DNA of 64,000 nucleotides from Protoeuglena noctilucae. Taxonomy: Eukaryota. A program made the translations under genes and the position numbers. The DNA lies in contig OY253671.1 in the NCBI GenBank assembly GCA_958009085.1, positions 1,116,001 to 1,180,000 of the forward strand. Reading direction: 5' to 3'. The notes beneath the pieces were generated by a model that worked only from the letters and a program-made list of their open reading frames with translations, was not told the DNA's origin and ran no database searches. Positions 1 to 64,000 of this stretch are shown here, one piece after another (positions within the stretch are counted from its first letter, which is position 1; every line of letters starts with the position of its first letter).

Positions 1-2592
1 AGGAGACGTACGTGTCGTCCAGCTGCAGGGGAACTGCGGACCGCTTCAGGAGGTACGGGTCGAAGGGGAAAAAGGTCTCCAGAGGGCGGCCGGCGGAGGG
101 CCGCGCCACGATCGCCACGGCCGCGTGACGCGAGAGGTCCAAGAGACGGTGGACGGCGGCCACGCGGGCGAACTCCCGGGCCACCGTGGGGAGGCAATGC
201 GTCAGGGGGTCGAGCGGGGACGCCAGGACCCCGGCCAAGGGCCCTTGGACGAGGCGCGACGCAGCGGCGGCGGCGGCGCCTCGATCCGCATCCGGCGAGC
301 TTGCGACGTGGCCGGCGGCCGACAGCAGCGGCTCGAGGTGGTAACACTGCGTTGCATGGAGGAGGCTGGCGGTGTCACGCTCGGCTCGAGACGCCGTATG
401 ACACGGCCCTGAGCAACGAGGCATCCGCTCACCAAGACGTATAGCACGGCCTGCACTGCGGCGTGGAGGACCCCGTGCGCGGTGCTCTCGGCCACGCCGG
501 CGTCGCTGGGGTGGTCGCCATAGACGGCGGCGTGGGGCCTCAGCTGCGCGTGCCTAGCGACGGGCGCAGCAGCCGCAACCTGGTCTGTGTACGCCTGGCA
601 CCACTGCGGGAGACGACCGGGGTGAGGCGTGTGACTGACGCAGGCACAACTCTCCCTCCCCATCGAGCCTGCCGGGCCTGGCCTGCCGTGCCGTATGCCA
701 GCCCTGCCCCACCTGCACCACGGCCTCCAGGGCGCGCACGGCCACCGTCTCCGTGACGAACGCTGCGCGTGCCAGGAAGGACGCAAGGTACGCGGCGCAC
801 GCGCACCGCATGACCTGGGGCCGCGCGCTGTCAGCAATCCCCTGCACCAGGGCTTCCACGAAGCGCGACGTCCACGACGCCGGGCCCCGGGCCAGCGCGT
901 GGAACAGCAGGAACTGCGTGAACTTGCTCCGGTGCGTGGGCAGCAGGGCCTCGCAGAAGCACAGCCAGACGTCCGCGTACACCTGCTCCGCCTCTCGCGT
1001 CTCTTTCCTACCCGACGTGGACGCCGCGGCCGTCGCCATCCTCCGATCCAGGTGGGACTGCGCAGCGCACGCGACAGCGAGGCAATCTACAGCCGCGCCA
1101 AGGGCACCTGCGGCATTTGTGCGGTCCACCCTTTAGCTCTAGGATGCTCAGGTTCGATCCTCACCAGGGCCTGCTCCATCAGCGAGTCCATCTTCTCCGC
1201 CGTCTCGTCCACCACGGCCTCCCGGGGTCGCTCCTGCGCCGGGCCCCGCAGCGCGGATGCCGCGCCCTCCCAGCCCCCCTTGGCCGCCTCTGCCGCCCGC
1301 TGCTGCTCCCCAGCGATCTGGAGCTCCGTCATCCCCTCCAGCTCGAAGATGTCCGCCTCCTCGCGTTCCCCTGCGCGATGGAACGGCGCGGCGGCAGTCG
1401 AACAGCAGTTGAGTCACACTCACACGTCGCCCTGCTCGCACCCCGCCATGCGCCTGCACCTGCCACCTCCTCCCGCACCCCCACGTTCGCGCTGTCGACG
1501 ATGTCCTCCCACTTGAGCTCGACGTCCACCGCCAGCAAGTGGTCCACCACGCCCTGAGGGTCAGCGACGGCCGCGGCACCGTCCGGCTCAGGTCGGTCCT
1601 CGCGCGCAGCGGCCCGGCACAGCCCCGCCCGCCCGCACCTTCAGAATGACCCCCGCGCAGGACTTCCCCGCAGGGTCCTCGGCGAAGGCGAGCGCCGCGC
1701 GCAGGTGGAGGCACTGGGCGTCCCGGTCCGACAGACGCCCTGGGGTGGCGTCCACGAGCAGACGTGCGACGTGCTCGGCGGACGACGGGGCCCGCGCGAC
1801 CACGTGGTGCAGGCACGCGAGGACCTGGTCCTGGATCTCGAGCGCCTCCGGGGGCGGAGACCAGGGCCCGGAGTGGTCCGAGAGATTGAGGGGCGCGTCG
1901 CGTGCCGGGAGGACCCACTCGACCAACTTGGCGAGGCAGTGGGGCAGAATCTGGCCGCTGGCGAGGGCCATGTGCGCGACGAGGGAGAGGAGCGCGGCGC
2001 GGAGGCCCGGCGGGCAGCCCCAGGGCCTCAGGGCGAGGACCTTGGCGACCAACGAGTCGTGGGCCTTGGGCCGGAGGAGCGACACGCAGCGCTCCACGGC
2101 CAGCAGCAGGCTCGCCAGGCCGCGCTCCTCCTCGACGTCGTCCACGCGGTCCGCCAGCGCGGCGACGCAATCGTCGATGTTCTGCAGCAGCTGGGTGTAG
2201 TGCCCGGACTGGCTGCCGCGCGCCGCACGCTCCTCCACCGCCCGCGCGACGAAGTTGTCCAGGAGCGCTTGCGTGTCCGTGCCATCTGTGCGAGGGCAGA
2301 GGAACTCTGGAGTGAGGAGGACGCCGCCGCGACCATCGCCCTCGCCCTAACCTAACTCCGCCCGCCGCCGCAGGCATTATGGCCTATTCGGTAGCTCTGG
2401 CGCCTGAGATGTGTACAAAGGACGCAGCAGCAAAACGGGCGGCGGCCTCGGCGACCCAGCGCGGCGCAGGGTGCGCGGCGACCTGCACGCTCCGCAGCGC
2501 GAGCAGGGAGCCGCGCCAGCCTCACCGACGCCGCTGTCGGCTCGCGAGCGACTTTTCGACGAGCTCCTCTTCGAAGGTTTCGGAGTCTTCAT
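1..2592 (-). CDS. RRN3: RNA polymerase I transcription initiation factor RRN3/TIF-IA (multi-exon, 3' end runs off window)
   Basis: Minus-strand exons encode LLPTHRSKFTQFLLF, ACAAYLASFLARA, VDHLLAVDVELKWEDI and, at 1-85, PLETFFPFDPYLLKRS, all typical RRN3 motifs. Start ATG at 2592 is tentative. Confidence 0.9.
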
Positions 2593-3133
2593 CTTGACAA
2601 CGCCAGGCGGCGGCGGGGAGCCCCGCAACGAGGACAGGACGCCCGGGGCGTCGCCGATGCCGAGGAAAGCAACGCCGGAGCGTCCGTTACTGAAGAATCC
2701 ACTCGGAAAGTCAGAGAGATGCTGCCGAGCCGCGAATGTGGAAAACTTGGGCCGACCTCCGCCTGCACGCCGCGCCGATCCTGAGCGGATGCGCGGCGGC
2801 CTAGTTCAGCGAATTAAGGGTCGCGAGGAAGGCCGCGCCGCCGCAATGTCTCAGTCCCTTTTTGCCACTGGCGCCCGGCCCTGGTGCCAGCGACATGCTC
2901 TCGCGGCCAAACAGCTGAGAGAACCTTCTCATTGCACTGCATATTTAGAAGCGAAAGTCGTAACGTGAGTGACTACGAAAGGGCGCTGAGGGAGCGCGTG
3001 TGCTTGAACAGGTGATGCGCCAAAAAGAGACGCCCTCGCCTCCCTCGGGACGACGTTTGCATGCATATGAACCGTGCTGGCTTCTGAGATAGCCAAAGCG
3101 CCCACCCTCCCTTGCAGGCGGGACCTGGACAGG

Positions 3134-6040
3134 ATGGCGCCCACGGCCGCCCAGGTGCGGCTCTACAGGCTATCCAATCAGGTCGCGCCCGGAGGATGCA
3201 GCGTGAATGAGACCTCTGAAGACGGCAGTGATGAGTGCGGGTGCGTTCAGGGCGCGGCGGCGGGGTATTTTGGGGCGGTCAGCGGTCCAGCTGGGCGGGT
3301 CCCGGGACGCTCGCGGTGGACGCGTCTTTGCGCGCCTCGGGGCGATTGCACAGCTGCATCGAGCGATGAATCGAGCGAGGAGAGCGCGCGGTGACCCGGC
3401 TGCTGCGTCGTTCCGCAACCGCAGCCTCTGCATCCAGCCGACCAAGGCCACGGAGCGGCCCGCGCCGGGGGGCGGTCCCGGCCGACTGATAGTGACGGAC
3501 GAGCGTACGGGGAAGAAGTACACGCTGGAGGTCAGCGAGGGCGGAAACATCAAGGGGAACGACCTGGCGCAGGTGCGTCGTCTCAAACGGCTACTGTTGG
3601 ACCTCGCGCTGCCCCCACGGGCTCTCTCGCACCGGAGTCGTCGCTTCCTTGCTGAGATTGGATTGGTAGGAAACTTCATGCGGCACGCGCGCCTTCTCGG
3701 AATGGTCCAAACCGCACCTTGCGCTCGCAGATCAAGGCGGGCGGGGATGGGAACCCTTTGCGGCTCTACGACCCGGGCTACATGAACACGGTCCCCTGCA
3801 TCTCTCGGATATGCTACATCGACGGCGGGAATGGCATCCTGCGTTACCGCGGCATCCCCATCCAGGAGGTGGCCGAGGTGACTTAGCAACGCATCGCGGC
3901 CATGCCATAGCGGTTTCAGCCACCACTCGCTGTCAGCGCAGCGCATGGACCCCGTCATTGCTCGCAGAGGAGCTCGTTCGTGGAGACGGCGTTCCTCCTG
4001 CTCTACGGCCGCCTCCCCGTGGCCTCGGAGCTCCGGGAGTTCAACGAGGGCATCATGCGCAACTCCCACGTGCCCCAGGCGAGCGCAGAGCTGAGCTGAG
4101 GAAATTCCTTCCGTAAGCCGGTGAAGCGGGTCGGTGCAGCATGGGCCGGCGCAGGGGTGCGGCTGAGGTGGGGGGCGCACCTGCCGTGACGCGCAGGGCG
4201 TGATTGATGCTATCGCGGCCCTGCCGCACGACACGCACCCCATGACGGTGCTCATGACGGGCATGGCGACCCTCGGCGCGTACCACCCGGACGCCAACCC
4301 CGCGCTCGCCGGCGGCGGCGTGTACGACGACCCTAGCGTCCGGTCTGAGATGGTGCTGCGCGTCCTGGGTGCCGCGCCGACGCTGGCGGCCATCGCCTAT
4401 CACAAGCGCAACGGCTCAATGGCCACGCCGCCGAACGAGACCCTCGGTGGGACCCTCGCTTGCCACGCTCGGACCCTGCGCCCGCTGCCCCGCACCGCCG
4501 GCACTCTGAAGCCCGCCTGGCCCGCGCGCAGGGTACGCGGAGAACTTCCTCTACATGCTGGACGCCCAGGGTAACACCCAGTACCGGCCGAACACCCAGC
4601 TCGCCCGCGCCATCGACATCATGTTCATCCTGCACGCCGAGCACGAGCTCAACTGCTCCACGTCCGCCATGCGCCACCTGACCTCCAGCGGCGTCGACGT
4701 CTTCTCCTCCGTTGCCGGTGAGAGCGGCGCGCGGGCACGGGCTGGCGCTGGGTTGGCGCGATGGGATGCCCATTGCTCAGCATGACGCGTCTGGTTGATC
4801 GCAGGGGCCCTCGGCGCCCTCTACGGCCCACTCCACGGCGGCGCCAACGAAGCCGTGCTCAAGATGCTCCACCGCATCGGCAGCCTCGACAACATCCCGG
4901 CCTTCATCGAGCGCGTCAAGGCACGCGAGGCGAGTCGTGCGTGCATGGCAGCCTATGCCTGCCAAGGGATGGTCACGGTGGCTGGATCAATGGCTGGGCA
5001 ACACGGCACGGCTGCGCCTGGCCCCTTTGGTAAGTCTGCCTCTCGACATGGCTTGGGATCGGACCGTCATTGGCCTGGCCCACTCTGCGTGCAGGAGATC
5101 ATGTTCGGCTTCGGTCACCGCGTGTACAAGAACTACGACCCGCGCGCCAAGATCATCCGCACCGTCGCCGACCAGGCGAGAGCCGCGTCAGCTTCCATAG
5201 CACCAACTCCAACAACACCGCTGGCGCCCCTATGGCCCCACCCACACGCCCGCCCGCACGCGCCCTGCCACGACCCTTACTGACTACCCCCCCAGGTGTT
5301 CGCCATCGCCGGGCACGACCCGCTCATCCAGGTCGCCGAGCGGCTGGAGCAGATCGCCCGCAGCGACTCGTTCTTCGTGGAGCGCAAACTCTACCCCAAC
5401 GTCGACTTCTACTCCGGGCTGGTCTACCGGGCCATGGGGTTCCCGCCCGAGTTCTTCACCGTGCTCTTCGCGGTGCCGCGGTGCTCGGGGTGGATGTCCC
5501 ACTGGTGAGATAGCCGGATCAAGGAAGCTGCCAGCAGGGCGACTGCAGCCCAACTGCAGCTGGGGACAGTGGCGTGGTTGGGCTGCTCTGCCCGACTACC
5601 GATCGTCACGGTTTCACTCCATGGATCTGACTGGCTCTTGGCAGTGACTCATACTAAGATCTCCGTTCCCATCTAACCACCTGCAGGATCGAGGCGCTGG
5701 ACGACAAGGACGCCAAGATCATGCGGCCGCAGCAGGACTACCGCGGGCCCTGGCTGGAGAGCTACGTGCCCATGGAGCAGCGCCCGGCGCCCGCCGCCAA
5801 GGTGACTCGAATGCGGGCATGCATGCGCATCTGTAAGCGCTTGCATGCACTAGTGGGGGCCGCCTGAAGATGATGTAACTTCACAAAAGCAGTCCCACGA
5901 GCTGCATGGCGTTGCCCCCCTCGCTCGCTGTCGGGACGGCCTAGCTATTGCGTGTTGTGTGCTGTGGCGCGCAGGTCGCATTCGGCACACCCCCGAGCAA
6001 GGAGCACCTGAGGAAGGCCGCGGGCCTGAACTGGATCTGA
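3134..6040 (+). CDS. Citrate synthase, peroxisomal/glyoxysomal type (multi-exon)
   Basis: Motifs [54 protein letters not shown] and [12 protein letters not shown]-terminal PTS2-like RLYRLSNQV. Last exon ends AAGLNWI* at 6040. Confidence 0.95.
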
Positions 6041-6147
6041 AGAGCCGCGCCGGCGGTCAGGTCAAGCCGCGGAATGCTCTGTTGGCGGCTGGGAGCCTCA
6101 GTATCGCAACACGTCACAGATGAATGGGGGCACGCTGCTGCCTGCTC

Positions 6148-6152
6148 TGTAA
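6148..6152 (+). promoter_or_regulatory. Candidate chlorophyte-type polyadenylation signal TGTAA
   Basis: TGTAA about 110 nt downstream of the citrate synthase stop. A pentamer can occur by chance. Confidence 0.4.
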
Positions 6153-6268
6153 AAGATGCTTCAAGAGAGATGCTGTGCCACGCCCAGCGATGGATGATGT
6201 TCATGGTGAACGAAACAGCTGTCAGCGCTCTCGGCCTCGTGTGACCCACCCTGTCTACCACATGCCGG

Positions 6269-9200
6269 TCAGGCTCCGGTGGGTGCCTCTGCCCCGCTAG
6301 GACCCCCAGCGACCTGAGCCGCGCGGGCCCGGAAGAAGCCCCCGATCTCCATGAGCGCGTGCCCGAAAGAGGGCGCCCGCCGGAAGCTCGGCTGCATCCA
6401 CCGAGACAGCCCCGCCAAAGCGCCCCGGAACCTCAATGCGCCTCCCGCAGGTGTCGCCTCCGGGCCTCGAGCGGCCCCCGACTTGGCCGCTGGCGCCGCG
6501 TTCGACGCGTTCGTGGACTCGCGCAGCGCACCCCTAGGCGCTGGGCCTTGTGCAGAGGGCGCGGTTGGGTCATCGACCAGCGCCGCCACGTACCGACAGT
6601 CCAGGAGGACCACAGCGGCGAAGTCCTCGCGGTGGCGGATGACTCGCCCGATGGACTGGTTCAGCGCGCGGATGCAGAGGCTGTCCAGGTACTGCCGGCC
6701 CGCGAACCTCGGCGGTGGCGCCCCCGCACCCTGCGTACGACCACGACTCTCAGGTGTTGATGGGAGCGAGGCGGCCGAGAAGCCACGGGCAATCACGTCG
6801 GTGGATGCGTGGCCAGCATGACCCACAAGGACGGCAGCAGACGTGTCGAGACATGCTCCAGTCGGGCTTGCGCAGTCACCTGGGCGTCGACAGTGCCGGC
6901 ACCCTCGCCGCCTGGCTTCCTTGCGTCGCCGCCCGCGGCTGTGTCGAGGAATGCCATCCGCTCCACGAGCTCCGGGTCGTCTGGGTTCGGGTAGGGCAGC
7001 CCCAGGACCACCACGCAACGACCCAGGCGGTTGGCAAAGTTGATGCCCTCCGACAGCTTCCCACCCACGACTGCGGGGCAAAGCACCGAACGCAAGTGTC
7101 TGGCGACCATTAACTCGCTAGCTGTGCCTGGTGCCTAGCACAGGCAGTTGGGTGAGTAAAACCACCCCAGGGTCTAGCTCCACAGTTGACTCACCGGACA
7201 TGAGGACGGCGGCCCCCGAGGACTCCACCGCGCCTGCGAACTGCGCCAGCGCGGCCTCGACTTCCCGGGAGGCCCTTGGCTCCCAGAAGACCCCGCCCCG
7301 GGACGCCTCCGTCATGCGCTGCAGCTGCCCCGAGGCGGCCCACACTGTGCGGGCCTGGTCGAGGAAGGCGAAGGACGGGAAGAAGACCACCGTGCCGCCG
7401 GGGACCACTGGGGGCCAGGAGACGCGGGCAGGGTCTGAACAGCGAGGTCGGGACCAGGCCGCAGAGCATCTGGTATGCGGTGATGCTGGGCGCGTCTTGT
7501 GCAAACGCCCCCACGCGGTGCCTCACCGCGCGAGAGGTTGCAAATGATGCGGCCCGTCTCTGCGAGGAGGTCCGGGCTGCCCCGCGCTTTGGCCCGGTAG
7601 TCCAGGCGCACGCCGGTGGGCCCGGCACCCACGCTGCGTGCAGGGCGGCTGATGGCACGTCACAAGTGGCATCAGAGGGCCTCTGAGCGTGCAGCATGGG
7701 GCGGATCGATACATGACGACTGGCTCGCGACGGGCCGTGCTAAATGTGGGCGCGACAAGTGGGGTGTCGGTGTACATGACGCTCACCACAGGCCAAGGAG
7801 GTGGTCGTCTGGGACCACATGCCCGCAGGAGTGGGCAGCAATACGCGAGGGGCCCATGTCGGGCATGAGCTGCCGCTTCAGTGCCTCGAACGGCGACAGG
7901 GTCCCACTGGCGAACACAACCGCCCGGGCCTGCTGCAAGATGTTGCCAAACACGGCGGCGGCGTTCAGTAGCACGAAGCGAAGCGCCGAGCACACGCGAG
8001 GCCTCCCGGGGTCCTGCAGACAGGTAGGCTGAGGGCATTTGCACCGGCGCTGACGGCCCAGTGACCACCGCGGACATGTGTCGGTGGGTAGCATCGTTGA
8101 CCCAGGGTTCTTATGCACCTGGATGGGGAGGACCCTGCCGTCTTTGCTCGGAGCAGAGAGCGCTGCCACGAAGTCCGTCAGGGCCTGGAGGGCAGCGAGT
8201 GCCAGTGCCTTGTCCTGAGCCCGCGAGGTGGATCGGCCCACCTCCGCACGGCCTCCCACGCTCGACCCATCCCCAGACTCGGCGGGCTGCTGGAGGCGCT
8301 GGAGGCGAATGCGAACGCCCAATAGAGGCCCCCACCTCCCCATGCGGCGCTCTCGGACACCATAATCCTGCTCACCTGCCGCTCTACGTACGTCGACACC
8401 TTGAACAGCACCTTGCTGTCGGAGACAAACCGGGCTAGGCGCAGGAAGTTGATCCCGTCGATGCCGGCACCGAACAGCAGCTCGCTAATGCTGAGGGCGC
8501 TGCGGGGCGCTGTCAGGCCGGCCATGTACGCATGGAGTGCGTCCGCCGCTCGCACGAGCAGGGACAGCTGGAGCCGGTTCCCCGGGGATAGGCGCGGGCC
8601 GAAGCGCTCCAGGTACCGCGCCAGGCACCCGGAGGCCCGCTGGCATTGGTCGGCCGTGACCTCGGCGCAGTGTGCGGCGTGCACGGCGTCTGCGACGTTG
8701 TGCGCCTCGTCAAAGACGACCACGCTGCCTGCCAGGCGCACCCCGAGCGCCTCCCGCGTCCGTGCAGAGAGCACCGCGGCGTAGGGCACCGCCACCACGT
8801 CCGCGTGCCGCGCTGCCGCCCGCGCCGCGTAGTAGGGGCACTGCTTGGCATCGCGCCCCACCGCCACCAGCTCCTCCACGTCCATCGGCCGGGCCAGCAC
8901 CGAGTCCCGCGCTTGTGCAAGACCCGACACATCGCGGCGCTGGTAGAAAGGGCAGCCCCCGGAGGTCGACGCCGCCCCGCCAGGCGCCCCGGGTCCCGCA
9001 GCGCGTTTGCGGCCGGCGGCGTGCTGCAGGTCCAGGCAGGCGTCGTTGATGCGAGCCGCCGTCCGCTGAGCCAGCACGCGGTCGTTGATGCACAGCGTGC
9101 GGCGGGACCCCAGGGGAGCCACTGCGGAGCGCAGGGGAGGTGGGATGGCGGACAAGCAAGCCTGCCATGCTTTCCAGTCCGGCGCGGCTCAGGCGCCATG

Positions 9201-10398
9201 GCACAATGGCGCACGGACAGGGGACGCACCCGAGACCCTGTCGGCGAACTCTGTGCGCCTGAGCTCCGCCACGAACTGGCTGAGCTGGGAGTGGGTGCGG
9301 CTGCAGAAGACCACCTGCGCATCGCCTGGGTCAGGCAGGGCATCCCTGCGGGCGACGCCGAGTCGATTGTTATCATGTCCAGCGGGCTGCATTGAAGATG
9401 ACCGCCTGCACATCACGAGAGCTCACGCAGCGAGCGATTGCCACGCCCGTTCCATCGCACCCGAACTCATCCACGAGACCCTCCCCGTCATCAGACGACC
9501 CAGAGTCATCCACTCCGTGACCCTGCTGCTTCCAGGTCCTGCGCCGGCGCCTGCCTCCGGCGCAGCCGGGTCCCTGCAGTGACAACGGGAATGCAGTGGC
9601 TCACGTTGCCCACGCAGACCGCCGCTGATCGCCTCCAAGCGAGCGCTTTGACCGACGCACCTCTCCTCCTTCGCTGTCCCATCCATCGTCGAGGACGAGG
9701 TCCTCGTCAGGGTCGGAAGCTGGTGCAGGGGCCGCGCCGCTCTCCGGCCCAGGCGCCCCGCCACTGCCCCCGCCAAACATCCCGCGCGCTTTCCTGGCCG
9801 CCATCTGTTGCTTGGCAAGCACTTCCTCCACGCGCTCTTTCAGCCGCCGGGCGCGCTCGGCGCGCCGCTCCCTCGCTCGCAGGGCCTCAGTCGCGCACTG
9901 GCTGGCGTGTTGCTCCGACATCCACGCGGGGAGGGGCGGGGACCCCGGGCCGCTGGCACCCGCGGGAGGCTCAGCCAGCAAGGATCCCATGCCGCGCGCG
10001 GCGCGCTCCCGATGGTCCTCGAGCCAGTGCAGCACCGCGCAAATGAGGGTCAGCGTCTTGCCGGTGCCCGTCGGGGACTCGAACAGGCCCACGCCACCTC
10101 TGTCTGCGTCGACGCGAGGCCAAGGGAGAAACGATGGCACTCGCTTGAGTCGTGGGCGCGCTAGGACTCCAGATAGGCCAGCGCGGGGGGCATCTTTCTT
10201 GTCCGTAACGCAGCGCTCGCTGCGCCGGGATTGTGGAGTTTCTCGCGCGCACTCACCCAAGACAGACCATATTTGTTCCATTAGTTCTTGCTGGATGGCG
10301 TAAGGCGTGTAGGGAAATGCGGGGAAGGACTTCCGGGGCCCAGAGTGGGGGTGCTCCCCAACTGTCCGGTCACTGCGAGGGGTGCACAGAGAGACCAT
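6269..10398 (-). CDS. DDX11: DDX11/ChlR1 (Chl1) Fe-S DEAH DNA helicase (multi-exon)
   Basis: [32 protein letters not shown], Fe-S cysteines (LCIN, NDACLDL, GCPFY, CPYY), [36 protein letters not shown] and [15 protein letters not shown]. Confidence 0.93.
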
Positions 10399-11094
10399 CT
10401 GACGGACCCTGCAGAACAAACGTGGAAGCAAGAACCCGATGCGTGACGCTCGCGGCCGCAGCGGTGCCAGGACCGCCGAAGAGCATGGGCGACAGCTGCG
10501 TGTGCAGATTGAAATTCCATCCGCCCTGAGAGCGCAGGCACTCACTCCTCTGCTCCCCCGCCACCGCCAGACATGCCGCGTCACAAGCGCGCAGCCCAGG
10601 CGGCCCGCTCCCTTGCTTGTGTTAGCGACAGAGCGTAATCTCAGTCGGAGCCTGGGAATGTACGAATGGGGCCAAACAGGCAGCTGTTAACATGCATGCA
10701 GTGCTTGTTGATACATGCAGCACTGCATCAAGTTTCAATTCGGCGACCCCTGCGTCAACCCCGTGGCTGACGCAGGAACACGGCACTCTTGCCGTCACCT
10801 GGAGCCGCCGTCTTGCCACCGCATCGACAGCCCAGCTGTCACTAGTCTGTCACTTCGCTTGGTAAGTCTCTAGAGAGGCGTTCGCGAGGATCGTACTTCG
10901 CCGTCCGGGGTGACGTGTGTGCAGGGGCCAAACGGGCTGGCCTGCCCGCGGCAAAGGGAGAGGACGCAGACATGGGCTTGTTGGCTGCGCCTATCGAACC
11001 AGAGTCGCCCATCGAGTGAGTTCTGCGCTGGAGGGCCCCTGCCTGGAGTTTTGCAGCGCAGTGTTGTGGAGCGCGCGCGAGCGGAGCACGCTTC

Positions 11095-11991
11095 ATGGTC
11101 GGTGTGGACGGGTATCGACAGAGAGATAGGGGAAAGTGGCCACGTCGCGCGCGCGAGGGTCTCACGCCATCGTGCTCCTCCCGCACGCAACAACACAGCG
11201 CTGCTCCTCGCAGGCCGCGGGTCAACGGGGCAGGTCGCATCTGCAAGCCGGGCGTGACCGGCAAGTTCTACTGTGGGGGACCGCTGGGGGTGCCATGTAG
11301 CTGCTGCAACGGGTACTGCGGCCCAACCGATGGCTGCTCGTGCGTCTTCTGTATGCGCGAGGACATCCGCGTTCGACATCTCCGTGAGGGGTTCTTGGTG
11401 AACAAGGAGGGTCGCACGTGCGGGGTTTCAAAGGCGACGGGGCGGCTGTACTGGTGAGGAGCGCGGGGGGCGCGGGGGGGGGCGGGGTGGGGGGACATGC
11501 AAGCCCCAGGCGCATCGCCTGCCGGGGCTCACGGCGCTTTGATTCGCGCGCCCATGCCCGCAGCGGAGCTAAGTTTGCGCGGCGGCGGACTGCGTCGGCG
11601 GAGGGGATGTACTGCCGGCCTGAGCCCACCGCCCAGTGCTTGGCGTGCGAGGTGCTGGAGAGGCAGCTGGCGCAGCGTGGGGGCCGCTACGAGTCCATCG
11701 TGCGGGAGTGGGCGACATACACCATCAGGTGTGTGGCACTGGCTGGCGCAGCTGCCTGGAGGGGTTGTGGCGTGATGGCGACCTCTCAGGTTCTGTCTTT
11801 CCATGCCCCGCAGGACACGGTCCGGAGAGGACGAGCCCCGGGGTGGGGCCGGCGGGCGTGGGACGGGGCGGCCTCCGGAGTGGAATCTGGCCCGTCGCTT
11901 GGTGGGCCGGTTCCCCCCCGACAGTCTCACGTTTGACGACGGCGAGGACATCTCCGATACTTCCGAGGGGTTTGATGCATTCCGGCACTGA
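11095..11991 (+). CDS. Small cysteine-rich hypothetical protein with two tandem Cys repeats (4 exons)
   Basis: In-phase GT-AG splicing gives MVGVDGPRVNGAGRICKPGVTGKFYCGGPLGVPCSCCNGYCGPTDGCSCVFCM...LVNKEGRTCGVSKATGRLYCGAKF...YCRPEPTAQCLACE...FDAFRH*. Confidence 0.7.
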
Positions 11992-12058
11992 GGGCCTCGC
12001 ACCCCTGCGTCGGGTCTGCTTGCTTGGGTAATGGGACTTAAAGCTGGCAATGGACGCG

Positions 12059-12650
12059 CTACCAACGGCTGCGGCCCGACAGACGGTATTCTAGGGGCGA
12101 GAGGCTCCTAGCCTTGAAGGGGAGAAGGATGTGCTGGGGAGGGAAGAGCATCATGACGGCCCCCAAGCGATGCGACACCTCCAGGTTGTCCGGGCGTGCG
12201 GGCTGCGTCCGTGACCGCGGCACCTGCGTAAGCGTAAGCATGGATATGCTCCTTTTGTCTTCGAAGCCTCACCCTCGTCCCCCCGCCGGCGCAAGGGCGA
12301 CGTCGCTCCTCACCAGCTTGGAAACGAGCTGCATCCCCCCCAAGGCGTCGGCCTTGACGCTGCCCATCTGGCAGGCGCGAACAAAGTACATCAACCCATC
12401 CTTCCTGAGGACCTGCGTGGCCCGAGAAGAGGCGTCGCGCTTGCACTGCCTCCGAGCGCTGGCGGAGGCGAAGCCATCCGCCGTCTCGAGCGCACACTGG
12501 ACGCGCGCGGCCCTTACCTTCGCCACGTATGCATTTGGCACGCCTGTGCTCATGACAGGGCCGGCACGGCGGGGCGGTCTCTAGGAAGGGCTGCCTGGCC
12601 CCCGCCGCGGAGTAGTGAGGTGCAACGATGTAGGCGCGAGCGACCCGTGA
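12059..12650 (-). CDS. Possible small spliced hypothetical protein
   Basis: Two canonical minus-strand intron candidates (GTAAGG near 12517, GTGAGG near 12272) join open frames. No recognisable motif and the start is not resolved. Confidence 0.25.
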
Positions 12651-12862
12651 CCTGTGACGCGCTTCGGATCCGGGTCGACCAGAGGGAACCCATCTGCGGG
12701 CCGGGCGGCACAGCCACAGCTTTCTCAGCCACTGCAGCACCAGCTGGGGAAGACCCTGACAGAGCAGCGGTGTCGCGACGTCCGGCCCGCCTTTCCGCCC
12801 GTCGCCCCGGCCACGCTCGCCCTCTTTGGATTGATCGTGCGTGCGGTGAAGGGGGCACGATC

Positions 12863-14056
12863 ATGGTGTCTCTCCGGTTCCAGAAGAGGCTCGCAGCCTC
12901 GGTCCTGGGCTGCGGGAAGGGGAAGGTCTGGCTGGACCCCAATGAGGTCAACGAGATCGCCATGGCCAACTCCAGTGAGCATCCGCGCCGCCGAGCGGGC
13001 GCGCCGTCTGACCTCCTGTCCCCCGAGCGCCTGGCCGGGCTCACCGCCCGCAACGCGGTCCCAGCGCGAGCTCGCCTTGTCGCGGCGGGCTTCCGCCCCG
13101 GCGCGGCGCGGCGGAGGGCCACGGGTCCGCGGACGAAGCGCTCCCGGGAGCGCAGGACCCCCGCGGGCCCGCGAGGCCGCGACGCCAGCTCGCTTGTGGC
13201 GTTATCCCTCAGCTGGCCGCTGTGCGCTTTCCCGAGCGCGGCTGTGCGGGCCCAGAAGCTGCACCCGTACCTCGCTGGCCATCTTGCGCCTCCCGGCACC
13301 GCCGAACCCCGATAAGCTCGTCCCCCTGTTTCACTTGTGAGCAGGGCAGGCCATTCGGAAGCTCGCGAAGGACCAGCTGATCATCCGCAAGACGAACGTC
13401 AAGCACTCGCGTGCTCGCGCAAGGAAGGCGGCCGAGGCCAGGAGCGAGGGCCGGCACACGGGGTACGGGAAGCGCAAGGGTACCAAGGAGGCCCGCATGC
13501 CCACGAAGGTGAGGCCCCCAAGCGCCCGGAGATCCTGCGGGGTGCTTTGCCGGCTGGGGCGCTGCGGTGGCCTGCCCGCGCGCGCCGGGCGCCGCGGCGC
13601 CCCAGAGCCCGCCGTGCTGCGCTGGGCGCGACTTGCTCTCTCGCACGGCGCCCCGCGCAGGTGCTGTGGATCCGCCGGATGCGCGTGCTCCGCCGCCTCC
13701 TGAGGAAGTACCGGGACGCGAAGAAGATCGACCGCCACCTGTACCACATCCTCTACCTCCGCTGCAAGGGTAACGTGTACAAGAACAAGCGCGTGCTGAT
13801 CGAGGCCATCCACTTCGAGAAGGCCGAGCGCATCCGCGAGAAGAACATCGCCGACCAGGTGCGCAGCGGGGAGGATGTCTCCCTGCGTCGGCGCGGTCAG
13901 GAGGTCTGTTTGATCGGCTTGGTGCCGTAATGCGCGCTGCGATGGCCCCGCCCGCAGCTGGAGGCACGCCGGAACCGCATGAAGGCCATGCGGACGCGCA
14001 AGGCGGCCCGGAGGGAGGAGCGGCTGGCGGCCGGCCCCACGGCCGACAAGAAATAA
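12863..14056 (+). CDS. RPL19: 60S ribosomal protein L19 (eL19), 4 exons
   Basis: [37 protein letters not shown] / RQAIRKL / [18 protein letters not shown] / [16 protein letters not shown] / [16 protein letters not shown]. Stop TAA at 14054-14056. Confidence 0.98.
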
Positions 14057-14771
14057 GGCGCCGGGACTGACAGCGGCGGGCGGCGCCCTCCTGGGCGGCC
14101 TGGCTCTGCTGCGGAAGGGGGGCGTAGGGCGTCGGGGTCGCTGGCTAGCTCCTTGGCCTGAGTATGCATGGATTGTGATCGGGCGAGGGTCTTGGCGGCT
14201 GCCGGGCCGCCTGCAGCCCTCCCATCGCCCACGCCCTGCACCCTGTCGAGCGCATGTTGGGGCGGGGGCGACTAGCCCCAGGCGCGGGTTGTGAAGGAGA
14301 TGTCGGCACACAGTTGCTTGGGACGGGGCAGCTTAGCCACGCTGCGGAGACGCGCATACATCCCAAAGCACTGCTGCCTTATGTGCAACGGCCTGCGACA
14401 GCCTGGGACTGGCAGAGGCATGCCAGAACTGCTGCCGCTACTTAAGTTTTCAAGGTCTTTAGACAGAAAACGGCCCACTGAGCATTTCTTCGTTACCGAG
14501 CTGCCGAGGGCAGACGTAACTCACGGCATACCGGCTTGGATTGCCACAATTTGTCCTCGGCCAATCAGGAGATCCCGGAGCGCTGGAGAGAGCGCGTTTG
14601 GGAATCCGCTGCCGTGGCTAGCTGCGTCTAAGAAGCTTTGTCGCTTCGCAGCACGCATCGCAGAGAGAGCCTCACAGTCGGGGAGTGGGGAGGGGTGGGA
14701 GGGGGTGCCCTCCTCTGCAGAGACGCCCTCGACGACACACGCTCGGGGAGGCCTCCCATGATTGCCGTCGC

Positions 14772-17700
14772 ATGAGTGGGTTCCGGATGGAGCCGTCGGT
14801 GGGACCGACTGGGCGGGTGCGCCTGCTGCATTTGCCTCGGGAGGAACTTCTCGCCCAGTATGGCAGGTGGGCAGCTCCGCGCTTGCCGCAAAGATGTGAA
14901 TATCCATTTCATGCTTCATGCGCACCCGCGGCGCCCATGGCGCCATTCCCAGGCGCCAGGAAGCCGACGCGGGGGCCAGGCTTGTGTGACACTCGCTGTC
15001 CGCAGCGCGGTGAAGCCGGAGATCCAGCCCGTGTGCGCTCCAAGATGCAAGACGTCGTTGTGTCCTTGCTGCAAGCGCGACAGCAGCGGGGAGCTCGTGC
15101 TCATCCGCGGGATACGAACCGTGGCCTTCTTTCTCTTCTGCTGCGTTGGCTCGATGAGGACGCTGGGGCCATGGATCCTCTCCGTCTTCGAGCTCCTCAC
15201 GATGGTGGCTCTTAACGTGGTCGTCAACCCAGGTACGCGCGTGGGGCAGCCAGTAGGCCGGTGCAGCCGACCTCGCGACACAACACGCCGCCACACCCGC
15301 TCCACCTCCACTTCCGCAGACAGCCCGTCCCCCAGTCACTTGCCGGGCAACATCCACAACTACGCCCTTAGTTTCTGCTGCCACGTGGAGGACGTGTTCG
15401 CCATCTCCATCGTTCGCTCCGTCGTCCTCTCCGTCGCCTACGGCGCAGGTGCCTGCACTAGCTAGTTGGCTCGTCAGTGCTCTCCTCGTCGATGACGTCT
15501 GCGCGCCGCCCTGCGCACAGCTGCAACCTCGTTGGAACAGCTGAGCACCTTGTATCAACCTACGACCGCAGGGCTCGTGCCGTCGTGCTCCTTTCTCGCC
15601 TACAGGGTCTTCGCCTGGGCCACCACCGCGCTGTCCCTCGGCTACCTCGCTGTGAAAGCGCCGCTCTTCCACTACAGCTCGAACCCGGCGCGTCTGGGTC
15701 TCCAGGTGGCCGTGTTCGCCGTCTCTGCCGGGTTTGCCCTCCTGCACCTGGGAAGCTGTTTCTACAGGTGAGGCGCACGCCGCGCATGGCCGTGCTGGCA
15801 CCGGTGCCGCGCTCTTCCGCAGCTCTGTGCATAAAGTAAGCAAACTGTCGATGGTGTGCTCCTCCTGCACCCGTGTCGTGTGCCTCACGCCGAGTGACGC
15901 CGGCCTTGCACTGTTGAAAGCCCTGCCTGCGGACACCCTGTCCGCAGTGTTGCCTGGCACCAGCGCCGGCGAGCCATGGGCCTCGAAGGCCTGGGAGGCC
16001 CTTTCGACAGCGAGGCGAGGGACGTGTGGCAGATCGTGGGGGGCACGCACGTGGCGGCGCCGGATGTGGAGGCGTCGGTCGCCGACCTGATGCAGCCAGA
16101 CAGCTGTTTCATCAACTTGTCCGGGCTCCGGGTGCACTACAAGATATGCACCCCGCCAGGCTGGGGCCGCTTCCGGGGGCCCTTAGGCTGCACGGCGGTC
16201 GTGCTGGTGCACGGCTTTGGCGCAGGCGCCTTTGCCTTCCGCCACGTGGCTCAGCAGCTCGCCAACGACACGGGGTGCGCGGTGGTGTCGTTCGACAGGC
16301 CCGGCTTCGGCCTCACGTCGCGCCCGAGGCCGCCCGAGTCGTCCCGGCGAGTTGCCTGCACCGCCACGCCCAGCTGCTGTGCCTGGCCGCCACGCTTGTA
16401 CGGAGATGCGACGGGCGCGCTCGGTCCGCTTCCCCGCCCGCAGCTTCTCGCCGTACAGTCCGACGATGCACGCACAGCTGGCCTTGGACCTCGTGCTCTC
16501 CCTGGGCTTCGACAGATGCATGTTGGCGGGGCACGCGGACGGGGCGCTCATTGCCCTCATGGCCGCCTCCTTCGCCATCACGGGCCCGCCCAGCCAGCCG
16601 GGGACTCGGCGAGCCTCCATGGACCGCGTGCGACCGATGGGAATGGAGCCACAGGTGACACCTCAGCTGGTGTCCCTATCCCATGCGCTGCTCACGTGTC
16701 ATCGCCACCACAAGTGTTAGTGTCCTTGCCGCCTCCGCGTCAATGCGTCTGTGAGATTAGCGAATGGTTTTTGCTGCTTTCGGTCCCCGCAGCACGTGGC
16801 GTGGATCTCGGACAGTCTGCGGGAGCGCGTCGGGACGCCCCTCAAGTCCCTCCCCCGCCACATGAAGCGCTGGTTCCAGGCTCTGGGAAGGGGATACGCC
16901 CCGCTGCGAGTGCCGGAGGACGACCACCCGCTCCTTCACGACGCCGCCCTGAGCGACCGGCACCCCGCAAGCCCGTCGTCGCTGAACGCCTCGCTCGCCA
17001 CCCCCTCCCGCCCGGGGTTACCCGCGCCAGCCGGCTCGCCCCTCGTCCCCGCGTCCCCTGCAGTCGACGTCGGGGGGCCGCGGCGCAGCGATCCGATGCA
17101 GGGCGACGTCCGCGGAGCTTCCGGGTCGCTCGCCCGCGATCCCGAGGCTGGTGCACTCCTCGCTGCTAGCCGGGACGCGACTGGGGAGGCCTCCTCTGCT
17201 CCAGCTCCGGGCTTAGAGATGGACCGACTGGGTCAGAACGGCTCCAGCCAGGCCGGCCAGGAGAGCCTGCCTCCGGAGAGCGCGTGGGAGGAGGGCGAAC
17301 GAGGCAAGGGGTGGGCGGGTAGTGTGACGGGGCCGCCGGGGCCTTCTGGCGGCTATGCGGGGAGCGGGGAGCGGCCGGTGCCGCCCTGGCCGCAAATGCA
17401 GCGCTTTGAGAGCCACGGCGCCACGGCAGGGGCGGAGGAGGGTGGGGCTGAGGTGCCAGAGGTCCTGGGTGTGGCCCTTCTGCACCCTTGCCTCCTGACA
17501 GAGGGCATCCCGCAGTTTGCCAAGATGTTCACCAAGACACGGCTGGGCCGCCAGATGCTCCTCCCGCTGCTGAGGAGCGAGGTGGGCGAGGTGGCGAACC
17601 GGCGTGCCTGGCACAACGCGGCAAGGCTGACGCCGGAGGTGCTGTCCCATTACAAGGTGCGAGAGAGGCGGCTGACCGGGCGTGAACACGATGCGGGGCG

Positions 17701-18069
17701 CGTCGGCGGCGCTGGTGCTGACAGGACCTGTGCTGTCGCCGCATGCAGGCCCCACTGCACTTGGCGGGATGGGACGTGGCCCTGGTGGAGGCGGTGCGGT
17801 GGCTGCGGCGGGAGGTGTCCGTGCCGGTCGTGCTGCACTACGCGGGCGTCGTGCGGGACGCCTCGGTCCCCGTGATGCTCGTCGCCGGCTCCCACGACTC
17901 CATCGTGCCCCCAGCGCAAGTGGTCAACATGGCGCGGTCGCTCCTGCCCCGCGCGACCATCGCGATCGTCCCCGAGTGCGGCCACATGAGCCACGAGGAG
18001 CGGCCCGCGGAACTCGAGGAGCGCCTCCACCAGTTTGTTGCCGGATGCGTGGGCACAGCCCCTCCTTGA
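14772..18069 (+). CDS. Membrane-anchored alpha/beta-hydrolase-fold protein (N-terminal TM helices), plant-type family; 5' end uncertain
   Basis: Hydrophobic N-terminal helices followed by VVLVHGFGAG, SFDRPGFGLTSRP, LAGHADG, LLRSEVGEVANRRAW, YKAPL..GWD, GSHDSIV and CGHMSHEE. Confidence 0.85.
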
Positions 18070-18223
18070 ATCACATGCTGTCTGTCAACCAACGCTGTGT
18101 AACCCAGCGCAGCGCTCTCCTTCCTCCATCTGTAGCTCCCCTAGGTCGCACAAACATGGTTCAAATCCGACTAGCACCCGGCGCTGGCAAACGCACGCGG
18201 CGGCTCCATGCATTAAGCTCAGC

Positions 18224-21200
18224 TCAGCTTTCCCACGACGCATCACTGCCGCCGTCGTTCCATCCCGGCAAATCCTCCCCGTCCCCGTCCACCTCCGCCG
18301 CGTCTCCGCTATCTCCGTCGCGGTGCGGCCCTGACTTCCCATTCGCGGCGCCCAGCCCGTCTTCCAATTCCAATCCACCATCCTCATCCATCCCGACCTC
18401 GCCGTCGTCGTTACCCTCGCCCCCAGTCGCCTGCTTCCGAGCCGCGCCAAAGTCGGTCGTCGCGTAGTCCAGGAGATACAAGTTGCCCTCACAGATGCGC
18501 TGGAGGTCGCCTTGCAACTGCAGCCGACACAAACACAGCCGTCACGCGGGGCTGGCGCAGGAAACAAGGGTGGCACGGAATGCCTGACCTCAGCGATCGC
18601 AGGAAAGCGTGCGGACAAGCGCCGTCGTCGCCAAGCGACCTCGGACTCACCGACTGCACCGCGCGTTGCAGGGCCCGCAGGGGCCCGGACGTCACGTGGC
18701 GGGGCATGGAGCGCAGCGCCTCGCCGTGCGCGACGCTGAGGGCGCGGGCCCACAGCAGGAGGAACTCCAGGTGCGGGCTGCCCGACAGCATCTCCGCCAG
18801 AGTGGCGAGCAGCCGGGGGACCACAGCAGGCGGCACACCCTGGGCCACGGGCGCCACCTCCGCCAGCGGGCAGGCCAGGATGGCTCGGGAGATGAGCGCG
18901 GGGTCGTTGAGGCGGAGGGCCAGGAGCAGCGCGCGCAGGGGCTGGCGGGCTGCCAGAGCGCGGTGCACGGCGGCGGGCGTGATGTCCTCTTCCAGGTCTG
19001 CGCAGGGGCCCACATAGATCGGTAATTATGGAAAGACTAGGGTTGGAACACGAGGAATGGATTACTTGGACGAGGTATGTGGTCGGGAGAGCTGAGTGAA
19101 ACGAGGGGTGCGAGCCATGAGTCATGCAGCCAGGCACAAGGTGCGTCGCAGCAGTGCACCTGTGGGGTCGAAGGTGGCAGCTTCATCCAGCGAATAGATG
19201 AGGACGCCCTCGGTGGTGCAGGCTGCCCACTGGCGGCCCGTGGGGCTGAGGGCGATGCACCGGGAACGCGCCACCGCTCGCTTGCCACCTCGACTCGCCG
19301 TGCCCGGAAGCCCCGAAGCCGCCGCGGCGTCCGCCGCCCGCGCTCCGAGTCCCTCGGGATCGTCGTCCTCGTCATCTGCAAAGAACAACGAGTAACTGGC
19401 TTGAATGATGGCTTGTTACACCCACCAGTGTGTGCCGCACCTACAGGACAAATGCCATATGCACCCCTAGCAGCCCGCTACTCAGTTCCATTCACATCCA
19501 CACACCCGCGATGTCGTCGATGAGGTCGACCGGGCCCGCCTCCGTCATGTTGCGCGAGTTGAGCTGGTCCAGCACCCCGGCCAGAGAGCGGTTGCGCGAG
19601 ATCTGGAAGCGCGCGAGCATGACGCGCTCCTGTGTGTCGTACACGCACACGTACTTGGTGGCCCCTCCACCCACCACGAACGCCCCGTCCGCCGAGTACG
19701 CCAAAGACGTGATGCACTTGCCAGACGACGCGTTGCCCGCGGCCCTGCGGTCCGTCGGCAGCCGGCCGCCCGCCACGTCCCTCCGCACGTCCAACGCGCC
19801 CTGCAGCTGCCCCGCCACGGCGTCCCAGAAGTGCAGGTGCCCATCGAGCGTGCTAGAACACAGCTGCTTGCCGCTCGGGCAGTGGGCCAGGGCCAAGACG
19901 TCGTGGCTGCGAAGAGTAGCAACAGAGGCAGATATCCCGACTGAGCCAGCGACCGAAGGGGCCGGAAGCGACATCCACATCGGCAGCCATGCTGACGGGC
20001 AGCACACCGCCCCGGCACAGCCCCCGCACCTGTGATGGAGGGTCTCCACGGCGACCTTGTTCCCCGAGAAGACGTCCCATACCTTGACCGTCTTGTCCCA
20101 GGACGCAGATGCGAGCAGTGGCCGCATGGGGTTGAAGGACAGCGCCACAGCCGGCCCCTCGTGAGCCGCCAGGACGTCCAGGAGCTGACCCGTGCGCAGG
20201 GACCACACGTAGATCTGCGCACGATCGCATATACAGGAGACAGTTGTTGCTATCACGCATGTGGCAACGAAGGGACCGTGTCGCTCAACGCCAGCTCTGT
20301 CGCTGCTCCCGTTGCATATCAAATCCCCATGTCCTATTCCCAATCCATGCATGTGATAAGTGTGTCGATACAGGGTTCCCACACACACCGCAGCTCACCT
20401 GGAATGTGTCGAGGGACCCCGCGCACACGACCTCGCCACCCGGGTCCACCGCAAGGGACGCGAGCTGCACGGGCTGCGGGGTCGCCATGGTGCGGAAGTT
20501 GCGGTACCGCACGAGGTCGTAGGCGCGGCAGGTGCCGTCCAGGGACGCAGAGACCAGGGCGGTGTTGTTGGGGAGGAAGGCCACCGCTGTCACGGGGGCA
20601 GTGTGGTCCGTGAATGTCACGAAACAGCTCCCGGCCGTCGCGTCCCATACTTTGACCTTGGCGTCGTCCGCGCCGGTGACCAGCAGGCCGCCGTCGGGGC
20701 TGTACGCGCACGTGGCCACGTCTGCAGGCGATGGGTGACGCGCGGGCGTCAAGGGTGCTGACGCCAGGCAGGGTTAGGGACCTCGCGATCCTCGCATGCA
20801 CCATTGCGGTGCGGCAAGAAGAGCCCCACAGTTAGTGAGACCATGCTTGCGCAGCCACGATCACCCCACCCCACGCGACCCGACCCATCGGCCTTGCTCA
20901 CCGTAGACGTGCCCCTGCTGCTTAAGCACGTACGTCTCGCTGCGCCACTCCCACACGAGCAGCTGCCCCAGGCGCGAACACCCGAGGGCCACCCACTCCC
21001 CGGTGGCGTCGAACTGGGCCGCAGACAGCGCTTCCCGGGACACGCTCAGGACGTGGACCTCCTGGAAAGACGCGACGCCGTCGCCGAGGCGGTAGAGCCC
21101 GAAGATCCCAGTCGAGAACCCCGCGACCAGCATCCCGGTCGAAGGGTGCAGGTCGCAGCACTCGGTCCGAGTCGCGTTCTGGTGAAAGAAGTCACGGCTC

Positions 21201-22201
21201 GCCAGCCGCCACCGGCCGCCCGAGTACCGCCGCCGCGCCGCCTTCGCGTCCTCTTCATCTCCGGACGAGTCGGAACCGGATCCGGACGCCGGGCCCGTCG
21301 CCTCTGCGCCGGGGGCGCCCGCTCGGACTGGCGGTCCCTCCCGGTCGTACTCCCAGCCAAACACGGCGCCGTCCCGCGAGACGGAGACGAGCTTGACGCT
21401 GCCGGTGGCCGAGTCCTCGCCGTCCGTGAAGAAGACGCCGACGGGGCGGTCCTTGTGGCCGAACAGCAACGGCACCGTGTACCCGGGGATGGGGTCGAGC
21501 GAGAAAACGCGGACAGCGAGGTCCTTGGCACCCGCGGCGACCCACAGGCTGTCCGCGCTCCACGCCAGGCACGTCACGTCCGCGCGCGACTGGCCGAACG
21601 TGTTGTGCAGGTGCATGGGCGAGGGCTCCTTGACCCCCGTTGGGGCGGCCCAGACCTGCACCAGGCGCCCCACCGCCACGGCGAGCCAGCGCCCGTCGGG
21701 AGAGAAGAGCGCGGTGCGCACGGGACCCTTGAAGGAGAAGTGGTGCAAAGCGACGCGCCGCAGGGCGTGCGTGACCACGGCGCGCCCGGTCTCATCGATG
21801 GCGAAAAGAACGCGCCCGTTCGGAGACACGGCGACGACGCGCACTGCACGGAAGGGGCCGGGGTCGAGAGTTGGAGACTGCCAGTCCTCTCTTGCACGCG
21901 TGCAAACGGGTCGCGGCCAGGCATCGCGCACCGGAGTGCTCCGTCTCGATGGGGAGGGTGGAGCCCACTCCGTTGGCCAGGTCATGGCATGATACGCGAT
22001 TCCCTGTGCACGCGGGCAGGGTCCGATGGGTGACGAACAACTTGCAAATGCGGCAGCCGGACGGCGGCGCCCGTGGGCCGCGAAGTGGTCTGCAGCACAC
22101 GCGTGCGCCGCACCGACGGCCGAGTAGAGCTGCTTTTCCGAGAACTGCACGTTGCCGCCCCTGTATGGAGCCCCCAGAAGGTTGTGGAACGTGTAGTTCA
22201 T
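18224..22201 (-). CDS. PWP2: PWP2/UTP1 WD40 SSU processome component (multi-exon)
   Basis: MNYTFHNLLGAPYRGGNV, LGQLLVWEWRSETYVLKQQGH, AYDLVRYRNFRT, ARFQISRNRSLAGVLDQLNSRNMTEAGP, FDP..LEEDITP and SPHLEFLLLW (Utp12 domain). Confidence 0.96.
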
Positions 22202-22799
22202 GGCTGGCGGCGGCCGGCGCCAAGGCCGGGACCGGCGGCCTAGTCGCGCAACACGCGGCCCCCGGCCGCCGCGACGGTCGGGCCGCTGGGGCCACTAGGG
22301 CGCGAGAAGATCCGCGATAATAGCCTCAACAACGTCGCAACTCAATAGCTTTGCAAAACACGCTATGTTCGCCGCTTTCCCCTGGGAGAAACGCAAGCTG
22401 CCGGCAGGGCTGATTGCGAGAATGCGAGCGCAAAGGCATTGACTGTGATGCAGAGGCAGTCGCTCATGATATGAAGTGAAGGGCGGGATGCATTTTCACG
22501 CCTTCGCAGCGTGCCTCGCTCTTGCGCTGCTCAGTCTGGCGCAAAGGGCAACCCCATGCGCCTTCAGAGAGGGCACGGCTGGCGGCAGGTCCAGCCATCT
22601 TTCCCAGCTCCGTGTATCTTGGGTGGCTGTGCTTGCGCCTGTCAGCAGGCGTAGCTGCGACAGCAGCTTGGCAGCAGCAGCTCTTCTCCTTGCATCGGTC
22701 CGCCAATCGCGGTTGAGCGAGGCATAGCGTGCTGAGAAGTGGTGGAATAGGAGGGGCGCGGATGGCCTGGCTGCAGCGGGCAGCCCGGCATGTGGCAGG

Positions 22800-25200
22800 C
22801 AAGCGCTGATCAGGCCGGCGGCACGAGTCCGCTCCCAGCTCCAGAGCGATTGGTCTTGCTGTTGCGTGCTCGCCGATGCGTTGTATACAGTGACAGCTAG
22901 CTCTCCGCCATCAGTCACACCTTTTTCCAGCGCAGGGGAGCTGCGGCTGCGAGGGGCACTCCGATGTCTCGCAACGGAGGGCGGGGCCGCCGATGCGCGA
23001 AGCGAGACCCTGTCCGTCATCACCCAGAGCTCATCTCGGCATGTTGAGGACTACGGTGAGAGGATGAGATCCTGCTTGGCCTGCGCGTCGCCCAGCGCGG
23101 GCGGCTGTCCCTGTCCTACTCAAGGCTTGCCTCGCGGCGCGCAGATGCTTCCGTCTTCCCGCTGTTCGCGACGGATAATGAGAGGATAAGGGAGTTTCTT
23201 GCGGTGAGGCTTTCGTCCCGGGATCGCCGAGCGAGCCCGGCGCCAGAAGAGGTCAGCAAGTCGCAGTGACCCCAGCCCGTGCTGCCCGCAGCTGACCACG
23301 CCCCGCATGCGCGAGGTGCTGGCCCTCGCTCCACCCGAGCGTCTCCCCCGCGCGCTGGGCATTCTCCCCAAGGACGTGCGCCGGCGCCTGGCTGCATCGC
23401 CCCGTGGCACGATTCGGCGGGTGATGGAAGGGCGTCCGTCCATGAAGAAGCGCCTGGGTGGATACACGGCGTCGGACTGGACGCACTCGCTCTTCTCGGC
23501 GCCGAGCGTGCGATACCCGATGTCACGCGCCGACCGCGCCTTCATGGAGGTAAAACACCGCACCTTTGCGCCAGGACACGCTCGGTGCAAACCCGCCCCT
23601 TGTGTGCTGCGTTCAGAGACCCTTTGTACGACTGACGAGGTTGGCGCCGGCCTTAGCCCTCAACCTTTGACCCCTCAACCCCTCTCTACTTGGTCTGCAG
23701 CGAGACATCCCGCCAGGCAACGAGTACCTCTTATACCTCGAAGGCATTAAGGGTCGGTCTCGGGACGCGTTCGAGGACGTCGTGTCGGGGATATCGCAAA
23801 TCAAGTTCCTCGAGGACCCAGAGAGGGACCCGATGGCGCCCCTGTCGGTCAACGTCGCGGCCATGCTAGACAAGGTCAGTGCTGGAGCTGTGAGCTTTAC
23901 ATGGAGGGCCGCGGCGGCAGGGCGGTGCGAGTAGGCGCTCGGCGTCTCGCGCAGGTCGTCGAGTGGCGGTCGGAGTTCGTCATGTCGCCCGGTACGAGGG
24001 ACAGCCACCCCGTCAACCGCAACGCCCGGCTGATGGTGCACGTGGGGGACCTGCAGCGCGCCTTGGGCCTCAGCGACGACACGGCGCGCTATCTGCGGAA
24101 GCTCGCGGGGGACCGCCTGCGGGGAGACGTGCTGGTGATATCATCCAAGGGGTGGCGCGCCCGGGAGGACAACCGGACCCAGGCGATCGAGGTGTGTGGA
24201 GCAGCGACGAGCGACCTGGGCTCTTTCGATTTTGAAATTGCGTTAAGGATGTGGCGAGGCATCTGCTTTATCTCTCCCTGTGGCTCGCAGTGGCTCCAGA
24301 AGTTGGTGGCAGCGGCAGTTAAGATGTCGAAACAGGCGGTGCCCCAGGGCGGCTGGGAGCCGAGCAAGGCCTTCTCGGGGACATCGTGGCTCCCGCCTGG
24401 GACGCAGCGGGTGGCGAAGCGGCTGCTTGCGCTGGAGGAGCGGGCGGGGCCAGCGTCGCCGTCAGAGGACCCGATTCAGGTGAGCAGTGGGGCCGGCTTG
24501 CGCGCGCCTGGGTCCCGCGAGGGACTTTCAAAAGGAACCGTATGTCAGGGTTGATACCGGTGTGATTTGACGACCCGACGGACCCCCTGATCCCATCGCA
24601 GGAGATGCGATCGTGGCGGGCGGCGTCGGCGGCGCTGCACATGGCGCCCCACGGGCTGGAGGTTCCCCGGTCGGGGCTGACGGGGGCGTCGCTGCTGGCT
24701 CAGTGGCCCAAGGACCGCATCCTGGCGCTGCGGGACCTAGCGCGCATGGAGGAGAGGGCCCTTGCCTCTGTGGAGCCTGCAGGTGCCGCCAGCGGGGCAG
24801 GCGCTGTCAGCGGGGCAGATGGCGGGGCGCTTTCAGACAAGGACGAACTCGTGGCGGCCGGCCTGGCGGGCCGCGTGGCTGCGCAAGTGGTGTCGGACTT
24901 CAAGGCAAGTTATCATGCATGGTGGTTCTAACAGCTGAGCGCGTATCATTGTTGCACGGCAGAGAGCAGAGCCTAACAGACGCTGTTGTACTGCGATGGG
25001 TGCAGAAGACAAAGGGCACGGCCATGGCGATGGCGGAACTCGAGCAGCGGCAGCTGTCCAGCCCCAACGACGTGGTGCGGGCGTGGGCGACGGCCGCGCA
25101 GGAACGCCGCATGAATCCGGGGGCAGAGGAGGAGTTGGATGAGAGCGAGGCAGACGACGCCGGGGTGGGAGAGACGGGGCCGGGTGTAGCGGAGAGCTAG
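22800..25200 (+). CDS. Mitochondrial ribosomal small-subunit protein mS35 (Rsm24/MRP-S28 domain) with long extensions; 5' end uncertain
   Basis: VVEWRSEFVMSPG..SHPVNRNARLMVHVGDL..LGLS..ARYLRKLAGDRL..DVLVISSKGWRAREDNRTQAIEWLQKLV matches the mS35 core as I recall it. The upstream exon is Arg/Ala/Ser-rich and presequence-like. Confidence 0.75.
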
Positions 25201-25363
25201 CTAGCGAGCGGGTGTGCAAGGCGCTATCTTGCGTGAGCTATCGGCCTAGTGGGGAGCGAGCGAATCAGGATGAACTCTACTTGCGAGAAATTAGGTCCTA
25301 CGACAAAAGAAGAGTCTGGAAGCAGCCAGACGAAGCAAACAGGGTGGCCTGCACTAGTCCGTC

Positions 25364-27605
25364 TCAGTTCCCCAGCCTCATGGCCCGCAGCGACCGCGCC
25401 ACGTCGACGTAGACGACCGAGTGGCCGTCGCTGCTCATGGCCACGATGCCCTCGCCCAAGCGGCAGAGGCCGCGCCAGATCAGCGGCCCTTTCGGGGACC
25501 CCACCTCCCACAGCGCGACGTCCCCACCCTCAGTGACGCCCACGGCGCGACTCCCATCGTCAGACAGGTGGCAGCACCGAAGCGGGGACGTCCCATCGCT
25601 GCCCTCCGCACGCGTCCCTGCCTCGACGTCCGACGCCGCGCCCGTCCCTTTCACACGCACCTGGCCCCACATGCCGGGCGCCCGTGCCAGGTTCTGCCAC
25701 GCGTCCGTCGCCGGCCCCGCCACCGTCATCCTCCTCATCGCCGCGCCCGACCCCACGTCCGCGAGCACCATGGCCCCGTCGCGCTGGAGCACGAGGGCAA
25801 AGTCGCCCACCGACGACAGCGTGCACGCCTGGGCAGCCTCCCCGCCCTCCCCGACGTGCGCCAGGCGCCTCCCTGGCACCGCGCCGATCAAGTCCACGAG
25901 CCACGCGCCCCGGAGCCCCGTGACCACCGCAGAAGACCCGTCGCGAGACACGGCCACCGACGTCGCGAAGGGCGCGGCCGGCTGACCGGTTGCTGTGCCC
26001 GGGCATGCCATCTCGGTCAGGCGAGCGCCCCGGACCAGGTCCCATATCTCCAGAGTCCCGCTTGCGCGCGCCACGACTCCCAAGGTGCCGTCGCCAGACG
26101 TGTCACAGGCGGTGGCCACCGGCGCCTCGCCCCGCGCGACCAGCTCATGCCTCAGAGACATGGACGGCAGGTCCAGCACCGACACGGCGCCTGAGGACGT
26201 GCGCAGGAGCCCGACGCGGCCGTGCACGGCCATGCGGACCTCTGCAATGGACTCCGGATGCTGTGAGCTTGTGGACGCCAGGTGAGAGGCCACACGGACG
26301 GGGCCGTGGACGCGGCTGAGGCGCCACAGCGACACGCGGCCGCCCGCAGTGCCCGTCAGCACCCACCGACCGTCCCCACTGACGCACACGCACGTGATGC
26401 GCGGCGTCACCCACGCCATGACGTGCCAGAGGACCTGACGCAGGGCCACGCGCCAGCAGAGCGCGGCAGCCACGCACAGCGCCAGGGCCGCCCACCCGGG
26501 AAGGCCCCCGGCCCACCCCTGCGGCCTCGCCAGCCACGCACGAGCACCCGCACTGAAGCTCAGCAGCGCATCGCGCGGCCGGCCCGCCACCGCCATCGCC
26601 ACCTTGCCCAGCTTGTACAACAGAAACGCCACGCCCAGCGCCAACACCGACACGGCCAGCAGTGCCGGGGCCCGGGCGGCCCAGACTCCGAAGGACTGGG
26701 GCGGCCGGGCGTCGACGGGAGCGGCCTCCTGCGTCGCGACTGAGGGGTGGAGAAGCTCAGGAACTGGATGGAGTAACGGGGTCGGGCATCGCGCGTGCGG
26801 CAAACGCTGCGTGTCTTACCTCAAGAGAGCCGGCGATGCTGCTTAGCCGGTCCTTTAGTCGGTCCAGGGATTCGCGCAAGGCGGCCTCCTGGCCGCGTCT
26901 CCAGTCCAGCGTGATGCCGACGGCCCGCAGCTCGTTGTCGTGCAGGCGCCGGCTGAACACCCTCCCGAAGGGCAGCCCTCCGACCTTGCGGCTGCGCTTG
27001 ATCAGTCGCACGGCCAGGACCAGGCAGGGGCGAGCCTGGGCGACGAGGTGGTTCTGGAGCGCGGAGCCCCCCCAAACGCCCTCCTTCCGGACGTCCCTCC
27101 TGCTCTTCTTCTTCCCGTCTCCGCGCCCTCCCAGAATGCCCCGCCTGGCTGCTTCCTGCGCCTCGGCCGTCTGCTCCGTCAAGTGCTCCAGCCTTTTGCG
27201 AATGCGCTTGGCCACCCGGGCCATCTCCACCTCGATGCTGCCCTCTTTCACATCCGCCACAATGTCCTGCGCGCGAAGGGGAGAGAAGTTCGCTTTCTCG
27301 ACGCGCTTGGCGGGCGAGCGAGGCCGAGCTGTCTCTTGTGGTCTTACCCCGCACTTCGTGGCAAGTGCCACAACTTCGGTAGCTAGATACGACATTTTCG
27401 TCACAGAGACCACACGTAGGTGAACAAGACAGGCATCGGGAGCAGCGCAAAGGTGGGAAGCATGCACAGTCACACTGGGGGCCTGCTGTACGGCCGCCCA
27501 GGGCGCCTCGCAGCCCGGTCTGAACAGGAAATGCGAGTGAATCTCAAAGTAAGTCCGCAGTGCCCAAGGAAGCGCGGGTTTCCCTGGCAATGGGTTGTCT
27601 TTCAT
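25364..27605 (-). CDS. WD40-repeat protein with basic/helical N-terminus and two hydrophobic segments; 5' end uncertain
   Basis: WD repeats ITCVCVSGDGRWVLTGTAGGRVSLW, ACDTSGDGTLGVVARASGTLEIWD and CCHLSDDGSRAVGVTEGGDVALWE. Hydrophobic LLAVSVLALGVAFLLY and WAALALCVAAALCW precede them. Confidence 0.7.
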
Positions 27606-27739
27606 CTTTTTCTGCCAGTGCTGGCCTTGCCGGCTCTATCTTTGGGTGACATAAGTCACTGCTCTTCTTCTTCTTCGCGAGGGAACTCAGTGGAATAGGG
27701 CAAGGCCTCAGAATTGCGAGATCAGCATCACATGGGGCG

Positions 27740-28973
27740 ATGACCGGGCCACCGGTAACGGGGCCGCCGAGCCCGGACGATACGCTCGTGGGCATGGCGC
27801 TCAAGGTCCTCTACGCCGGCAGTCCATTCGTGAAAGCATCGTACGCTGAGGAGGCCGCTCAGCTTTGGCTGTCTCGCAAGGCACGGGCCCTGATGCGAGC
27901 GGCGGCCCGCTTTCGTGCCTCCATCGTCAGTCACTGCGGCCTCATCGCGGGAGATTCGCCGCCAACCTGGAAGCCCGGGAGCTGCTGCCGCAGGTCACGC
28001 GCGTGGCACCACCTCCGGAGGCGAGGGAGGAGCCCCCACAGCGGCCGGCGAGGGACGACGCTGTGCAGATCGTCCATCCGGGTCGGGCGCCGAAACGAGG
28101 AAACGCAGGGACCCTCGCATCAAGGGTGGCGATAGTCCATGCGCTCGTGCATACCGAGGTGCGGCAGGGCCCCATGTGTGTCACCTGGGATGGGCGGTAC
28201 TCACGCCCTATGCGCTACTCCGCGTCTCTCCACCGCCTCAGTCCTGGGCCATCGACCTGTTCTACGATCTCATAGCGCGGTTCGCTGGGGACCCCCAATA
28301 CGGCGACCTCCCAGTGGAGTTTTACGACGTGATACGCGGCGCCCAGCAAGAGGCCAAGCACTTCTGCCTCCTGGCAAATCGCCTGGAGGAGATGGGCAGC
28401 CGGTACGGGGCGCTGCCGGCGCACGACGGCCTGTGGGAGACCGCGGAGATGACGGCCCACAATCTGCCTGCGCGGCTGGCTGTGGAGCACTGCGTGCACG
28501 AGGCCCGGGGTGTTGACGTGCTCCCCACCACCGCCGCCAAGTTCCAGGCGAGCGGGGACTCCGACACGTACCGGCTGCTGATGGAGGTGAGTCTCGGAAT
28601 GCGAGGGGCCATGCACGGGTCTTGATGACCGTGCCGTGCTGCAAGACACACAGATGGACGCACTGGGCCATCCGTGCAGGTGGTGTACCCTGAGGAGATC
28701 GAGCATTGCCGGGCGGGGGTCACGTGGCTGCGGCACCTGCACGCGCACGCGCATGCGCTGCCGGGGGACGCGGGGAGCGTCCCCGAGTGGGCGCGATGGG
28801 CCCGCCGGTTCTCTCGCGTTGAGTGCTGGTTCCAGTGGCTGGTCAAACGGCATCTCTACGGGGTGCTTCGGCCGCCATTTAACGTGCCGGCGAGGGAGGC
28901 GGCTGGCTTCGAGCCTTCATGGTACGAACCCCTGAGTGATCATGCGCTTGATCCTCAGCCCGACTTGCCATAG
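27740..28973 (+). CDS. DUF455 ferritin-like family protein (multi-exon)
   Basis: PQRPAR, VHALVHTESWAIDL, EAKHFCLL..RLEEMGSRYGALPAHDGLW, HEARGVDV, EEIEHCRAGVTW and LRPPFNVPAREAAGF. Confidence 0.9.
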
Positions 28974-29140
28974 CTGCCGTGTCGTGTTTGCATGTGAGGT
29001 GTGTCGCCATGTTGCCCGCTTCCTAACATTCGTCGCGTCCGCGTGTTGCCTTGTCGCCCTGCTTCTTCACATCCGTCAAGCTGGGCTAGAGTAAAAGAGT
29101 GGGTTGGACGCTGGATGCTGTGCTCTAGGCTAGTGCCGGT

Positions 29141-30886
29141 TCAGGCCTTTTTGCTCTGGAAGACGTCCGTCAGAATGTTGGAGAGGCGGTCGTCGATCTT
29201 GGCGTCGCTGGCGAGGCCCTTGGCCAGGCTGCTCAGGCCCTCGAACAGGCGCGTGACCTCTTGCTGTCGCATGCGCCCCGACGGCTGCTCGTCCACGGAG
29301 CTCATCAGGTGGTTGAAGCTCTTGACCGCCTCCTCCGCCGCCGAGGCGCGCATGGCCTTGGGATCCGCCCGCACCTCCTGCGCCGGCAAGACGCAACCGC
29401 TGCCTGGGTCAAAGACCGCCCCGCCCCGCGCCAGCTGCGACCGACGCGGCGCGCCGGGCGGCATCCTCGCCTCAACGACGTCCTCCAGGATGTCGAGCGC
29501 CGACACCGTCTCCGCGTCCAGCATCAGCTCCGGCACGCCCTGGCTCGCCGCGTCTGCCAGCTCCTGCAGCAGCTGCTCGGCCTCCTCCATCGACACGCCC
29601 CCGTCCATGGCCACGGCCGTCGCCATCATCTCCCGCACCGTCTCCAGCTGCTCCCGGAAACTCAACAGGTCCGCCTCGGCCTGCGCCAGCTCCACCTGCG
29701 TGCTGGCCAGCTCCTCGCGAAGCCTGCGCGGGACACGGGACGGCGTGCGTAATTGACTAAAGTCAGTCCGGGCGCGTTCACTCGCTCCCTCCCACACCGC
29801 GCCCTCACTTGTTGCGCTCCTCGGACGCCAGCTCGAGCGCGGCCATCGCGTCCACGAGCATCGAGTTGGACTTGCGGATCTCCACGCGCGTCTCCGCCAC
29901 CTCCTGCTTGGCCACCAGGAGCTCCTGCTTCTTCGTCTGCAGCATCGCCCGCATCTCCTCCGTCTCGGCGCGCGCCGCCGCGGCCTCCCGCGTCGCCTGC
30001 AGCAGCTGCTGCTGCGAGGCCGCCAGCTCCCGACGCAGCTCGAGGGCCTCCACGCGCGAGGACGCCGCCTCCGCCTGCGCCGCCCGCAGCGCCGCGCTGG
30101 ACCGCGCACGCAGCGCGGACGACGACTCCAGGCTCTCCTCCCGCGCGGCCAGCCCCGCCCCCTCCACCCGCGCCACCGGGGCCGGCGCCGACGTCCCCGC
30201 CGGGCCGTCCGCGTCGCGTCGCCGCGCGGGGACCGGAGGGCTCTTCAGCGGGTCGGGAACCCGCCGCACCCGGATCTTCTGCGCCAGCAGGTCCCTCGCG
30301 CTGGTGCTCGTCCCGCTCGAGGCCTGGAAGTGCCCGTTCACGCCGTTCGACTCGCTTTGGGTGTCCACAGCGGGATCATCCATCGCCCTCGTCCGCACCC
30401 TCACGCTCCGCGCTGCCCGCGCCGCCCCATGCGCCCGCGGGAAGCCGGCCACCCGCGAGGGGTGGAGAGCCTGCGAGCAAGCCACGGGAGCGGTTCGACT
30501 CCTCGGCGCGAGGGAGGGCGCTGGGACAAAAAGGGTGCGTCACGCGTGCGCGAGGCGCACGACGGGGCGGGGCCTCCGCGCGCCGCAGAGCCCATGTGTC
30601 CCCCGCCGCAAACCGCCCGCTCAAGATGAGGGCCCCGCGCGGGGACGCAGGGCGTCGCGGGCCGCGCGCTGGCCTCCTGACGCCGAGATCGGCGCGTCGA
30701 GCGTCTCTCCCGCGTCCCGGCGCGGTCCCCGGGCGCTCGGCTGGGGCCCCCCCTTGTGGGGTCTATCGGGTCAGCGAACCCCCGGGCCCGGCGACAAGGC
30801 GGGGAGGGCGGGGCTCAGCGCACGCAACAAGCGCGACACAATGGAAGCGCGGGGGGGAGCGCACGCGTCGACGCCGCTCGGATCAT
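29141..30886 (-). CDS. Coiled-coil hypothetical protein, possibly organelle-targeted; first exon tentative
   Basis: Long heptad-rich E/A/R/L exons (29805-30480 and 29430-29722), N-terminal R/A/S-rich stretch RAARSVRVRTRA, and terminal exon ...TDVFQSKKA*. Candidate ATG at 30886 (MIRAASTRAL). Confidence 0.6.
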
Positions 30887-30972
30887 CGGGGCGGGAGCCC
30901 GTGACGCGAAAGCCCAGGAATCCAAGCCTGGCAGCCTCCCCCCGGGCTCGAGAGGCCAAAGAGGAAGCAATT

Positions 30973-33900
30973 ATGGCGTGTGAGGAGCCGGCGCGGCGCG
31001 TCGACCGCCCGGGGGCCCAAGCGAGGGGAGGGACCCAAGACTGGCGCGGGAGAGGCCGCACGCCCCCGCCGCGCGCTCCTGGCGCCCCACCTGTCCGACT
31101 ACCAGCACCATTGCGCCCCCCGCCGCGCCGGAGGCCGCCAAAGTCACCCCCAAGCCCGTTGGCGGTCGCTGCGCTGGAGAAACCAGCTCACTAGGTGGAA
31201 GGCAAGCAATTGTGTGCGATAAGTGTACGACGCGGTGCTTTTTTCGCCGGTGCGCAAGGGCGCCTAGTTTCTGGCGACAGACTTCAGTTTCGCATCCAAA
31301 GGAGTGACACCTGCGAGCTGACACAGCCTCCTGGGGACTGTGCATCCGCCTGGATCCAGGCTTGCAGAGCATCGCCACTCCCGCCGCCCAGTCTCCGCGC
31401 TTGGTTCAGCGCAGCGGCTCGACAGCACGCTTGCGCGGCTCATCGCGCTGCGGGCGGGGCAGGAGCGCCGAGGGAGGTTTTGGGGAACGAGAAGAAGCTG
31501 CTGCAGCTGGGCCGGGGCGGGGCGGCGTCGGGGTCGGCGGGCAGGCCATGCTCCGGGCCATCGGCCGGCGATGCCTGATCGCAGCCGACTCGGCGGTCGG
31601 GCCACCTGCGGCGCGGAGGGCGTATTGGTCATGGTCGAATGTCCTGAACCAGCTGGAGGCGAGCGGCGCGGGTGGACGGCGCTGCGGACTGCGGGCCCGG
31701 CGCCTGTTGCACTCGGGGGCCTGTTTCGCGTGCATCCCCGCCGATGCCCCCTCGCCGACCTGTCCTGCTTGCAGGAACGCGGTCATATCGCCGGTGCGCT
31801 TGAGCCTCTGATGAAGAAGCGCCTCCATTACTTCGACTCCGTCGACAAAGACCTGGCGTGGCTGACGGATGGGTGCGTGCGTTGTTGGGCCGGTCGTCCG
31901 AGGCTGCGCCCGCCGCTTTCGATTGTCTGAGTGGCTGGAGAGCTCGTCTCTGCTCACGCCAGGCCACGACGCATTCGCAGGGAGCGTGCCAAGGAGGTGA
32001 AGGCGATGATTTTCGAGAAGCTGCTTATGGAGGAGGTGTTGATGCAGGACACGGTGAAGGATGCGCGATTCTGGGCTCTGCGAAACGCCTACGGGACCCA
32101 GAAGTGAGGGCACGCTCGCCTGACCCCATGCGGAGTGTGCGGCTTGGCATCATGTTGCGTCACCCCCCTGCCGCTCTGCTGACCACTGCAGGCGCATGCA
32201 GCTGGCGGACGGGAGCGAGGTCGGGAAGCCAGCAGAGACGCGCGGCGCCCCGGACGGCGTCTACATGCCGGTCTCCCAGGCGGTGTGGGACCGGTGCCGG
32301 CACCAGGCCGAGTTCGCCTTTGCCCTCCTGGCCAACAACTGGCGGGAGCTGGGGTTCCGCCCCGCCGAGGCCGCCCCGCAGGCGCAGGAGGCGGGCTCAG
32401 GCGACGCGGCGGGGGAGGCGGCGGCCAGCGGCGGCGATGACGGGGCCGCAGCGACCGTCGGGTCGGACCGTGCAGACCCACCGGGCGCTCCTGCAGTGAC
32501 GGAGGCCGGCGTTTCGCACCCGGCGTGGGACTACGAGGACTACGCAGAGTACGCGGCGCGCTTCCTGCGCCGGATGGGCCACGAGAGGGAGGAGCTCGTC
32601 CTGCGTGCGCGGACCGACGTGGCCCGCTCGGCCGTGTACGTGGCGGCCAACCCCGCGCTGGAGGTGTCGGCGCTGAACCACTTTGAGAGCGGGGCGCAGG
32701 GGCTCTTCCAGTCGTGGTCCCGCGCCCTGAGCGCCGCGCAGTACCGGGAGATGATGGAGGGGGCGCAGCCGTTCGAACGGGGCGCGCTGCGTGCCAAGTC
32801 GGGCGCGGCGGACGAGGGCCGGGCGCTCCCCCGCGGCTGGGCGGTGTACAAGACCCTCGACTCGATGGACGCCCTGGAGGCGGAGCTGCGGGCGCTGTAC
32901 GAGGGCGGGCGGGCGGCGATGGAGCAGGTGGTGGCGGGCGACAGCGTGGCCGCGCGGCAGCTCGCCACGCAGGCGGGCCCTTCCTCGGACGACCAGGTCG
33001 TGGAGGAGGTGCCGGGCCCGTGCCACCGCCGGCTCTATGCCGTGGACCCTCGCACCCGTGCTGTGTGGTGGTCTTACGACTTTGCGTTGGGCGAGAACGG
33101 GACGCAGCCCGAGGCGAACGCGTACCTCAGCGACGGGGTGCGCGCCCAGGCGTTCGCCAAGAACCGCTTCTTCCCCTCGGTGTTCACCGTCCAACGCCTC
33201 GCCCAGGACTTACGCGTGCGGCCCCAGAGGTGACACATGAACTTTGCACGGCACGTGGCTCTGGGCGGGGCTGAAGAGACCGCGATTGCACCTGTGTGCG
33301 TGGCAGCGTTGATGTGGCATGGCTTCCAGGAGAGCCTCATGGCAGGGTTTGTGTTGCGTCCAGGGTGCTGGCGGCCATTGCGATGCAGCAGCTGGAGCTC
33401 CAGGCGTCGCTGTTTGGGCTCCCGCTAGACCAGGCCGCGCATGACAACCACGTGGCGGAGGAGGAGCAGCTGGGGCACCGGATGCGGCACGTGGGGATGG
33501 GCGCGGGCGGGGCGCCGGGTACGCTTGGCTCCGCTGAGCGGCGCGTGGTCCGCATCAAGACCTTCCCGTGGCAGTCGATGCGCAATCTGACGCGAGAAGA
33601 GTACATGGCGCGATGCCGCGCAAGAGGTGGGTGCTTGGCGGCTGCTTGGCGGTGTGATGGTGATGGATCTGCGAGTCAAAGGTGGCTTGGCTGAAGACAC
33701 TTAGTCTCTCTGGTGCTTCTGCAGCGGATCAGGAGGAGCAGGCGATGGTGCGGGAGATGGGAGACCGCGTCAAGTGGACCTTGGGAGTCACGGGGCAGGG
33801 CGTGCACAGGTGGGGCTGGGTTGCAATGGGGCTGACCGCAGCGCCCGATTCGATGCCGGGAGCTGGAAACTGAGTCATGAGACCTGGCATCCCTGTCTCG

Positions 33901-34276
33901 CAGGGGCCGACTGACGCGTGCGAGGATGCAGCTTAACAGGCCCAAGGATGGGAAGAGCTGGCCGCTGCTGGTGGAGATGACGGGTGCGTGGGCTGTCCGC
34001 TTGCAACCCTTCCTATGCTCTGCAGCGGGAGACTGGGAGACCTGGGATACAGGGCAATACGCGTCATCCCCTTGGCTGCTCTCAGACAAGCACTTGCGTT
34101 CGGAGAGCCGCGACGAGGACCTCGACGCGCGGATGTTTGTCGTGCAAGAGGACGGGCACACGCGGCCACTCACGTCCGGGGAGCGGGACTACGTGCTGCG
34201 GAGGATCCCGCTGAAGCGGAGGAGGTGGTTCAAGGTTCGGGAACCGGAGCCAGAGTTCAAGAGGAGGACTGCGTGA
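30973..34276 (+). CDS. Mitochondrial ribosomal protein mS45 (Bot1p / plant GCD1-like) with long N-terminal extension
   Basis: NAYLSDGVRAQAFAKNRFFPSVFTVQRLAQDLRVRPQRVLAAIAMQQLE resembles the mS45 helix-turn-helix core. C-terminal MFVVQEDGHTRPLTSGER..RRRW resembles the GCD1 C-terminus. Assignment from memory. Confidence 0.7.
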
Positions 34277-34324
34277 GGAATCAACGGCGCTATGCGGGGT
34301 TGTGGTTCGCAGTTACCTGCTAGC

Positions 34325-35607
34325 TTATTTGAATACCTTGAAGCACTCTGCGCTCGCGGGGCAGCTTAGGTGGAGCCAGCCCATGACGGTGCACATCGCC
34401 CACCGCACCGCCTCAAGAGCTCGCATGCCTGCGGGCGTGCCAGAGCACGTGGGGTCCGTCGCTATGTTGTTGCGATGGGCGCTATGATGGCAGCGGTGTG
34501 ATCCAGGCATGCGCAGGCGCTCACCAGCCTGCCGGGCGAACCAGAGGGCGAGGAAATATCGCCTTGGGAGGGACAGTACGGTGGCGAAGATGCCGAGGAC
34601 GTTGCCAGAAAACACCTGGGCCACCAGCGAGCCTCCCGCGAGGACGAGATGGAGGCCCTCGGGCGCCATCGGGATGCGGTGCGCCAGGGCCGCCAGCGCC
34701 CATAACGCTGCGCCGCACGACACCCAGACCTGGCGAAGGGCGTAGCCGACCCAGGCGAGCTGCCAGGGCAGCCGCACCAGTTGGCCCAGCAGCCAGGGAA
34801 GGGCCACGAGTACAAACCACCGGGCGTCTCGAACGACAGCGACGGCGGCGGACGCGAGAAGGCGGAGAAAGGCGAGGATGGCCCGGAGAGCGCGCATGAC
34901 GAGCGACTGCCTGGCCCGGGGCGGCAGGGTCGGGACCGGGATAGGTGCTGCCGGGCGCTTCGGAGGCTGCTTGGCCACCGCAGTCTGCGTGGGGTGTAAG
35001 GTATGCAGGTCAGAGTACTGGGACACCATCACTTGGTGATAGGGACTCGCACCCAAGCGCAGGGCCTCTGCGGCACCTGTCTGAGCAGCGAGTCGAGCAG
35101 GGCCTCGCATGCCTCCTCGGGGGCTGTAAGCGCATCTGCGTCACCGACCGCCTGGGCACCCCGCGCTTGGCTGGCCAGGGTGGAGGTCTTGCAACTGCGG
35201 CGGTGGCAGAGCAGTGCCTTGAGGTGCAAGCGTCGATTCCTTAGATGCGGCGACGGAGTGGGAGCTGGCTCTGCTTACCACAGCCCCTTTGCTTCCACCG
35301 CCAGGGTGACCAGGCAGTCGCCTGCATCGGGTTGGGTGTCCGCTGTGCCCAACCACAGGTCCCGCATCGTCGCAGCGAACACGGCGCCCCGATCCTGAAG
35401 GTCGAGGAGCTGCCCTTGCCAGGACTCGCCGAGCTCGACGTGGTCGAGGCTGTCGAGGAAGCCGCGGGCATGAGCGAAAGCCTGCTGAGGGATCGGGCAG
35501 TCCCCGTCGACGCCGAAGCTGGGGTCCGCGTGCGAGGTTTTGCAAATTACACATAGGAGCACGACCGCGCATGCTATCAGGCCGCTCCCGTGGCCAGGCG
35601 TCGGCAT
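34325..35607 (-). CDS. Hypothetical secreted/membrane protein
   Basis: Signal-peptide-like GLIACAVVLLCVICKTSHA, a Cys-containing segment, then several hydrophobic helices. In-phase GT-AG introns; ends ...CFKVFK*. Confidence 0.6.
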
Positions 35608-35919
35608 TCGTCTTTCACATCTTTACTGGCGCGACGAGGCGGGGCGGGCATGCAGGGGCATTCGCTGCATGCCTCCAAGGCTCCAAACACGCGTCTGTAT
35701 GGAGTGAGGGACGCACGCATGGGTTGTCAAGCTAGCTTGAGCTCGCAGCTCGCAGCCGGTCAGAAAAGCGCCAGCGTGAATGCAAGTGCTGGTGTCTCTT
35801 CGATTCCCAGCTATAGTTACTCGCCCTCGCTCTGGTGCCAGACAACTCTTGCTGTCCACGTGTATATCCATTCCCCCAAAGACTCTCACGGATCCCCTAG
35901 CTCGCTGGGATGCAAGAAC

Positions 35920-37400
35920 ATGAACTCTCTCGCACTGGATGTGAACGAAGTGGCGTTGGAGCGGCTTTCCGAGGGCGGTGCACTCCGCGGTAGCATCACC
36001 GTGACGAACGCGACGCAGGTGTTGCAATCGATTGTGATCAACGAGCCCTTCTCGGAGGGCGTGGCCTTTTGCATCGAAGATGGGCTGCAGGACGCCCTGG
36101 CCGGCATTGCTGCCACGACTCTCATCTTGGGTCCCGAACAGCGGGTGCGCATCGATGTGAAGGGCGCCCGGGACGACTGCAGGCGAGGCGCAGCGTGGGC
36201 GACGAAGTTGATGAAGCGTCTCAGCTGCTCACGCGACCTGTAGCTTCTACACCGCTTGAGTACGATGCACGCAGGGATATCATGGTCCTGGCGTGCGCGC
36301 TGGGCTCCATCCGCGTGCCCGTCCGTGGGCCCCGAGCAGCGCGAGACTCGGACGACTTTGCTGCGCAAGCAAATGCGTTCGAGAGTGCCGTGAAGCGGCG
36401 CCTGCTCGATGCGGAAGACGGAGAGGGCGGCTTGGACGGCGAGGGGGACGTGTCTATGCCCCAGGAGGGTGTCGGTGCGAACGACACAGAGAGGGACAGG
36501 GGCGAGGAGCGGCCAGTAGCTGCGCAAGATGATGCCCGTACCTCCCCAGCGCCGGCGGCGGTGAGCGGGGAAGAGCCCGGCGTTTCTCAGCGATCCGAGC
36601 GACCGAACAGCACCCCCGCCGAGTCACACGACGCTCCGCTGCCGATGCCCGTCATCAAGGCCTCGTTCCGTGGGCTCCCGGGGTCCGGCACGGCACGCGT
36701 CGCGCAGAGGACGATCGTCACCGAAGGCGGGGAGGAGCGTGTGGCTGCTCCCGCGACCCTGTCACTGCGGGCGGAAGCGCGCTTGCCGCCACGAGCGGCG
36801 CAGGTGGATGCCAGTGCTGCTGACCTGGCATGGACGGCCCATGTCGGCGTCAAAAACCACATTGAAGAGGTGGCCCGCCTCTCACGTGCAGGATGCGGGG
36901 CCATTAAGCCCCGTCCGTGCCAAGTACGACCACTCCCAGGGCGAGACGCTTTTTGAGATCAACGGGGAGTGGTACAACGCGAGGGGGGAGAGGGTGGGGA
37001 TGGATGCGGCCAGGTCACGTGGCGGCATGGGCAATCGTGGGAGCGGGGTTGACGGGGGGCTGGAGCTGACATGGAGGGCGCCCACCGGCATGGGGCAAAT
37101 CGAGGGGCCGTTGGGGATGGGAGCCGACCAGCTAAGGAGCGAACCGGATGGTGGCCGGTCGCCCACGCGTGCGTCGAGCAAGGCGAGCACCGTCTGCGCC
37201 TGAGTGGGCTTGTCAATGCACAGTCACACTTGGCTTTTCTTGGCTGTCAGCCTCACCTGCGTGCCGCTCTCTCACAACCGACGCAGAGCTCGCGAGGGGT
37301 CCTCCGGAGCCGCGTGGGGTCGACGGCGCAGAGCACAGGCGTGGCCAAGACCAGCCGGCGTGACATGGAAGCCAATTGGGAAGCTCTGGGAGGGTTGTGA
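35920..37400 (+). CDS. Hypothetical protein with N-terminal ASH/PapD-like Ig-fold domain
   Basis: LRGSITVTNATQVLQSIVINEP....F......LILGPEQRVRIDVK...RDIMVLACALGSIRVPVRG shows the beta-sandwich pattern (xxNxx ... LxPG-like ... VPV) of ASH domains. Low-complexity C-terminus. Confidence 0.5.
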
Positions 37401-37445
37401 GTCAGTTGTTATGGCTCTTTGAACAACTAGAGTAGTTGAGCCTCA

Positions 37446-38475
37446 TCATGGCAGCCCCAGGGGCTCCACGAGAACTCTGCCCGGCTTTCGCTGAGAATGC
37501 TTCAGGTACAGGATGGTGGCGAGGGGTGTCCCGAAATCCCGCTCGTCCGTCGTGGCCAGGGGCGCCAGGTCCGGGTGCACCAGGCGCCGGAGCCACGCCG
37601 GGTCACTCAGGTCAAGGCACGCCAGGCGTCCGGCGCCGTCCGTGGGTGCGCGCGAGAGGAGGAAGGTCCGTTGCGCCATACCTACGGGGTCGTAGAGGAC
37701 ATCGCTACCCCTCTGGCATCGCCCCAAGCACACCGGAAAGCACTCGGGGTCGAACTGAGGATACTCCTTGGCGTGCATGACCAGTCCCAAAGCGCCGGTC
37801 TCGCTGCTGTACACGAGGTGAGCGTGCCACAAGTCGAAGCGCGTCAGTTGCACCGGCGCAAGGCCGGCGCGGGTCGAACCCACCGGCACAGCCTCGAACG
37901 CGCGCCCGAGGCCCCGTGACAGCCGCCGGCACTGGAACCTCCACGCCCACCGTGCATTGGCCAGCCAGCATCCCTGATGGGCCGCCCCCTGAACGTCCGG
38001 GGCCACCGCCCGCCTGGGAGCCAAGAGAAGGGACCAGGCTGATGGTCCATGCGTCCCCGGGTTCCACCCAACTGCGTGATCGCCAGAGAACGGTCACCTG
38101 GGGCTGAGGTGGAGCCGGAGGGTGCGCTTCAGCCGGTCGGGTGAGGCAGACAAGGCGGCTTCGAGGGCGGCCCAAGAGGGAGGGAGGCGGACGACGCCAA
38201 GCCTAACGAGGGGAGGCTCGCTGGAGTCGCTTTGGAGAGCCTTCAGCAGGCTCCGCCCCGTCTCGCGTCGCTCAGGGTCTGGGACGGGGTCGTAGAAACT
38301 CCACTGCCCTGCAACGCGCGAGCGGGCAGATGTCTCCGCCAGACGCTGGCCCAGACCAGCCTTCTGAGCAGACAAACTCACCAGCAGCCCAGGGGGACTT
38401 TGCGCAGGACACTCTCGTGCCCCGCCGCGGGAGATGGAGATGGCAGAGCGCGCCCTGGTAGCCAGCGGCTGGCAT
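37446..38475 (-). CDS. Uncharacterised green-lineage-type protein, probably plastid-targeted
   Basis: Transit-peptide-like first exon (MPAAGYQGALCHLHLPRRGTRVSCA) splices in phase to QWSFYDP. Conserved-looking core FDLWHAHL..LGLVMHAKEYPQFDPECFPVCLGRCQRGS..DFG. Confidence 0.65.
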
Positions 38476-38694
38476 CGCGCACGCGACTCGCTGACCCCAT
38501 TAACTCGTCGCCTCCTCCGCGAACGAGCCTAGTTAGCGAACTTGCTTCTGCTGGCGGGTAGGGTCTCGAGGGTTTCCTCCCCAATTCGCCCTCTCCTGGA
38601 ACCCTCACCGGCACACGAGGACGCATTCGTTCACATTCCATCGCGCGGGATCGACTGCGAGGCCAGATGTGACGCATCCGCGGCTCCTGGCACC

Positions 38695-41600
38695 ATGGTG
38701 CACCTCACGCCCTCTCGGACGGAGCTGGCCACGCTCCAGCTAGCCGACGAGCCGGTGGTCATCGGCAGGAACAAGACAACCAAGCTCGCAGACCCGTCCG
38801 TGTCGCGGGAAGTGGCGAAAGCACGCGCGACGGGACCGAACGAGGCGGTGATCGAGGTCCTCGTGGGGAAGCGCGTATGGATCGTAAAGGATAGCTCCAA
38901 CGCGACGCAAGGGTGAGGACCTAACTGTCGATTCCCGCGTGCCAGTCTGCTAGTCCCTGGCTAGGTACCCTAGGACCTTTGCTACCGCCCCGCCCGAGTG
39001 GCGCCCACAACTGCATGCATCCCGCTTGCCACCGCAGTGCACAGGTCCTCGTCGGACCCACCTCCGCTCCCCTCAAGCTAGGGGACCGCATCTTCCTCAA
39101 AGACCCTGGGGATCAAGGACTGGCAGCCCTCCACTACCTCGTGGGCGGTGACGAGCCTGGGCCGGTGGCCAAGCGGCGCCGGGAGACAGGCCCGGCCCCT
39201 CCCAGTCCCCGCCAGTCGCTGTGCCAGCTGTCGGACGCCCGCGTCGTGTTCCCTGCCATCCTCCGTCCCTTGCAACCGCAAGAGAAGCGGGTGCGCGAGG
39301 CCGGCGCCGCCACGTGCCCTCTCAAGGACTGCGACTTGACTCGGGAGGGCCCTGGTGGCATAGGGACGGTGGCGGACTGGGCCACCCATGTCGTCTGCAT
39401 GACGGGGGTCATCCGGGAGCTGCAAGCGCGGCGGATGATCGAGGCGACCTGGGCGGCGCGGCGGCCGGTGGAGATGGCGCCGTTTGAGTTGGAGCGGGGC
39501 CTCGAGCTCGACAAGACGCGCCCGCCTCTGTGCTTCGTCAGGCGAGGGCGCATGCTTGCCACCGTCTGCCCACCCCGCGTGCCGCCATCTATGGGCCATG
39601 GATGGCGTCATGCGTCTCGTGTGCTGCAGCGAGGGGTACTTCCCCCAGTGCTTCGCCGAGTCTCGCCTCGTCAGCGTGAAACGCGCTTACCTGGCGCCCG
39701 CCGTGGCCTCGGCCCTGGATGCGATGCGCCGGGAGCGCGCCAGCCGCACCCCGTCCCCATCCCCGTCTCTGCGTGCCACGCCGGAGAGGATCCCTGCGGG
39801 CCCGGCAGGGGTGGTGGGCCCGTCGAACGGAGCGGGCATGTCGGCCCCTCCACCCGCGCACGCCCCGAGCACAGCCGGGCCATCAGAGGCGCAACTGCCG
39901 GCAGTGCCATCGCCAGCACTGCCGTCGCCAGCGGTGCCCCCGGCGGTGTCGTCAGGCCAGGTAGGCACGCGTACACCGACAGCTGAGGGACAGAGAGGAG
40001 ATCCCTGCCAGGCCGAGGCCGCGCCAGGTCCCGTGCCGGAGGAGCAGAGAAGTGCGGCCAGGCAGCTGGATGAGTTCGGGTTCCTCGCCTTGCCAGAGCC
40101 CCAGTGGACCGTGGAGTCCGCCAGGGAGGTGAGTCTGCTAGGAGGGCTTTATTGGGAGGGCCTCGGTCTATATGCTGACTTGTAGAAGCAAGCACAAACA
40201 TTTCTGGTGCGTTATGGGCCATTGCAGACCATGAAGAGGATTGAGGAGAACTACTTCTGGGGCAACCGTGTACGCAAGATAGAGCGCGGTGCCAGGCGGA
40301 GTGGTGGGAAGCCGGAGGGTGGAGGCGGGGGTGAGAAGCTGCGGGAGGGGGCGGGAGAAGCGCGGGTGGGTGGCGAGGGGGACGGTGGGCCCGGGGGCGA
40401 GGCGGGAGCGGTGACGGGTGGGGAGGGAGGCGATGGACAGGGTGGGGGGCGTGAAGGGGATGGGGCTGAGGGCGAGGGGGGTGCTTTGAGCGCGGACGAG
40501 GATGCCTGGGTGCAACGGCCAGGCGATGATCCCCCTGTGAGTCCCGAGGGAGAGGGGCGGCCGTGCCACCACGCGGCCTGCCAGCTGGCGTCGGTGTGCC
40601 TCATTACGCCCTTCTTCGAGCTGGTGAGCCAGGGGTTGAGGGGTAGGAGCACCCTTGCGTGTCGTTGGGTGGCTCACTTGCACTGTGGTGGTTCACCACG
40701 TGGTGCTGCATGGACGGTGCACGGAGCGGATGGCATGTGACGGTGCATCGTGTGCGCAGAAGGACCTCTACCCGGACGCCCGCACCTCTGTGAACAAGTA
40801 CAAGAAGGGCAGCGCGGTCCGTGCCACGCGGACGCTGCTGAAGCTCACCAAGCCGCTCCGGGGCCGGGAGGACGTGGAGAATCTGAGATTGGGCCAGAAG
40901 ACCACCGAGAAGGCGAGGACAGCGGCGTCGTGTGATGCTTTTGTCCGGCTGCGGGGCGTCGTGCGCAGTTACAGCACGGCTTGGTGCACGGGCAGCTGTC
41001 AAGCTCGGCTGAACTGCAGCTAGCTCCTGCGCTCGTTCCGATTCTGATGCAGCTAATTGAGGTGCTGGAGACGGGGCACATGACGCGGCTGGAGCAGCTG
41101 CGGCAGAAAGGCGCACCGCAGGGCGGCCAGGGCAGGGTCAGTCCCAGGGCTGAGGTGTGGGGCTTCGGGGAGAAGGCGGCACAGCAGCTGCGAGAGGGGC
41201 ATGGCGAGGTGAGGCTTCGGTGACAGATGGCCATCTGGCGGGTACGCGTGCTGTGGATGGCGGGACACGCTTGCGCTTGTGGCTGCAGGGCGTGGAGGCC
41301 GAGCACCTGTCTGCCGTGCAGCGGCTTGGCCTTCGGTACCGCCACGACATTGCCGCCCGGCTGCCCCGGCAGAAGGTGGCAACCATCGAGCGCGTGGTGA
41401 GTGAAGCCATCTTGAGCACTGCACTTTGCGGGGTCTCTGTTGGTCTCTGCGGGGCTGCGAGATGGCAGGTGCTTTGTTCGTGACCTTGGCTGTAGCTGAA
41501 GCGCGAGCTGAGCGGGCTGATGGGGCCGGACGAGGCGGGCGAGACGCACGTCGTCACCGGCGGCAGCTACAGGCGCGGGCAAGAGTCCTGCCACGACGTG

Positions 41601-42519
41601 GACTGCCTGGTGCTGATGGGGCTGGAGCCCAAGGCGATGGCCGAGCTGATGGAGGCCCTGCTGCACCGACTCGTCGACGTCGGTCTCCTGACGGAGGACT
41701 CCAACATCGAGGAGCGATGCGCGGCCATCCGGAGCAAGGTCCTCAAGACGCCAGAGCGTGAGTGAGCGTGGCGTGCCGAAGAAGCCCATGACTGTGGCGC
41801 GGTCATCTACGGTAGCACCCAGGTTCGTCCTCTGCCCTCCATGGCAGTTGCCACGCCCCCGCCCCCGCTCCTCGGTCTCGCAGACGCCCACGAGTACCAT
41901 TTCTCCTTCATGGGCATCTGCCGCGTCCCCTCGGACGACCTCTCCATCGACCGGACAGCCGCCCCGGCCAGCGAGCCGCTCCCGCCGGCCGCCGAGCCCA
42001 GGTTCGGGCGCATCGACATCAAGTTCTTCCCGCGGAGCAACGGGGCCGCGGGCCTCCTTTATTTCACCGGCAGTACAAGCTTCAACATCGCCCTGCGCCA
42101 CTGGACCTACAAGCGCATGCGCGAGAAGGCTGCTGCCGAGCACGCACCCGCCAACGCGTACAGACTGACGAACGGAGTCGTCTACCCCGTCTACATCGCC
42201 AAGAGCGGTCCATGGTGCGCGAGCAGGGACCCCGCTAGTGCGGCGCGGCTGCTGCTGGTGGCCTGCGTGAGATCAGCCGAGGGTGCCAACCCGTGGCGCG
42301 TGCAGGTCTCGCCGATGGAACGACGCGACGATCGTGGGCCCGCCCATCCCCGGCCTCGAGTATGAGGACGACATCTTTCGGTTCTTTGGCCTCACGTACG
42401 TGCCGCCCCACATGCGGTACATCTCCAGCGAAGTTCCCGACGTGCCCGCTGCCGGCGCCGGCGCAAGCCCCGTCGCGCGACAGAGGCCGCGTCGCGTGGA
42501 GGAGACTGGGGGAGCATGA
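38695..42519 (+). CDS. X-family DNA polymerase (Pol lambda-like) with N-terminal FHA and BRCT domains
   Basis: FHA (PVVIGRNKTTKLADPSVSR), BRCT (WATHVVC...FVSEGYFPQCF), 8-kDa lyase/HhH (LGQKTTEKLIEVLETG, VWGFGEKAAQQL), GLRYRHDI, GGSYRRGQESCHDVDCLV, RIDIK, LLYFTGSTSFN and EDDIFRFFGLTYVPPHMR. Confidence 0.92.
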
Positions 42520-42941
42520 GCAGCATTCGTCACACTCGCTCGTGGCCGTGGCGCAGCGCAGCACGTGCTGTGCCCACCATGCCCATGTTAGGCCTCTGCT
42601 CCGCATTTGGCGCTTTGGATTCATGCAGCCCCAATGGCTGCATAGTTCAGCAATTGCTGGGTAAGCATTTCTCAGCACAGCGCGCAGCGTGGCTCTGGCG
42701 AGCGCCAGTCTGCCTGTCCCGGACCATTTTCCCCTCGATCCCAGCCGCCCCTCTGCAAGTTAGGATCTACTGCAGTGCCCCAAGTGCGCAAACCGTGTGA
42801 AATCGGTCGAAGCTCGTCCATCTGGCGGCGTCCTCTCACCAGGCTGCACGGCACGTGGACCGGGGTTGGCGGCGGGGAGTCCGATTGATTGGTGATAGCC
42901 AGGAGCTCCCGGGGGGGGCAGGGAGCCGGGGCGGCGACAGG

Positions 42942-45120
42942 ATGGAGTACGACCTGAGCTCGGTCGTGGCCAAGTTCCTCGACCCGCATCTGTCGCTCCC
43001 GATCGTGGGTTTCCACCAGGTGCGGCAGGAGCGCTCGCCTGGGCGGCCGGGGATGCCTGCAAAGCGCGGCGCGAGTCGAGCAACCCCGGGGGCCCCGCAG
43101 GAGCGCGGGCTGCTGAGCAAGGATGAGTCTCTGAAGCTCCAGAGCAGCATTTTGGACAAGACGAAGCTGGTGGATTACCATTCCGACGTCGTGAAGGCGA
43201 TGGGCGGGGGCGCGGAGAAGCTCAAGCAACTCGAGGCCCAGAGGTGGGTGGAGGCGCCGGTGGCCGCGGTCTTGCCCGCTGTCGTGCTCCGGGGCTTGTA
43301 GGGATCGCGGGGCCATCCGCTCGCGGGAGGATGGGGCCCGCCGGGGCTGGGGAGTGAGGCGGCTGCCGCCGCCTGGGTTCGCAGGAACGCCGTCATCGAG
43401 GAGTACAAGCAGCTGGAGGACTTCGCACGGCCGATGATCGAGCTGGTGAACAACAAGGACCTGGTGGGCAAGCTGCGGCGGGACAAGGCGTTTAACGTGC
43501 AGTTCCTCGAGGAGATGTTCGGGATCCAGGAGCAGCAGAACGCGGCCCTCTACCGCTTCGCGAAGCTCCTATACGAGACGGGGTCGTACGAGAGGGCATC
43601 GACGCTGGTGAGACCCCGCAGTGGCTCAGGGATCTCGCCGGTGGTGCCCGGGTGCGCTGGTGAAGGATCGAAGGCGGGCCGACCGCGGCCGCCGCCCGCC
43701 CGCCCGCGCAGATGGAGTCGTACGCGCTCTTGTCGCCGGACAACGCGGGGGTGCTGGCGTCGCACTGGGGCCGGTTCGCGGCGTCCATCCTGCAGGCGGG
43801 GGCCGACCAGCAGTGGCAGCACGCCCACACGGCCATGATGGCGCTGAAGGACGTCATCGACACGAACAAGCTCAACGTGTCGCCGATGAACCTCGTCCAT
43901 CAGCGCGCCTGGCTCATGCACTGGGGCCTCTTCATCTTCTTCAACCACCCCTCGGGTGCGCCTCGCTCCTTGGAACACCAAGCGCTTGTGCCCTTGAGTT
44001 GCCCAACAGCTCTCGCCGCCCCGTGCCCTGAACCGTCTCCTCGCTCCTTCTCGCAGGTCGCTCGTTACTCGTCGACCTCTTCATGCAGGATGCATACCTC
44101 AACGCCCTCCAGACCCTCGCCCCCCACCTCCTGCGCTACTTCGCCGTCTCTGTCCTCGCAAACAGGCGAGTCCACGTCATTGCTTAACATCTGCTTGCGC
44201 TTGCGGCCGCCCTCGCGCGCCCTGCGCCTCGCCACGCGCGCTGCGCCACCATGCGTCCACACGGCGTAGTCAATGCGAGCCCTGGCCCCCACTGCGTTGC
44301 AGGGACCGCCGGTCTGCGATGAAGGAGCTGATCCGCACGCTGAAGCAGGAGACGTACCAGTACCGCGACCCCATCACCGAGTTCGTGCTGTGCTTATACT
44401 CCGAGTACAACTTCGACCGTGCCCACGAGATGCTCGTGCGGTGCCAGGAGGTCATGGAGCGGGACTACTTCCTCTGCCACTGGCGCGACTCGTTCGTGCA
44501 GAACGCCCGGCAGGTCATCTTCGAGATGTACTGCCGCCTGCACTCGGCCATCGACATTCGGGTGCGTGGCTGCCCGCGCCATGACCTGCTGTGCTCTGCC
44601 CCGCCGCGCTCGCCCGTCCCCGACGGCGACATCGAAGTCGGACACCCCCGCAGTCTCTGGCGGACAAGCTGAGCATGGAGCACGATGATGCGGAGAAGTG
44701 GATCGTGGACCTGGTCTCCTCAGCCAACCTCAACGCCAAGATCGACTCGGCGGCGGGGACGGTCGTCATGGGCCCGCAGCACAAGTCGGCCGTGGACATG
44801 ATGATGGACAGCGCACGCAACCTGACGGTCAGGTGACACAGCAGGGCAGGGTGGCGTGCGCAGCGACGCTGTGCCTGCGGGCTCGTATGCCCGCTTGGAC
44901 CCAAGGCTGGGGGGTGATGACATCTTCCGCCGTTTCCGATTAATTATCTGTGACGACTACTTTTACACCAGACTTGCCTGACCCCAGCCGACCCTCTTGC
45001 TTGCACCACACGCGGCACGCAAACGTGCTGCAGCCCGACTCGGAATGTGCTTTTGTGCCTCGCAGAACCTACAATGTCGCGGACCAGATCCTCGCGTCGC
45101 TGGAGAGCAACGTTGTCTAA
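42942..45120 (+). CDS. EIF3E: Eukaryotic translation initiation factor 3 subunit E
   Basis: MEYDLSSVVAKFLDPHL, LYRFAKLLYETGSY, HQRAWLMHWGLFIFFNH, YLNALQTLAPHLLRY, QETYQYRDPITEFV and AEKWIVDLVSSANLNAKID. Last exon RTYNVADQ...NVV* ends at 45120. Confidence 0.97.
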
Positions 45121-45336
45121 GGGGCTGGCCGCACGCCGGGTTGAAGCATGAACACGAGCAGTGCATGACGGATAAGCTTAATCAGGACAAAGCACTGCTA
45201 CTGTACAGAACGCATCGCCGCAGCGCGCGGTCCCACAAGCTCGCATGCGCATGCGGCTGGCACGTTGTCACGCACGCTTCTCTGCTTCAAATGCCCTCCG
45301 CACGCAAAGACCACGGCATTCTAATGCCCTGGCATT

Positions 45337-48300
45337 CTACCGCCCCTTCTCCGTGCTGACCTGCATCAGCAGGCTGCGCAGGTCGAGCTTGACTTGCCCC
45401 TTGAGCAACTCAGCGAGGGCCTCCACCCCAGCATCGAACCGCTGGTACAGCTGCGACAGGGCCCGGCTTGACTCCACCATGAGGTCGATCGACTGCTGGA
45501 GCTGCACCAGGTTGGCCTGCGAGGGGAGCGGGGCACAAGGCGGTGCACTCGATGTGCGGGGACATGGTACTACTGTCTGTTGTAGACCCTTTAAGGGTCT
45601 GTACACGGTGTGTGATACAAACGGTGCACATGTTGCACCGTTCCGTCGCCCGCGGTGCCTCACCTGCACCTCCTGGTCTAGTGTCTCGGCCAAGGCGCCT
45701 TCTGCATCGGCCTGCTGCGCCTTCAGGACCTGGAGGTGGGCCAGGCGCCCTGCCATGGGCTCCAAGTTGCAGACGGAGGCCGCGAAAACCAGGGCGGCTT
45801 CCAGGAGGGTGTCCACGCGCGACATGATGGGTCGGGCGTCCTCCAGGAGCATCATGCGCGAGAGCAGGGCCGACAGCCACGCCTCGTGGGCCGCTGCGGG
45901 TGGGGAGGCGGTGGGAGTGGGCAAGGCAACAATGAGGGTGATGAAAAGGATTGGCCCGATCCGGGCTCTCCACAGATCCAGAGCAGTGCGGGCCTCACCA
46001 ATGATGCCCTGGAGGTCCTTGGCCGCTTCCACCTTGGCCAGCAGCTCGTACCACTGCGGGGCAGGGGACGGCGACAACAGCAGTCCTCGCATAGATGTCT
46101 GTGGGGTGAGAAGCACAGCCACCTCATGGATGCCTTACAGAAGCAGCAGCGGCAGTCCCCCCACGTACCTCGACCTCGATGACGTCGAACATCATGTACC
46201 CGAGGAGGCCCGAGACGAGTGCCGCCATGCGCGAGCGGATGAGGGTCGCCTGCTGCACCAGGGCCCCGTACCGACGCGTGAACTGAACCTCGGGGTCCGG
46301 GTCGCCGTCGTGGGCGCGGCGCGTCCTCGAGGACCGCAGAACGGCGTCGTTGGGCTTGAGGCCGCGCCAGGCCGCCCCCAGCGCCGCCTCGACCCGCTTG
46401 AGCTTCAGGAGCAGGGCCGACGCCCTCGCGTATTTGGCCATGCACTCGGGGGTGAGGACGGTCGACACGGGCGGCGAGACGCGGTACTGCAGGCGCACGC
46501 ACTCCCACCCGCTGGCGCCGTCGGCCGGCGCGAGGCTCACGCGCACGCACGACTGCACGAGCGCCTCGTCGGCCGACGCCGCCCCGGACGCCGACGCCGA
46601 CGCCTGCAGGGCGTAGTTGATGGCCCGCTGTAGCTGCATCTCCGAGATTTCCTTGGATGGCAGCGCCAGGTCCGGGCCCATGCCCTCCACGAGGTGCCCG
46701 GCGAAGTCGCTCTGCCCCAGCAGGAGGTAGCTCCGGACGCCCGCCAGGTGCCGCTCGAGTCGGAACTCCCCCAGCATCACGCGTTTCAGTCGCGCGTCCA
46801 GTCGCGACGCCACCTCCTCCACCAGCGACGCCATGGCTCGACCGGGGGCGCCTTCCTCCCCACCGTCCTGGGAGAGACGCGGGAGAGCGATGCATGAACA
46901 TCACGCTAACCTTCCCAAGCCCCACGCATGTCACGCCAGCCTCTCCAAGGCCCCTTCCTCGGCAGTGGCCATTCTTATTGCAGTTGCCTGTCGAAGCCCG
47001 CTCCCAGGCATGCCCCATGTGTCGGCAGCATCGCATTAATCCCTCACCTGCCGCTCCTCCCGTGTGACCAGCGCCTCCATGGCCTCCTGGAGGTCCCTGG
47101 CATCGTCGTCCCCGGCCCAGCCGTCGTCGCCGCAGCACGATCGCAGGAAGGTCACCGTCTTGCCCGCCCGGAGCACTGCCGCCGCCGTCCCGTCCGAAAC
47201 CAGCGGCGGGAGCATCTCGGGGACCAGGGCAAACCCGGACCGCCACAGGTCGAAGTCGCCGTCGTCGTCCCGGCCCTTCCGCCCCTCCCGCACAAAGAAC
47301 TCCCCGTGCGGGTCCTGCAGGGCGCCCCGGCAGCAAAAGGCCACCAGAGTCTCCCACATGGGACGTGCCACACGCCGCAGAGACTCCAGAACCAAGGCCC
47401 TTGCGGAGGGGTCGCCTTGCTTGCCCAGCGCCCCCAGGCGCTGCAGCAGGGCGCCGCCCTTGGACGTCGTCGCCAGGTCCGCCATCACCGCGAACAGTTT
47501 CATGCGCTGTGCCTGGTCGGACAGCCACACGGACAGCCGGCGCTGCAGGGGTGGACCGAGGGCGATGGTGGGCTCGTGGGGTATCGACCCGGCTGATGGG
47601 TCCACGCAAGAAAACTTCCCGATTCTTCGGACCAACTCGGCGCCTCGCCACATGCTACGCGCTACGTGCTGCGAGCACAGCAGCAGCTCACCAGCGTCAT
47701 GGCCGAGGGATGTCCTGCACCGTCCGCATTGGCGTCGCGTTCTGCGAGCGTGGCCTGCTCCTGGAGCACCGCGAGCATCCGGTAGTGCTCCGAGATTTCG
47801 TGCTGCAGCACGTCCTTGAGGGCACGCTGGGCCGACCCCGTGAGGCGAGCGTCTGAGAGGAAGTCCAGCACGCGCCGGAACAGCCAGCCCAGCTCGCCCA
47901 CGCTCTCCACGAGCGCCGCGGCGGGCGGAGAGACCCCCGGCGCGGGGACGCCCCGCAAGGCGTACCCCTCGCCCCCGGCACCAGCGGCGCGGCGCTGGCG
48001 GCAGACGAGCCGCCCGTCCACGCCCTGCCCCGCGAGGATGAGGTCGCGGACCAGCTGCCCCTCGATGCGCGCGAGGGCCGTCGACGCCTGGGCCTCGGCG
48101 ACCGCGTCGCGTGCTGCCCCCGCCACGTCGAGGGTGCGGGAGGGGCGGGGCGCCGCCAGCGCGCCTGCCTGGGCCCTGCGGGCGTGGACGCACCGGGTAC
48201 CGCGTGTTGATGCGCGATAGTCATATCGCACCGCTGGTGGGCGCCCGCTACGCCAACAGAGCTCAAGCCTCAGTCTGTCTCACCTGTTGTTGTGGACGTC

Positions 48301-49198
48301 GTGGCGCATGGAAAGGCCCGCTGGGGAGTCCGAGAGGCCTAACGCGGAGGCGTTGGCCGCTGACTTGGTGAACACCCGCGACGCACTGAGAGAGTCCCCG
48401 GCATGGGCACGCTGCGAGGGGCGAGGAGGCCGGATGTGTCGCGAGGGATGTGCCTGGTGCCATGCACGCTGGGTGCAAGCAGCAGGCCAGAAGCGGTGAA
48501 GGGCGGGCTGAGATGATGAGGCAAGCGGAACATCTCGAGGCTTGCCTGTTCGGTCAGGGAGAAGCTCTGTGAGGCCAGAGACCCAATGCGTGCGGGGGGT
48601 GCCCCAAACCAGGGCTTGCGCAGCGAGTCGGCTGAGGCGCCCATGGGCCCGGAGCCTGGCTTGTCGCCCTCGCGTTCCTGGTCAGCGTCCGCGGCGACGA
48701 GCTGCAGGGTGTGCAGGAGGTCGGCGCGGGCGCGGGGGTCCGGCATGATGCGTGCCAGCTCTTGCCCCAGGTCCAGGACCGCAGCCGCGCCCTCGGCGTC
48801 GGCATCGCGACGCATGCGTTGCGAAACGGACTGCAGGATTTGGTCGTCGGACGGGGAGAGCCCTGCGGCAGAGGACGTGGCACAAGCGGCACAGTGATCG
48901 GGAGCGTGGCGGAGGGCAGGTCATGACATGCGCGCCTGATGCCTGGCTACCTGTCCGGTGCAATGAGCTCCCCAGGATCCTGACGACCAGCTTCAGCGCG
49001 AGCTGCGGGCGGGTGAGGGGCACGGGTTGTCGAGGGGCGTGTTGAGACACGGCCAGGGCAGCCCCTGCGACGCCGACGAAGTGCAGGCGCCATCCACACC
49101 TTTTGCCTCAGCGCAACATGATGCGGATTCGCTCCTTCCGCGTCCACCAGTTGCTCCACGAGCTTCTCCAGCAGCACGACGGTCCCCACGCTCTCCAT
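45337..49198 (-). CDS. GCP3: Gamma-tubulin complex component 3 (GCP3/Spc98); last exon uncertain, may extend to about 45200
   Basis: LVRDLILAGQGVDG, GELGWLFRRV, QHEISEHYRMLAVL, RRLSVW, GALQDPHGEFFV, RSYLLLGQSDFAGHL, GWECVRLQY and YMMFDVIEVEW: GRIP1/GRIP2 motifs closest to GCP3. Confidence 0.88.
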
Positions 49199-50188
49199 CG
49201 CGCCCCTCCCCGTCGCCCTCGCGTTCTCAGACACGCGCGTACGGGAGAGCTCTACAGGTGTGTGATTTGGGCGACGGCAGGTCAATGTCGCGAGCGCCCA
49301 GACCTCCGCGCTCCTCCCCACTGCGGGTCGCGTCGTATTCAAGTGGGGAGCGGAGAAGAGTGGGCCGCCGGGCCCTGCGGCAATCTCCACGGCTGCCTTT
49401 CGTGCCTATGAATGTACTCGCAATGGGTGCCCGCGCGCACTTCGCCCGCGGTCGCCAGCCGGGTCTGCCCTGTGACCGGGCAACTGGCGCCATGGGCAAT
49501 CATGGGCAGTGCGGCTACGCCATCCGCGACAGACGTTTTCATATCTATGCGTTTCGACTAGTGTTGCTTGATCGTCTCTGCACATCCTAGCCCAGCTGTG
49601 GGCCCGCCGGCAACGTGACGTGCGTTGAGGGCGCGCGCCGGGATCCTTGGTTAGGACGTTGTCTAAAGACACCGCCCGCACGACCGCACATCTGCTCCGT
49701 TGCAGGGATTCGCCCAGCACGCGAAGCAGGCTGGCACGCCGAGCACTGAGCGGGAGCCCCCTGCCCGCGCCTTGCGCGGCGCACCATGGCGGGACGCGGG
49801 GGGAACCGGGACTCGTCCCTGACGCAGCATCTGCTGCACATCGACAGGGTTCAAAAGCGGCTCTGCAAAACGGCGCTGGCAGCGCAGGCGAGTTTGCTGT
49901 GCGTCCCGCCCTCATCGCGCCGGACGGAGATGGCTGTATACTGATGGATGCGGCGGGTATCGCGTGGCGGGTGCTCGGTCGACGCTACGCGGAGCCTAGG
50001 CAGACCCTGGGCGGTCACATCGTTAGGGATAGCGATTTGAACGTCCCGACTCCCCTCCTTGATCGCAGTGCGGGTCTTGTCCGAACCGGCACGCAAGTGA
50101 GTGCAGCGGGGGCGCAAAGCGGTGCCCGTTCGCCGCTCGGGCTTGTGGCTTGCCACGAGGCTGTCATGGCGCGAGCCTCCGCCGCGTG

Positions 50189-53100
50189 ATGGCCGTGCGC
50201 GCAGTCCCCTACCACGCTATCAAGGGTCTTCTCGCGAATGAGGGCCGCTTCGCGTGCGGCAAATGCGGGGGTATGCAGCGGGTCGGAAGCGAAGGTTTGC
50301 AGCCCTTCGAGACGGAGGTGAGCGCCGCCTCTCGCGCTGGCCTCTTTGTTCGATGTGTGCGTAATGCGTTTCTAGACAACACACGAACGCGCTGCTATCG
50401 AAGACGCCCAGCTCGCGCGGCCACGCACGCAGGTGGACGCTCTGAGGAAGCAGCTGTTCACCGTGCTGGAGTACTGGTACGCGCGCTACGGCGTCGAGTT
50501 CAACAGCTTCCTAAACGAGGGCAACACGAACCTTTTGAAGAACCTCGGTTGGGACACGGACAGTGAGGGCCTGCATGGGATGCGACTCGTGACCAGCCCT
50601 GTTCGATTTGTCAAGACCCGCTGGCCCCTCCCGCGCTCCCAGGCCTTCTGGTGGGCGACATCCCCAACACTCCGGAGAACCGCGAGCGCATTCGGCTGCG
50701 GACGGTGCTCCATTCGCGGAGGTGAGGCACGCGTCTGCAGTGATGGGGCGTGCGAGGGTCGCGCATGTAGTTTTGCTTAGTCTCTCCCCAGCGCACGTGA
50801 CGTGACCCTGCTTGCCCGTCGCCTGCAGCGGAGGGCCGCACGGCCGCATCGGCGCGCCCGCTGCTGCAGCTGCATCCCAGGCGGGGGGCGCGGGCCCCGC
50901 TGGAGCCCCAGCCCCGGCGCCCGGCGGTGACCCCGGCGCTGCCGCCCCCGAGATCCCCGCCCCCCCGGACATGGGACAGTTCGAGGGGGACGAGGTGGAG
51001 GAGGTCGGGGAGGGCGAGCTCTACACGACCTACGGTGAGCGGAGGTTGCCTAACCGTCTCTGCAGGACTGGGTGGGATCCGCACCCCGCGCATATATTCG
51101 TGTGGCGATCTGCGACGCCGCCCGCGCGCTCCCCGAGCTGCAGTGCCCCAGAAGGTGACGGTCGGCAAGCCGCACCCGGACGCGGTGGTGGAGTCATCGT
51201 CCCTGGCCTCGGTTGTCCCGCCCGACGCCACAAAGCAGCACGAGCTGCTCATCAAGAAGTGCGTCGTCACGGGGAGCCTCAGCGCCCTGCAGCTCGAGAG
51301 CATCATCTACTCCCTCCAGCGCCACGAGCTGTTCCTCCCCGCCATCCAAGTCCACGTGAGTTCCGTCAGTGCCACCTGCAGCGCCAGGGCCGACCCCACG
51401 CTCACCTGCCCTGCTCAGGGCCTGTGGAGGCCGCGCTTGTGTGTTCTGAGGGCAGCATGGGGTCGCTGCTATCCTGCAAGTGACAACTTAGGGTCAGGCG
51501 TGGGACCTTGGGACACCCGGCCCCCACGCGCAGGACATCACTGCGCCTCCCGTGCTTGGGGAGCATCGGGCGGGTTTCTTCATTGGGGACGGCGCCGGGG
51601 TCGGCAAGGGCCGCACGATCGCGGGGATCATCTACGAAAACTACAAGCGCGGCCGCAAGAAGCACGTGTGGGTGTCGGTGTCAACGGACCTGGTGGTGGA
51701 CGCAGGTGTGACGCGGGGGCAGGCGTGGGGGTGTTGGGGCAAACGTGCGTGGGTCCCACGTGGCTTTCCTTGTTATCGATTCACACTCTGACTGGCGCCC
51801 TGCCCTCCCACCCGCAGAGCGCGACCTGAGGGACGTGGGTGCGACCCCGCTCATCCACCACCACCGCCTGATCCCCTTGCACAAGCAGCCCTACGGAGCC
51901 ATCCAGCCCTCCGAGGGCGTCCTCTTCTTAACCTACAGCTCCCTCACCTCGGGCAACGCCCGCCGGGAGACTCGGCTGCAGCAGATCGTGACGTGGTGCG
52001 GGGGTCCGTTATTTGAGGGCACCCTGGTGTTTGACGAGTGCCACAAGGCCAAGAACCTGTACCCGGAGAAGAGCGCCAAGCCCACCAAGGTCGGCCTGAA
52101 CGTCCTGATGCTCCAGAGGGCCCTGCCCCGGGCCCGCGTGGTCTACTGTTCTGCCACGGGCGCCACCGCCCCCCGCAACATGGGCTACATGGAGCGGCTG
52201 GGCCTGTGGGGCCCCGGGACGTCCATCCCCACCTTCGAGGACTTCCTGGGCACGCGGCAGGAGAAGGAGAGGGAGCAGCGCGACCCCAACGACCCCCGGC
52301 GCATGTATGGGCAGACGCCCGAGCGCGTGCCGTCGGTGGCGGGCAAGGGCGTTGGGGCCCTGGAGCTACTGGCCATGGACATGAAGGCCCGGGGCATGTA
52401 CCTGTGCCGCACGCTGGCCTACCAGGGCGCCGAGTTCTCCACGGTGGAAGTGCCGGTGGCCGGGCAGTATATGGAGATGTACAGCCGGGCGGCCGACCTC
52501 TGGGCCGACATCATCGACGTCTTCGAGAACGGCATTCGGGCAATCACCGACTTCGAGGTGCGGAACGCGATCGACGACGGCAACGGTGGTAACGGTGGTA
52601 ACGGCAACGGTGGCAACGGCAGCGCTGGTCCCAGCAGCGGTGGGGGCCGCGGTGGGGCACGGCGGGGGCGTGGCCGGGGTCGCGGGCGCGGGGCGCGCAA
52701 TCGCGACGAGAACCCGAACGGCATGGGCGAGGACGGCTTGGGAATGGACCCAGAGTTTGACGATGAGGAGGAGGCGGTGGAGGTGGCGGAGGGGCGGCCG
52801 GCGACTACCAGCAGCGGGCAGGCCTGGCGCATGATCTGGGCGACGCACCAGCGGTTCTTCCGCGCGCTGTGCATGTCTGCCAAGGTGCCGCGCTTACTGG
52901 AGCTGGCGCGGGAGGCGCTGGGGGCGGGGCACGCAGTGGTCGTTGGGCTGCAGTCGACGGGGGAGGCGAGGACCAACGACGTGGTTGCCAAGAAGGGAGA
53001 CGAGCTGGGCGATTTCGTGTCGGATGAGAGCGGGGCGGGTGGCGGCTGCTTCTCTGACGCTGCGATGTGCCTGCTGAGCTGCGACGCGCATGTCATGTCT

Positions 53101-56100
53101 CTCGCAAGCTGCGGGCACTGCTCTCTGTCTTGCCACGGCTCGCTGGGGACGCGAGAGCGCCCGCGCTGTCCTCCACGCACCCCTCGTGCGTCTTACTTTC
53201 ACCGAGCGCTTCTGTCTGCAGGGCCCCGGGAGCTCTTGCTGAACCTGATCGACAAGTACTTCCCCGTCTTCCCGAGCCCCTACGAGGAGGTCGCGGAGGA
53301 TGACGAGGAGGTCGAGCAGGAGGGCGCCCCTGCCGGCGACCGTGCGGGGCGTGCGGCCCGGGCCCGGGTGGGGCAGGCGGTGCGCGTGGAGGCGGAGACC
53401 GGCAGCGACTCCGAGGGGGGTGCCGGCGGGCGCGGCGCGGGGACCCAGGGCTCCGACTTCGAGCCAGAGGACGAGAGCGAGAGCGACATGACGGGTGGCG
53501 GTGCGTGGGGCTGGGCGGAGCGCCTTGGACCCTCGTGGCGCCTGTGCTGTGCCCCATGTTAACCACCCCACGCGGCGTTGGGGTCGATGCTTGATGCGTT
53601 GCAATCGTGCATTGCCCCGCCGTGTTGTATCGCAGGCTGGGTGCAGCTGCGCCAGCCGCGCCCTCGGGAGGTCAAGGCGAAGTTCGCCCGCCTGCCGCCC
53701 CACATCCTGGAGGAGATGGAGCGGCGTCATGACGAGTGGCTGGAGACCAAGAGGTTCTTCTTGCAGCGCGTCCAGGACCTGCAGCTGCCCTTCAACCCCC
53801 TGGACGAGATCATCGACGGCCTGGGCGGGCCCAACGCGGTCGCGGAGATGACGGGGCGCAAGGTGGGCTGCAAGCTCGTGCTTGGATTACGAACTGCTTG
53901 TGCGTGTCGGCATTACTAAAGCAGTGTTATTGTGTTATTACAGTGTCTCACGTCTCTGCTCCTTGCCTTTCCAGGGCCGTCTGATCAGGCAAGAGAACGG
54001 GGGAGTGCGCTTTGAGGCAAGGAACGCGTCTGGGCTGTCGGCAGTGACGTCGATGGACGCCATCAACATCAAGGAGCGGGACATGTTCCAGAAGGGCGAG
54101 GTGAGCGGCAGTTGGGGTGACAAGCGGGACGTGGTGAGCGGGGTTGGGGTGACGCTAGCGGGACAAGGTGAGCGGTGACTGGGCTGGCGCTTACAGAGCA
54201 GCAGTGGATGTGCTGCGTTTGGCAGTGAGGATTGGAGTTTTTGTGGACCGTGGCAGGCCTGTGACCCGGTTGGGGCTGTGGTCGTGTCACGGACGGACAC
54301 GGAGCCGCCCCTTCTCTTTCGCCTCACGCAGAAGCTGGTGGCCATCATTTCCGAGGCGGCGTCGGCGGGGATCTCGCTGCACGCCCACCGCAAGGCGGGC
54401 AACACGAGGCGGCGCGTGCACATCACCCTCGAGCTGCCCTGGTCGGCCGACAAGGCCGTGCAGCAGTTCGGGCGCTCGCACCGCGCCAACCAGGTGCAGG
54501 CGCCCGTGTACAAGCTCCTCTGCTCCAACATCGGCGGCGAGACGCGGTTCGTGGCGGCGGTGGCGGCGCGGCTGGAGTCCCTGGGGGCGCTCACGCAGGG
54601 CGACCGCAAGGCGGGTCCCATCCTGTCAGAGATCAACGTGCAGAACAAGTACGGCCGGCAGGCGCTGAGCAACCTCGTGAGCATCCTGCTGGGGGAGATC
54701 CCGGCCCGGGTGCTGCCCCGCGAGTGCATGCCCGAGAACGGAGGCATGTCGATGGCGGAGTGGGCCAACGAGGCCCGGTGGAGCCTCTGCTCCGTCAGGT
54801 GAGCCTCGCGCGGCGGATGAGATTGACTGCGCTGTTGGGCTTGGGTCTGGAAGGATGACACAGCGGTGGCTTGGTACACGCTGGGCTGTTGTTGCTCTTA
54901 ACCCAACGCCTGGCCTCGCAGCATGCTCACTGCGGCCACTGTCGCTCCCACAATGCCACCCCTGACCTGCTGCTACTGTTCTCCAGGCGCTTTAAGTACT
55001 CTGCTCCTCATGACACAGCACCTTCCCTGTCCCCCCAGGCACTTCAAGTACTCTGCCCCGCACGGCATGGAGGACCGCCAGCACTTGCGCCGGGAGATGG
55101 CGCCCCTCTCCTCCCGCGGCAACCCCATGATCGAGGACAAGTCACGCGTGTCGATCAGCAAAACCCTGAAGTCGCACGTCCCGCGCTTCCTCAACCGCCT
55201 CCTGGGGCTCAGGCCCGACGTCCAGGCGAGCAATGGGGTGCTGTGGGGTTGCATGTGGTTGCATGTGGTTACCTGCTCACAGCTGCCCGATTGCATCGGT
55301 AGATTCGCCCAGCGCCCTCCCTCCGCATCTCCCTTCGCCGCCCCAGCAACGTTCGAGCTGCCAATGAACACCCCCATCGCTCCCCGCTCCCTCAGGCCAC
55401 CCTGTTCGACTACTTCATCGCCTTGCTGGACTACGAGATCTCCAAGGCCAAGAAGGAAGGCACCTACGACGAGGGCATCATGGCACTGCTGGGGACCGAC
55501 GTGTTTCTGACAGCTGAGCCCCGCGTGGCCTACCGAGACGCGTCGTCGGGCGCCACCGCGCTGCTCTATCGCGTGATGGTCGACCGGGGGACGCCGTTCG
55601 AACTGGCGTGCCGCATCCGGTGAGCCATCGGTGATGATGATGATGGCACGGCGCATCGCTGGGACCTCGCAAGCTTGTTGACCTTGTGCATGGAGCTCTT
55701 GCATTCACCTCGACCTCCTGCAATGCACCCGGCGCGTCTGTGTAATTCTGTTGGCTGCGAACCCCGCACCATCTCTGTCGGCGCTGAGCCAAGTGCCCTA
55801 CCGAGCACCCTGCGCTCACCTTCCCCCGTCCCCCTCGCCTGTCGCAGAGACCAGGCCGTGGAGCGGGAGATGAGGGACCGGGAGGTGGACGAGGAGGAGG
55901 ACGACGAGGACCCCAACCGACCCCCAATGACGAGCTTCTATCGCACCAAGAAGAAGATCGTCGGGGGCCAGCACCTGGTCCTGCTGGGGTGCTTCCGCCG
56001 CAACTCCGCCACCCACGGCCTCTACGACGGTTTCTTCATCACACGCCCCGTCACGGGCACGCAGCCCAAGGCCTCGCGCGCCGCGGACATCCTGGAAATG

Positions 56101-58460
56101 TACGAGCCAGTCACGGACGCGGTCGCCAAGCGTATCTGGGACCACGCCTACACGGAGGCGGGGATGCCGCCGGCGGAGTGGGACGCCCTGCAGGCGCAGC
56201 TGCGGTGAGTGGGGTGGGGACGTGGGCAAAGCTGCGGTGCGTGGGGCGCCGTGTTGGGTGCAGCTGCGCTGAGTGGGGTGGGAGCGTGGGCAATGCTGCG
56301 GTGAATTTGGATGTCCTTGCAAGCAAAGCTGTGGTACATGAGCGTGACTGAGAGGGTTTCGTGTTTGCAGGGCCAGCGAGGGCGTGGGGGCTGAGCGGGA
56401 TGAGCCACAAGAGACGAAGGACGCGACTCCTGGGCAGGCGAAACGCAAGGCGAATGCGGACGGGCCAGAGGGCAGGGGCGCGAAGCGGGCCAAGGGCGCG
56501 GGGCCCAGCGGCGGTGCGGGGCCCAGCGGGGCGGCTGGCAATGCCGGCGGATACGTGTCGATCAGCGACGATGACGAGGAGATGAGCGAAGAGGAAGCGG
56601 AGATGAAGGCGAGGGAGGGCGGGGCACGCGCAAACACGTGATAGCATGTTGATAGCACGCCTGGCGACACGCTGGTAGCACCCGTGACCCTAACACCACG
56701 CGTTGCGTGTTGTAGGTGTGCCGCTCACTCGCTGCTTTTCTCCTGCAGAGAGTGGCTGCGCGGGCCACGACCGGCGACCTCATGCCCATCCCAGTCACGA
56801 AGTACACCCGCAATCGCATGCGCGAGTACTACCTCCTCGGCGGCGTCGTCATCCCCATCTGGGACCTGATCAACAACTGCCTCAAGCTGGGAGACACGCT
56901 GGTGGGGGGCGGGGCCCGCGGCTGATGATGTGTGGCATGGCTGAGCCGGGCGTCCGGGCTTGTCAGCACTTGCTGCCGATGCGTTGATTTATAATACCTT
57001 TGCTGAACACGTATCACCCCATTTGCGATGCAAGTAGAACAGCTCTCGTCGCGCCCCGCAGGCCTCGCGCCAGCTCCGGGTGGTGCGCGCCATCACGACC
57101 AAGGGCAAGCAGCAGAAGCTGATCGGCATCCAGATCCCCGAGAAGGGGTTAGAGCAGCTCCTGGAGGCCGGGCGCCGGCGGGCGGCAGAGCACGCGCAGG
57201 AGCTGTGAGTGCCGGGGCTGCCTAGCGCCCGCCACAGGGCGCCCGCACGCGCGAGGCTGAGCGAGCGGTCACAGGTTCGATCCCTCGCTACATCGCAGGG
57301 CGGTGCGTCGCGTGGCGGACATGCCCTCCGCGGAGGACCTGGAGGAGGCAGAGGCAGACGCCGTGGCTGCCCAGCAGGTGGAGGCAGAGGATGCGGCGAG
57401 GGTGGCGAGGGCGGCGGAGAGGGCGAGGGCTGCGGCAGATCTGGCAGACGACGACTCAGACGACTCAGACGACTCGGACAGCACCCAGGCTGGCGCGGGG
57501 CCGGCGGTGGTGGCGTCGCCGGACGGGGGCAAGCAGCGGACGCTCAACGGCTGGCTGCGGCGCGCCGGCAAGGCGGTCAAGAAGCCCTCGGAGGGCACGC
57601 CGGGGCCGCAGCCGGGCAGCGGGGCGGGAGGGTCCGGGGCGTCGGGCCAGCAGCCGAAGCGCAACGCCAAGAAATCAGGCGAGTGCAGGGAGTGCTGTTG
57701 GCATGCACTTGGTGTAGGTGCATCAGCAACTCATGCCATGCGCTGCGACCCAGTGCCCTCCCCAGCCGACCCCTGCCCGAGAGGTGTGTTGATGGTTGTC
57801 TGCGCTCGGCGTGCAGTCGGCAAGTCTCGGAAGGCGATTCTATCCGACGAGGACGATCTGTCGGAGGGAGACGAAACGTCAGAGGAGATCGAGGACGAGG
57901 TGATCGTGGAGAGCTCGAGCGAAGAAGAGGAGGTGGAGGAGCAGGAGAGCGACGGCGACGGCGACAGCGCGGGCAGCGGATCTGAGCCCGAGGAGGCGCC
58001 CAAGGCGACGAGCAGGGCATCGAGGGGGGCGGCGCGGGGGAGGGGGGCGCGCGGCCGCGGTGGGCGGGGCGGCGAGGACAGCGGGGGGAGGAGCGCGGGG
58101 CGCGGGCGGCGGGGCCGGGCCGCGGAGTCGGTACCGGAGGGCGTGCTCGCGCCCAGGGCGAACGGGCGCCCTCGGTCCGCGGCTCCGACGGGTGCCAAGC
58201 CGCCTCCGTGGGCCAGCAATGACGAGAGGAGCGAGAAGAGCGAGGCCGGCACGCGCGGCACGTCGCGGACGGAGTCGAGCCGCGCGAGCAGCGCCCGCGC
58301 GCAGCGTTCGGAGGCTGCTACGGTCGCCCCCAGCAAGCGGGTGTCGCGCCGCGCTGCGTCGGCGTCGGCGTCGGTGGAGGAGAAGAGCTTCACCCGGGCA
58401 TCCAAGGGGCGCCAGGCCCAGCCCAGCGCAACCATCATCTCCGTCAGCGACAGCGACTGA
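50189..58460 (+). CDS. Strawberry notch family SF2 helicase-like protein (SBNO/FGT1-like); extra 5' exons possible from about 49490
   Basis: [125 protein letters not shown] and [13 protein letters not shown]. Confidence 0.96.
52579..52700 (+). repeat. Coding low-complexity Gly/Asn repeat followed by an RG/RGG-rich tract
   Basis: (GGTAAC/GGCAAC)-type iterations encode GNGGNGGNGNGGNG, followed by [18 protein letters not shown], inside the SBNO exon. Confidence 0.8.
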
Positions 58461-58879
58461 TGGGGACTACTGCATGGCTCATTGCTTGGTTTCTGCATGA
58501 TGTAGCGCAACGAATCGCATGCCACATATGAGCAGCGCTTTGAACGAGCACGTCGAGCAGTGGAAATTTGCTCTGGCGATTGGATGAGAGTGGCGGATGG
58601 TCGTTTGGAAGGATGGCTTTTCTCGGTGGCTTTGGCACTTGGTCAATGCCCTGGTGCCCCTTACAGTGGCTTCTGGATCAGGCCGGTCGCTGACGACGAC
58701 AGTTCCACACCGCAATGCCCGCTTTATGACTGCCACGCGTCGATCTCCATCGCTCTCCGGCGAGCACGCACGGTTTCCAAATCCACCATCGGCCTCATTC
58801 GGCCTGGCGGGACGGCTGAGCTGCAGCGTCGTGCCCCCTCCCGTCTTTGCACCGTAAACTAGAATAAGAAGGCGATACC

Positions 58880-61800
58880 ATGGGCGCCGGGGCAAGCAAG
58901 GCGAGAACGAGCCGCCGCTGGCCCATCCCATGCAAGCAGGGAGATGGACGCCGCGTTGCGAATGGAAGGCGCCATCGGTTGCGCTGGCCACATGTCGAGA
59001 TAAACTTGCTTGCATGTGACACACAAACAAACTTGCTTTCCTCGCAGGATGGCGGGTGCGTGAGCCGTCTGCATGTGAAGGCGTCGGTGGCTGATTTCCT
59101 CGCACGAGGCGCCCTGCATTGGCATTGCATGAACGCCCTGCATTGGCATGCGGCGCTGGTCTCCTCGCACGCGCGTCTCCGCCCCGGTCACCGAGTCCGG
59201 GTTATCCTCTCCCTCGCAACGCTCGACGCAGGGACGACAAGGTCGGGAAGGCGGAGAAAAAGATTCGCGAGAGCAACAAGTCCATGACCAAAGACGAAAT
59301 CTACGTCCAGGCACGCCTTTGCGCGGGCCGCATCGATCGCCAGGTAAGGGGGGGCGCGGGAGGAGCGTCAGCTGGATGGATGTGCTGTAGAGTGGGGCCG
59401 AGGCAGGAGCCTCACCTGGATGGCCAGCACTGCTGCAGGTGCGCTTCGACGTGACCGAGCTCGCCAGGCGCGACACGGTCCTCCTCTACGTGCCCTCCGT
59501 CAAGGACACCAAGGGAGGCACCTCAGGGTCCCTGTCGCTCACCGCTCTGCGCGTAATCTTCGCCGACACCAAGGGCAAGTCGAGCCTGCACATCGGCTGG
59601 GGCTGCGTGATGAGCCTCGAGCTCCAGGGCAAGGTCCTGAGCATGCTGGCCCAGGAAAAGGACAACAAGTCTCGATTCGAGTTCAAGTTCGAGTTGCCCA
59701 TGGCCAGCGACGTGGAGCGGGCCAAGGATGCGGTGCTGCTTTACCAGTGCTACAAGCGCACGGACCACTACCGGTAAGTGAGCCCACTAGGTTGCCGCAA
59801 CGCTGCCCTAGTGGCCAGGGCTGCAATGCACGTTCCCGACCTGCCTGCCGCGAGCAAGGATGGCTGCACTTGTCGCAGGACCCTGCGCCTTCGGCAGAAG
59901 GACGTCTTCCAGGGCGGCCAGCCCCGGCTGCTGCTGGGAGAGGGACATGTGGAAGAGTTCCGCTCTCCGGTCTACAACTTGGCGGGCAAAGGATCCACGC
60001 CCTCACCCGGCAAGATGTTCTTGACGGACGTCCGCGTGTTATGGCGCGCCGATCAGAACCACGAGTTCAACATATCGATTCCGATCACCAAGGCGAGTGG
60101 GGACTCGCCGAGCGAGCGCAAGAGAGTCACATTATGTGAGCCGACATGCGTGCCGGACAGGCTACCCTCCGCTGCTTCTCCCCAGATCGAGGGCGTGTCG
60201 ACGCGCACGACGGACTCGTCGGGCCTGGCGCTGGTGGTCAACACGGGCGCGGACGCGAGTAACCTCGTGCTTGGCTTCACGGCGGGGCGCAACGGCGGCG
60301 AAGAGCACCTGACCCGGGAGCTCTTTGCCTCGGTGCGCCAAAGGTGGAGGGCTAACGTCACACAGCCCCGCTTCGGCACCGAGGCGTATTTCGAGTGCGC
60401 CAAGGCGATCGGCGGCACGCTCCCCCAGTCGGACGAGGCGTTTCTGGCGGCCCTGGTGGCGGCGAGGAACGGCGTGGGGCTGCAGCTGCAGGCGAGCCTG
60501 GCCGCCCCAGGCGCAGGGACGTCCGGCGGCGCGTCGGGGAGCCAGGCGGCAGGGACCGCAGGCGAGGGCTCGGCAGAGGTCACCGCGACTGTGACGGCGG
60601 CAAAGGACATGGCGGCAGCTGCGGCCGAGGCGACAAAGGGGGAGGGGTCTGGCGCGGCGGCGGTGGCGGAGGCGGCAGCGGCGGCCAAGGACAACGCCAC
60701 GACGGTGTTTGCAGGCGAGTGGCGGGGCAGCGCGCGTGCATCGAGTGCGCAGGCGACAGAATGCACGGTCCCTTGGCCAAGAGTGTTCCTGCCCGCCGTC
60801 TGCTGCTGGACGGGTGGCTTTGTTGCAGGCGGAGAGACCGGGTGTGCTTGGGTGTCCTGCCCCCGCAGCAGCGACGGGGGACCCGCTGCTGACTGCGGCG
60901 CTGGGGACGATGCAGGGCCTCATCCAGGCGGGGTGCCTGGACCGCATCGTGAGCAGCGTGGGCAAGTGCCAGGAGCTGATGCAGGTGGCGGCGTGCATCG
61001 GCAAGGTCAAGGCGACCCTGGCCAACGTCCCCATCGTCGGCATGCTCGGCCCCGTGTGGGAGATCGCGGGTGGCATATTGGACGCCTGCGGCAAGTGCAT
61101 CGCGAACGCCCAGAACTGCTACAAGCTGGCCCGCCTGGTCCTGGTGGTCAGCACGTCGCTGTCTAAGGTGGCGCCCAAGAGACTCCAGGACTCGAAGCTG
61201 GCCGTGGAGGACCTCAAGGAGGCACTGCAGGCGGCGCTGGATCAAGTGCAGGCGAGGAAGGGGACCTGTGGGGGCTTGGCTAGCTACTAGCGGGCTTGCT
61301 ACTAGTGGGCCCTGGGGCGTGCACGTCTTGTGACCACGTCGTGCAAGTGCTTATGGGCTGTGCAATGGCGGGCACTCGACCCTTGCTGCGCCGCAGAGCT
61401 ACCAGGGCAAGGGCATGTTCACCAAGTACGTGTTTGCGAGCCAGCACAAGGACGCGTTCGAGGCTTGCGACGCGGACCTCCGGGCCAAGGCGAGCGGGGG
61501 GCAGTGGGTCGCATCACGTCTAGCATCGTGCCGTGCCTGTTTCGCGTTGGTCCATCGGCGCTGGCGTCACGTCAACGCGGTCCCGACCTAGCCCTGCGCG
61601 CAGTGGCAGGGCTTGGCGAATGACATCGTGCTGCAGGGCGCGCCGAGCGACGCCAGGTACGAGGAGGACGCGAGGCTGAGGGAGGCGATGGTGAAGGCGG
61701 CAGGCACGGACCAGGCGGGCAAGGCCTGGGAGGTGCTGAAGGACGACCCCGCGGCGCAGGACAGGCTGCTCGAGGCGCTGGGCGTCAGCCACCAGGCGAG

Positions 61801-63892
61801 AGAGGCGTGCATGTTTGGAGAGCCTCTCACATACCACACGGCACAGCGCACATCATGCAAGTCACAGAGTTGATCTAACAGGTTCCCTCGTGCGTGCGTC
61901 GTGGGTCGTGACTGCGCGTCGTGACTGCCGCTGCTGCGCGCAGATGGTGGTCCAGGCCGTGAAGGCCCACATGGAGCGTGCGCTGAACAAGAACAAGTCC
62001 TCGATGCGCCGGGTCATCCAGGAGACGATCCACGACAGCCTGGAGGCCTTCCAGGCGGTGCTGGGGCAGCTGACGACCACGCAGCTGACGACTGCGGACG
62101 GCCCGAAGGACATCAAGCACACGACCGAGGCGCGGGTGGATGAGTGGGCCGCCCCGCTGATCGAGAGCGTTACGGACAACTTCGCGGCCGACCGGCTCCT
62201 GGGATCCGGCGGCTTCGCGAAGGTCTATCGGGCGACGGTCGCGGGGTTCCGGGGCAAGCGGCGCGACGTGGCGGTGAAGCGCTTCTTCATCCAAGACGAG
62301 AGCGCCGTCGAGGAGCAGGTGCGGTTGCGTGAAAAGAGTGACACTCGCGGCTCATGCAAGAGGGTCTGGGTGCGCATGTGGTGGTTGCATGCGGTGCTTG
62401 CAAGGCAGTGCAGTGTGAAGAAGGGGTGTCCGGATGCGATAGCCACATGTGAGGCCCCGTACTTGATACCCAGTACTGGCTGCGCCCTCCCTGCTCCGCA
62501 GATTTTAAACGAGGCGGAGATCCTCGGGACCCTGAAGCACGCGGGCATCGTGCGGCTGCTGGCCCTGTGCTGGAAGCCGGCCTGTTTGGTGTACGGTGAG
62601 CATGTGGCGGGCGAGCGTGGATAGCAGGAAGACAACATATTGATGGAGACTATCGTTGACCAATGACCCCAAGCGAAGGCCACATTGCACAGCGCCTCGT
62701 CTCCGCCGCAGAGCTGTGCGAGGGCGGCACGGTGGCGGACAGGCTGGAGGGGCGGCAGGGGGGCCTGGGGTGGCAGGCGCGCGTGCGTGTGCTGCGAGAG
62801 ACGGCCGTGGCGCTGCAGTTCATGCACTCGGCGCGCGGAGAGGGCGCTTTCTCCAAGGGCGTCTATCACAGGGACATCAAGCCCGCCAACCTGCTCCTTT
62901 CGGTGCCGGGAGACGACGCCAGCGTCAAGCTGGCCGACTTTGGCGTGGCGAGGGTCGTGGATGAGGACAGGGAGGCAGGCGCCAGTGTTACTACCCGTTT
63001 GATGGGAACAAGCGCGTACATGGTGAGCGGTGGTGTCAATTGACAAAGCGGGTGCGCAAGTTTGGGCGCCGTGTGCTGTGGGCAGCCGCCGTAAGGGCTT
63101 GCAACATGCAACTTTATCACATAACTCGCCGCGCAGGACCCCGTCTACGTGCGCACACGCAAGTACGGCCCGCACTGCGACGTGTACTCGCTCGGGGTGG
63201 TGATGGTGCAGCTGGCGACGGGGTGCTCGGGCCCCCGGGCGCTGGTGGTGGCCGAGGATCCCTCCGGGGCGACCCCAGACGCTAAGGCCGGCGACTGGAT
63301 GGCGGCGGTGTTCACGGAGGTGCTGCAGATGGGCCTGCGGTGCATGCGCGACCGCCCCGACGACCGCCCCTCGCTGCTGGAGGTGATTGAGTCGCTGCGG
63401 GCGGCGGAGAAGGCCGGGGCCGAGGGCGACGGGACGCTGCTGGCGACAACGGCGGAGATCCGGAGGCGCCACGAGGAGCACGAGCGGCTGAAGCAGGCGC
63501 TGCTGGCGGAGCAGAGCAAGGTGCGGGGCAGGTCTAGAGGGCATGCAGGGTGCGGGTGGTGCGAGGCGAAGCATGGCGGGTGCGGGCAGAGGGCGGACAG
63601 AGGGTGGGGCGGTGCTACGCAAAGCATGGGCGGAGCAGCGGGGTTTGTTTGCATCGCGAACCTCCGCCCATCTGCGCATCCCTCGCCCCGCTGTTGACCC
63701 CCACACATGCCCAAACAAGCCATCCCATTTGATTGCGCGTCACGCCATGCCGCCTCGCGTACGCAGTTGGAGGCGCAGCTGCAGGCGGCGCAAGAGGCGG
63801 AGAAACTGGACGAGGAGCGTCGGCTTATGGAGGAGAAACTGGCAGAGATGAGGAGGCAGCTGGAGGAGAGGACCCGGGGTGCCGGGGCCAAG
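58880..63892 (+). CDS. Multidomain protein: N-myristoylation motif + BBS5-like double PH + MLKL/HeLo-like helical domain + IRAK/Pelle/RLK-type kinase + coiled coil (probably continues beyond window)
   Basis: Exons checked by hand for phase: 58880-58900, 59048-59055, 59232-59343, 59439-59773, 59879-60092, 60186-60714, 60869-61251, 61398-61489, 61604-61795, 61944-62318, 62502-62595, 62712-63023, 63137-63520, 63767-63890. No stop codon falls between the domains. Kinase motifs: LGSGGFAKVY, VAVK, HRDIKPAN, DFG, GTSAYMDP and DVYSLG. Confidence 0.85.
59330..60385 (+). other. BBS5-like double PH domain within the kinase gene
   Basis: DRQVRFD, VKDTKG, LRVIF, IGWGCV, SRFEFKF, YRTLRLR, PRLLLGE, VYNL, GKMFLTDVRVLWRA..NHEFNISIP, GLALVV, VLGF and QPRFG occur in the same order as the remembered BBS5 motifs (DRDVRFD, EDTKG, TRFEFIF, YRDFKLR, FNVSIP, GLALVI, VLGF, PIFG). 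Confidence 0.88.
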
Positions 63893-64000
63893 TGAGGGGC
63901 CCTGGACAGTCCAAGGGTTTGTTTGTGATCATGCGATGGTGTGCAATGGGCTCTCGGGTCCTGTCGATGTAACTCAGTTCCGCTGTGTTCGTTGCGTGTT

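Follow-up and report, generated by a model that had tools for sequence, protein, structure and literature searches.

A transcribed algal gene joining an N-terminal BBS5-like module to a probable RLK/IRAK-type kinase, with a candidate MLKL_N-type helical region between them

Introduction

In vertebrate MLKL, a four-helix bundle is followed by a brace and then a kinase fold. The bundle occupies the extreme N-terminus and itself binds lipids; the protein acts at phosphoinositide-bearing membranes and needs RIPK3. Plant MLKLs (AtMLKL1-3 and the wheat-relative Pm13) follow the same order, with a HeLo bundle, a multi-helix brace, a kinase-like domain of RLK/TKL-type fold and a C-terminal extension, and their bundle is described as buried until activation (10.1101/681015). 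BBS5, by contrast, is a stand-alone protein of ~340 residues (341 in PDB chains) with two PH-like halves, and is tabulated as a PH domain with membrane/lipid interaction (table in PMC3495828). In phytoplankton, the molecular components of programmed cell death have been described as unknown (PMC8455989).

Here, we describe a gene from a window of 64,000 nucleotides (contig OY253671.1 of Protoeuglena noctilucae); all positions are those of the window, and all features lie on the plus strand. As in vertebrate and plant MLKLs, a candidate four-helix bundle is followed by a putative brace and a kinase fold, but these are preceded by a BBS5-like module fused within a protein of 1059 residues. A preliminary description knew of no described protein with this architecture. 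This holds for the N-terminal BBS5-like fusion, which was not found in print, but not for MLKL_N plus kinase, which is a known architecture. Because that joining is already known, what is new is the N-terminal fusion and the lineage. The transcribed gene is a concrete candidate, open to test, for a switch in phytoplankton cell death or defence.

Results

The gene spans 58880-63895, and its 14 exons were rebuilt from the sequence into one in-phase open reading frame (3180 nt, 1059 codons) whose sole stop is the terminal TGA at 63893-63895. RNA data were taken from four marine metatranscriptome runs (X1-X4), all from one study, with X1 and X2 derived from the same sample. The X1 contigs had all 13 introns removed, and six of these, confirmed by RNA, were of the GC-AG type. 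Intron joints were less completely represented in the other runs (7/13 in X2, 5/13 in X3 and 0/13 in X4).

The 5' untranslated region covers at least 58745-58879, as the second X1 record begins at 58745. The first ATG of this contig is at 58880, and an in-frame TAA lies upstream at 58865-58867; the contig and the upstream stop therefore fix the start as MGAGASK. This peptide is encoded by exon 1 (58880-58900), which is followed by a GC donor. Exon 2 is an 8-nt micro-exon (59048-59055) with AG/GT flanks. Both exons were placed by X1, in which introns 1 and 2 appear as a single joint (58901->59231) with the letters ATGGCG in between, corresponding to the micro-exon. The micro-exon was included in X1, and the reading phase is kept only when it is.

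The third X1 record (1870 nt) was spliced without a break from exon 5 (BBS5-like) through exons 6-10 to exon 12 (kinase), and the two ends of the gene were covered by records 2 and 4. Because all introns were spliced in X1 and the 1870-nt contig links the BBS5-like exons to the kinase exons by way of the helical ones, we conclude that this is one mRNA rather than two genes: the locus is transcribed as a single spliced mRNA encoding a 1059-residue protein. The fourteen in-phase exons, the single transcript, the ATG at 58880 and the peptides quoted in the preliminary description were thus all recovered. Wrong joining of a BBS5 gene to a kinase gene, or a chimaeric assembly contig, would have to be reconciled with a precise GC-AG splice between exons 6 and 7 that keeps the reading frame, with a BBS5-like part that ends without a stop codon (frame 1 is open to 61163), and with similar X1 contig depths (8, 12.7 and 19.1). 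The RNA runs also showed neither a poly(A) end nor a cluster of starts within the locus. On the other side, the joint of intron 6, which links the BBS5-like exon to the helical exon, was found only in X1, in one contig (depth 12.7); unspliced X4 pieces lie across this intron (60390-60727 and 60762-60933), and a contig spanning two genes is no proof of a single transcript. We regard such misjoining as scarcely credible. Upstream, the neighbouring plus-strand gene has its poly(A) tail at 58556, which separates the locus from it.

The protein begins M-G-A-G-A-S-K, so that the initial Met-Gly is followed at position 6 by a small residue. This fits the N-myristoylation consensus MGxxxS, and the modification claimed earlier for this start is accordingly a predicted one. 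Exon 3 (59232-59343) then encodes a basic, Lys-rich stretch, with eight Lys/Arg in the first 30 residues, ahead of the BBS5-like module.

Pfam BBL5 was matched on three successive exons in profile order, above the cut-off on two of them. Exon 4 (59439-59773), the first PH-like half, matched profile positions 17-131 (E 9.7e-9; 35.1 bits against a cut-off of 23.8), and its two PDB matches were both BBS5 chains (6vbu_5 at 7e-4 and 6xtb_E at 6e-3). Exon 5 (59879-60092, with a GC donor), the first part of the second half, matched positions 134-197 (E 2.5e-8; 34 bits), again with BBS5 chains as its only PDB matches (2/2, at 3.1e-7 and 6.1e-6). The match ended in the first part of exon 6 (60186-60404; positions 202-267, E 0.018, 14.5 bits), and exons 5 and 6, read through together with intron 5, scored 46 bits in two stretches. 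Coverage in the Pfam search was 17-267 of 334 positions, the last fifth (268-334) being unmatched. The module had been called full; its BBS5-like identity stands, but given this coverage and the low scores, its completeness does not. These matches support a divergent BBS5-like double PH domain, with its two PH-like halves in the same order as in BBS5, and the module is probably a paralogue of the working BBSome subunit. Because it is so divergent, a role in the BBSome or cilium is not implied.

The divergence would also suit an integrated decoy or sensor, in which a pathogen factor aimed at the real BBS5 or at phosphoinositide-binding proteins would trip the kinase and a helical effector, since it fits a paralogue better than a working subunit. 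Otherwise this idea draws on architecture only, in which a conserved host protein is present in diverged form and attached to signalling and putative effector domains. The module is more simply read as a means of membrane targeting, and we consider a decoy very improbable.

The last part of exon 6 (60483-60714, GC donor at 60715) encodes an Ala/Gly/Thr-rich low-complexity linker that matched no Pfam family. Alanine accounts for 31 of the 81 residues at positions 330-410, in agreement with the Ala-rich linker described before.

At the other end of the protein, the kinase domain is encoded by exons 10-13 (62190-63397; segments 62190-62318, 62502-62595, 62712-63022 and 63137-63397). The four exons matched Pfam Pkinase (8.3e-15) and PK_Tyr_Ser-Thr in order. 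Among PDB entries, exon 12 matched ScRIPK and a lectin RLK best, and IRAK4 was matched along the entire exon, although CaMK, NEK2 and PknB scored similarly; all five matches of exon 13, the C-lobe, were plant RLK/RLCK kinases. The nearest solved relatives of the kinase are thus plant RLK/RLCK kinases and IRAK4, as had been proposed. Its HRD-Ile-Lys..Asn loop and the Gly-Thr-x-x-Tyr-x-Asp-Pro of its activation segment are typical of RLK/Pelle/IRAK kinases. The algal protein differs from members of this group such as plant RLCKs and IRAK4 in lacking a receptor ectodomain, a transmembrane helix and a death domain. All catalytic motifs are intact (G716-S-G-G-F-A, K741, H838-R-D840 and D861-F-G), and the kinase is apparently catalytically active; in the usual Pro-Glu, Glu is replaced by Val.

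The kinase is followed by a charged helical tail (63437-63892; segments 63437-63520 and 63767-63892) that runs to the TGA. Its 74 residues include 15 Glu, 11 Leu, 11 Ala and 10 Arg, and it gave sub-threshold matches to Pfam coiled-coil families (PUMA_CC at 0.0056, SOGA CC at 0.13). In line with the earlier assignment, the tail is probably a coiled coil.

About 290 residues of helical region lie between the linker and the kinase. The first part of exon 7 (60869-61044) was modelled by AF2, at low confidence, as two helices (H5-19 and H22-50). The last part (61045-61251, with a GC donor) would provide helices 1-3 of an MLKL_N-type bundle and aligns to residues 38-106 of P0002, the single known relative of exon 7, which is 47% identical and shares the intron position. 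MLKL_N was the best of 24,736 Pfam families for P0002 (E 0.018, profile 1-73 of 142), at 15 bits, under the Pfam cut-off of 27. This match begins at the predicted first helix and covers half of the profile; because it ends exactly at the exon boundary, the bundle domain appears to run on into exon 8 (61397-61489, with a GC donor), the candidate fourth helix. Exon 8 gave no Pfam or PDB match; it is placed as the fourth helix by the half-profile match and by a resemblance in motif.

Searches started from the window itself did not reproduce the match. Exon 7 matched no Pfam family, and none of three window-derived queries (exon 7, P0001 and a 74-residue sub-stretch) matched MLKL_N at E<=10. In the ESM Atlas, the top match of P0001 scored 0.95 (199/256 shared features) against a cluster with MLKL_N in 10% of its members. 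P0002 fell in the same cluster at 0.93, with plant MLKL_N/MCAfunc clusters at 0.87 and 0.85, but only 3 of its 10 best family-bearing matches agree, and in such cases the family is probably wrong. The nearest language-model clusters comprise small fungal helical proteins, some with MLKL_N, and the Atlas model of P0002 reached TM 0.64 with the N-terminus of a Basidiomycota NLR; both are leads under the Atlas bar for naming a family. Unlike the fungal HeLo/HELL proteins, the algal protein has no amyloid or NLR partner. PDB searches gave no sequence match to any solved MLKL with exon 7, exon 8, a two-sequence profile or P0002, and fold searches with low-confidence single-exon models returned no MLKL among the matches listed.

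An MLKL/HeLo bundle had been named at this place before any of these searches. The P0002 match and the Atlas clusters favour that proposal, the window-derived queries do not, and together they weakly suggest that the helical region resembles the MLKL killing domain. Exon 7 could instead form a self-contained up-and-down bundle of five helices, with CheA P1/HPt-like topology, unrelated to MLKL and serving as a protein-binding or spacer domain. The model behind this topology has a pLDDT of 54.8 and sequence identities of 5-10%, and the MLKL_N half-match, by stopping at the exon boundary, suggests a domain that is not confined to exon 7. Moreover, exon 7 contains no histidine and so cannot be a phosphotransfer domain. 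We find the five-helix domain quite improbable.

Between the candidate bundle and the kinase is a connector of about 135 residues (566-700) without a family match. It consists of exon 9 (61604-61795, with a GC donor), which is helical and brace-like and matched no family, MLKL_N included, and the first part of exon 10 (61944-62189), which had no family match before exon residue 83. By its position, the connector may act as a brace.

Discussion

Our preferred reading, held at somewhat less than even confidence, is that the gene product is a membrane-directed, MLKL-type kinase with a membrane-acting bundle. Anchoring on a phosphoinositide-bearing membrane would fall to the myristate, together with the basic patch and the PH domains of the BBS5-like module. 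Exon 8 and the last 70 residues of exon 7 would form the MLKL_N-type four-helix bundle, which the brace of exons 9-10 and the kinase would hold shut in the manner of animal and plant MLKL. The bundle would then be freed by phosphorylation, for which the protein's own kinase may be responsible, and by oligomerisation via the C-terminal coiled coil, and would act on the membrane to which the N-terminal module already holds it. Ions might leak or the cell might die, or a defence signal might be given without killing; a cell-death or immune function is thus what we infer from the architecture.

A signalling kinase at the membrane or flagellum, with no executioner role, is a possible but doubtful alternative. 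The BBS5-like module and myristate would localise it, possibly to the flagellar base, and the helical region and coiled coil would only regulate or dimerise it. The BBS5-like and kinase assignments are solid, whereas the MLKL_N match is sub-threshold. The kinase also looks unlike the pseudokinases of animal and Arabidopsis MLKL; its intact motifs set it apart from the Arabidopsis MLKLs, which are described as pseudokinases, and plant MLKLs are reported in the same source to be able to give immunity without cell death (10.1101/681015). A flagellar location would agree with a report that, in Emiliania huxleyi, expression of a BBS5 homologue is confined to haploid cells that bear flagella (PMC2784329), but the divergence of the algal module means that no such role follows from it. 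Against the purely signalling role, MLKL_N is the best Pfam family of the sole relative, at the predicted place, and the ESM Atlas neighbours favour MLKL_N too.

The preferred MLKL-type reading shares with plant MLKLs the logic of an auto-inhibited bundle (10.1101/681015). Compared with them, the algal protein has a bundle match below threshold, ~465 extra N-terminal residues before the bundle (myristoylation motif, BBS5-like module, Ala-rich linker and two helices), and a probable charged coiled coil in place of their Ser-rich C-terminus. In vertebrate MLKL the lipid-binding bundle targets the membrane itself, whereas in the alga this task would be left to a lipid anchor and a distinct BBS5-like PH module, and where the vertebrate protein needs RIPK3, the algal kinase may suffice alone. 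Taken furthest, the protein would be a self-contained, necroptosis-like executioner of a bloom-forming marine alga, combining the jobs of RIPK3 (active kinase) and MLKL (membrane-breaking bundle) in one polypeptide, pre-positioned on the target membrane by its lipid anchor and by co-option of a BBS5-like phosphoinositide reader, firing in viral infection or stress and helping to end blooms. We consider this extension unlikely.

If the MLKL-type reading is correct, MLKL_N-plus-kinase proteins extend past animals, seed plants and fungi, and a BBS5-type double PH module has found a second use beyond the BBSome. Should the bundle reading fail, the protein would be an unusual but ordinary membrane-tethered kinase. 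The host, unlike that of the plant MLKLs, is not a seed plant. Its genome is that of a GC-rich marine alga, and the gene is nuclear.

The fourteen-exon gene and its single mRNA

Exons were derived from the three forward reading frames and the splice signals of the + strand at 58880-63895, eukaryotic DNA with a G+C content of 62-72%. The model consists of exon 1 (58880-58900), exon 2 (59048-59055), exon 3 (59232-59343), exon 4 (59439-59773), exon 5 (59879-60092), exon 6 (60186-60714), exon 7 (60869-61251), exon 8 (61397-61489), exon 9 (61604-61795), exon 10 (61944-62318), exon 11 (62502-62595), exon 12 (62712-63022), exon 13 (63137-63520) and exon 14 (63767-63895). Exon 2 is an 8-nt micro-exon, GATGGCGG, flanked by AG and GT; it was required because the phase between exons 1 and 3 is otherwise lost. 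When spliced, the 14 exons form a 3180-nt ORF of 1059 codons with a single stop at its end. Acceptors are AG in all 13 introns, and donors are GT in seven and GC (AG/GCGAG) in six.

RNA contigs from four runs of one marine metatranscriptome study (X1-X4, with X1 and X2 from one sample) were compared with positions 57800-64000. All 13 introns were spliced out in X1, and X2, X3 and X4 contained 7, 5 and 0 of the 13 joints, respectively. Introns 1 and 2 appeared in X1 as one joint with six letters in between, as the micro-exon predicts, and each of the six GC donors (58901, 60093, 60715, 61252, 61490 and 61796) was confirmed by RNA. One X1 contig (record 3; 1870 nt, zero mismatches) extends in spliced form from exon 5 to exon 12, across all of exons 6-11, linking the BBS5-like part, the helical region and the kinase; it is the sole support for the joint between exons 6 and 7. 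Record 2 extends from the 5′ UTR to exon 5 and record 4 from exon 12 to past the window end, and the depths of the three contigs were alike (8, 12.7 and 19.1). The removal of every intron in X1, together with the bridging contig, demonstrates that the locus is a single gene with a single mRNA, confirming the preliminary description of one transcript with 14 exons in phase.

The RNA contig begins at 58745, the first ATG lies at 58880 with an in-frame TAA at 58865-58867, and the start codon is fixed at 58880. The poly(A) tail of the upstream + strand gene, at 58556, is 324 nt ahead of this ATG. No second copy of the gene was detected within the 64-kb window by tblastn of the gene model.

Intron 5 (60093-60185; 93 nt) is in frame and free of stops; it was removed in X1 and X2, and its retention would add 31 residues to the second PH-like half with the ORF unbroken. 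Unspliced pieces were present in X4 at 60390-60727, 60762-60933 and 62477-62835, across introns 6 and 11. These could be pre-mRNA, DNA contamination or another strain; the majority of X4 pieces were 95-99% alike. Retention of intron 6 would bring frame 1 to a stop at 61164, and the product would be BBS5-like with a tail read out of frame.

Two minor features of the RNA data were also observed. Contigs of X1 and X3 joined 60323 back to 57932 (stretches 60303-60323 and 57932-57949), with 17 foreign letters between and long loose ends, which is probably a different transcript with a short GC-rich stretch in common. The X4 depth of 177 in the bin 60491-60697 came from 31-48-nt contigs on the GCG-rich linker and looks like low-complexity cross-matching, not expression.

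BBS5-like module, linker, kinase and C-terminal tail

Pfam scans were run on 12 exon translations. Exon 4 (E 9.7e-9, profile 17-131) and exon 5 (E 2.5e-8, profile 134-197) matched the BBL5 family above its curated cut-off, followed in order by a weaker match in exon 6 (E 0.018, profile 202-267). Because intron 5 is open in frame, exons 5 and 6 could be read as one, and this exon 5-intron 5-exon 6 read-through scored 46 bits against BBL5. When all PDB chains were compared with exon 4 and exons 5-6, the sole matches were two BBS5 sequences from BBSome structures. A word-index search among longer proteins found no relatives of exon 4. Exon by exon, Pfam gave no match in the gene to BBL5 profile positions 268-334, and the scores are low for BBS5. 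The module is thus BBS5-like and probably a paralogue: the "full" BBS5 module proposed earlier is retained for its ordered core on exons 4-6, without the end of the profile. BBS5 is listed among the PH domains that interact with membranes or lipids (PMC3495828), and in Emiliania huxleyi the expression of a conserved BBS5 EST cluster is reported to be confined to haploid cells that bear flagella (PMC2784329).

The linker that follows is Ala-rich as described, with Ala at 31 of the 81 residues 330-410. Kinase families matched exons 10-13 in order (Pfam), and the kinase motifs are intact (Gly-loop 716-721, K741, H838-R-D840 and D861-F-G), so that the kinase is apparently catalytically active. We take its catalytic-loop and activation-segment motifs to be RLK/IRAK-like. 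All five PDB matches of exon 13 were plant RLK/RLCK proteins. The best solved relatives of exon 12 were sugarcane RIPK, a lectin receptor kinase and IRAK4, the last across the entire exon, with CaMK, NEK2 and PknB scoring beside them. Glu, Leu, Ala and Arg are abundant in the C-terminal 74 residues, a composition in keeping with the predicted coiled coil, and this stretch matched coiled-coil Pfam families at sub-threshold scores.

The helical region and its possible relation to MLKL_N

The interpretation turns on the helical region, which is also where it is weakest. Pfam, fold and PDB searches of this region used single exons and unspliced window translations. Exons 7-9 each gave no Pfam match alone, and a word-index search among longer proteins found no relatives of exon 7. 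Exhaustive phmmer with exon 7 returned four matches, two of them genuine: P0001, which is this exon read as an ORF, and a relative, P0002. The other two were repeat proteins and were discarded as spurious. A two-sequence profile recovered P0001 and P0002 only. P0002 is the sole relative of the helical exon found among ~1.8 billion representative proteins. P0002, encoded on ENA contigs of up to 147,551 nt, is 47% identical to exon 7 and has an intron at the same position, indicating that the helical domain also occurs elsewhere, either in a second gene or in an orthologue. Metagenome and viral scans yielded no relatives. Spliced proteins from this lineage are apparently missing from the collections, and empty searches therefore say little about how widely the architecture is spread.

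The best Pfam family of P0002 (scan at E<=10) was MLKL_N (PF22215), with a score of 15 bits (E 0.018) that is below the cut-off of 27. Its residues 38-106, equivalent to model residues 466-534 in the two-sequence alignment, aligned to positions 1-73 of the 142-position profile. The match starts at the helix where the preliminary description had set an MLKL/HeLo bundle and stops mid-profile at the exon end; the remaining half of the profile would lie in exons 8-9. As MLKL_N had been named ahead of the test, a chance coincidence is unlikely. In the ESM Atlas, the nearest cluster to P0001 was from Mucoromycota (0.95, 199 of 256 features; MLKL_N in 10% of members), and P0002 approached the same cluster (0.93) and plant MLKL_N/MCAfunc clusters (0.87 and 0.85); the Atlas itself cautions that agreement is limited to 3 of the ten best family-bearing matches.

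The main rival explanation is an ordinary signalling kinase, associated with a membrane or the flagellum, whose helices are regulatory only. Against the MLKL_N reading stand the sub-threshold score and the absence of MLKL_N from all three window queries (exon 7, P0001 and a 74-residue sub-stretch; Pfam, E<=10). No MLKL and nothing else relevant appeared when PDB sequences were searched using exon 7, exon 8, the two-sequence profile or P0002. Structure models of exon 7 were poor (AF2 pLDDT 64.5 alone and 54.8 with the two-row alignment); Foldseek against PDB gave nothing at E<=0.001 (best 0.47), and MLKL was absent among the 50 matches listed in each of two VIA searches with these low-confidence models. 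Complex prediction for exon 8 and the segment of exon 7 spanning residues 50-127 scored 0.01, which weighs neither for nor against. Against the rival stands the MLKL_N match of P0002 at the expected place, and we consider it fairly likely that the end of exon 7 and exon 8 form an MLKL_N-type bundle. A phosphotransfer role was excluded because exon 7 has no histidine.

Comparison with known proteins and possible mechanism

MLKL_N joined to a kinase is already known in animals and seed plants. Relative to those proteins, the predicted novelties are the BBS5-like front with a myristoylation signal, the apparently active kinase and the algal host. Among the papers listed in literature searches, we found no BBS5-kinase fusion, no MLKL-like protein of haptophytes or other microalgae, and no MLKL_N-kinase with a BBS5-like module and myristoylation signal in front, with an apparently active kinase or in an algal host. 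Protein databases gave no relatives for comparison.

The data establish the architecture and show that it is expressed in the sea. In the mechanism taken as most likely, myristate, a basic patch and the PH domains would anchor the protein at a membrane bearing phosphoinositides, with the putative bundle kept shut by the brace (the helical connector to the kinase) and the kinase, as described for plant MLKL tetramers (10.1101/681015). Autophosphorylation and coiled-coil oligomerisation would free the bundle onto the membrane.

GC-AG introns and genomic neighbourhood

GC-AG introns account for 46% of those in the gene, far above the 0.3-2% of plants and metazoans and near the 56% of Emiliania huxleyi (PMC4028052); pelagophytes have 14-17% (plants, metazoans and pelagophytes, bioRxiv 10.1101/2024.10.30.620910). 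Judged by this share, the source would likely be a haptophyte. In RPL19e of the same window, all three donors are GT. The neighbours are housekeeping eukaryotic genes. ORF pieces identified RRN3 (2-2346, −), a DEAD_2/Helicase_C_2 helicase (6272-9188, −), RPL19e (12863-13861, +), an alpha/beta hydrolase (~16200, +), a Utp12/WD40 protein (18492-26815, −), DUF455 (27894-28622, +), eIF3 subunit e (eIF3e; 43302-43835, +) and a gamma-tubulin complex protein (46127-48279, −). The immediate upstream neighbour, ending at its poly(A) site, is a Strawberry-notch-like helicase (50800-58556, +; Pfam AAA_34, Helicase_C_4 and SBNO).

Follow-up and report, generated by a model that had tools for sequence, protein, structure and literature searches.

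The closest described systems are plant resistance proteins in which a helical bundle precedes a kinase. Pm13/MLKL-K, from wheat relatives, is described as a fusion in which an MLKL_NTD precedes an RLK/Pelle kinase that is functional (PMC10951266, PMC11297308), and the cell death caused by Pm13 is reported to need kinase activity (PMC10951266, PMC11297308, bioRxiv 10.64898/2026.08.07.743466). Self-inhibition and dimerisation-dependent autophosphorylation have already been proposed for Pm13/MLKL-K in the same accounts (PMC10951266, PMC11297308). For R3AK, a preprint describes a four-helix bundle (4HB) whose α1 helix is required for cell death, a paired NLR partner and a kinase-site mutant that is autoactive (bioRxiv 10.64898/2026.08.07.743466). 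Both Pm13/MLKL-K and R3AK are plant 4HB-kinases with conserved catalytic residues, and the premise of the initial annotation, which held it as established that plant MLKLs carry pseudokinases, is thereby contradicted. The layout is thus known from wheat resistance genes but has not been reported from algae; kinase-active MLKL-like proteins have so far been described from grasses only, and a survey of 67 protist species reports no homologues of necroptosis-type machinery (PMC7539657). Since functional-kinase MLKL fusions are in print, the new part of the locus presented here is its algal host and an added C-terminal coiled coil.

The gene lies in a 64,000-nucleotide window of Protoeuglena noctilucae DNA (contig OY253671.1), the DNA of a marine alga that is GC-rich (67% GC); it is nuclear and expressed. 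According to our gene model it comprises eight exons on the forward strand, with a CDS at 60910-63895 encoding a product of 639 aa (Table 1). The span first assigned to it, 60990..63400, was too short. All seven introns are spliced out in RNA contigs from marine metatranscriptomes. Counting one further joint upstream of the gene, eight RNA joints were found in total, of which run X1 contains 8/8, X2 6/8 and X3 5/8, and the DNA-type run X5 contains none (0/8). The domain order is a helical N-terminal domain, a helical linker, an RLK/Pelle-like kinase and a coiled-coil-like tail.

Table 1. Features of the kinase-fusion gene and of the BBS5 frame upstream of it (positions within the window)
Feature	Position	Strand	Content	Basis
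BBS5 (Bardet-Biedl syndrome 5) coding exons and Ala/Gly-rich stretch	59439..60714	+	no stop codon	Pfam BBL5; frame check
Upstream intron	60715..60868	+	GC-AG, 154 nt	joint 60710>60865, 4 ambiguous letters, X1 only
Exon 1	60910..61251	+	aa 1-114, from ATG; N-terminal helices	gene model; RNA joint 61251/61397 in X1, X2, X3
Exon 1 motif ANAQNCYKLAR	61102-61134	+
Intron 1	61252..61396	+	GC-AG, 145 nt, donor AG/GCGAG	gene model and RNA
Exon 2	61397..61489	+	aa 115-145; further helix, FASQHK at 61433-61450	gene model and RNA
Intron 2	61490..61603	+	GC-AG, 114 nt	joint in X1 and X2
Exon 3	61604..61795	+	aa 146-209; end of N-terminal domain, start of 'brace'-like helical linker	gene model and RNA
Intron 3	61796..61943	+	GC-AG, 148 nt	joint in X1, X2, X3
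Exon 4	61944..62318	+	aa 210-334; linker, RLK-type juxtakinase stretch, Gly loop, VAVK	gene model
Glycine loop GSGGFA	62202-62219	+		spliced product
VAVK	62268-62279	+		spliced product
Exon 5	62502..62595	+	aa 335-366; αC NEAE, gatekeeper Tyr in CLVY/E	gene model and RNA
NEAE (αC Glu)	62508-62519	+		spliced product
CLVYE	62583-62713	+	interrupted by intron 5
Exon 6	62712..63022	+	aa 366-469; hinge, HRDIKPAN, DFG, activation segment	gene model; Pfam Pkinase
HRDIKPAN	62867-62890	+		spliced product
DFG	62936-62944	+		spliced product
GTSAYMDP	63005-63142	+	interrupted by intron 6
Exon 7	63137..63520	+	aa 470-597; DPVY, DVYSLG, AGDW, DRPS, start of charged helical tail	gene model
DPVY (APE region)	63137-63148	+	Val where Glu expected
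DVYSLG	63179-63196	+		spliced product
AGDW	63287-63298	+		spliced product
DRPS (subdomain XI Arg)	63362-63373	+		spliced product
Exon 8	63767..63895	+	aa 598-639 and stop; coiled-coil-like tail	gene model and RNA

Residues of about 290-560 form a catalytically competent-looking RD Ser/Thr kinase. Exon 6 matches Pfam Pkinase with an E-value of 8.3e-15; its 55.3 bits clear the cut-off of 31.7, a score far above chance, and exons 4, 5 and 7 match collinear pieces of PK_Tyr_Ser-Thr (Pfam PF07714; profile 4-36, 49-79 and 176-258). The profile matches place the domain in the protein kinase family (PF00069 / PF07714). Within this group, PDB sequence matches support RLK/Pelle-IRAK kinases as its nearest solved relatives, an affinity that the initial annotation had anticipated. 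Plant receptor kinases account for 17 of the 18 matches of exon 4 at E<=1, the best being FERONIA (E 0.0023), and plant RLK/RLCK chains for all five matches of exon 7 at E<=0.01. Exon 6 is best matched by ScRIPK, a lectin RLK and then IRAK4, with CaMK, NEK2 and PknB within about 10-fold of the top scores. A tyrosine gatekeeper is a hallmark of the IRAK/Pelle/RLCK group, and the D..AGDW motif is reminiscent of plant U-box / RLCK-IX kinases.

All of the kinase motifs listed in the initial annotation were found in the coding sequence of the forward strand. Two of them, CLVYE and GTSAYMDP, form solely by splicing, across the joints 62595/62712 and 63022/63137 that were seen in RNA. The subdomain IX Asp and the subdomain XI Arg are also kept, and the activation segment has 32 residues, six of them S/T/Y. 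With Lys, Glu, HRD, Asn and DFG present, the sequence is in line with the original proposal of an apparently active RD kinase rather than a pseudokinase. The Gly loop is present as well. The accompanying description of the motifs as all intact is not strictly true, because the APE glutamate is replaced by valine, a departure that it does not mention. This glutamate normally pairs with the subdomain XI arginine, and its loss could impair the kinase. The kinase might therefore have little or no activity in spite of its canonical motifs and play a scaffolding or switching part like that of MLKL pseudokinase domains. In line with this reading, which we consider quite improbable, the protein has DPVY instead of DPEY/APE, and RKS1, an atypical kinase among the best PDB matches of exon 7, has DPLY aligned there. 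It is opposed by the full set of Gly loop, VAVK Lys, αC Glu, HRD Asp, Asn, DFG Asp, subdomain IX Asp and subdomain XI Arg. Moreover, loss of the APE Glu alone lies outside the three sequence criteria for pseudokinases as given in PMC13519141.

The nature of the helical domain ahead of the kinase was addressed with Pfam, PDB and AF2 queries consisting of single exons or pieces of them, together with homologues. Exons 1, 2 and 3 have no MLKL_N match in Pfam, even at E<=10. Among 1.84 billion representatives, exon 1 has two real relatives, one of which is the window's own ORF; the homologue P0002 matches it with an E-value of 7e-21 and is 47% identical. The best Pfam family of P0002 is PF22215 MLKL_N, the 4HB domain that CDD lists as cd21037 (E 0.018; 15 bits, below the 27-bit cut-off), with residues 38-106 aligned to positions 1-73 of the 142-position profile and the match stopping at the exon end. 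MLKL_N is likewise the best family of P0006 (E 0.023), again with 15 bits, below the same 27-bit cut-off, and over profile positions 1-73. In the ESM Atlas, six matches of at least 0.9 belong to a set whose cluster has MLKL_N in 10% of its members, and other MLKL_N clusters score 0.80-0.83. The nearest clusters are short helical fungal proteins (Mucoromycota, Basidiomycota), one of them with MLKL_N members. The Atlas itself flags the MLKL_N family as 'probably wrong' (recognition 2126 against a mark of 2300), because it is common to just three of the ten best named matches.

Exon 1, profile A1, exon 2 and P0002 were also queried against PDB sequences, and nothing relevant was returned. AF2 models of two exon-1 pieces were all-helical and of low confidence (pLDDT 56.6 and 64.4), the model of exon 1 (pLDDT 56.6) having helices at 8-37, 41-61, 67-87 and 93-113. 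With these two partial models, Foldseek gave generic helical bundles only and no match at E<=0.001; the best VIA match was to talin (Z 10.4), again among generic bundles. The absence of a Pfam match in exons 1-3 themselves, the generic four-helix bundles from the fold searches, the paucity of exon 1 relatives and the doubt cast on MLKL_N by the Atlas calibration would all suit an ordinary RLK/Pelle-IRAK-like cytoplasmic kinase. Its N-terminus would then have no relation to MLKL and be a helical or coiled-coil scaffold particular to the lineage, engaged in routine dimerisation signalling and devoid of a membrane-attacking domain; as a plant-like kinase of the cytoplasm, the gene would be of modest interest. 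We regard this as somewhat unlikely. MLKL_N had been proposed beforehand, and out of the 24,736 models in the Pfam library searched it topped the list for P0002, doing so with its N-terminal half; several independent Atlas clusters contain MLKL_N; and the domain order is the same as in MLKL and MLKL-K. Most likely, residues ~40-180 are a divergent MLKL_N / four-helix-bundle (HeLo-like) domain with one extra helix before it, exon 1 probably encoding the first half of the bundle and exon 2 presumably the second. The MLKL-like N-terminus of the initial annotation thus gains weak backing from the sub-threshold PF22215 match of a homologue and from the Atlas leads, and none from the gene's own exons.

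Between this domain and the kinase, a helical linker of ~100 aa occupies the position of the MLKL 'brace'. Beyond the kinase follows a charged, coiled-coil-like tail of ~70 aa. E, A, L and R abound in the final 84 aa, and exon 8 has weak Pfam coiled-coil matches (PUMA_CC, E 0.0056). Both the helical region ahead of the kinase and the coiled-coil-like region first noted are present, the latter as a C-terminal tail.

Taken as a whole, these data show the exon structure, expression, kinase family, catalytic residues and domain order of the gene. The fuller reading, on which we see the balance as even, is a soluble 639-aa kinase fusion with an MLKL_N-like domain, a brace-like linker, an RLK/Pelle-IRAK RD kinase and a coiled-coil-like tail, which would act like the plant MLKL-K/Pm13 class. 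A protein of this class would rest in an autoinhibited state, with the N-terminal domain or brace contacting the kinase. Once oligomerised by way of its brace or coiled coil, it could autophosphorylate the activation loop, upon which the helical bundle might be released onto membranes or downstream targets be phosphorylated. The end result would be a stress, infection or cell-death signal. A verified algal case would mean that HeLo/MLKL-type bundles were coupled to active kinases on more than one occasion, and would make the protein a candidate executor of regulated cell death in marine phytoplankton.

An unexpected observation, separate from the MLKL question, concerns the region upstream. 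One RNA contig joins a BBS5 frame in frame to the kinase gene. The BBL5 profile (PF07289) identifies this frame as a BBS5 family member, with three matches in one frame (E 1.2e-9 for profile 17-132, 1e-12 for 132-198 and 0.0057 for 202-267). BBS5 is a phosphoinositide-binding subunit of the BBSome. The frame may belong to a gene of its own upstream, or it may form the N-terminal part of a fusion; the latter would be a single longer polypeptide of BBS5, Ala/Gly-rich linker, helical domain, kinase and coiled coil, associated with the flagellum or BBSome rather than free in the cytosol. Such a fusion fits either view of the N-terminal domain and appears doubtful to us, though with some weight behind it. 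The X1 contig, of 1870 nt, covers at least 491 nt on the upstream side of 60500, crosses the GC-AG joint 60714/60869 and continues into exons 1-6. The BBS5 frame is open from 59778 through this joint to the ATG at 60910 (326 codons), and BBS5 homology in the open frame extends up to about 60405. However, the joint is known from one contig of one run, and a contig over two genes is no proof of a single transcript. P0002 shares Met1 and Gly3, and the gene caller began this homologue at the same place too; at 67% GC, moreover, an open frame of some 90 codons is no rarity. By hand reading, a candidate donor CAG/GCGAGC at 60491, unused in the RNA, would with the same acceptor bring the BBS5 frame to a stop at 60890-60892.

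Extending both lines of thought, the alga could have independently built a one-protein necroptosis-like module, in which a membrane-attacking bundle of MLKL type is driven by an active RLK/Pelle kinase of its own and a coiled coil, and which is also transcribed, and perhaps translated, fused to BBS5. We hold this to be very doubtful; if true, a bloom-forming phytoplankter would carry a kinase for death or alarm signals at its flagellar membrane.

The overall architecture is reminiscent of animal MLKL, the source of the killer-domain idea, in which a kinase fold likewise follows a helical bundle and a brace. Whereas animal MLKL is a pseudokinase that is a substrate of RIPK3 and activated by it, the algal kinase keeps its catalytic residues and resembles RLK/Pelle-IRAK. 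Arabidopsis AtMLKL1-3, which act in immunity, invite the same comparison, being described as a bundle of HeLo-like type followed by a brace and then a kinase-like domain; according to these descriptions they have a pseudokinase and a DUF1221-class N-terminal domain, unlike the active-looking algal kinase. As the catalytic HRD, DFG, VAVK Lys and αC Glu are present, the algal protein should not be classed as an orthologue of either animal MLKL or AtMLKL.

At the level of the kinase, the protein resembles IRAK4, Pelle, the RLCKs ScRIPK and BSK8 and RLKs in being of the RD type, with a juxtakinase stretch that aligns to FERONIA. However, these kinases have APE or DPE where the algal protein has DPV, and none combines an MLKL-like N-terminal domain with a coiled-coil tail. 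On the side of the bundle, fungal HeLo and HeLo-like domains (HELLP) and the MLKL-like effectors of basidiomycete NLRs invite comparison, the nearest ESM Atlas clusters being fungal as well. In fungi the fusion partners of these domains are amyloid motifs or NLRs, not an active kinase, and their kinship to the algal domain is unproven.

The wheat helper MLKL R3AK shares with the algal protein a kinase with conserved catalytic motifs, preceded in R3AK by a 4HB and in the alga by a probable one; whereas R3AK is paired with an NLR, the algal gene has no known partner. In domain order, with a helical N-terminal domain, a brace-like linker and an RLK/Pelle Ser/Thr kinase that has the key catalytic residues, the algal protein agrees with Pm13 / MLKL-K from Aegilops longissima and with further MLKL_NTD-kinase fusions in Poaceae. 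In comparison with Pm13, the algal N-terminal domain is far more divergent, reaching PF22215 only below threshold and in a homologue, and the algal protein adds an N-terminal helix and the C-terminal tail. MLKL-Ks are said to be confined to Poaceae, whereas the host here is a marine alga, which makes an independent origin likely. The marine metatranscriptomic source of the RNA likewise renders common descent with the Poaceae MLKL-K clade unlikely.

Read under translation table 11, the gene region resolves into many overlapping open reading frames, with the kinase motifs spread over several plus-strand fragments, and the gaps between these fragments are GT/GC...AG intervals. The window has a G+C content of 64–72% along its whole length. 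The assembled eight-exon model comprises 1920 nt and encodes 639 amino acids, with one stop, which is terminal. Introns 1–3 are of the GC-AG type (donor context AG|GCGAG) and introns 4–7 of the GT-AG type. All seven are skipped in RNA contigs from three metatranscriptome runs of marine samples (X1, X2 and X3; one study, two samples), with borders exactly as predicted, allowing for an ambiguity of 1–4 letters. Including an additional joint upstream of the gene, X1 displays 8/8 joints, X2 6/8 and X3 5/8. Exon 1 is partly uncovered in the latter two runs. The DNA-type run X5 shows none of the eight joints and contains the stretch throughout in unspliced form. For the contigs of these four runs, base differences are not listed. 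As the RNA contigs skip the predicted introns, the kinase gene is real, spliced and expressed, and lies on the plus strand.

Coordinates of the kinase gene exons, GC-AG introns and neighbouring genes in the window
Feature	Position	Strand	Remarks
Gamma-tubulin complex component exons	45340-48279	-	GCP_N_terminal E 1.2e-29, GCP_C_terminal E 9.9e-34
Strawberry-notch-like helicase exons	50801-56205	+	AAA_34 E 3.9e-66, Helicase_C_4 E 4.4e-57, SBNO E 2.6e-7
BBS5 gene (Pfam BBL5) and joint region	59439-60869	+	Directly upstream of kinase gene
Exon 1	60910-61251	+	Assembled gene model
Exon 2	61397-61489	+	Assembled gene model
Exon 3	61604-61795	+	Assembled gene model
Exon 4	61944-62318	+	Assembled gene model
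Exon 5	62502-62595	+	Assembled gene model
Exon 6	62712-63022	+	Assembled gene model
Exon 7	63137-63520	+	Assembled gene model
Exon 8	63767-63895	+	Assembled gene model
GC-AG introns	60715-60868, 61252-61396, 61490-61603, 61796-61943	+	RNA-confirmed

A bacterial reading of the region was rejected, since the table-11 frames represent pieces of exons and RNA contigs confirm the introns. The antisense reading frames over the gene were likewise dismissed: the splice signals lie on the plus strand, and none of the ten minus-strand frames of at least 110 amino acids over the gene matched Pfam at E ≤ 1e-4. A tblastn search revealed no paralogues of the kinase gene within the window, and a metagenome scan matched 546 patterns, of which none was confirmed.

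The neighbours of the gene are ordinary eukaryotic genes, encoding a gamma-tubulin complex component, a Strawberry-notch-like helicase and BBS5, the last of which points to a flagellate stage. One 1870-nt RNA contig of X1 links BBS5 to the kinase gene: its start lies 491 nt or more upstream of position 60500, and it covers 60500–60710, omits the GC-AG intron at 60715–60868 and then runs on through exons 1–6. In the BBS5 frame, BBL5 homology reaches about 60405 (Pfam), and this frame is stop-free to the donor and open across the joint to the kinase ATG at 60910 (326 codons). The in-frame joint, seen in one contig of one run, could reflect a genuine BBS5–kinase fusion protein. It could also stem from a kinase transcript with an untranslated first exon that overlaps the end of BBS5, the two genes sharing a 5′ exon. 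Alternative splicing could be involved as well, with an AG|GCGAG-type donor at 60491 used instead. By hand reading, joining this donor to the same acceptor (60869) would provide BBS5 with a stop of its own, a TGA at 60890–60892, 18 nt before the kinase ATG; however, this joint is without RNA support. The candidate donor itself, CAG|GCGAGC (60484–60497), is located at the end of the BBS5 homology and is unused. At 60654–60685, an Ala/Gly-rich linker includes a dispersed simple repeat, a short GC-rich stretch that recurs in other contigs of the DNA run and leaves RNA as well as DNA contigs with loose ends.

Four of the eight RNA-confirmed introns are GC-AG introns, an unusually high share, and all four have the donor AG|GCGAG in common. 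Reported shares are 56% for Emiliania huxleyi (PMC4028052) and 14–17% for pelagophytes (bioRxiv 10.1101/2024.10.30.620910), and the share seen here resembles the former more than the latter.

The kinase, by contrast, is plant-like in appearance. The initial annotation had described an intact set of catalytic motifs, and every one of them could be located in the spliced coding sequence, which carries GSGGFA, VAVK, NEAE, CLVY|E (interrupted by intron 5), HRDIKPAN, DFG, GTSAYM|DP (interrupted by intron 6), DVYSLG, AGDW and DRPS. An arginine precedes the catalytic aspartate, which defines an RD kinase, and the single departure from the canonical motifs is the replacement of the APE glutamate by valine (DPVY). 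The tyrosine gatekeeper is presumably a hallmark of IRAK and RLK kinases, and AGDW a mark of U-box kinases. Exon 6 alone matches Pfam Pkinase (E 8.3e-15), and PK_Tyr_Ser-Thr matches exons 4, 5 and 7 in collinear pieces.

Comparing the kinase exons with PDB sequences, plant receptor kinases make up 17 of the 18 matches of exon 4 (E ≤ 1), headed by FERONIA, whose alignment spans the juxtakinase stretch as well as the Gly loop. All five matches of exon 7 (E ≤ 0.01) are plant RLK/RLCK chains. For exon 6, ScRIPK and a lectin RLK rank at the top with IRAK4 just behind, and CaMK, NEK2 and PknB follow within a factor of about ten. By sequence, the closest solved relatives of the kinase exons thus appear to be consistently of the RLK/Pelle–IRAK type. 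Protein homologue searches in the "longer" length setting returned six kinases for exon 6 (37–48% identity), which have just the kinase domain in common and of which none is annotated with MLKL_N; for exon 4, they returned the window's own frame only, among 704 candidates.

The evidence is weakest for the N-terminal domain. Searched singly, exons 1–3 gave no Pfam match to MLKL_N, HeLo or RPW8 even at E ≤ 10. Searches against PDB sequences revealed nothing relevant for exon 1 (one match, E 8.6), profile A1 (one match, E 2), exon 2 (three anti-CRISPR matches, E 0.59–4.4) or the exon-1 homologue P0002 (four matches, E > 1). A homologue search with exon 1 in the "longer" setting yielded 0 of 759 candidates. 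With exon 1 as the query, HMMER was run exhaustively over 1.84 billion representatives and returned three matches, namely the window's own frame, P0002 and P0003. P0002 is the one true homologue (E 7e-21, 47% identity). P0003, an internally repeated 215-residue protein from outside the window, weakly matches exon 1 residues 16–53 three times (E 3.7e-4; blastp E 0.014–0.044); it is probably a spurious or repeat-derived reading frame and was not counted as a relative.

For both P0002 and its longer form P0006, the best Pfam family is PF22215 MLKL_N (E 0.018 and 0.023, respectively), at 15 bits and hence below the cut-off of 27. Residues 38–106 of P0002 align to profile positions 1–73 of 142, so that the first half of the domain is covered and the match stops at the exon end. 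This partial match would fit a domain that continues in exons 2–3 and has one extra helix ahead of it. In the ESM Atlas, exon 1 neighbours fungal helical clusters (scores 0.95 and 0.94), in one of which 10% of the members carry MLKL_N, and plant MLKL_N/MCAfunc clusters follow at 0.80–0.83; by the tool's own calibration, the family assignment is doubtful. Alphafold2 models of exon-1 pieces are purely helical and of low confidence (pLDDT 56.6 and 64.4). With these partial-domain models, Foldseek and VIA found generic bundles only (copper-storage proteins, talin rods and designed bundles), and MLKL was absent among the fold matches listed, a result that is uninformative for models of this kind. 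Taken together, we consider a relationship of the putative N-terminal domain to MLKL_N fairly likely.

At the other end of the protein, Glu, Ala, Leu and Arg are abundant in the last 84 residues, and the last 70 contain only two Pro or Gly residues. This tail weakly matches coiled-coil families in Pfam. A complex prediction for two copies of the exon-8 peptide scored 0.05 against a mark of 0.32, which makes no call either way.

The initial annotation had set this protein apart from plant MLKLs on the grounds that these carry pseudokinase domains. According to the published accounts, this holds for the Arabidopsis MLKLs but not for MLKL-K or for R3AK. A search of Poaceae and Arabidopsis reportedly yielded 714 proteins of the MLKL_NTD-kinase type (PMC10951266). 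For MLKL-K, a wheat-relative protein in which an MLKL-type N-domain is fused to an RLK/Pelle kinase, PMC11297308 reports kinase-dependent cell killing by a brace–kinase fragment, proposes self-inhibition and dimerisation-dependent autophosphorylation, and describes MLKL-Ks as confined to Poaceae. R3AK likewise combines a 4HB with a kinase whose catalytic motifs are conserved, and its cell death is executed by the 4HB (bioRxiv 10.64898/2026.08.07.743466). As presented in these papers, the one-component idea has therefore already been published for grasses. The observation made in the initial annotation stands, and its interpretation is borne out in part; self-activation as a one-component analogue of RIPK3–MLKL is a hypothesis. 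In a survey of 67 protists, homologues of the necroptosis machinery were reported to be absent (PMC7539657), and full-text literature searches, judged by titles and abstracts of the papers listed, found no description of an algal MLKL-like kinase. The novelty may lie in the host and in the additions to the architecture. With its putative MLKL-type N-domain, the architecture would be MLKL-K-like rather than a new principle.
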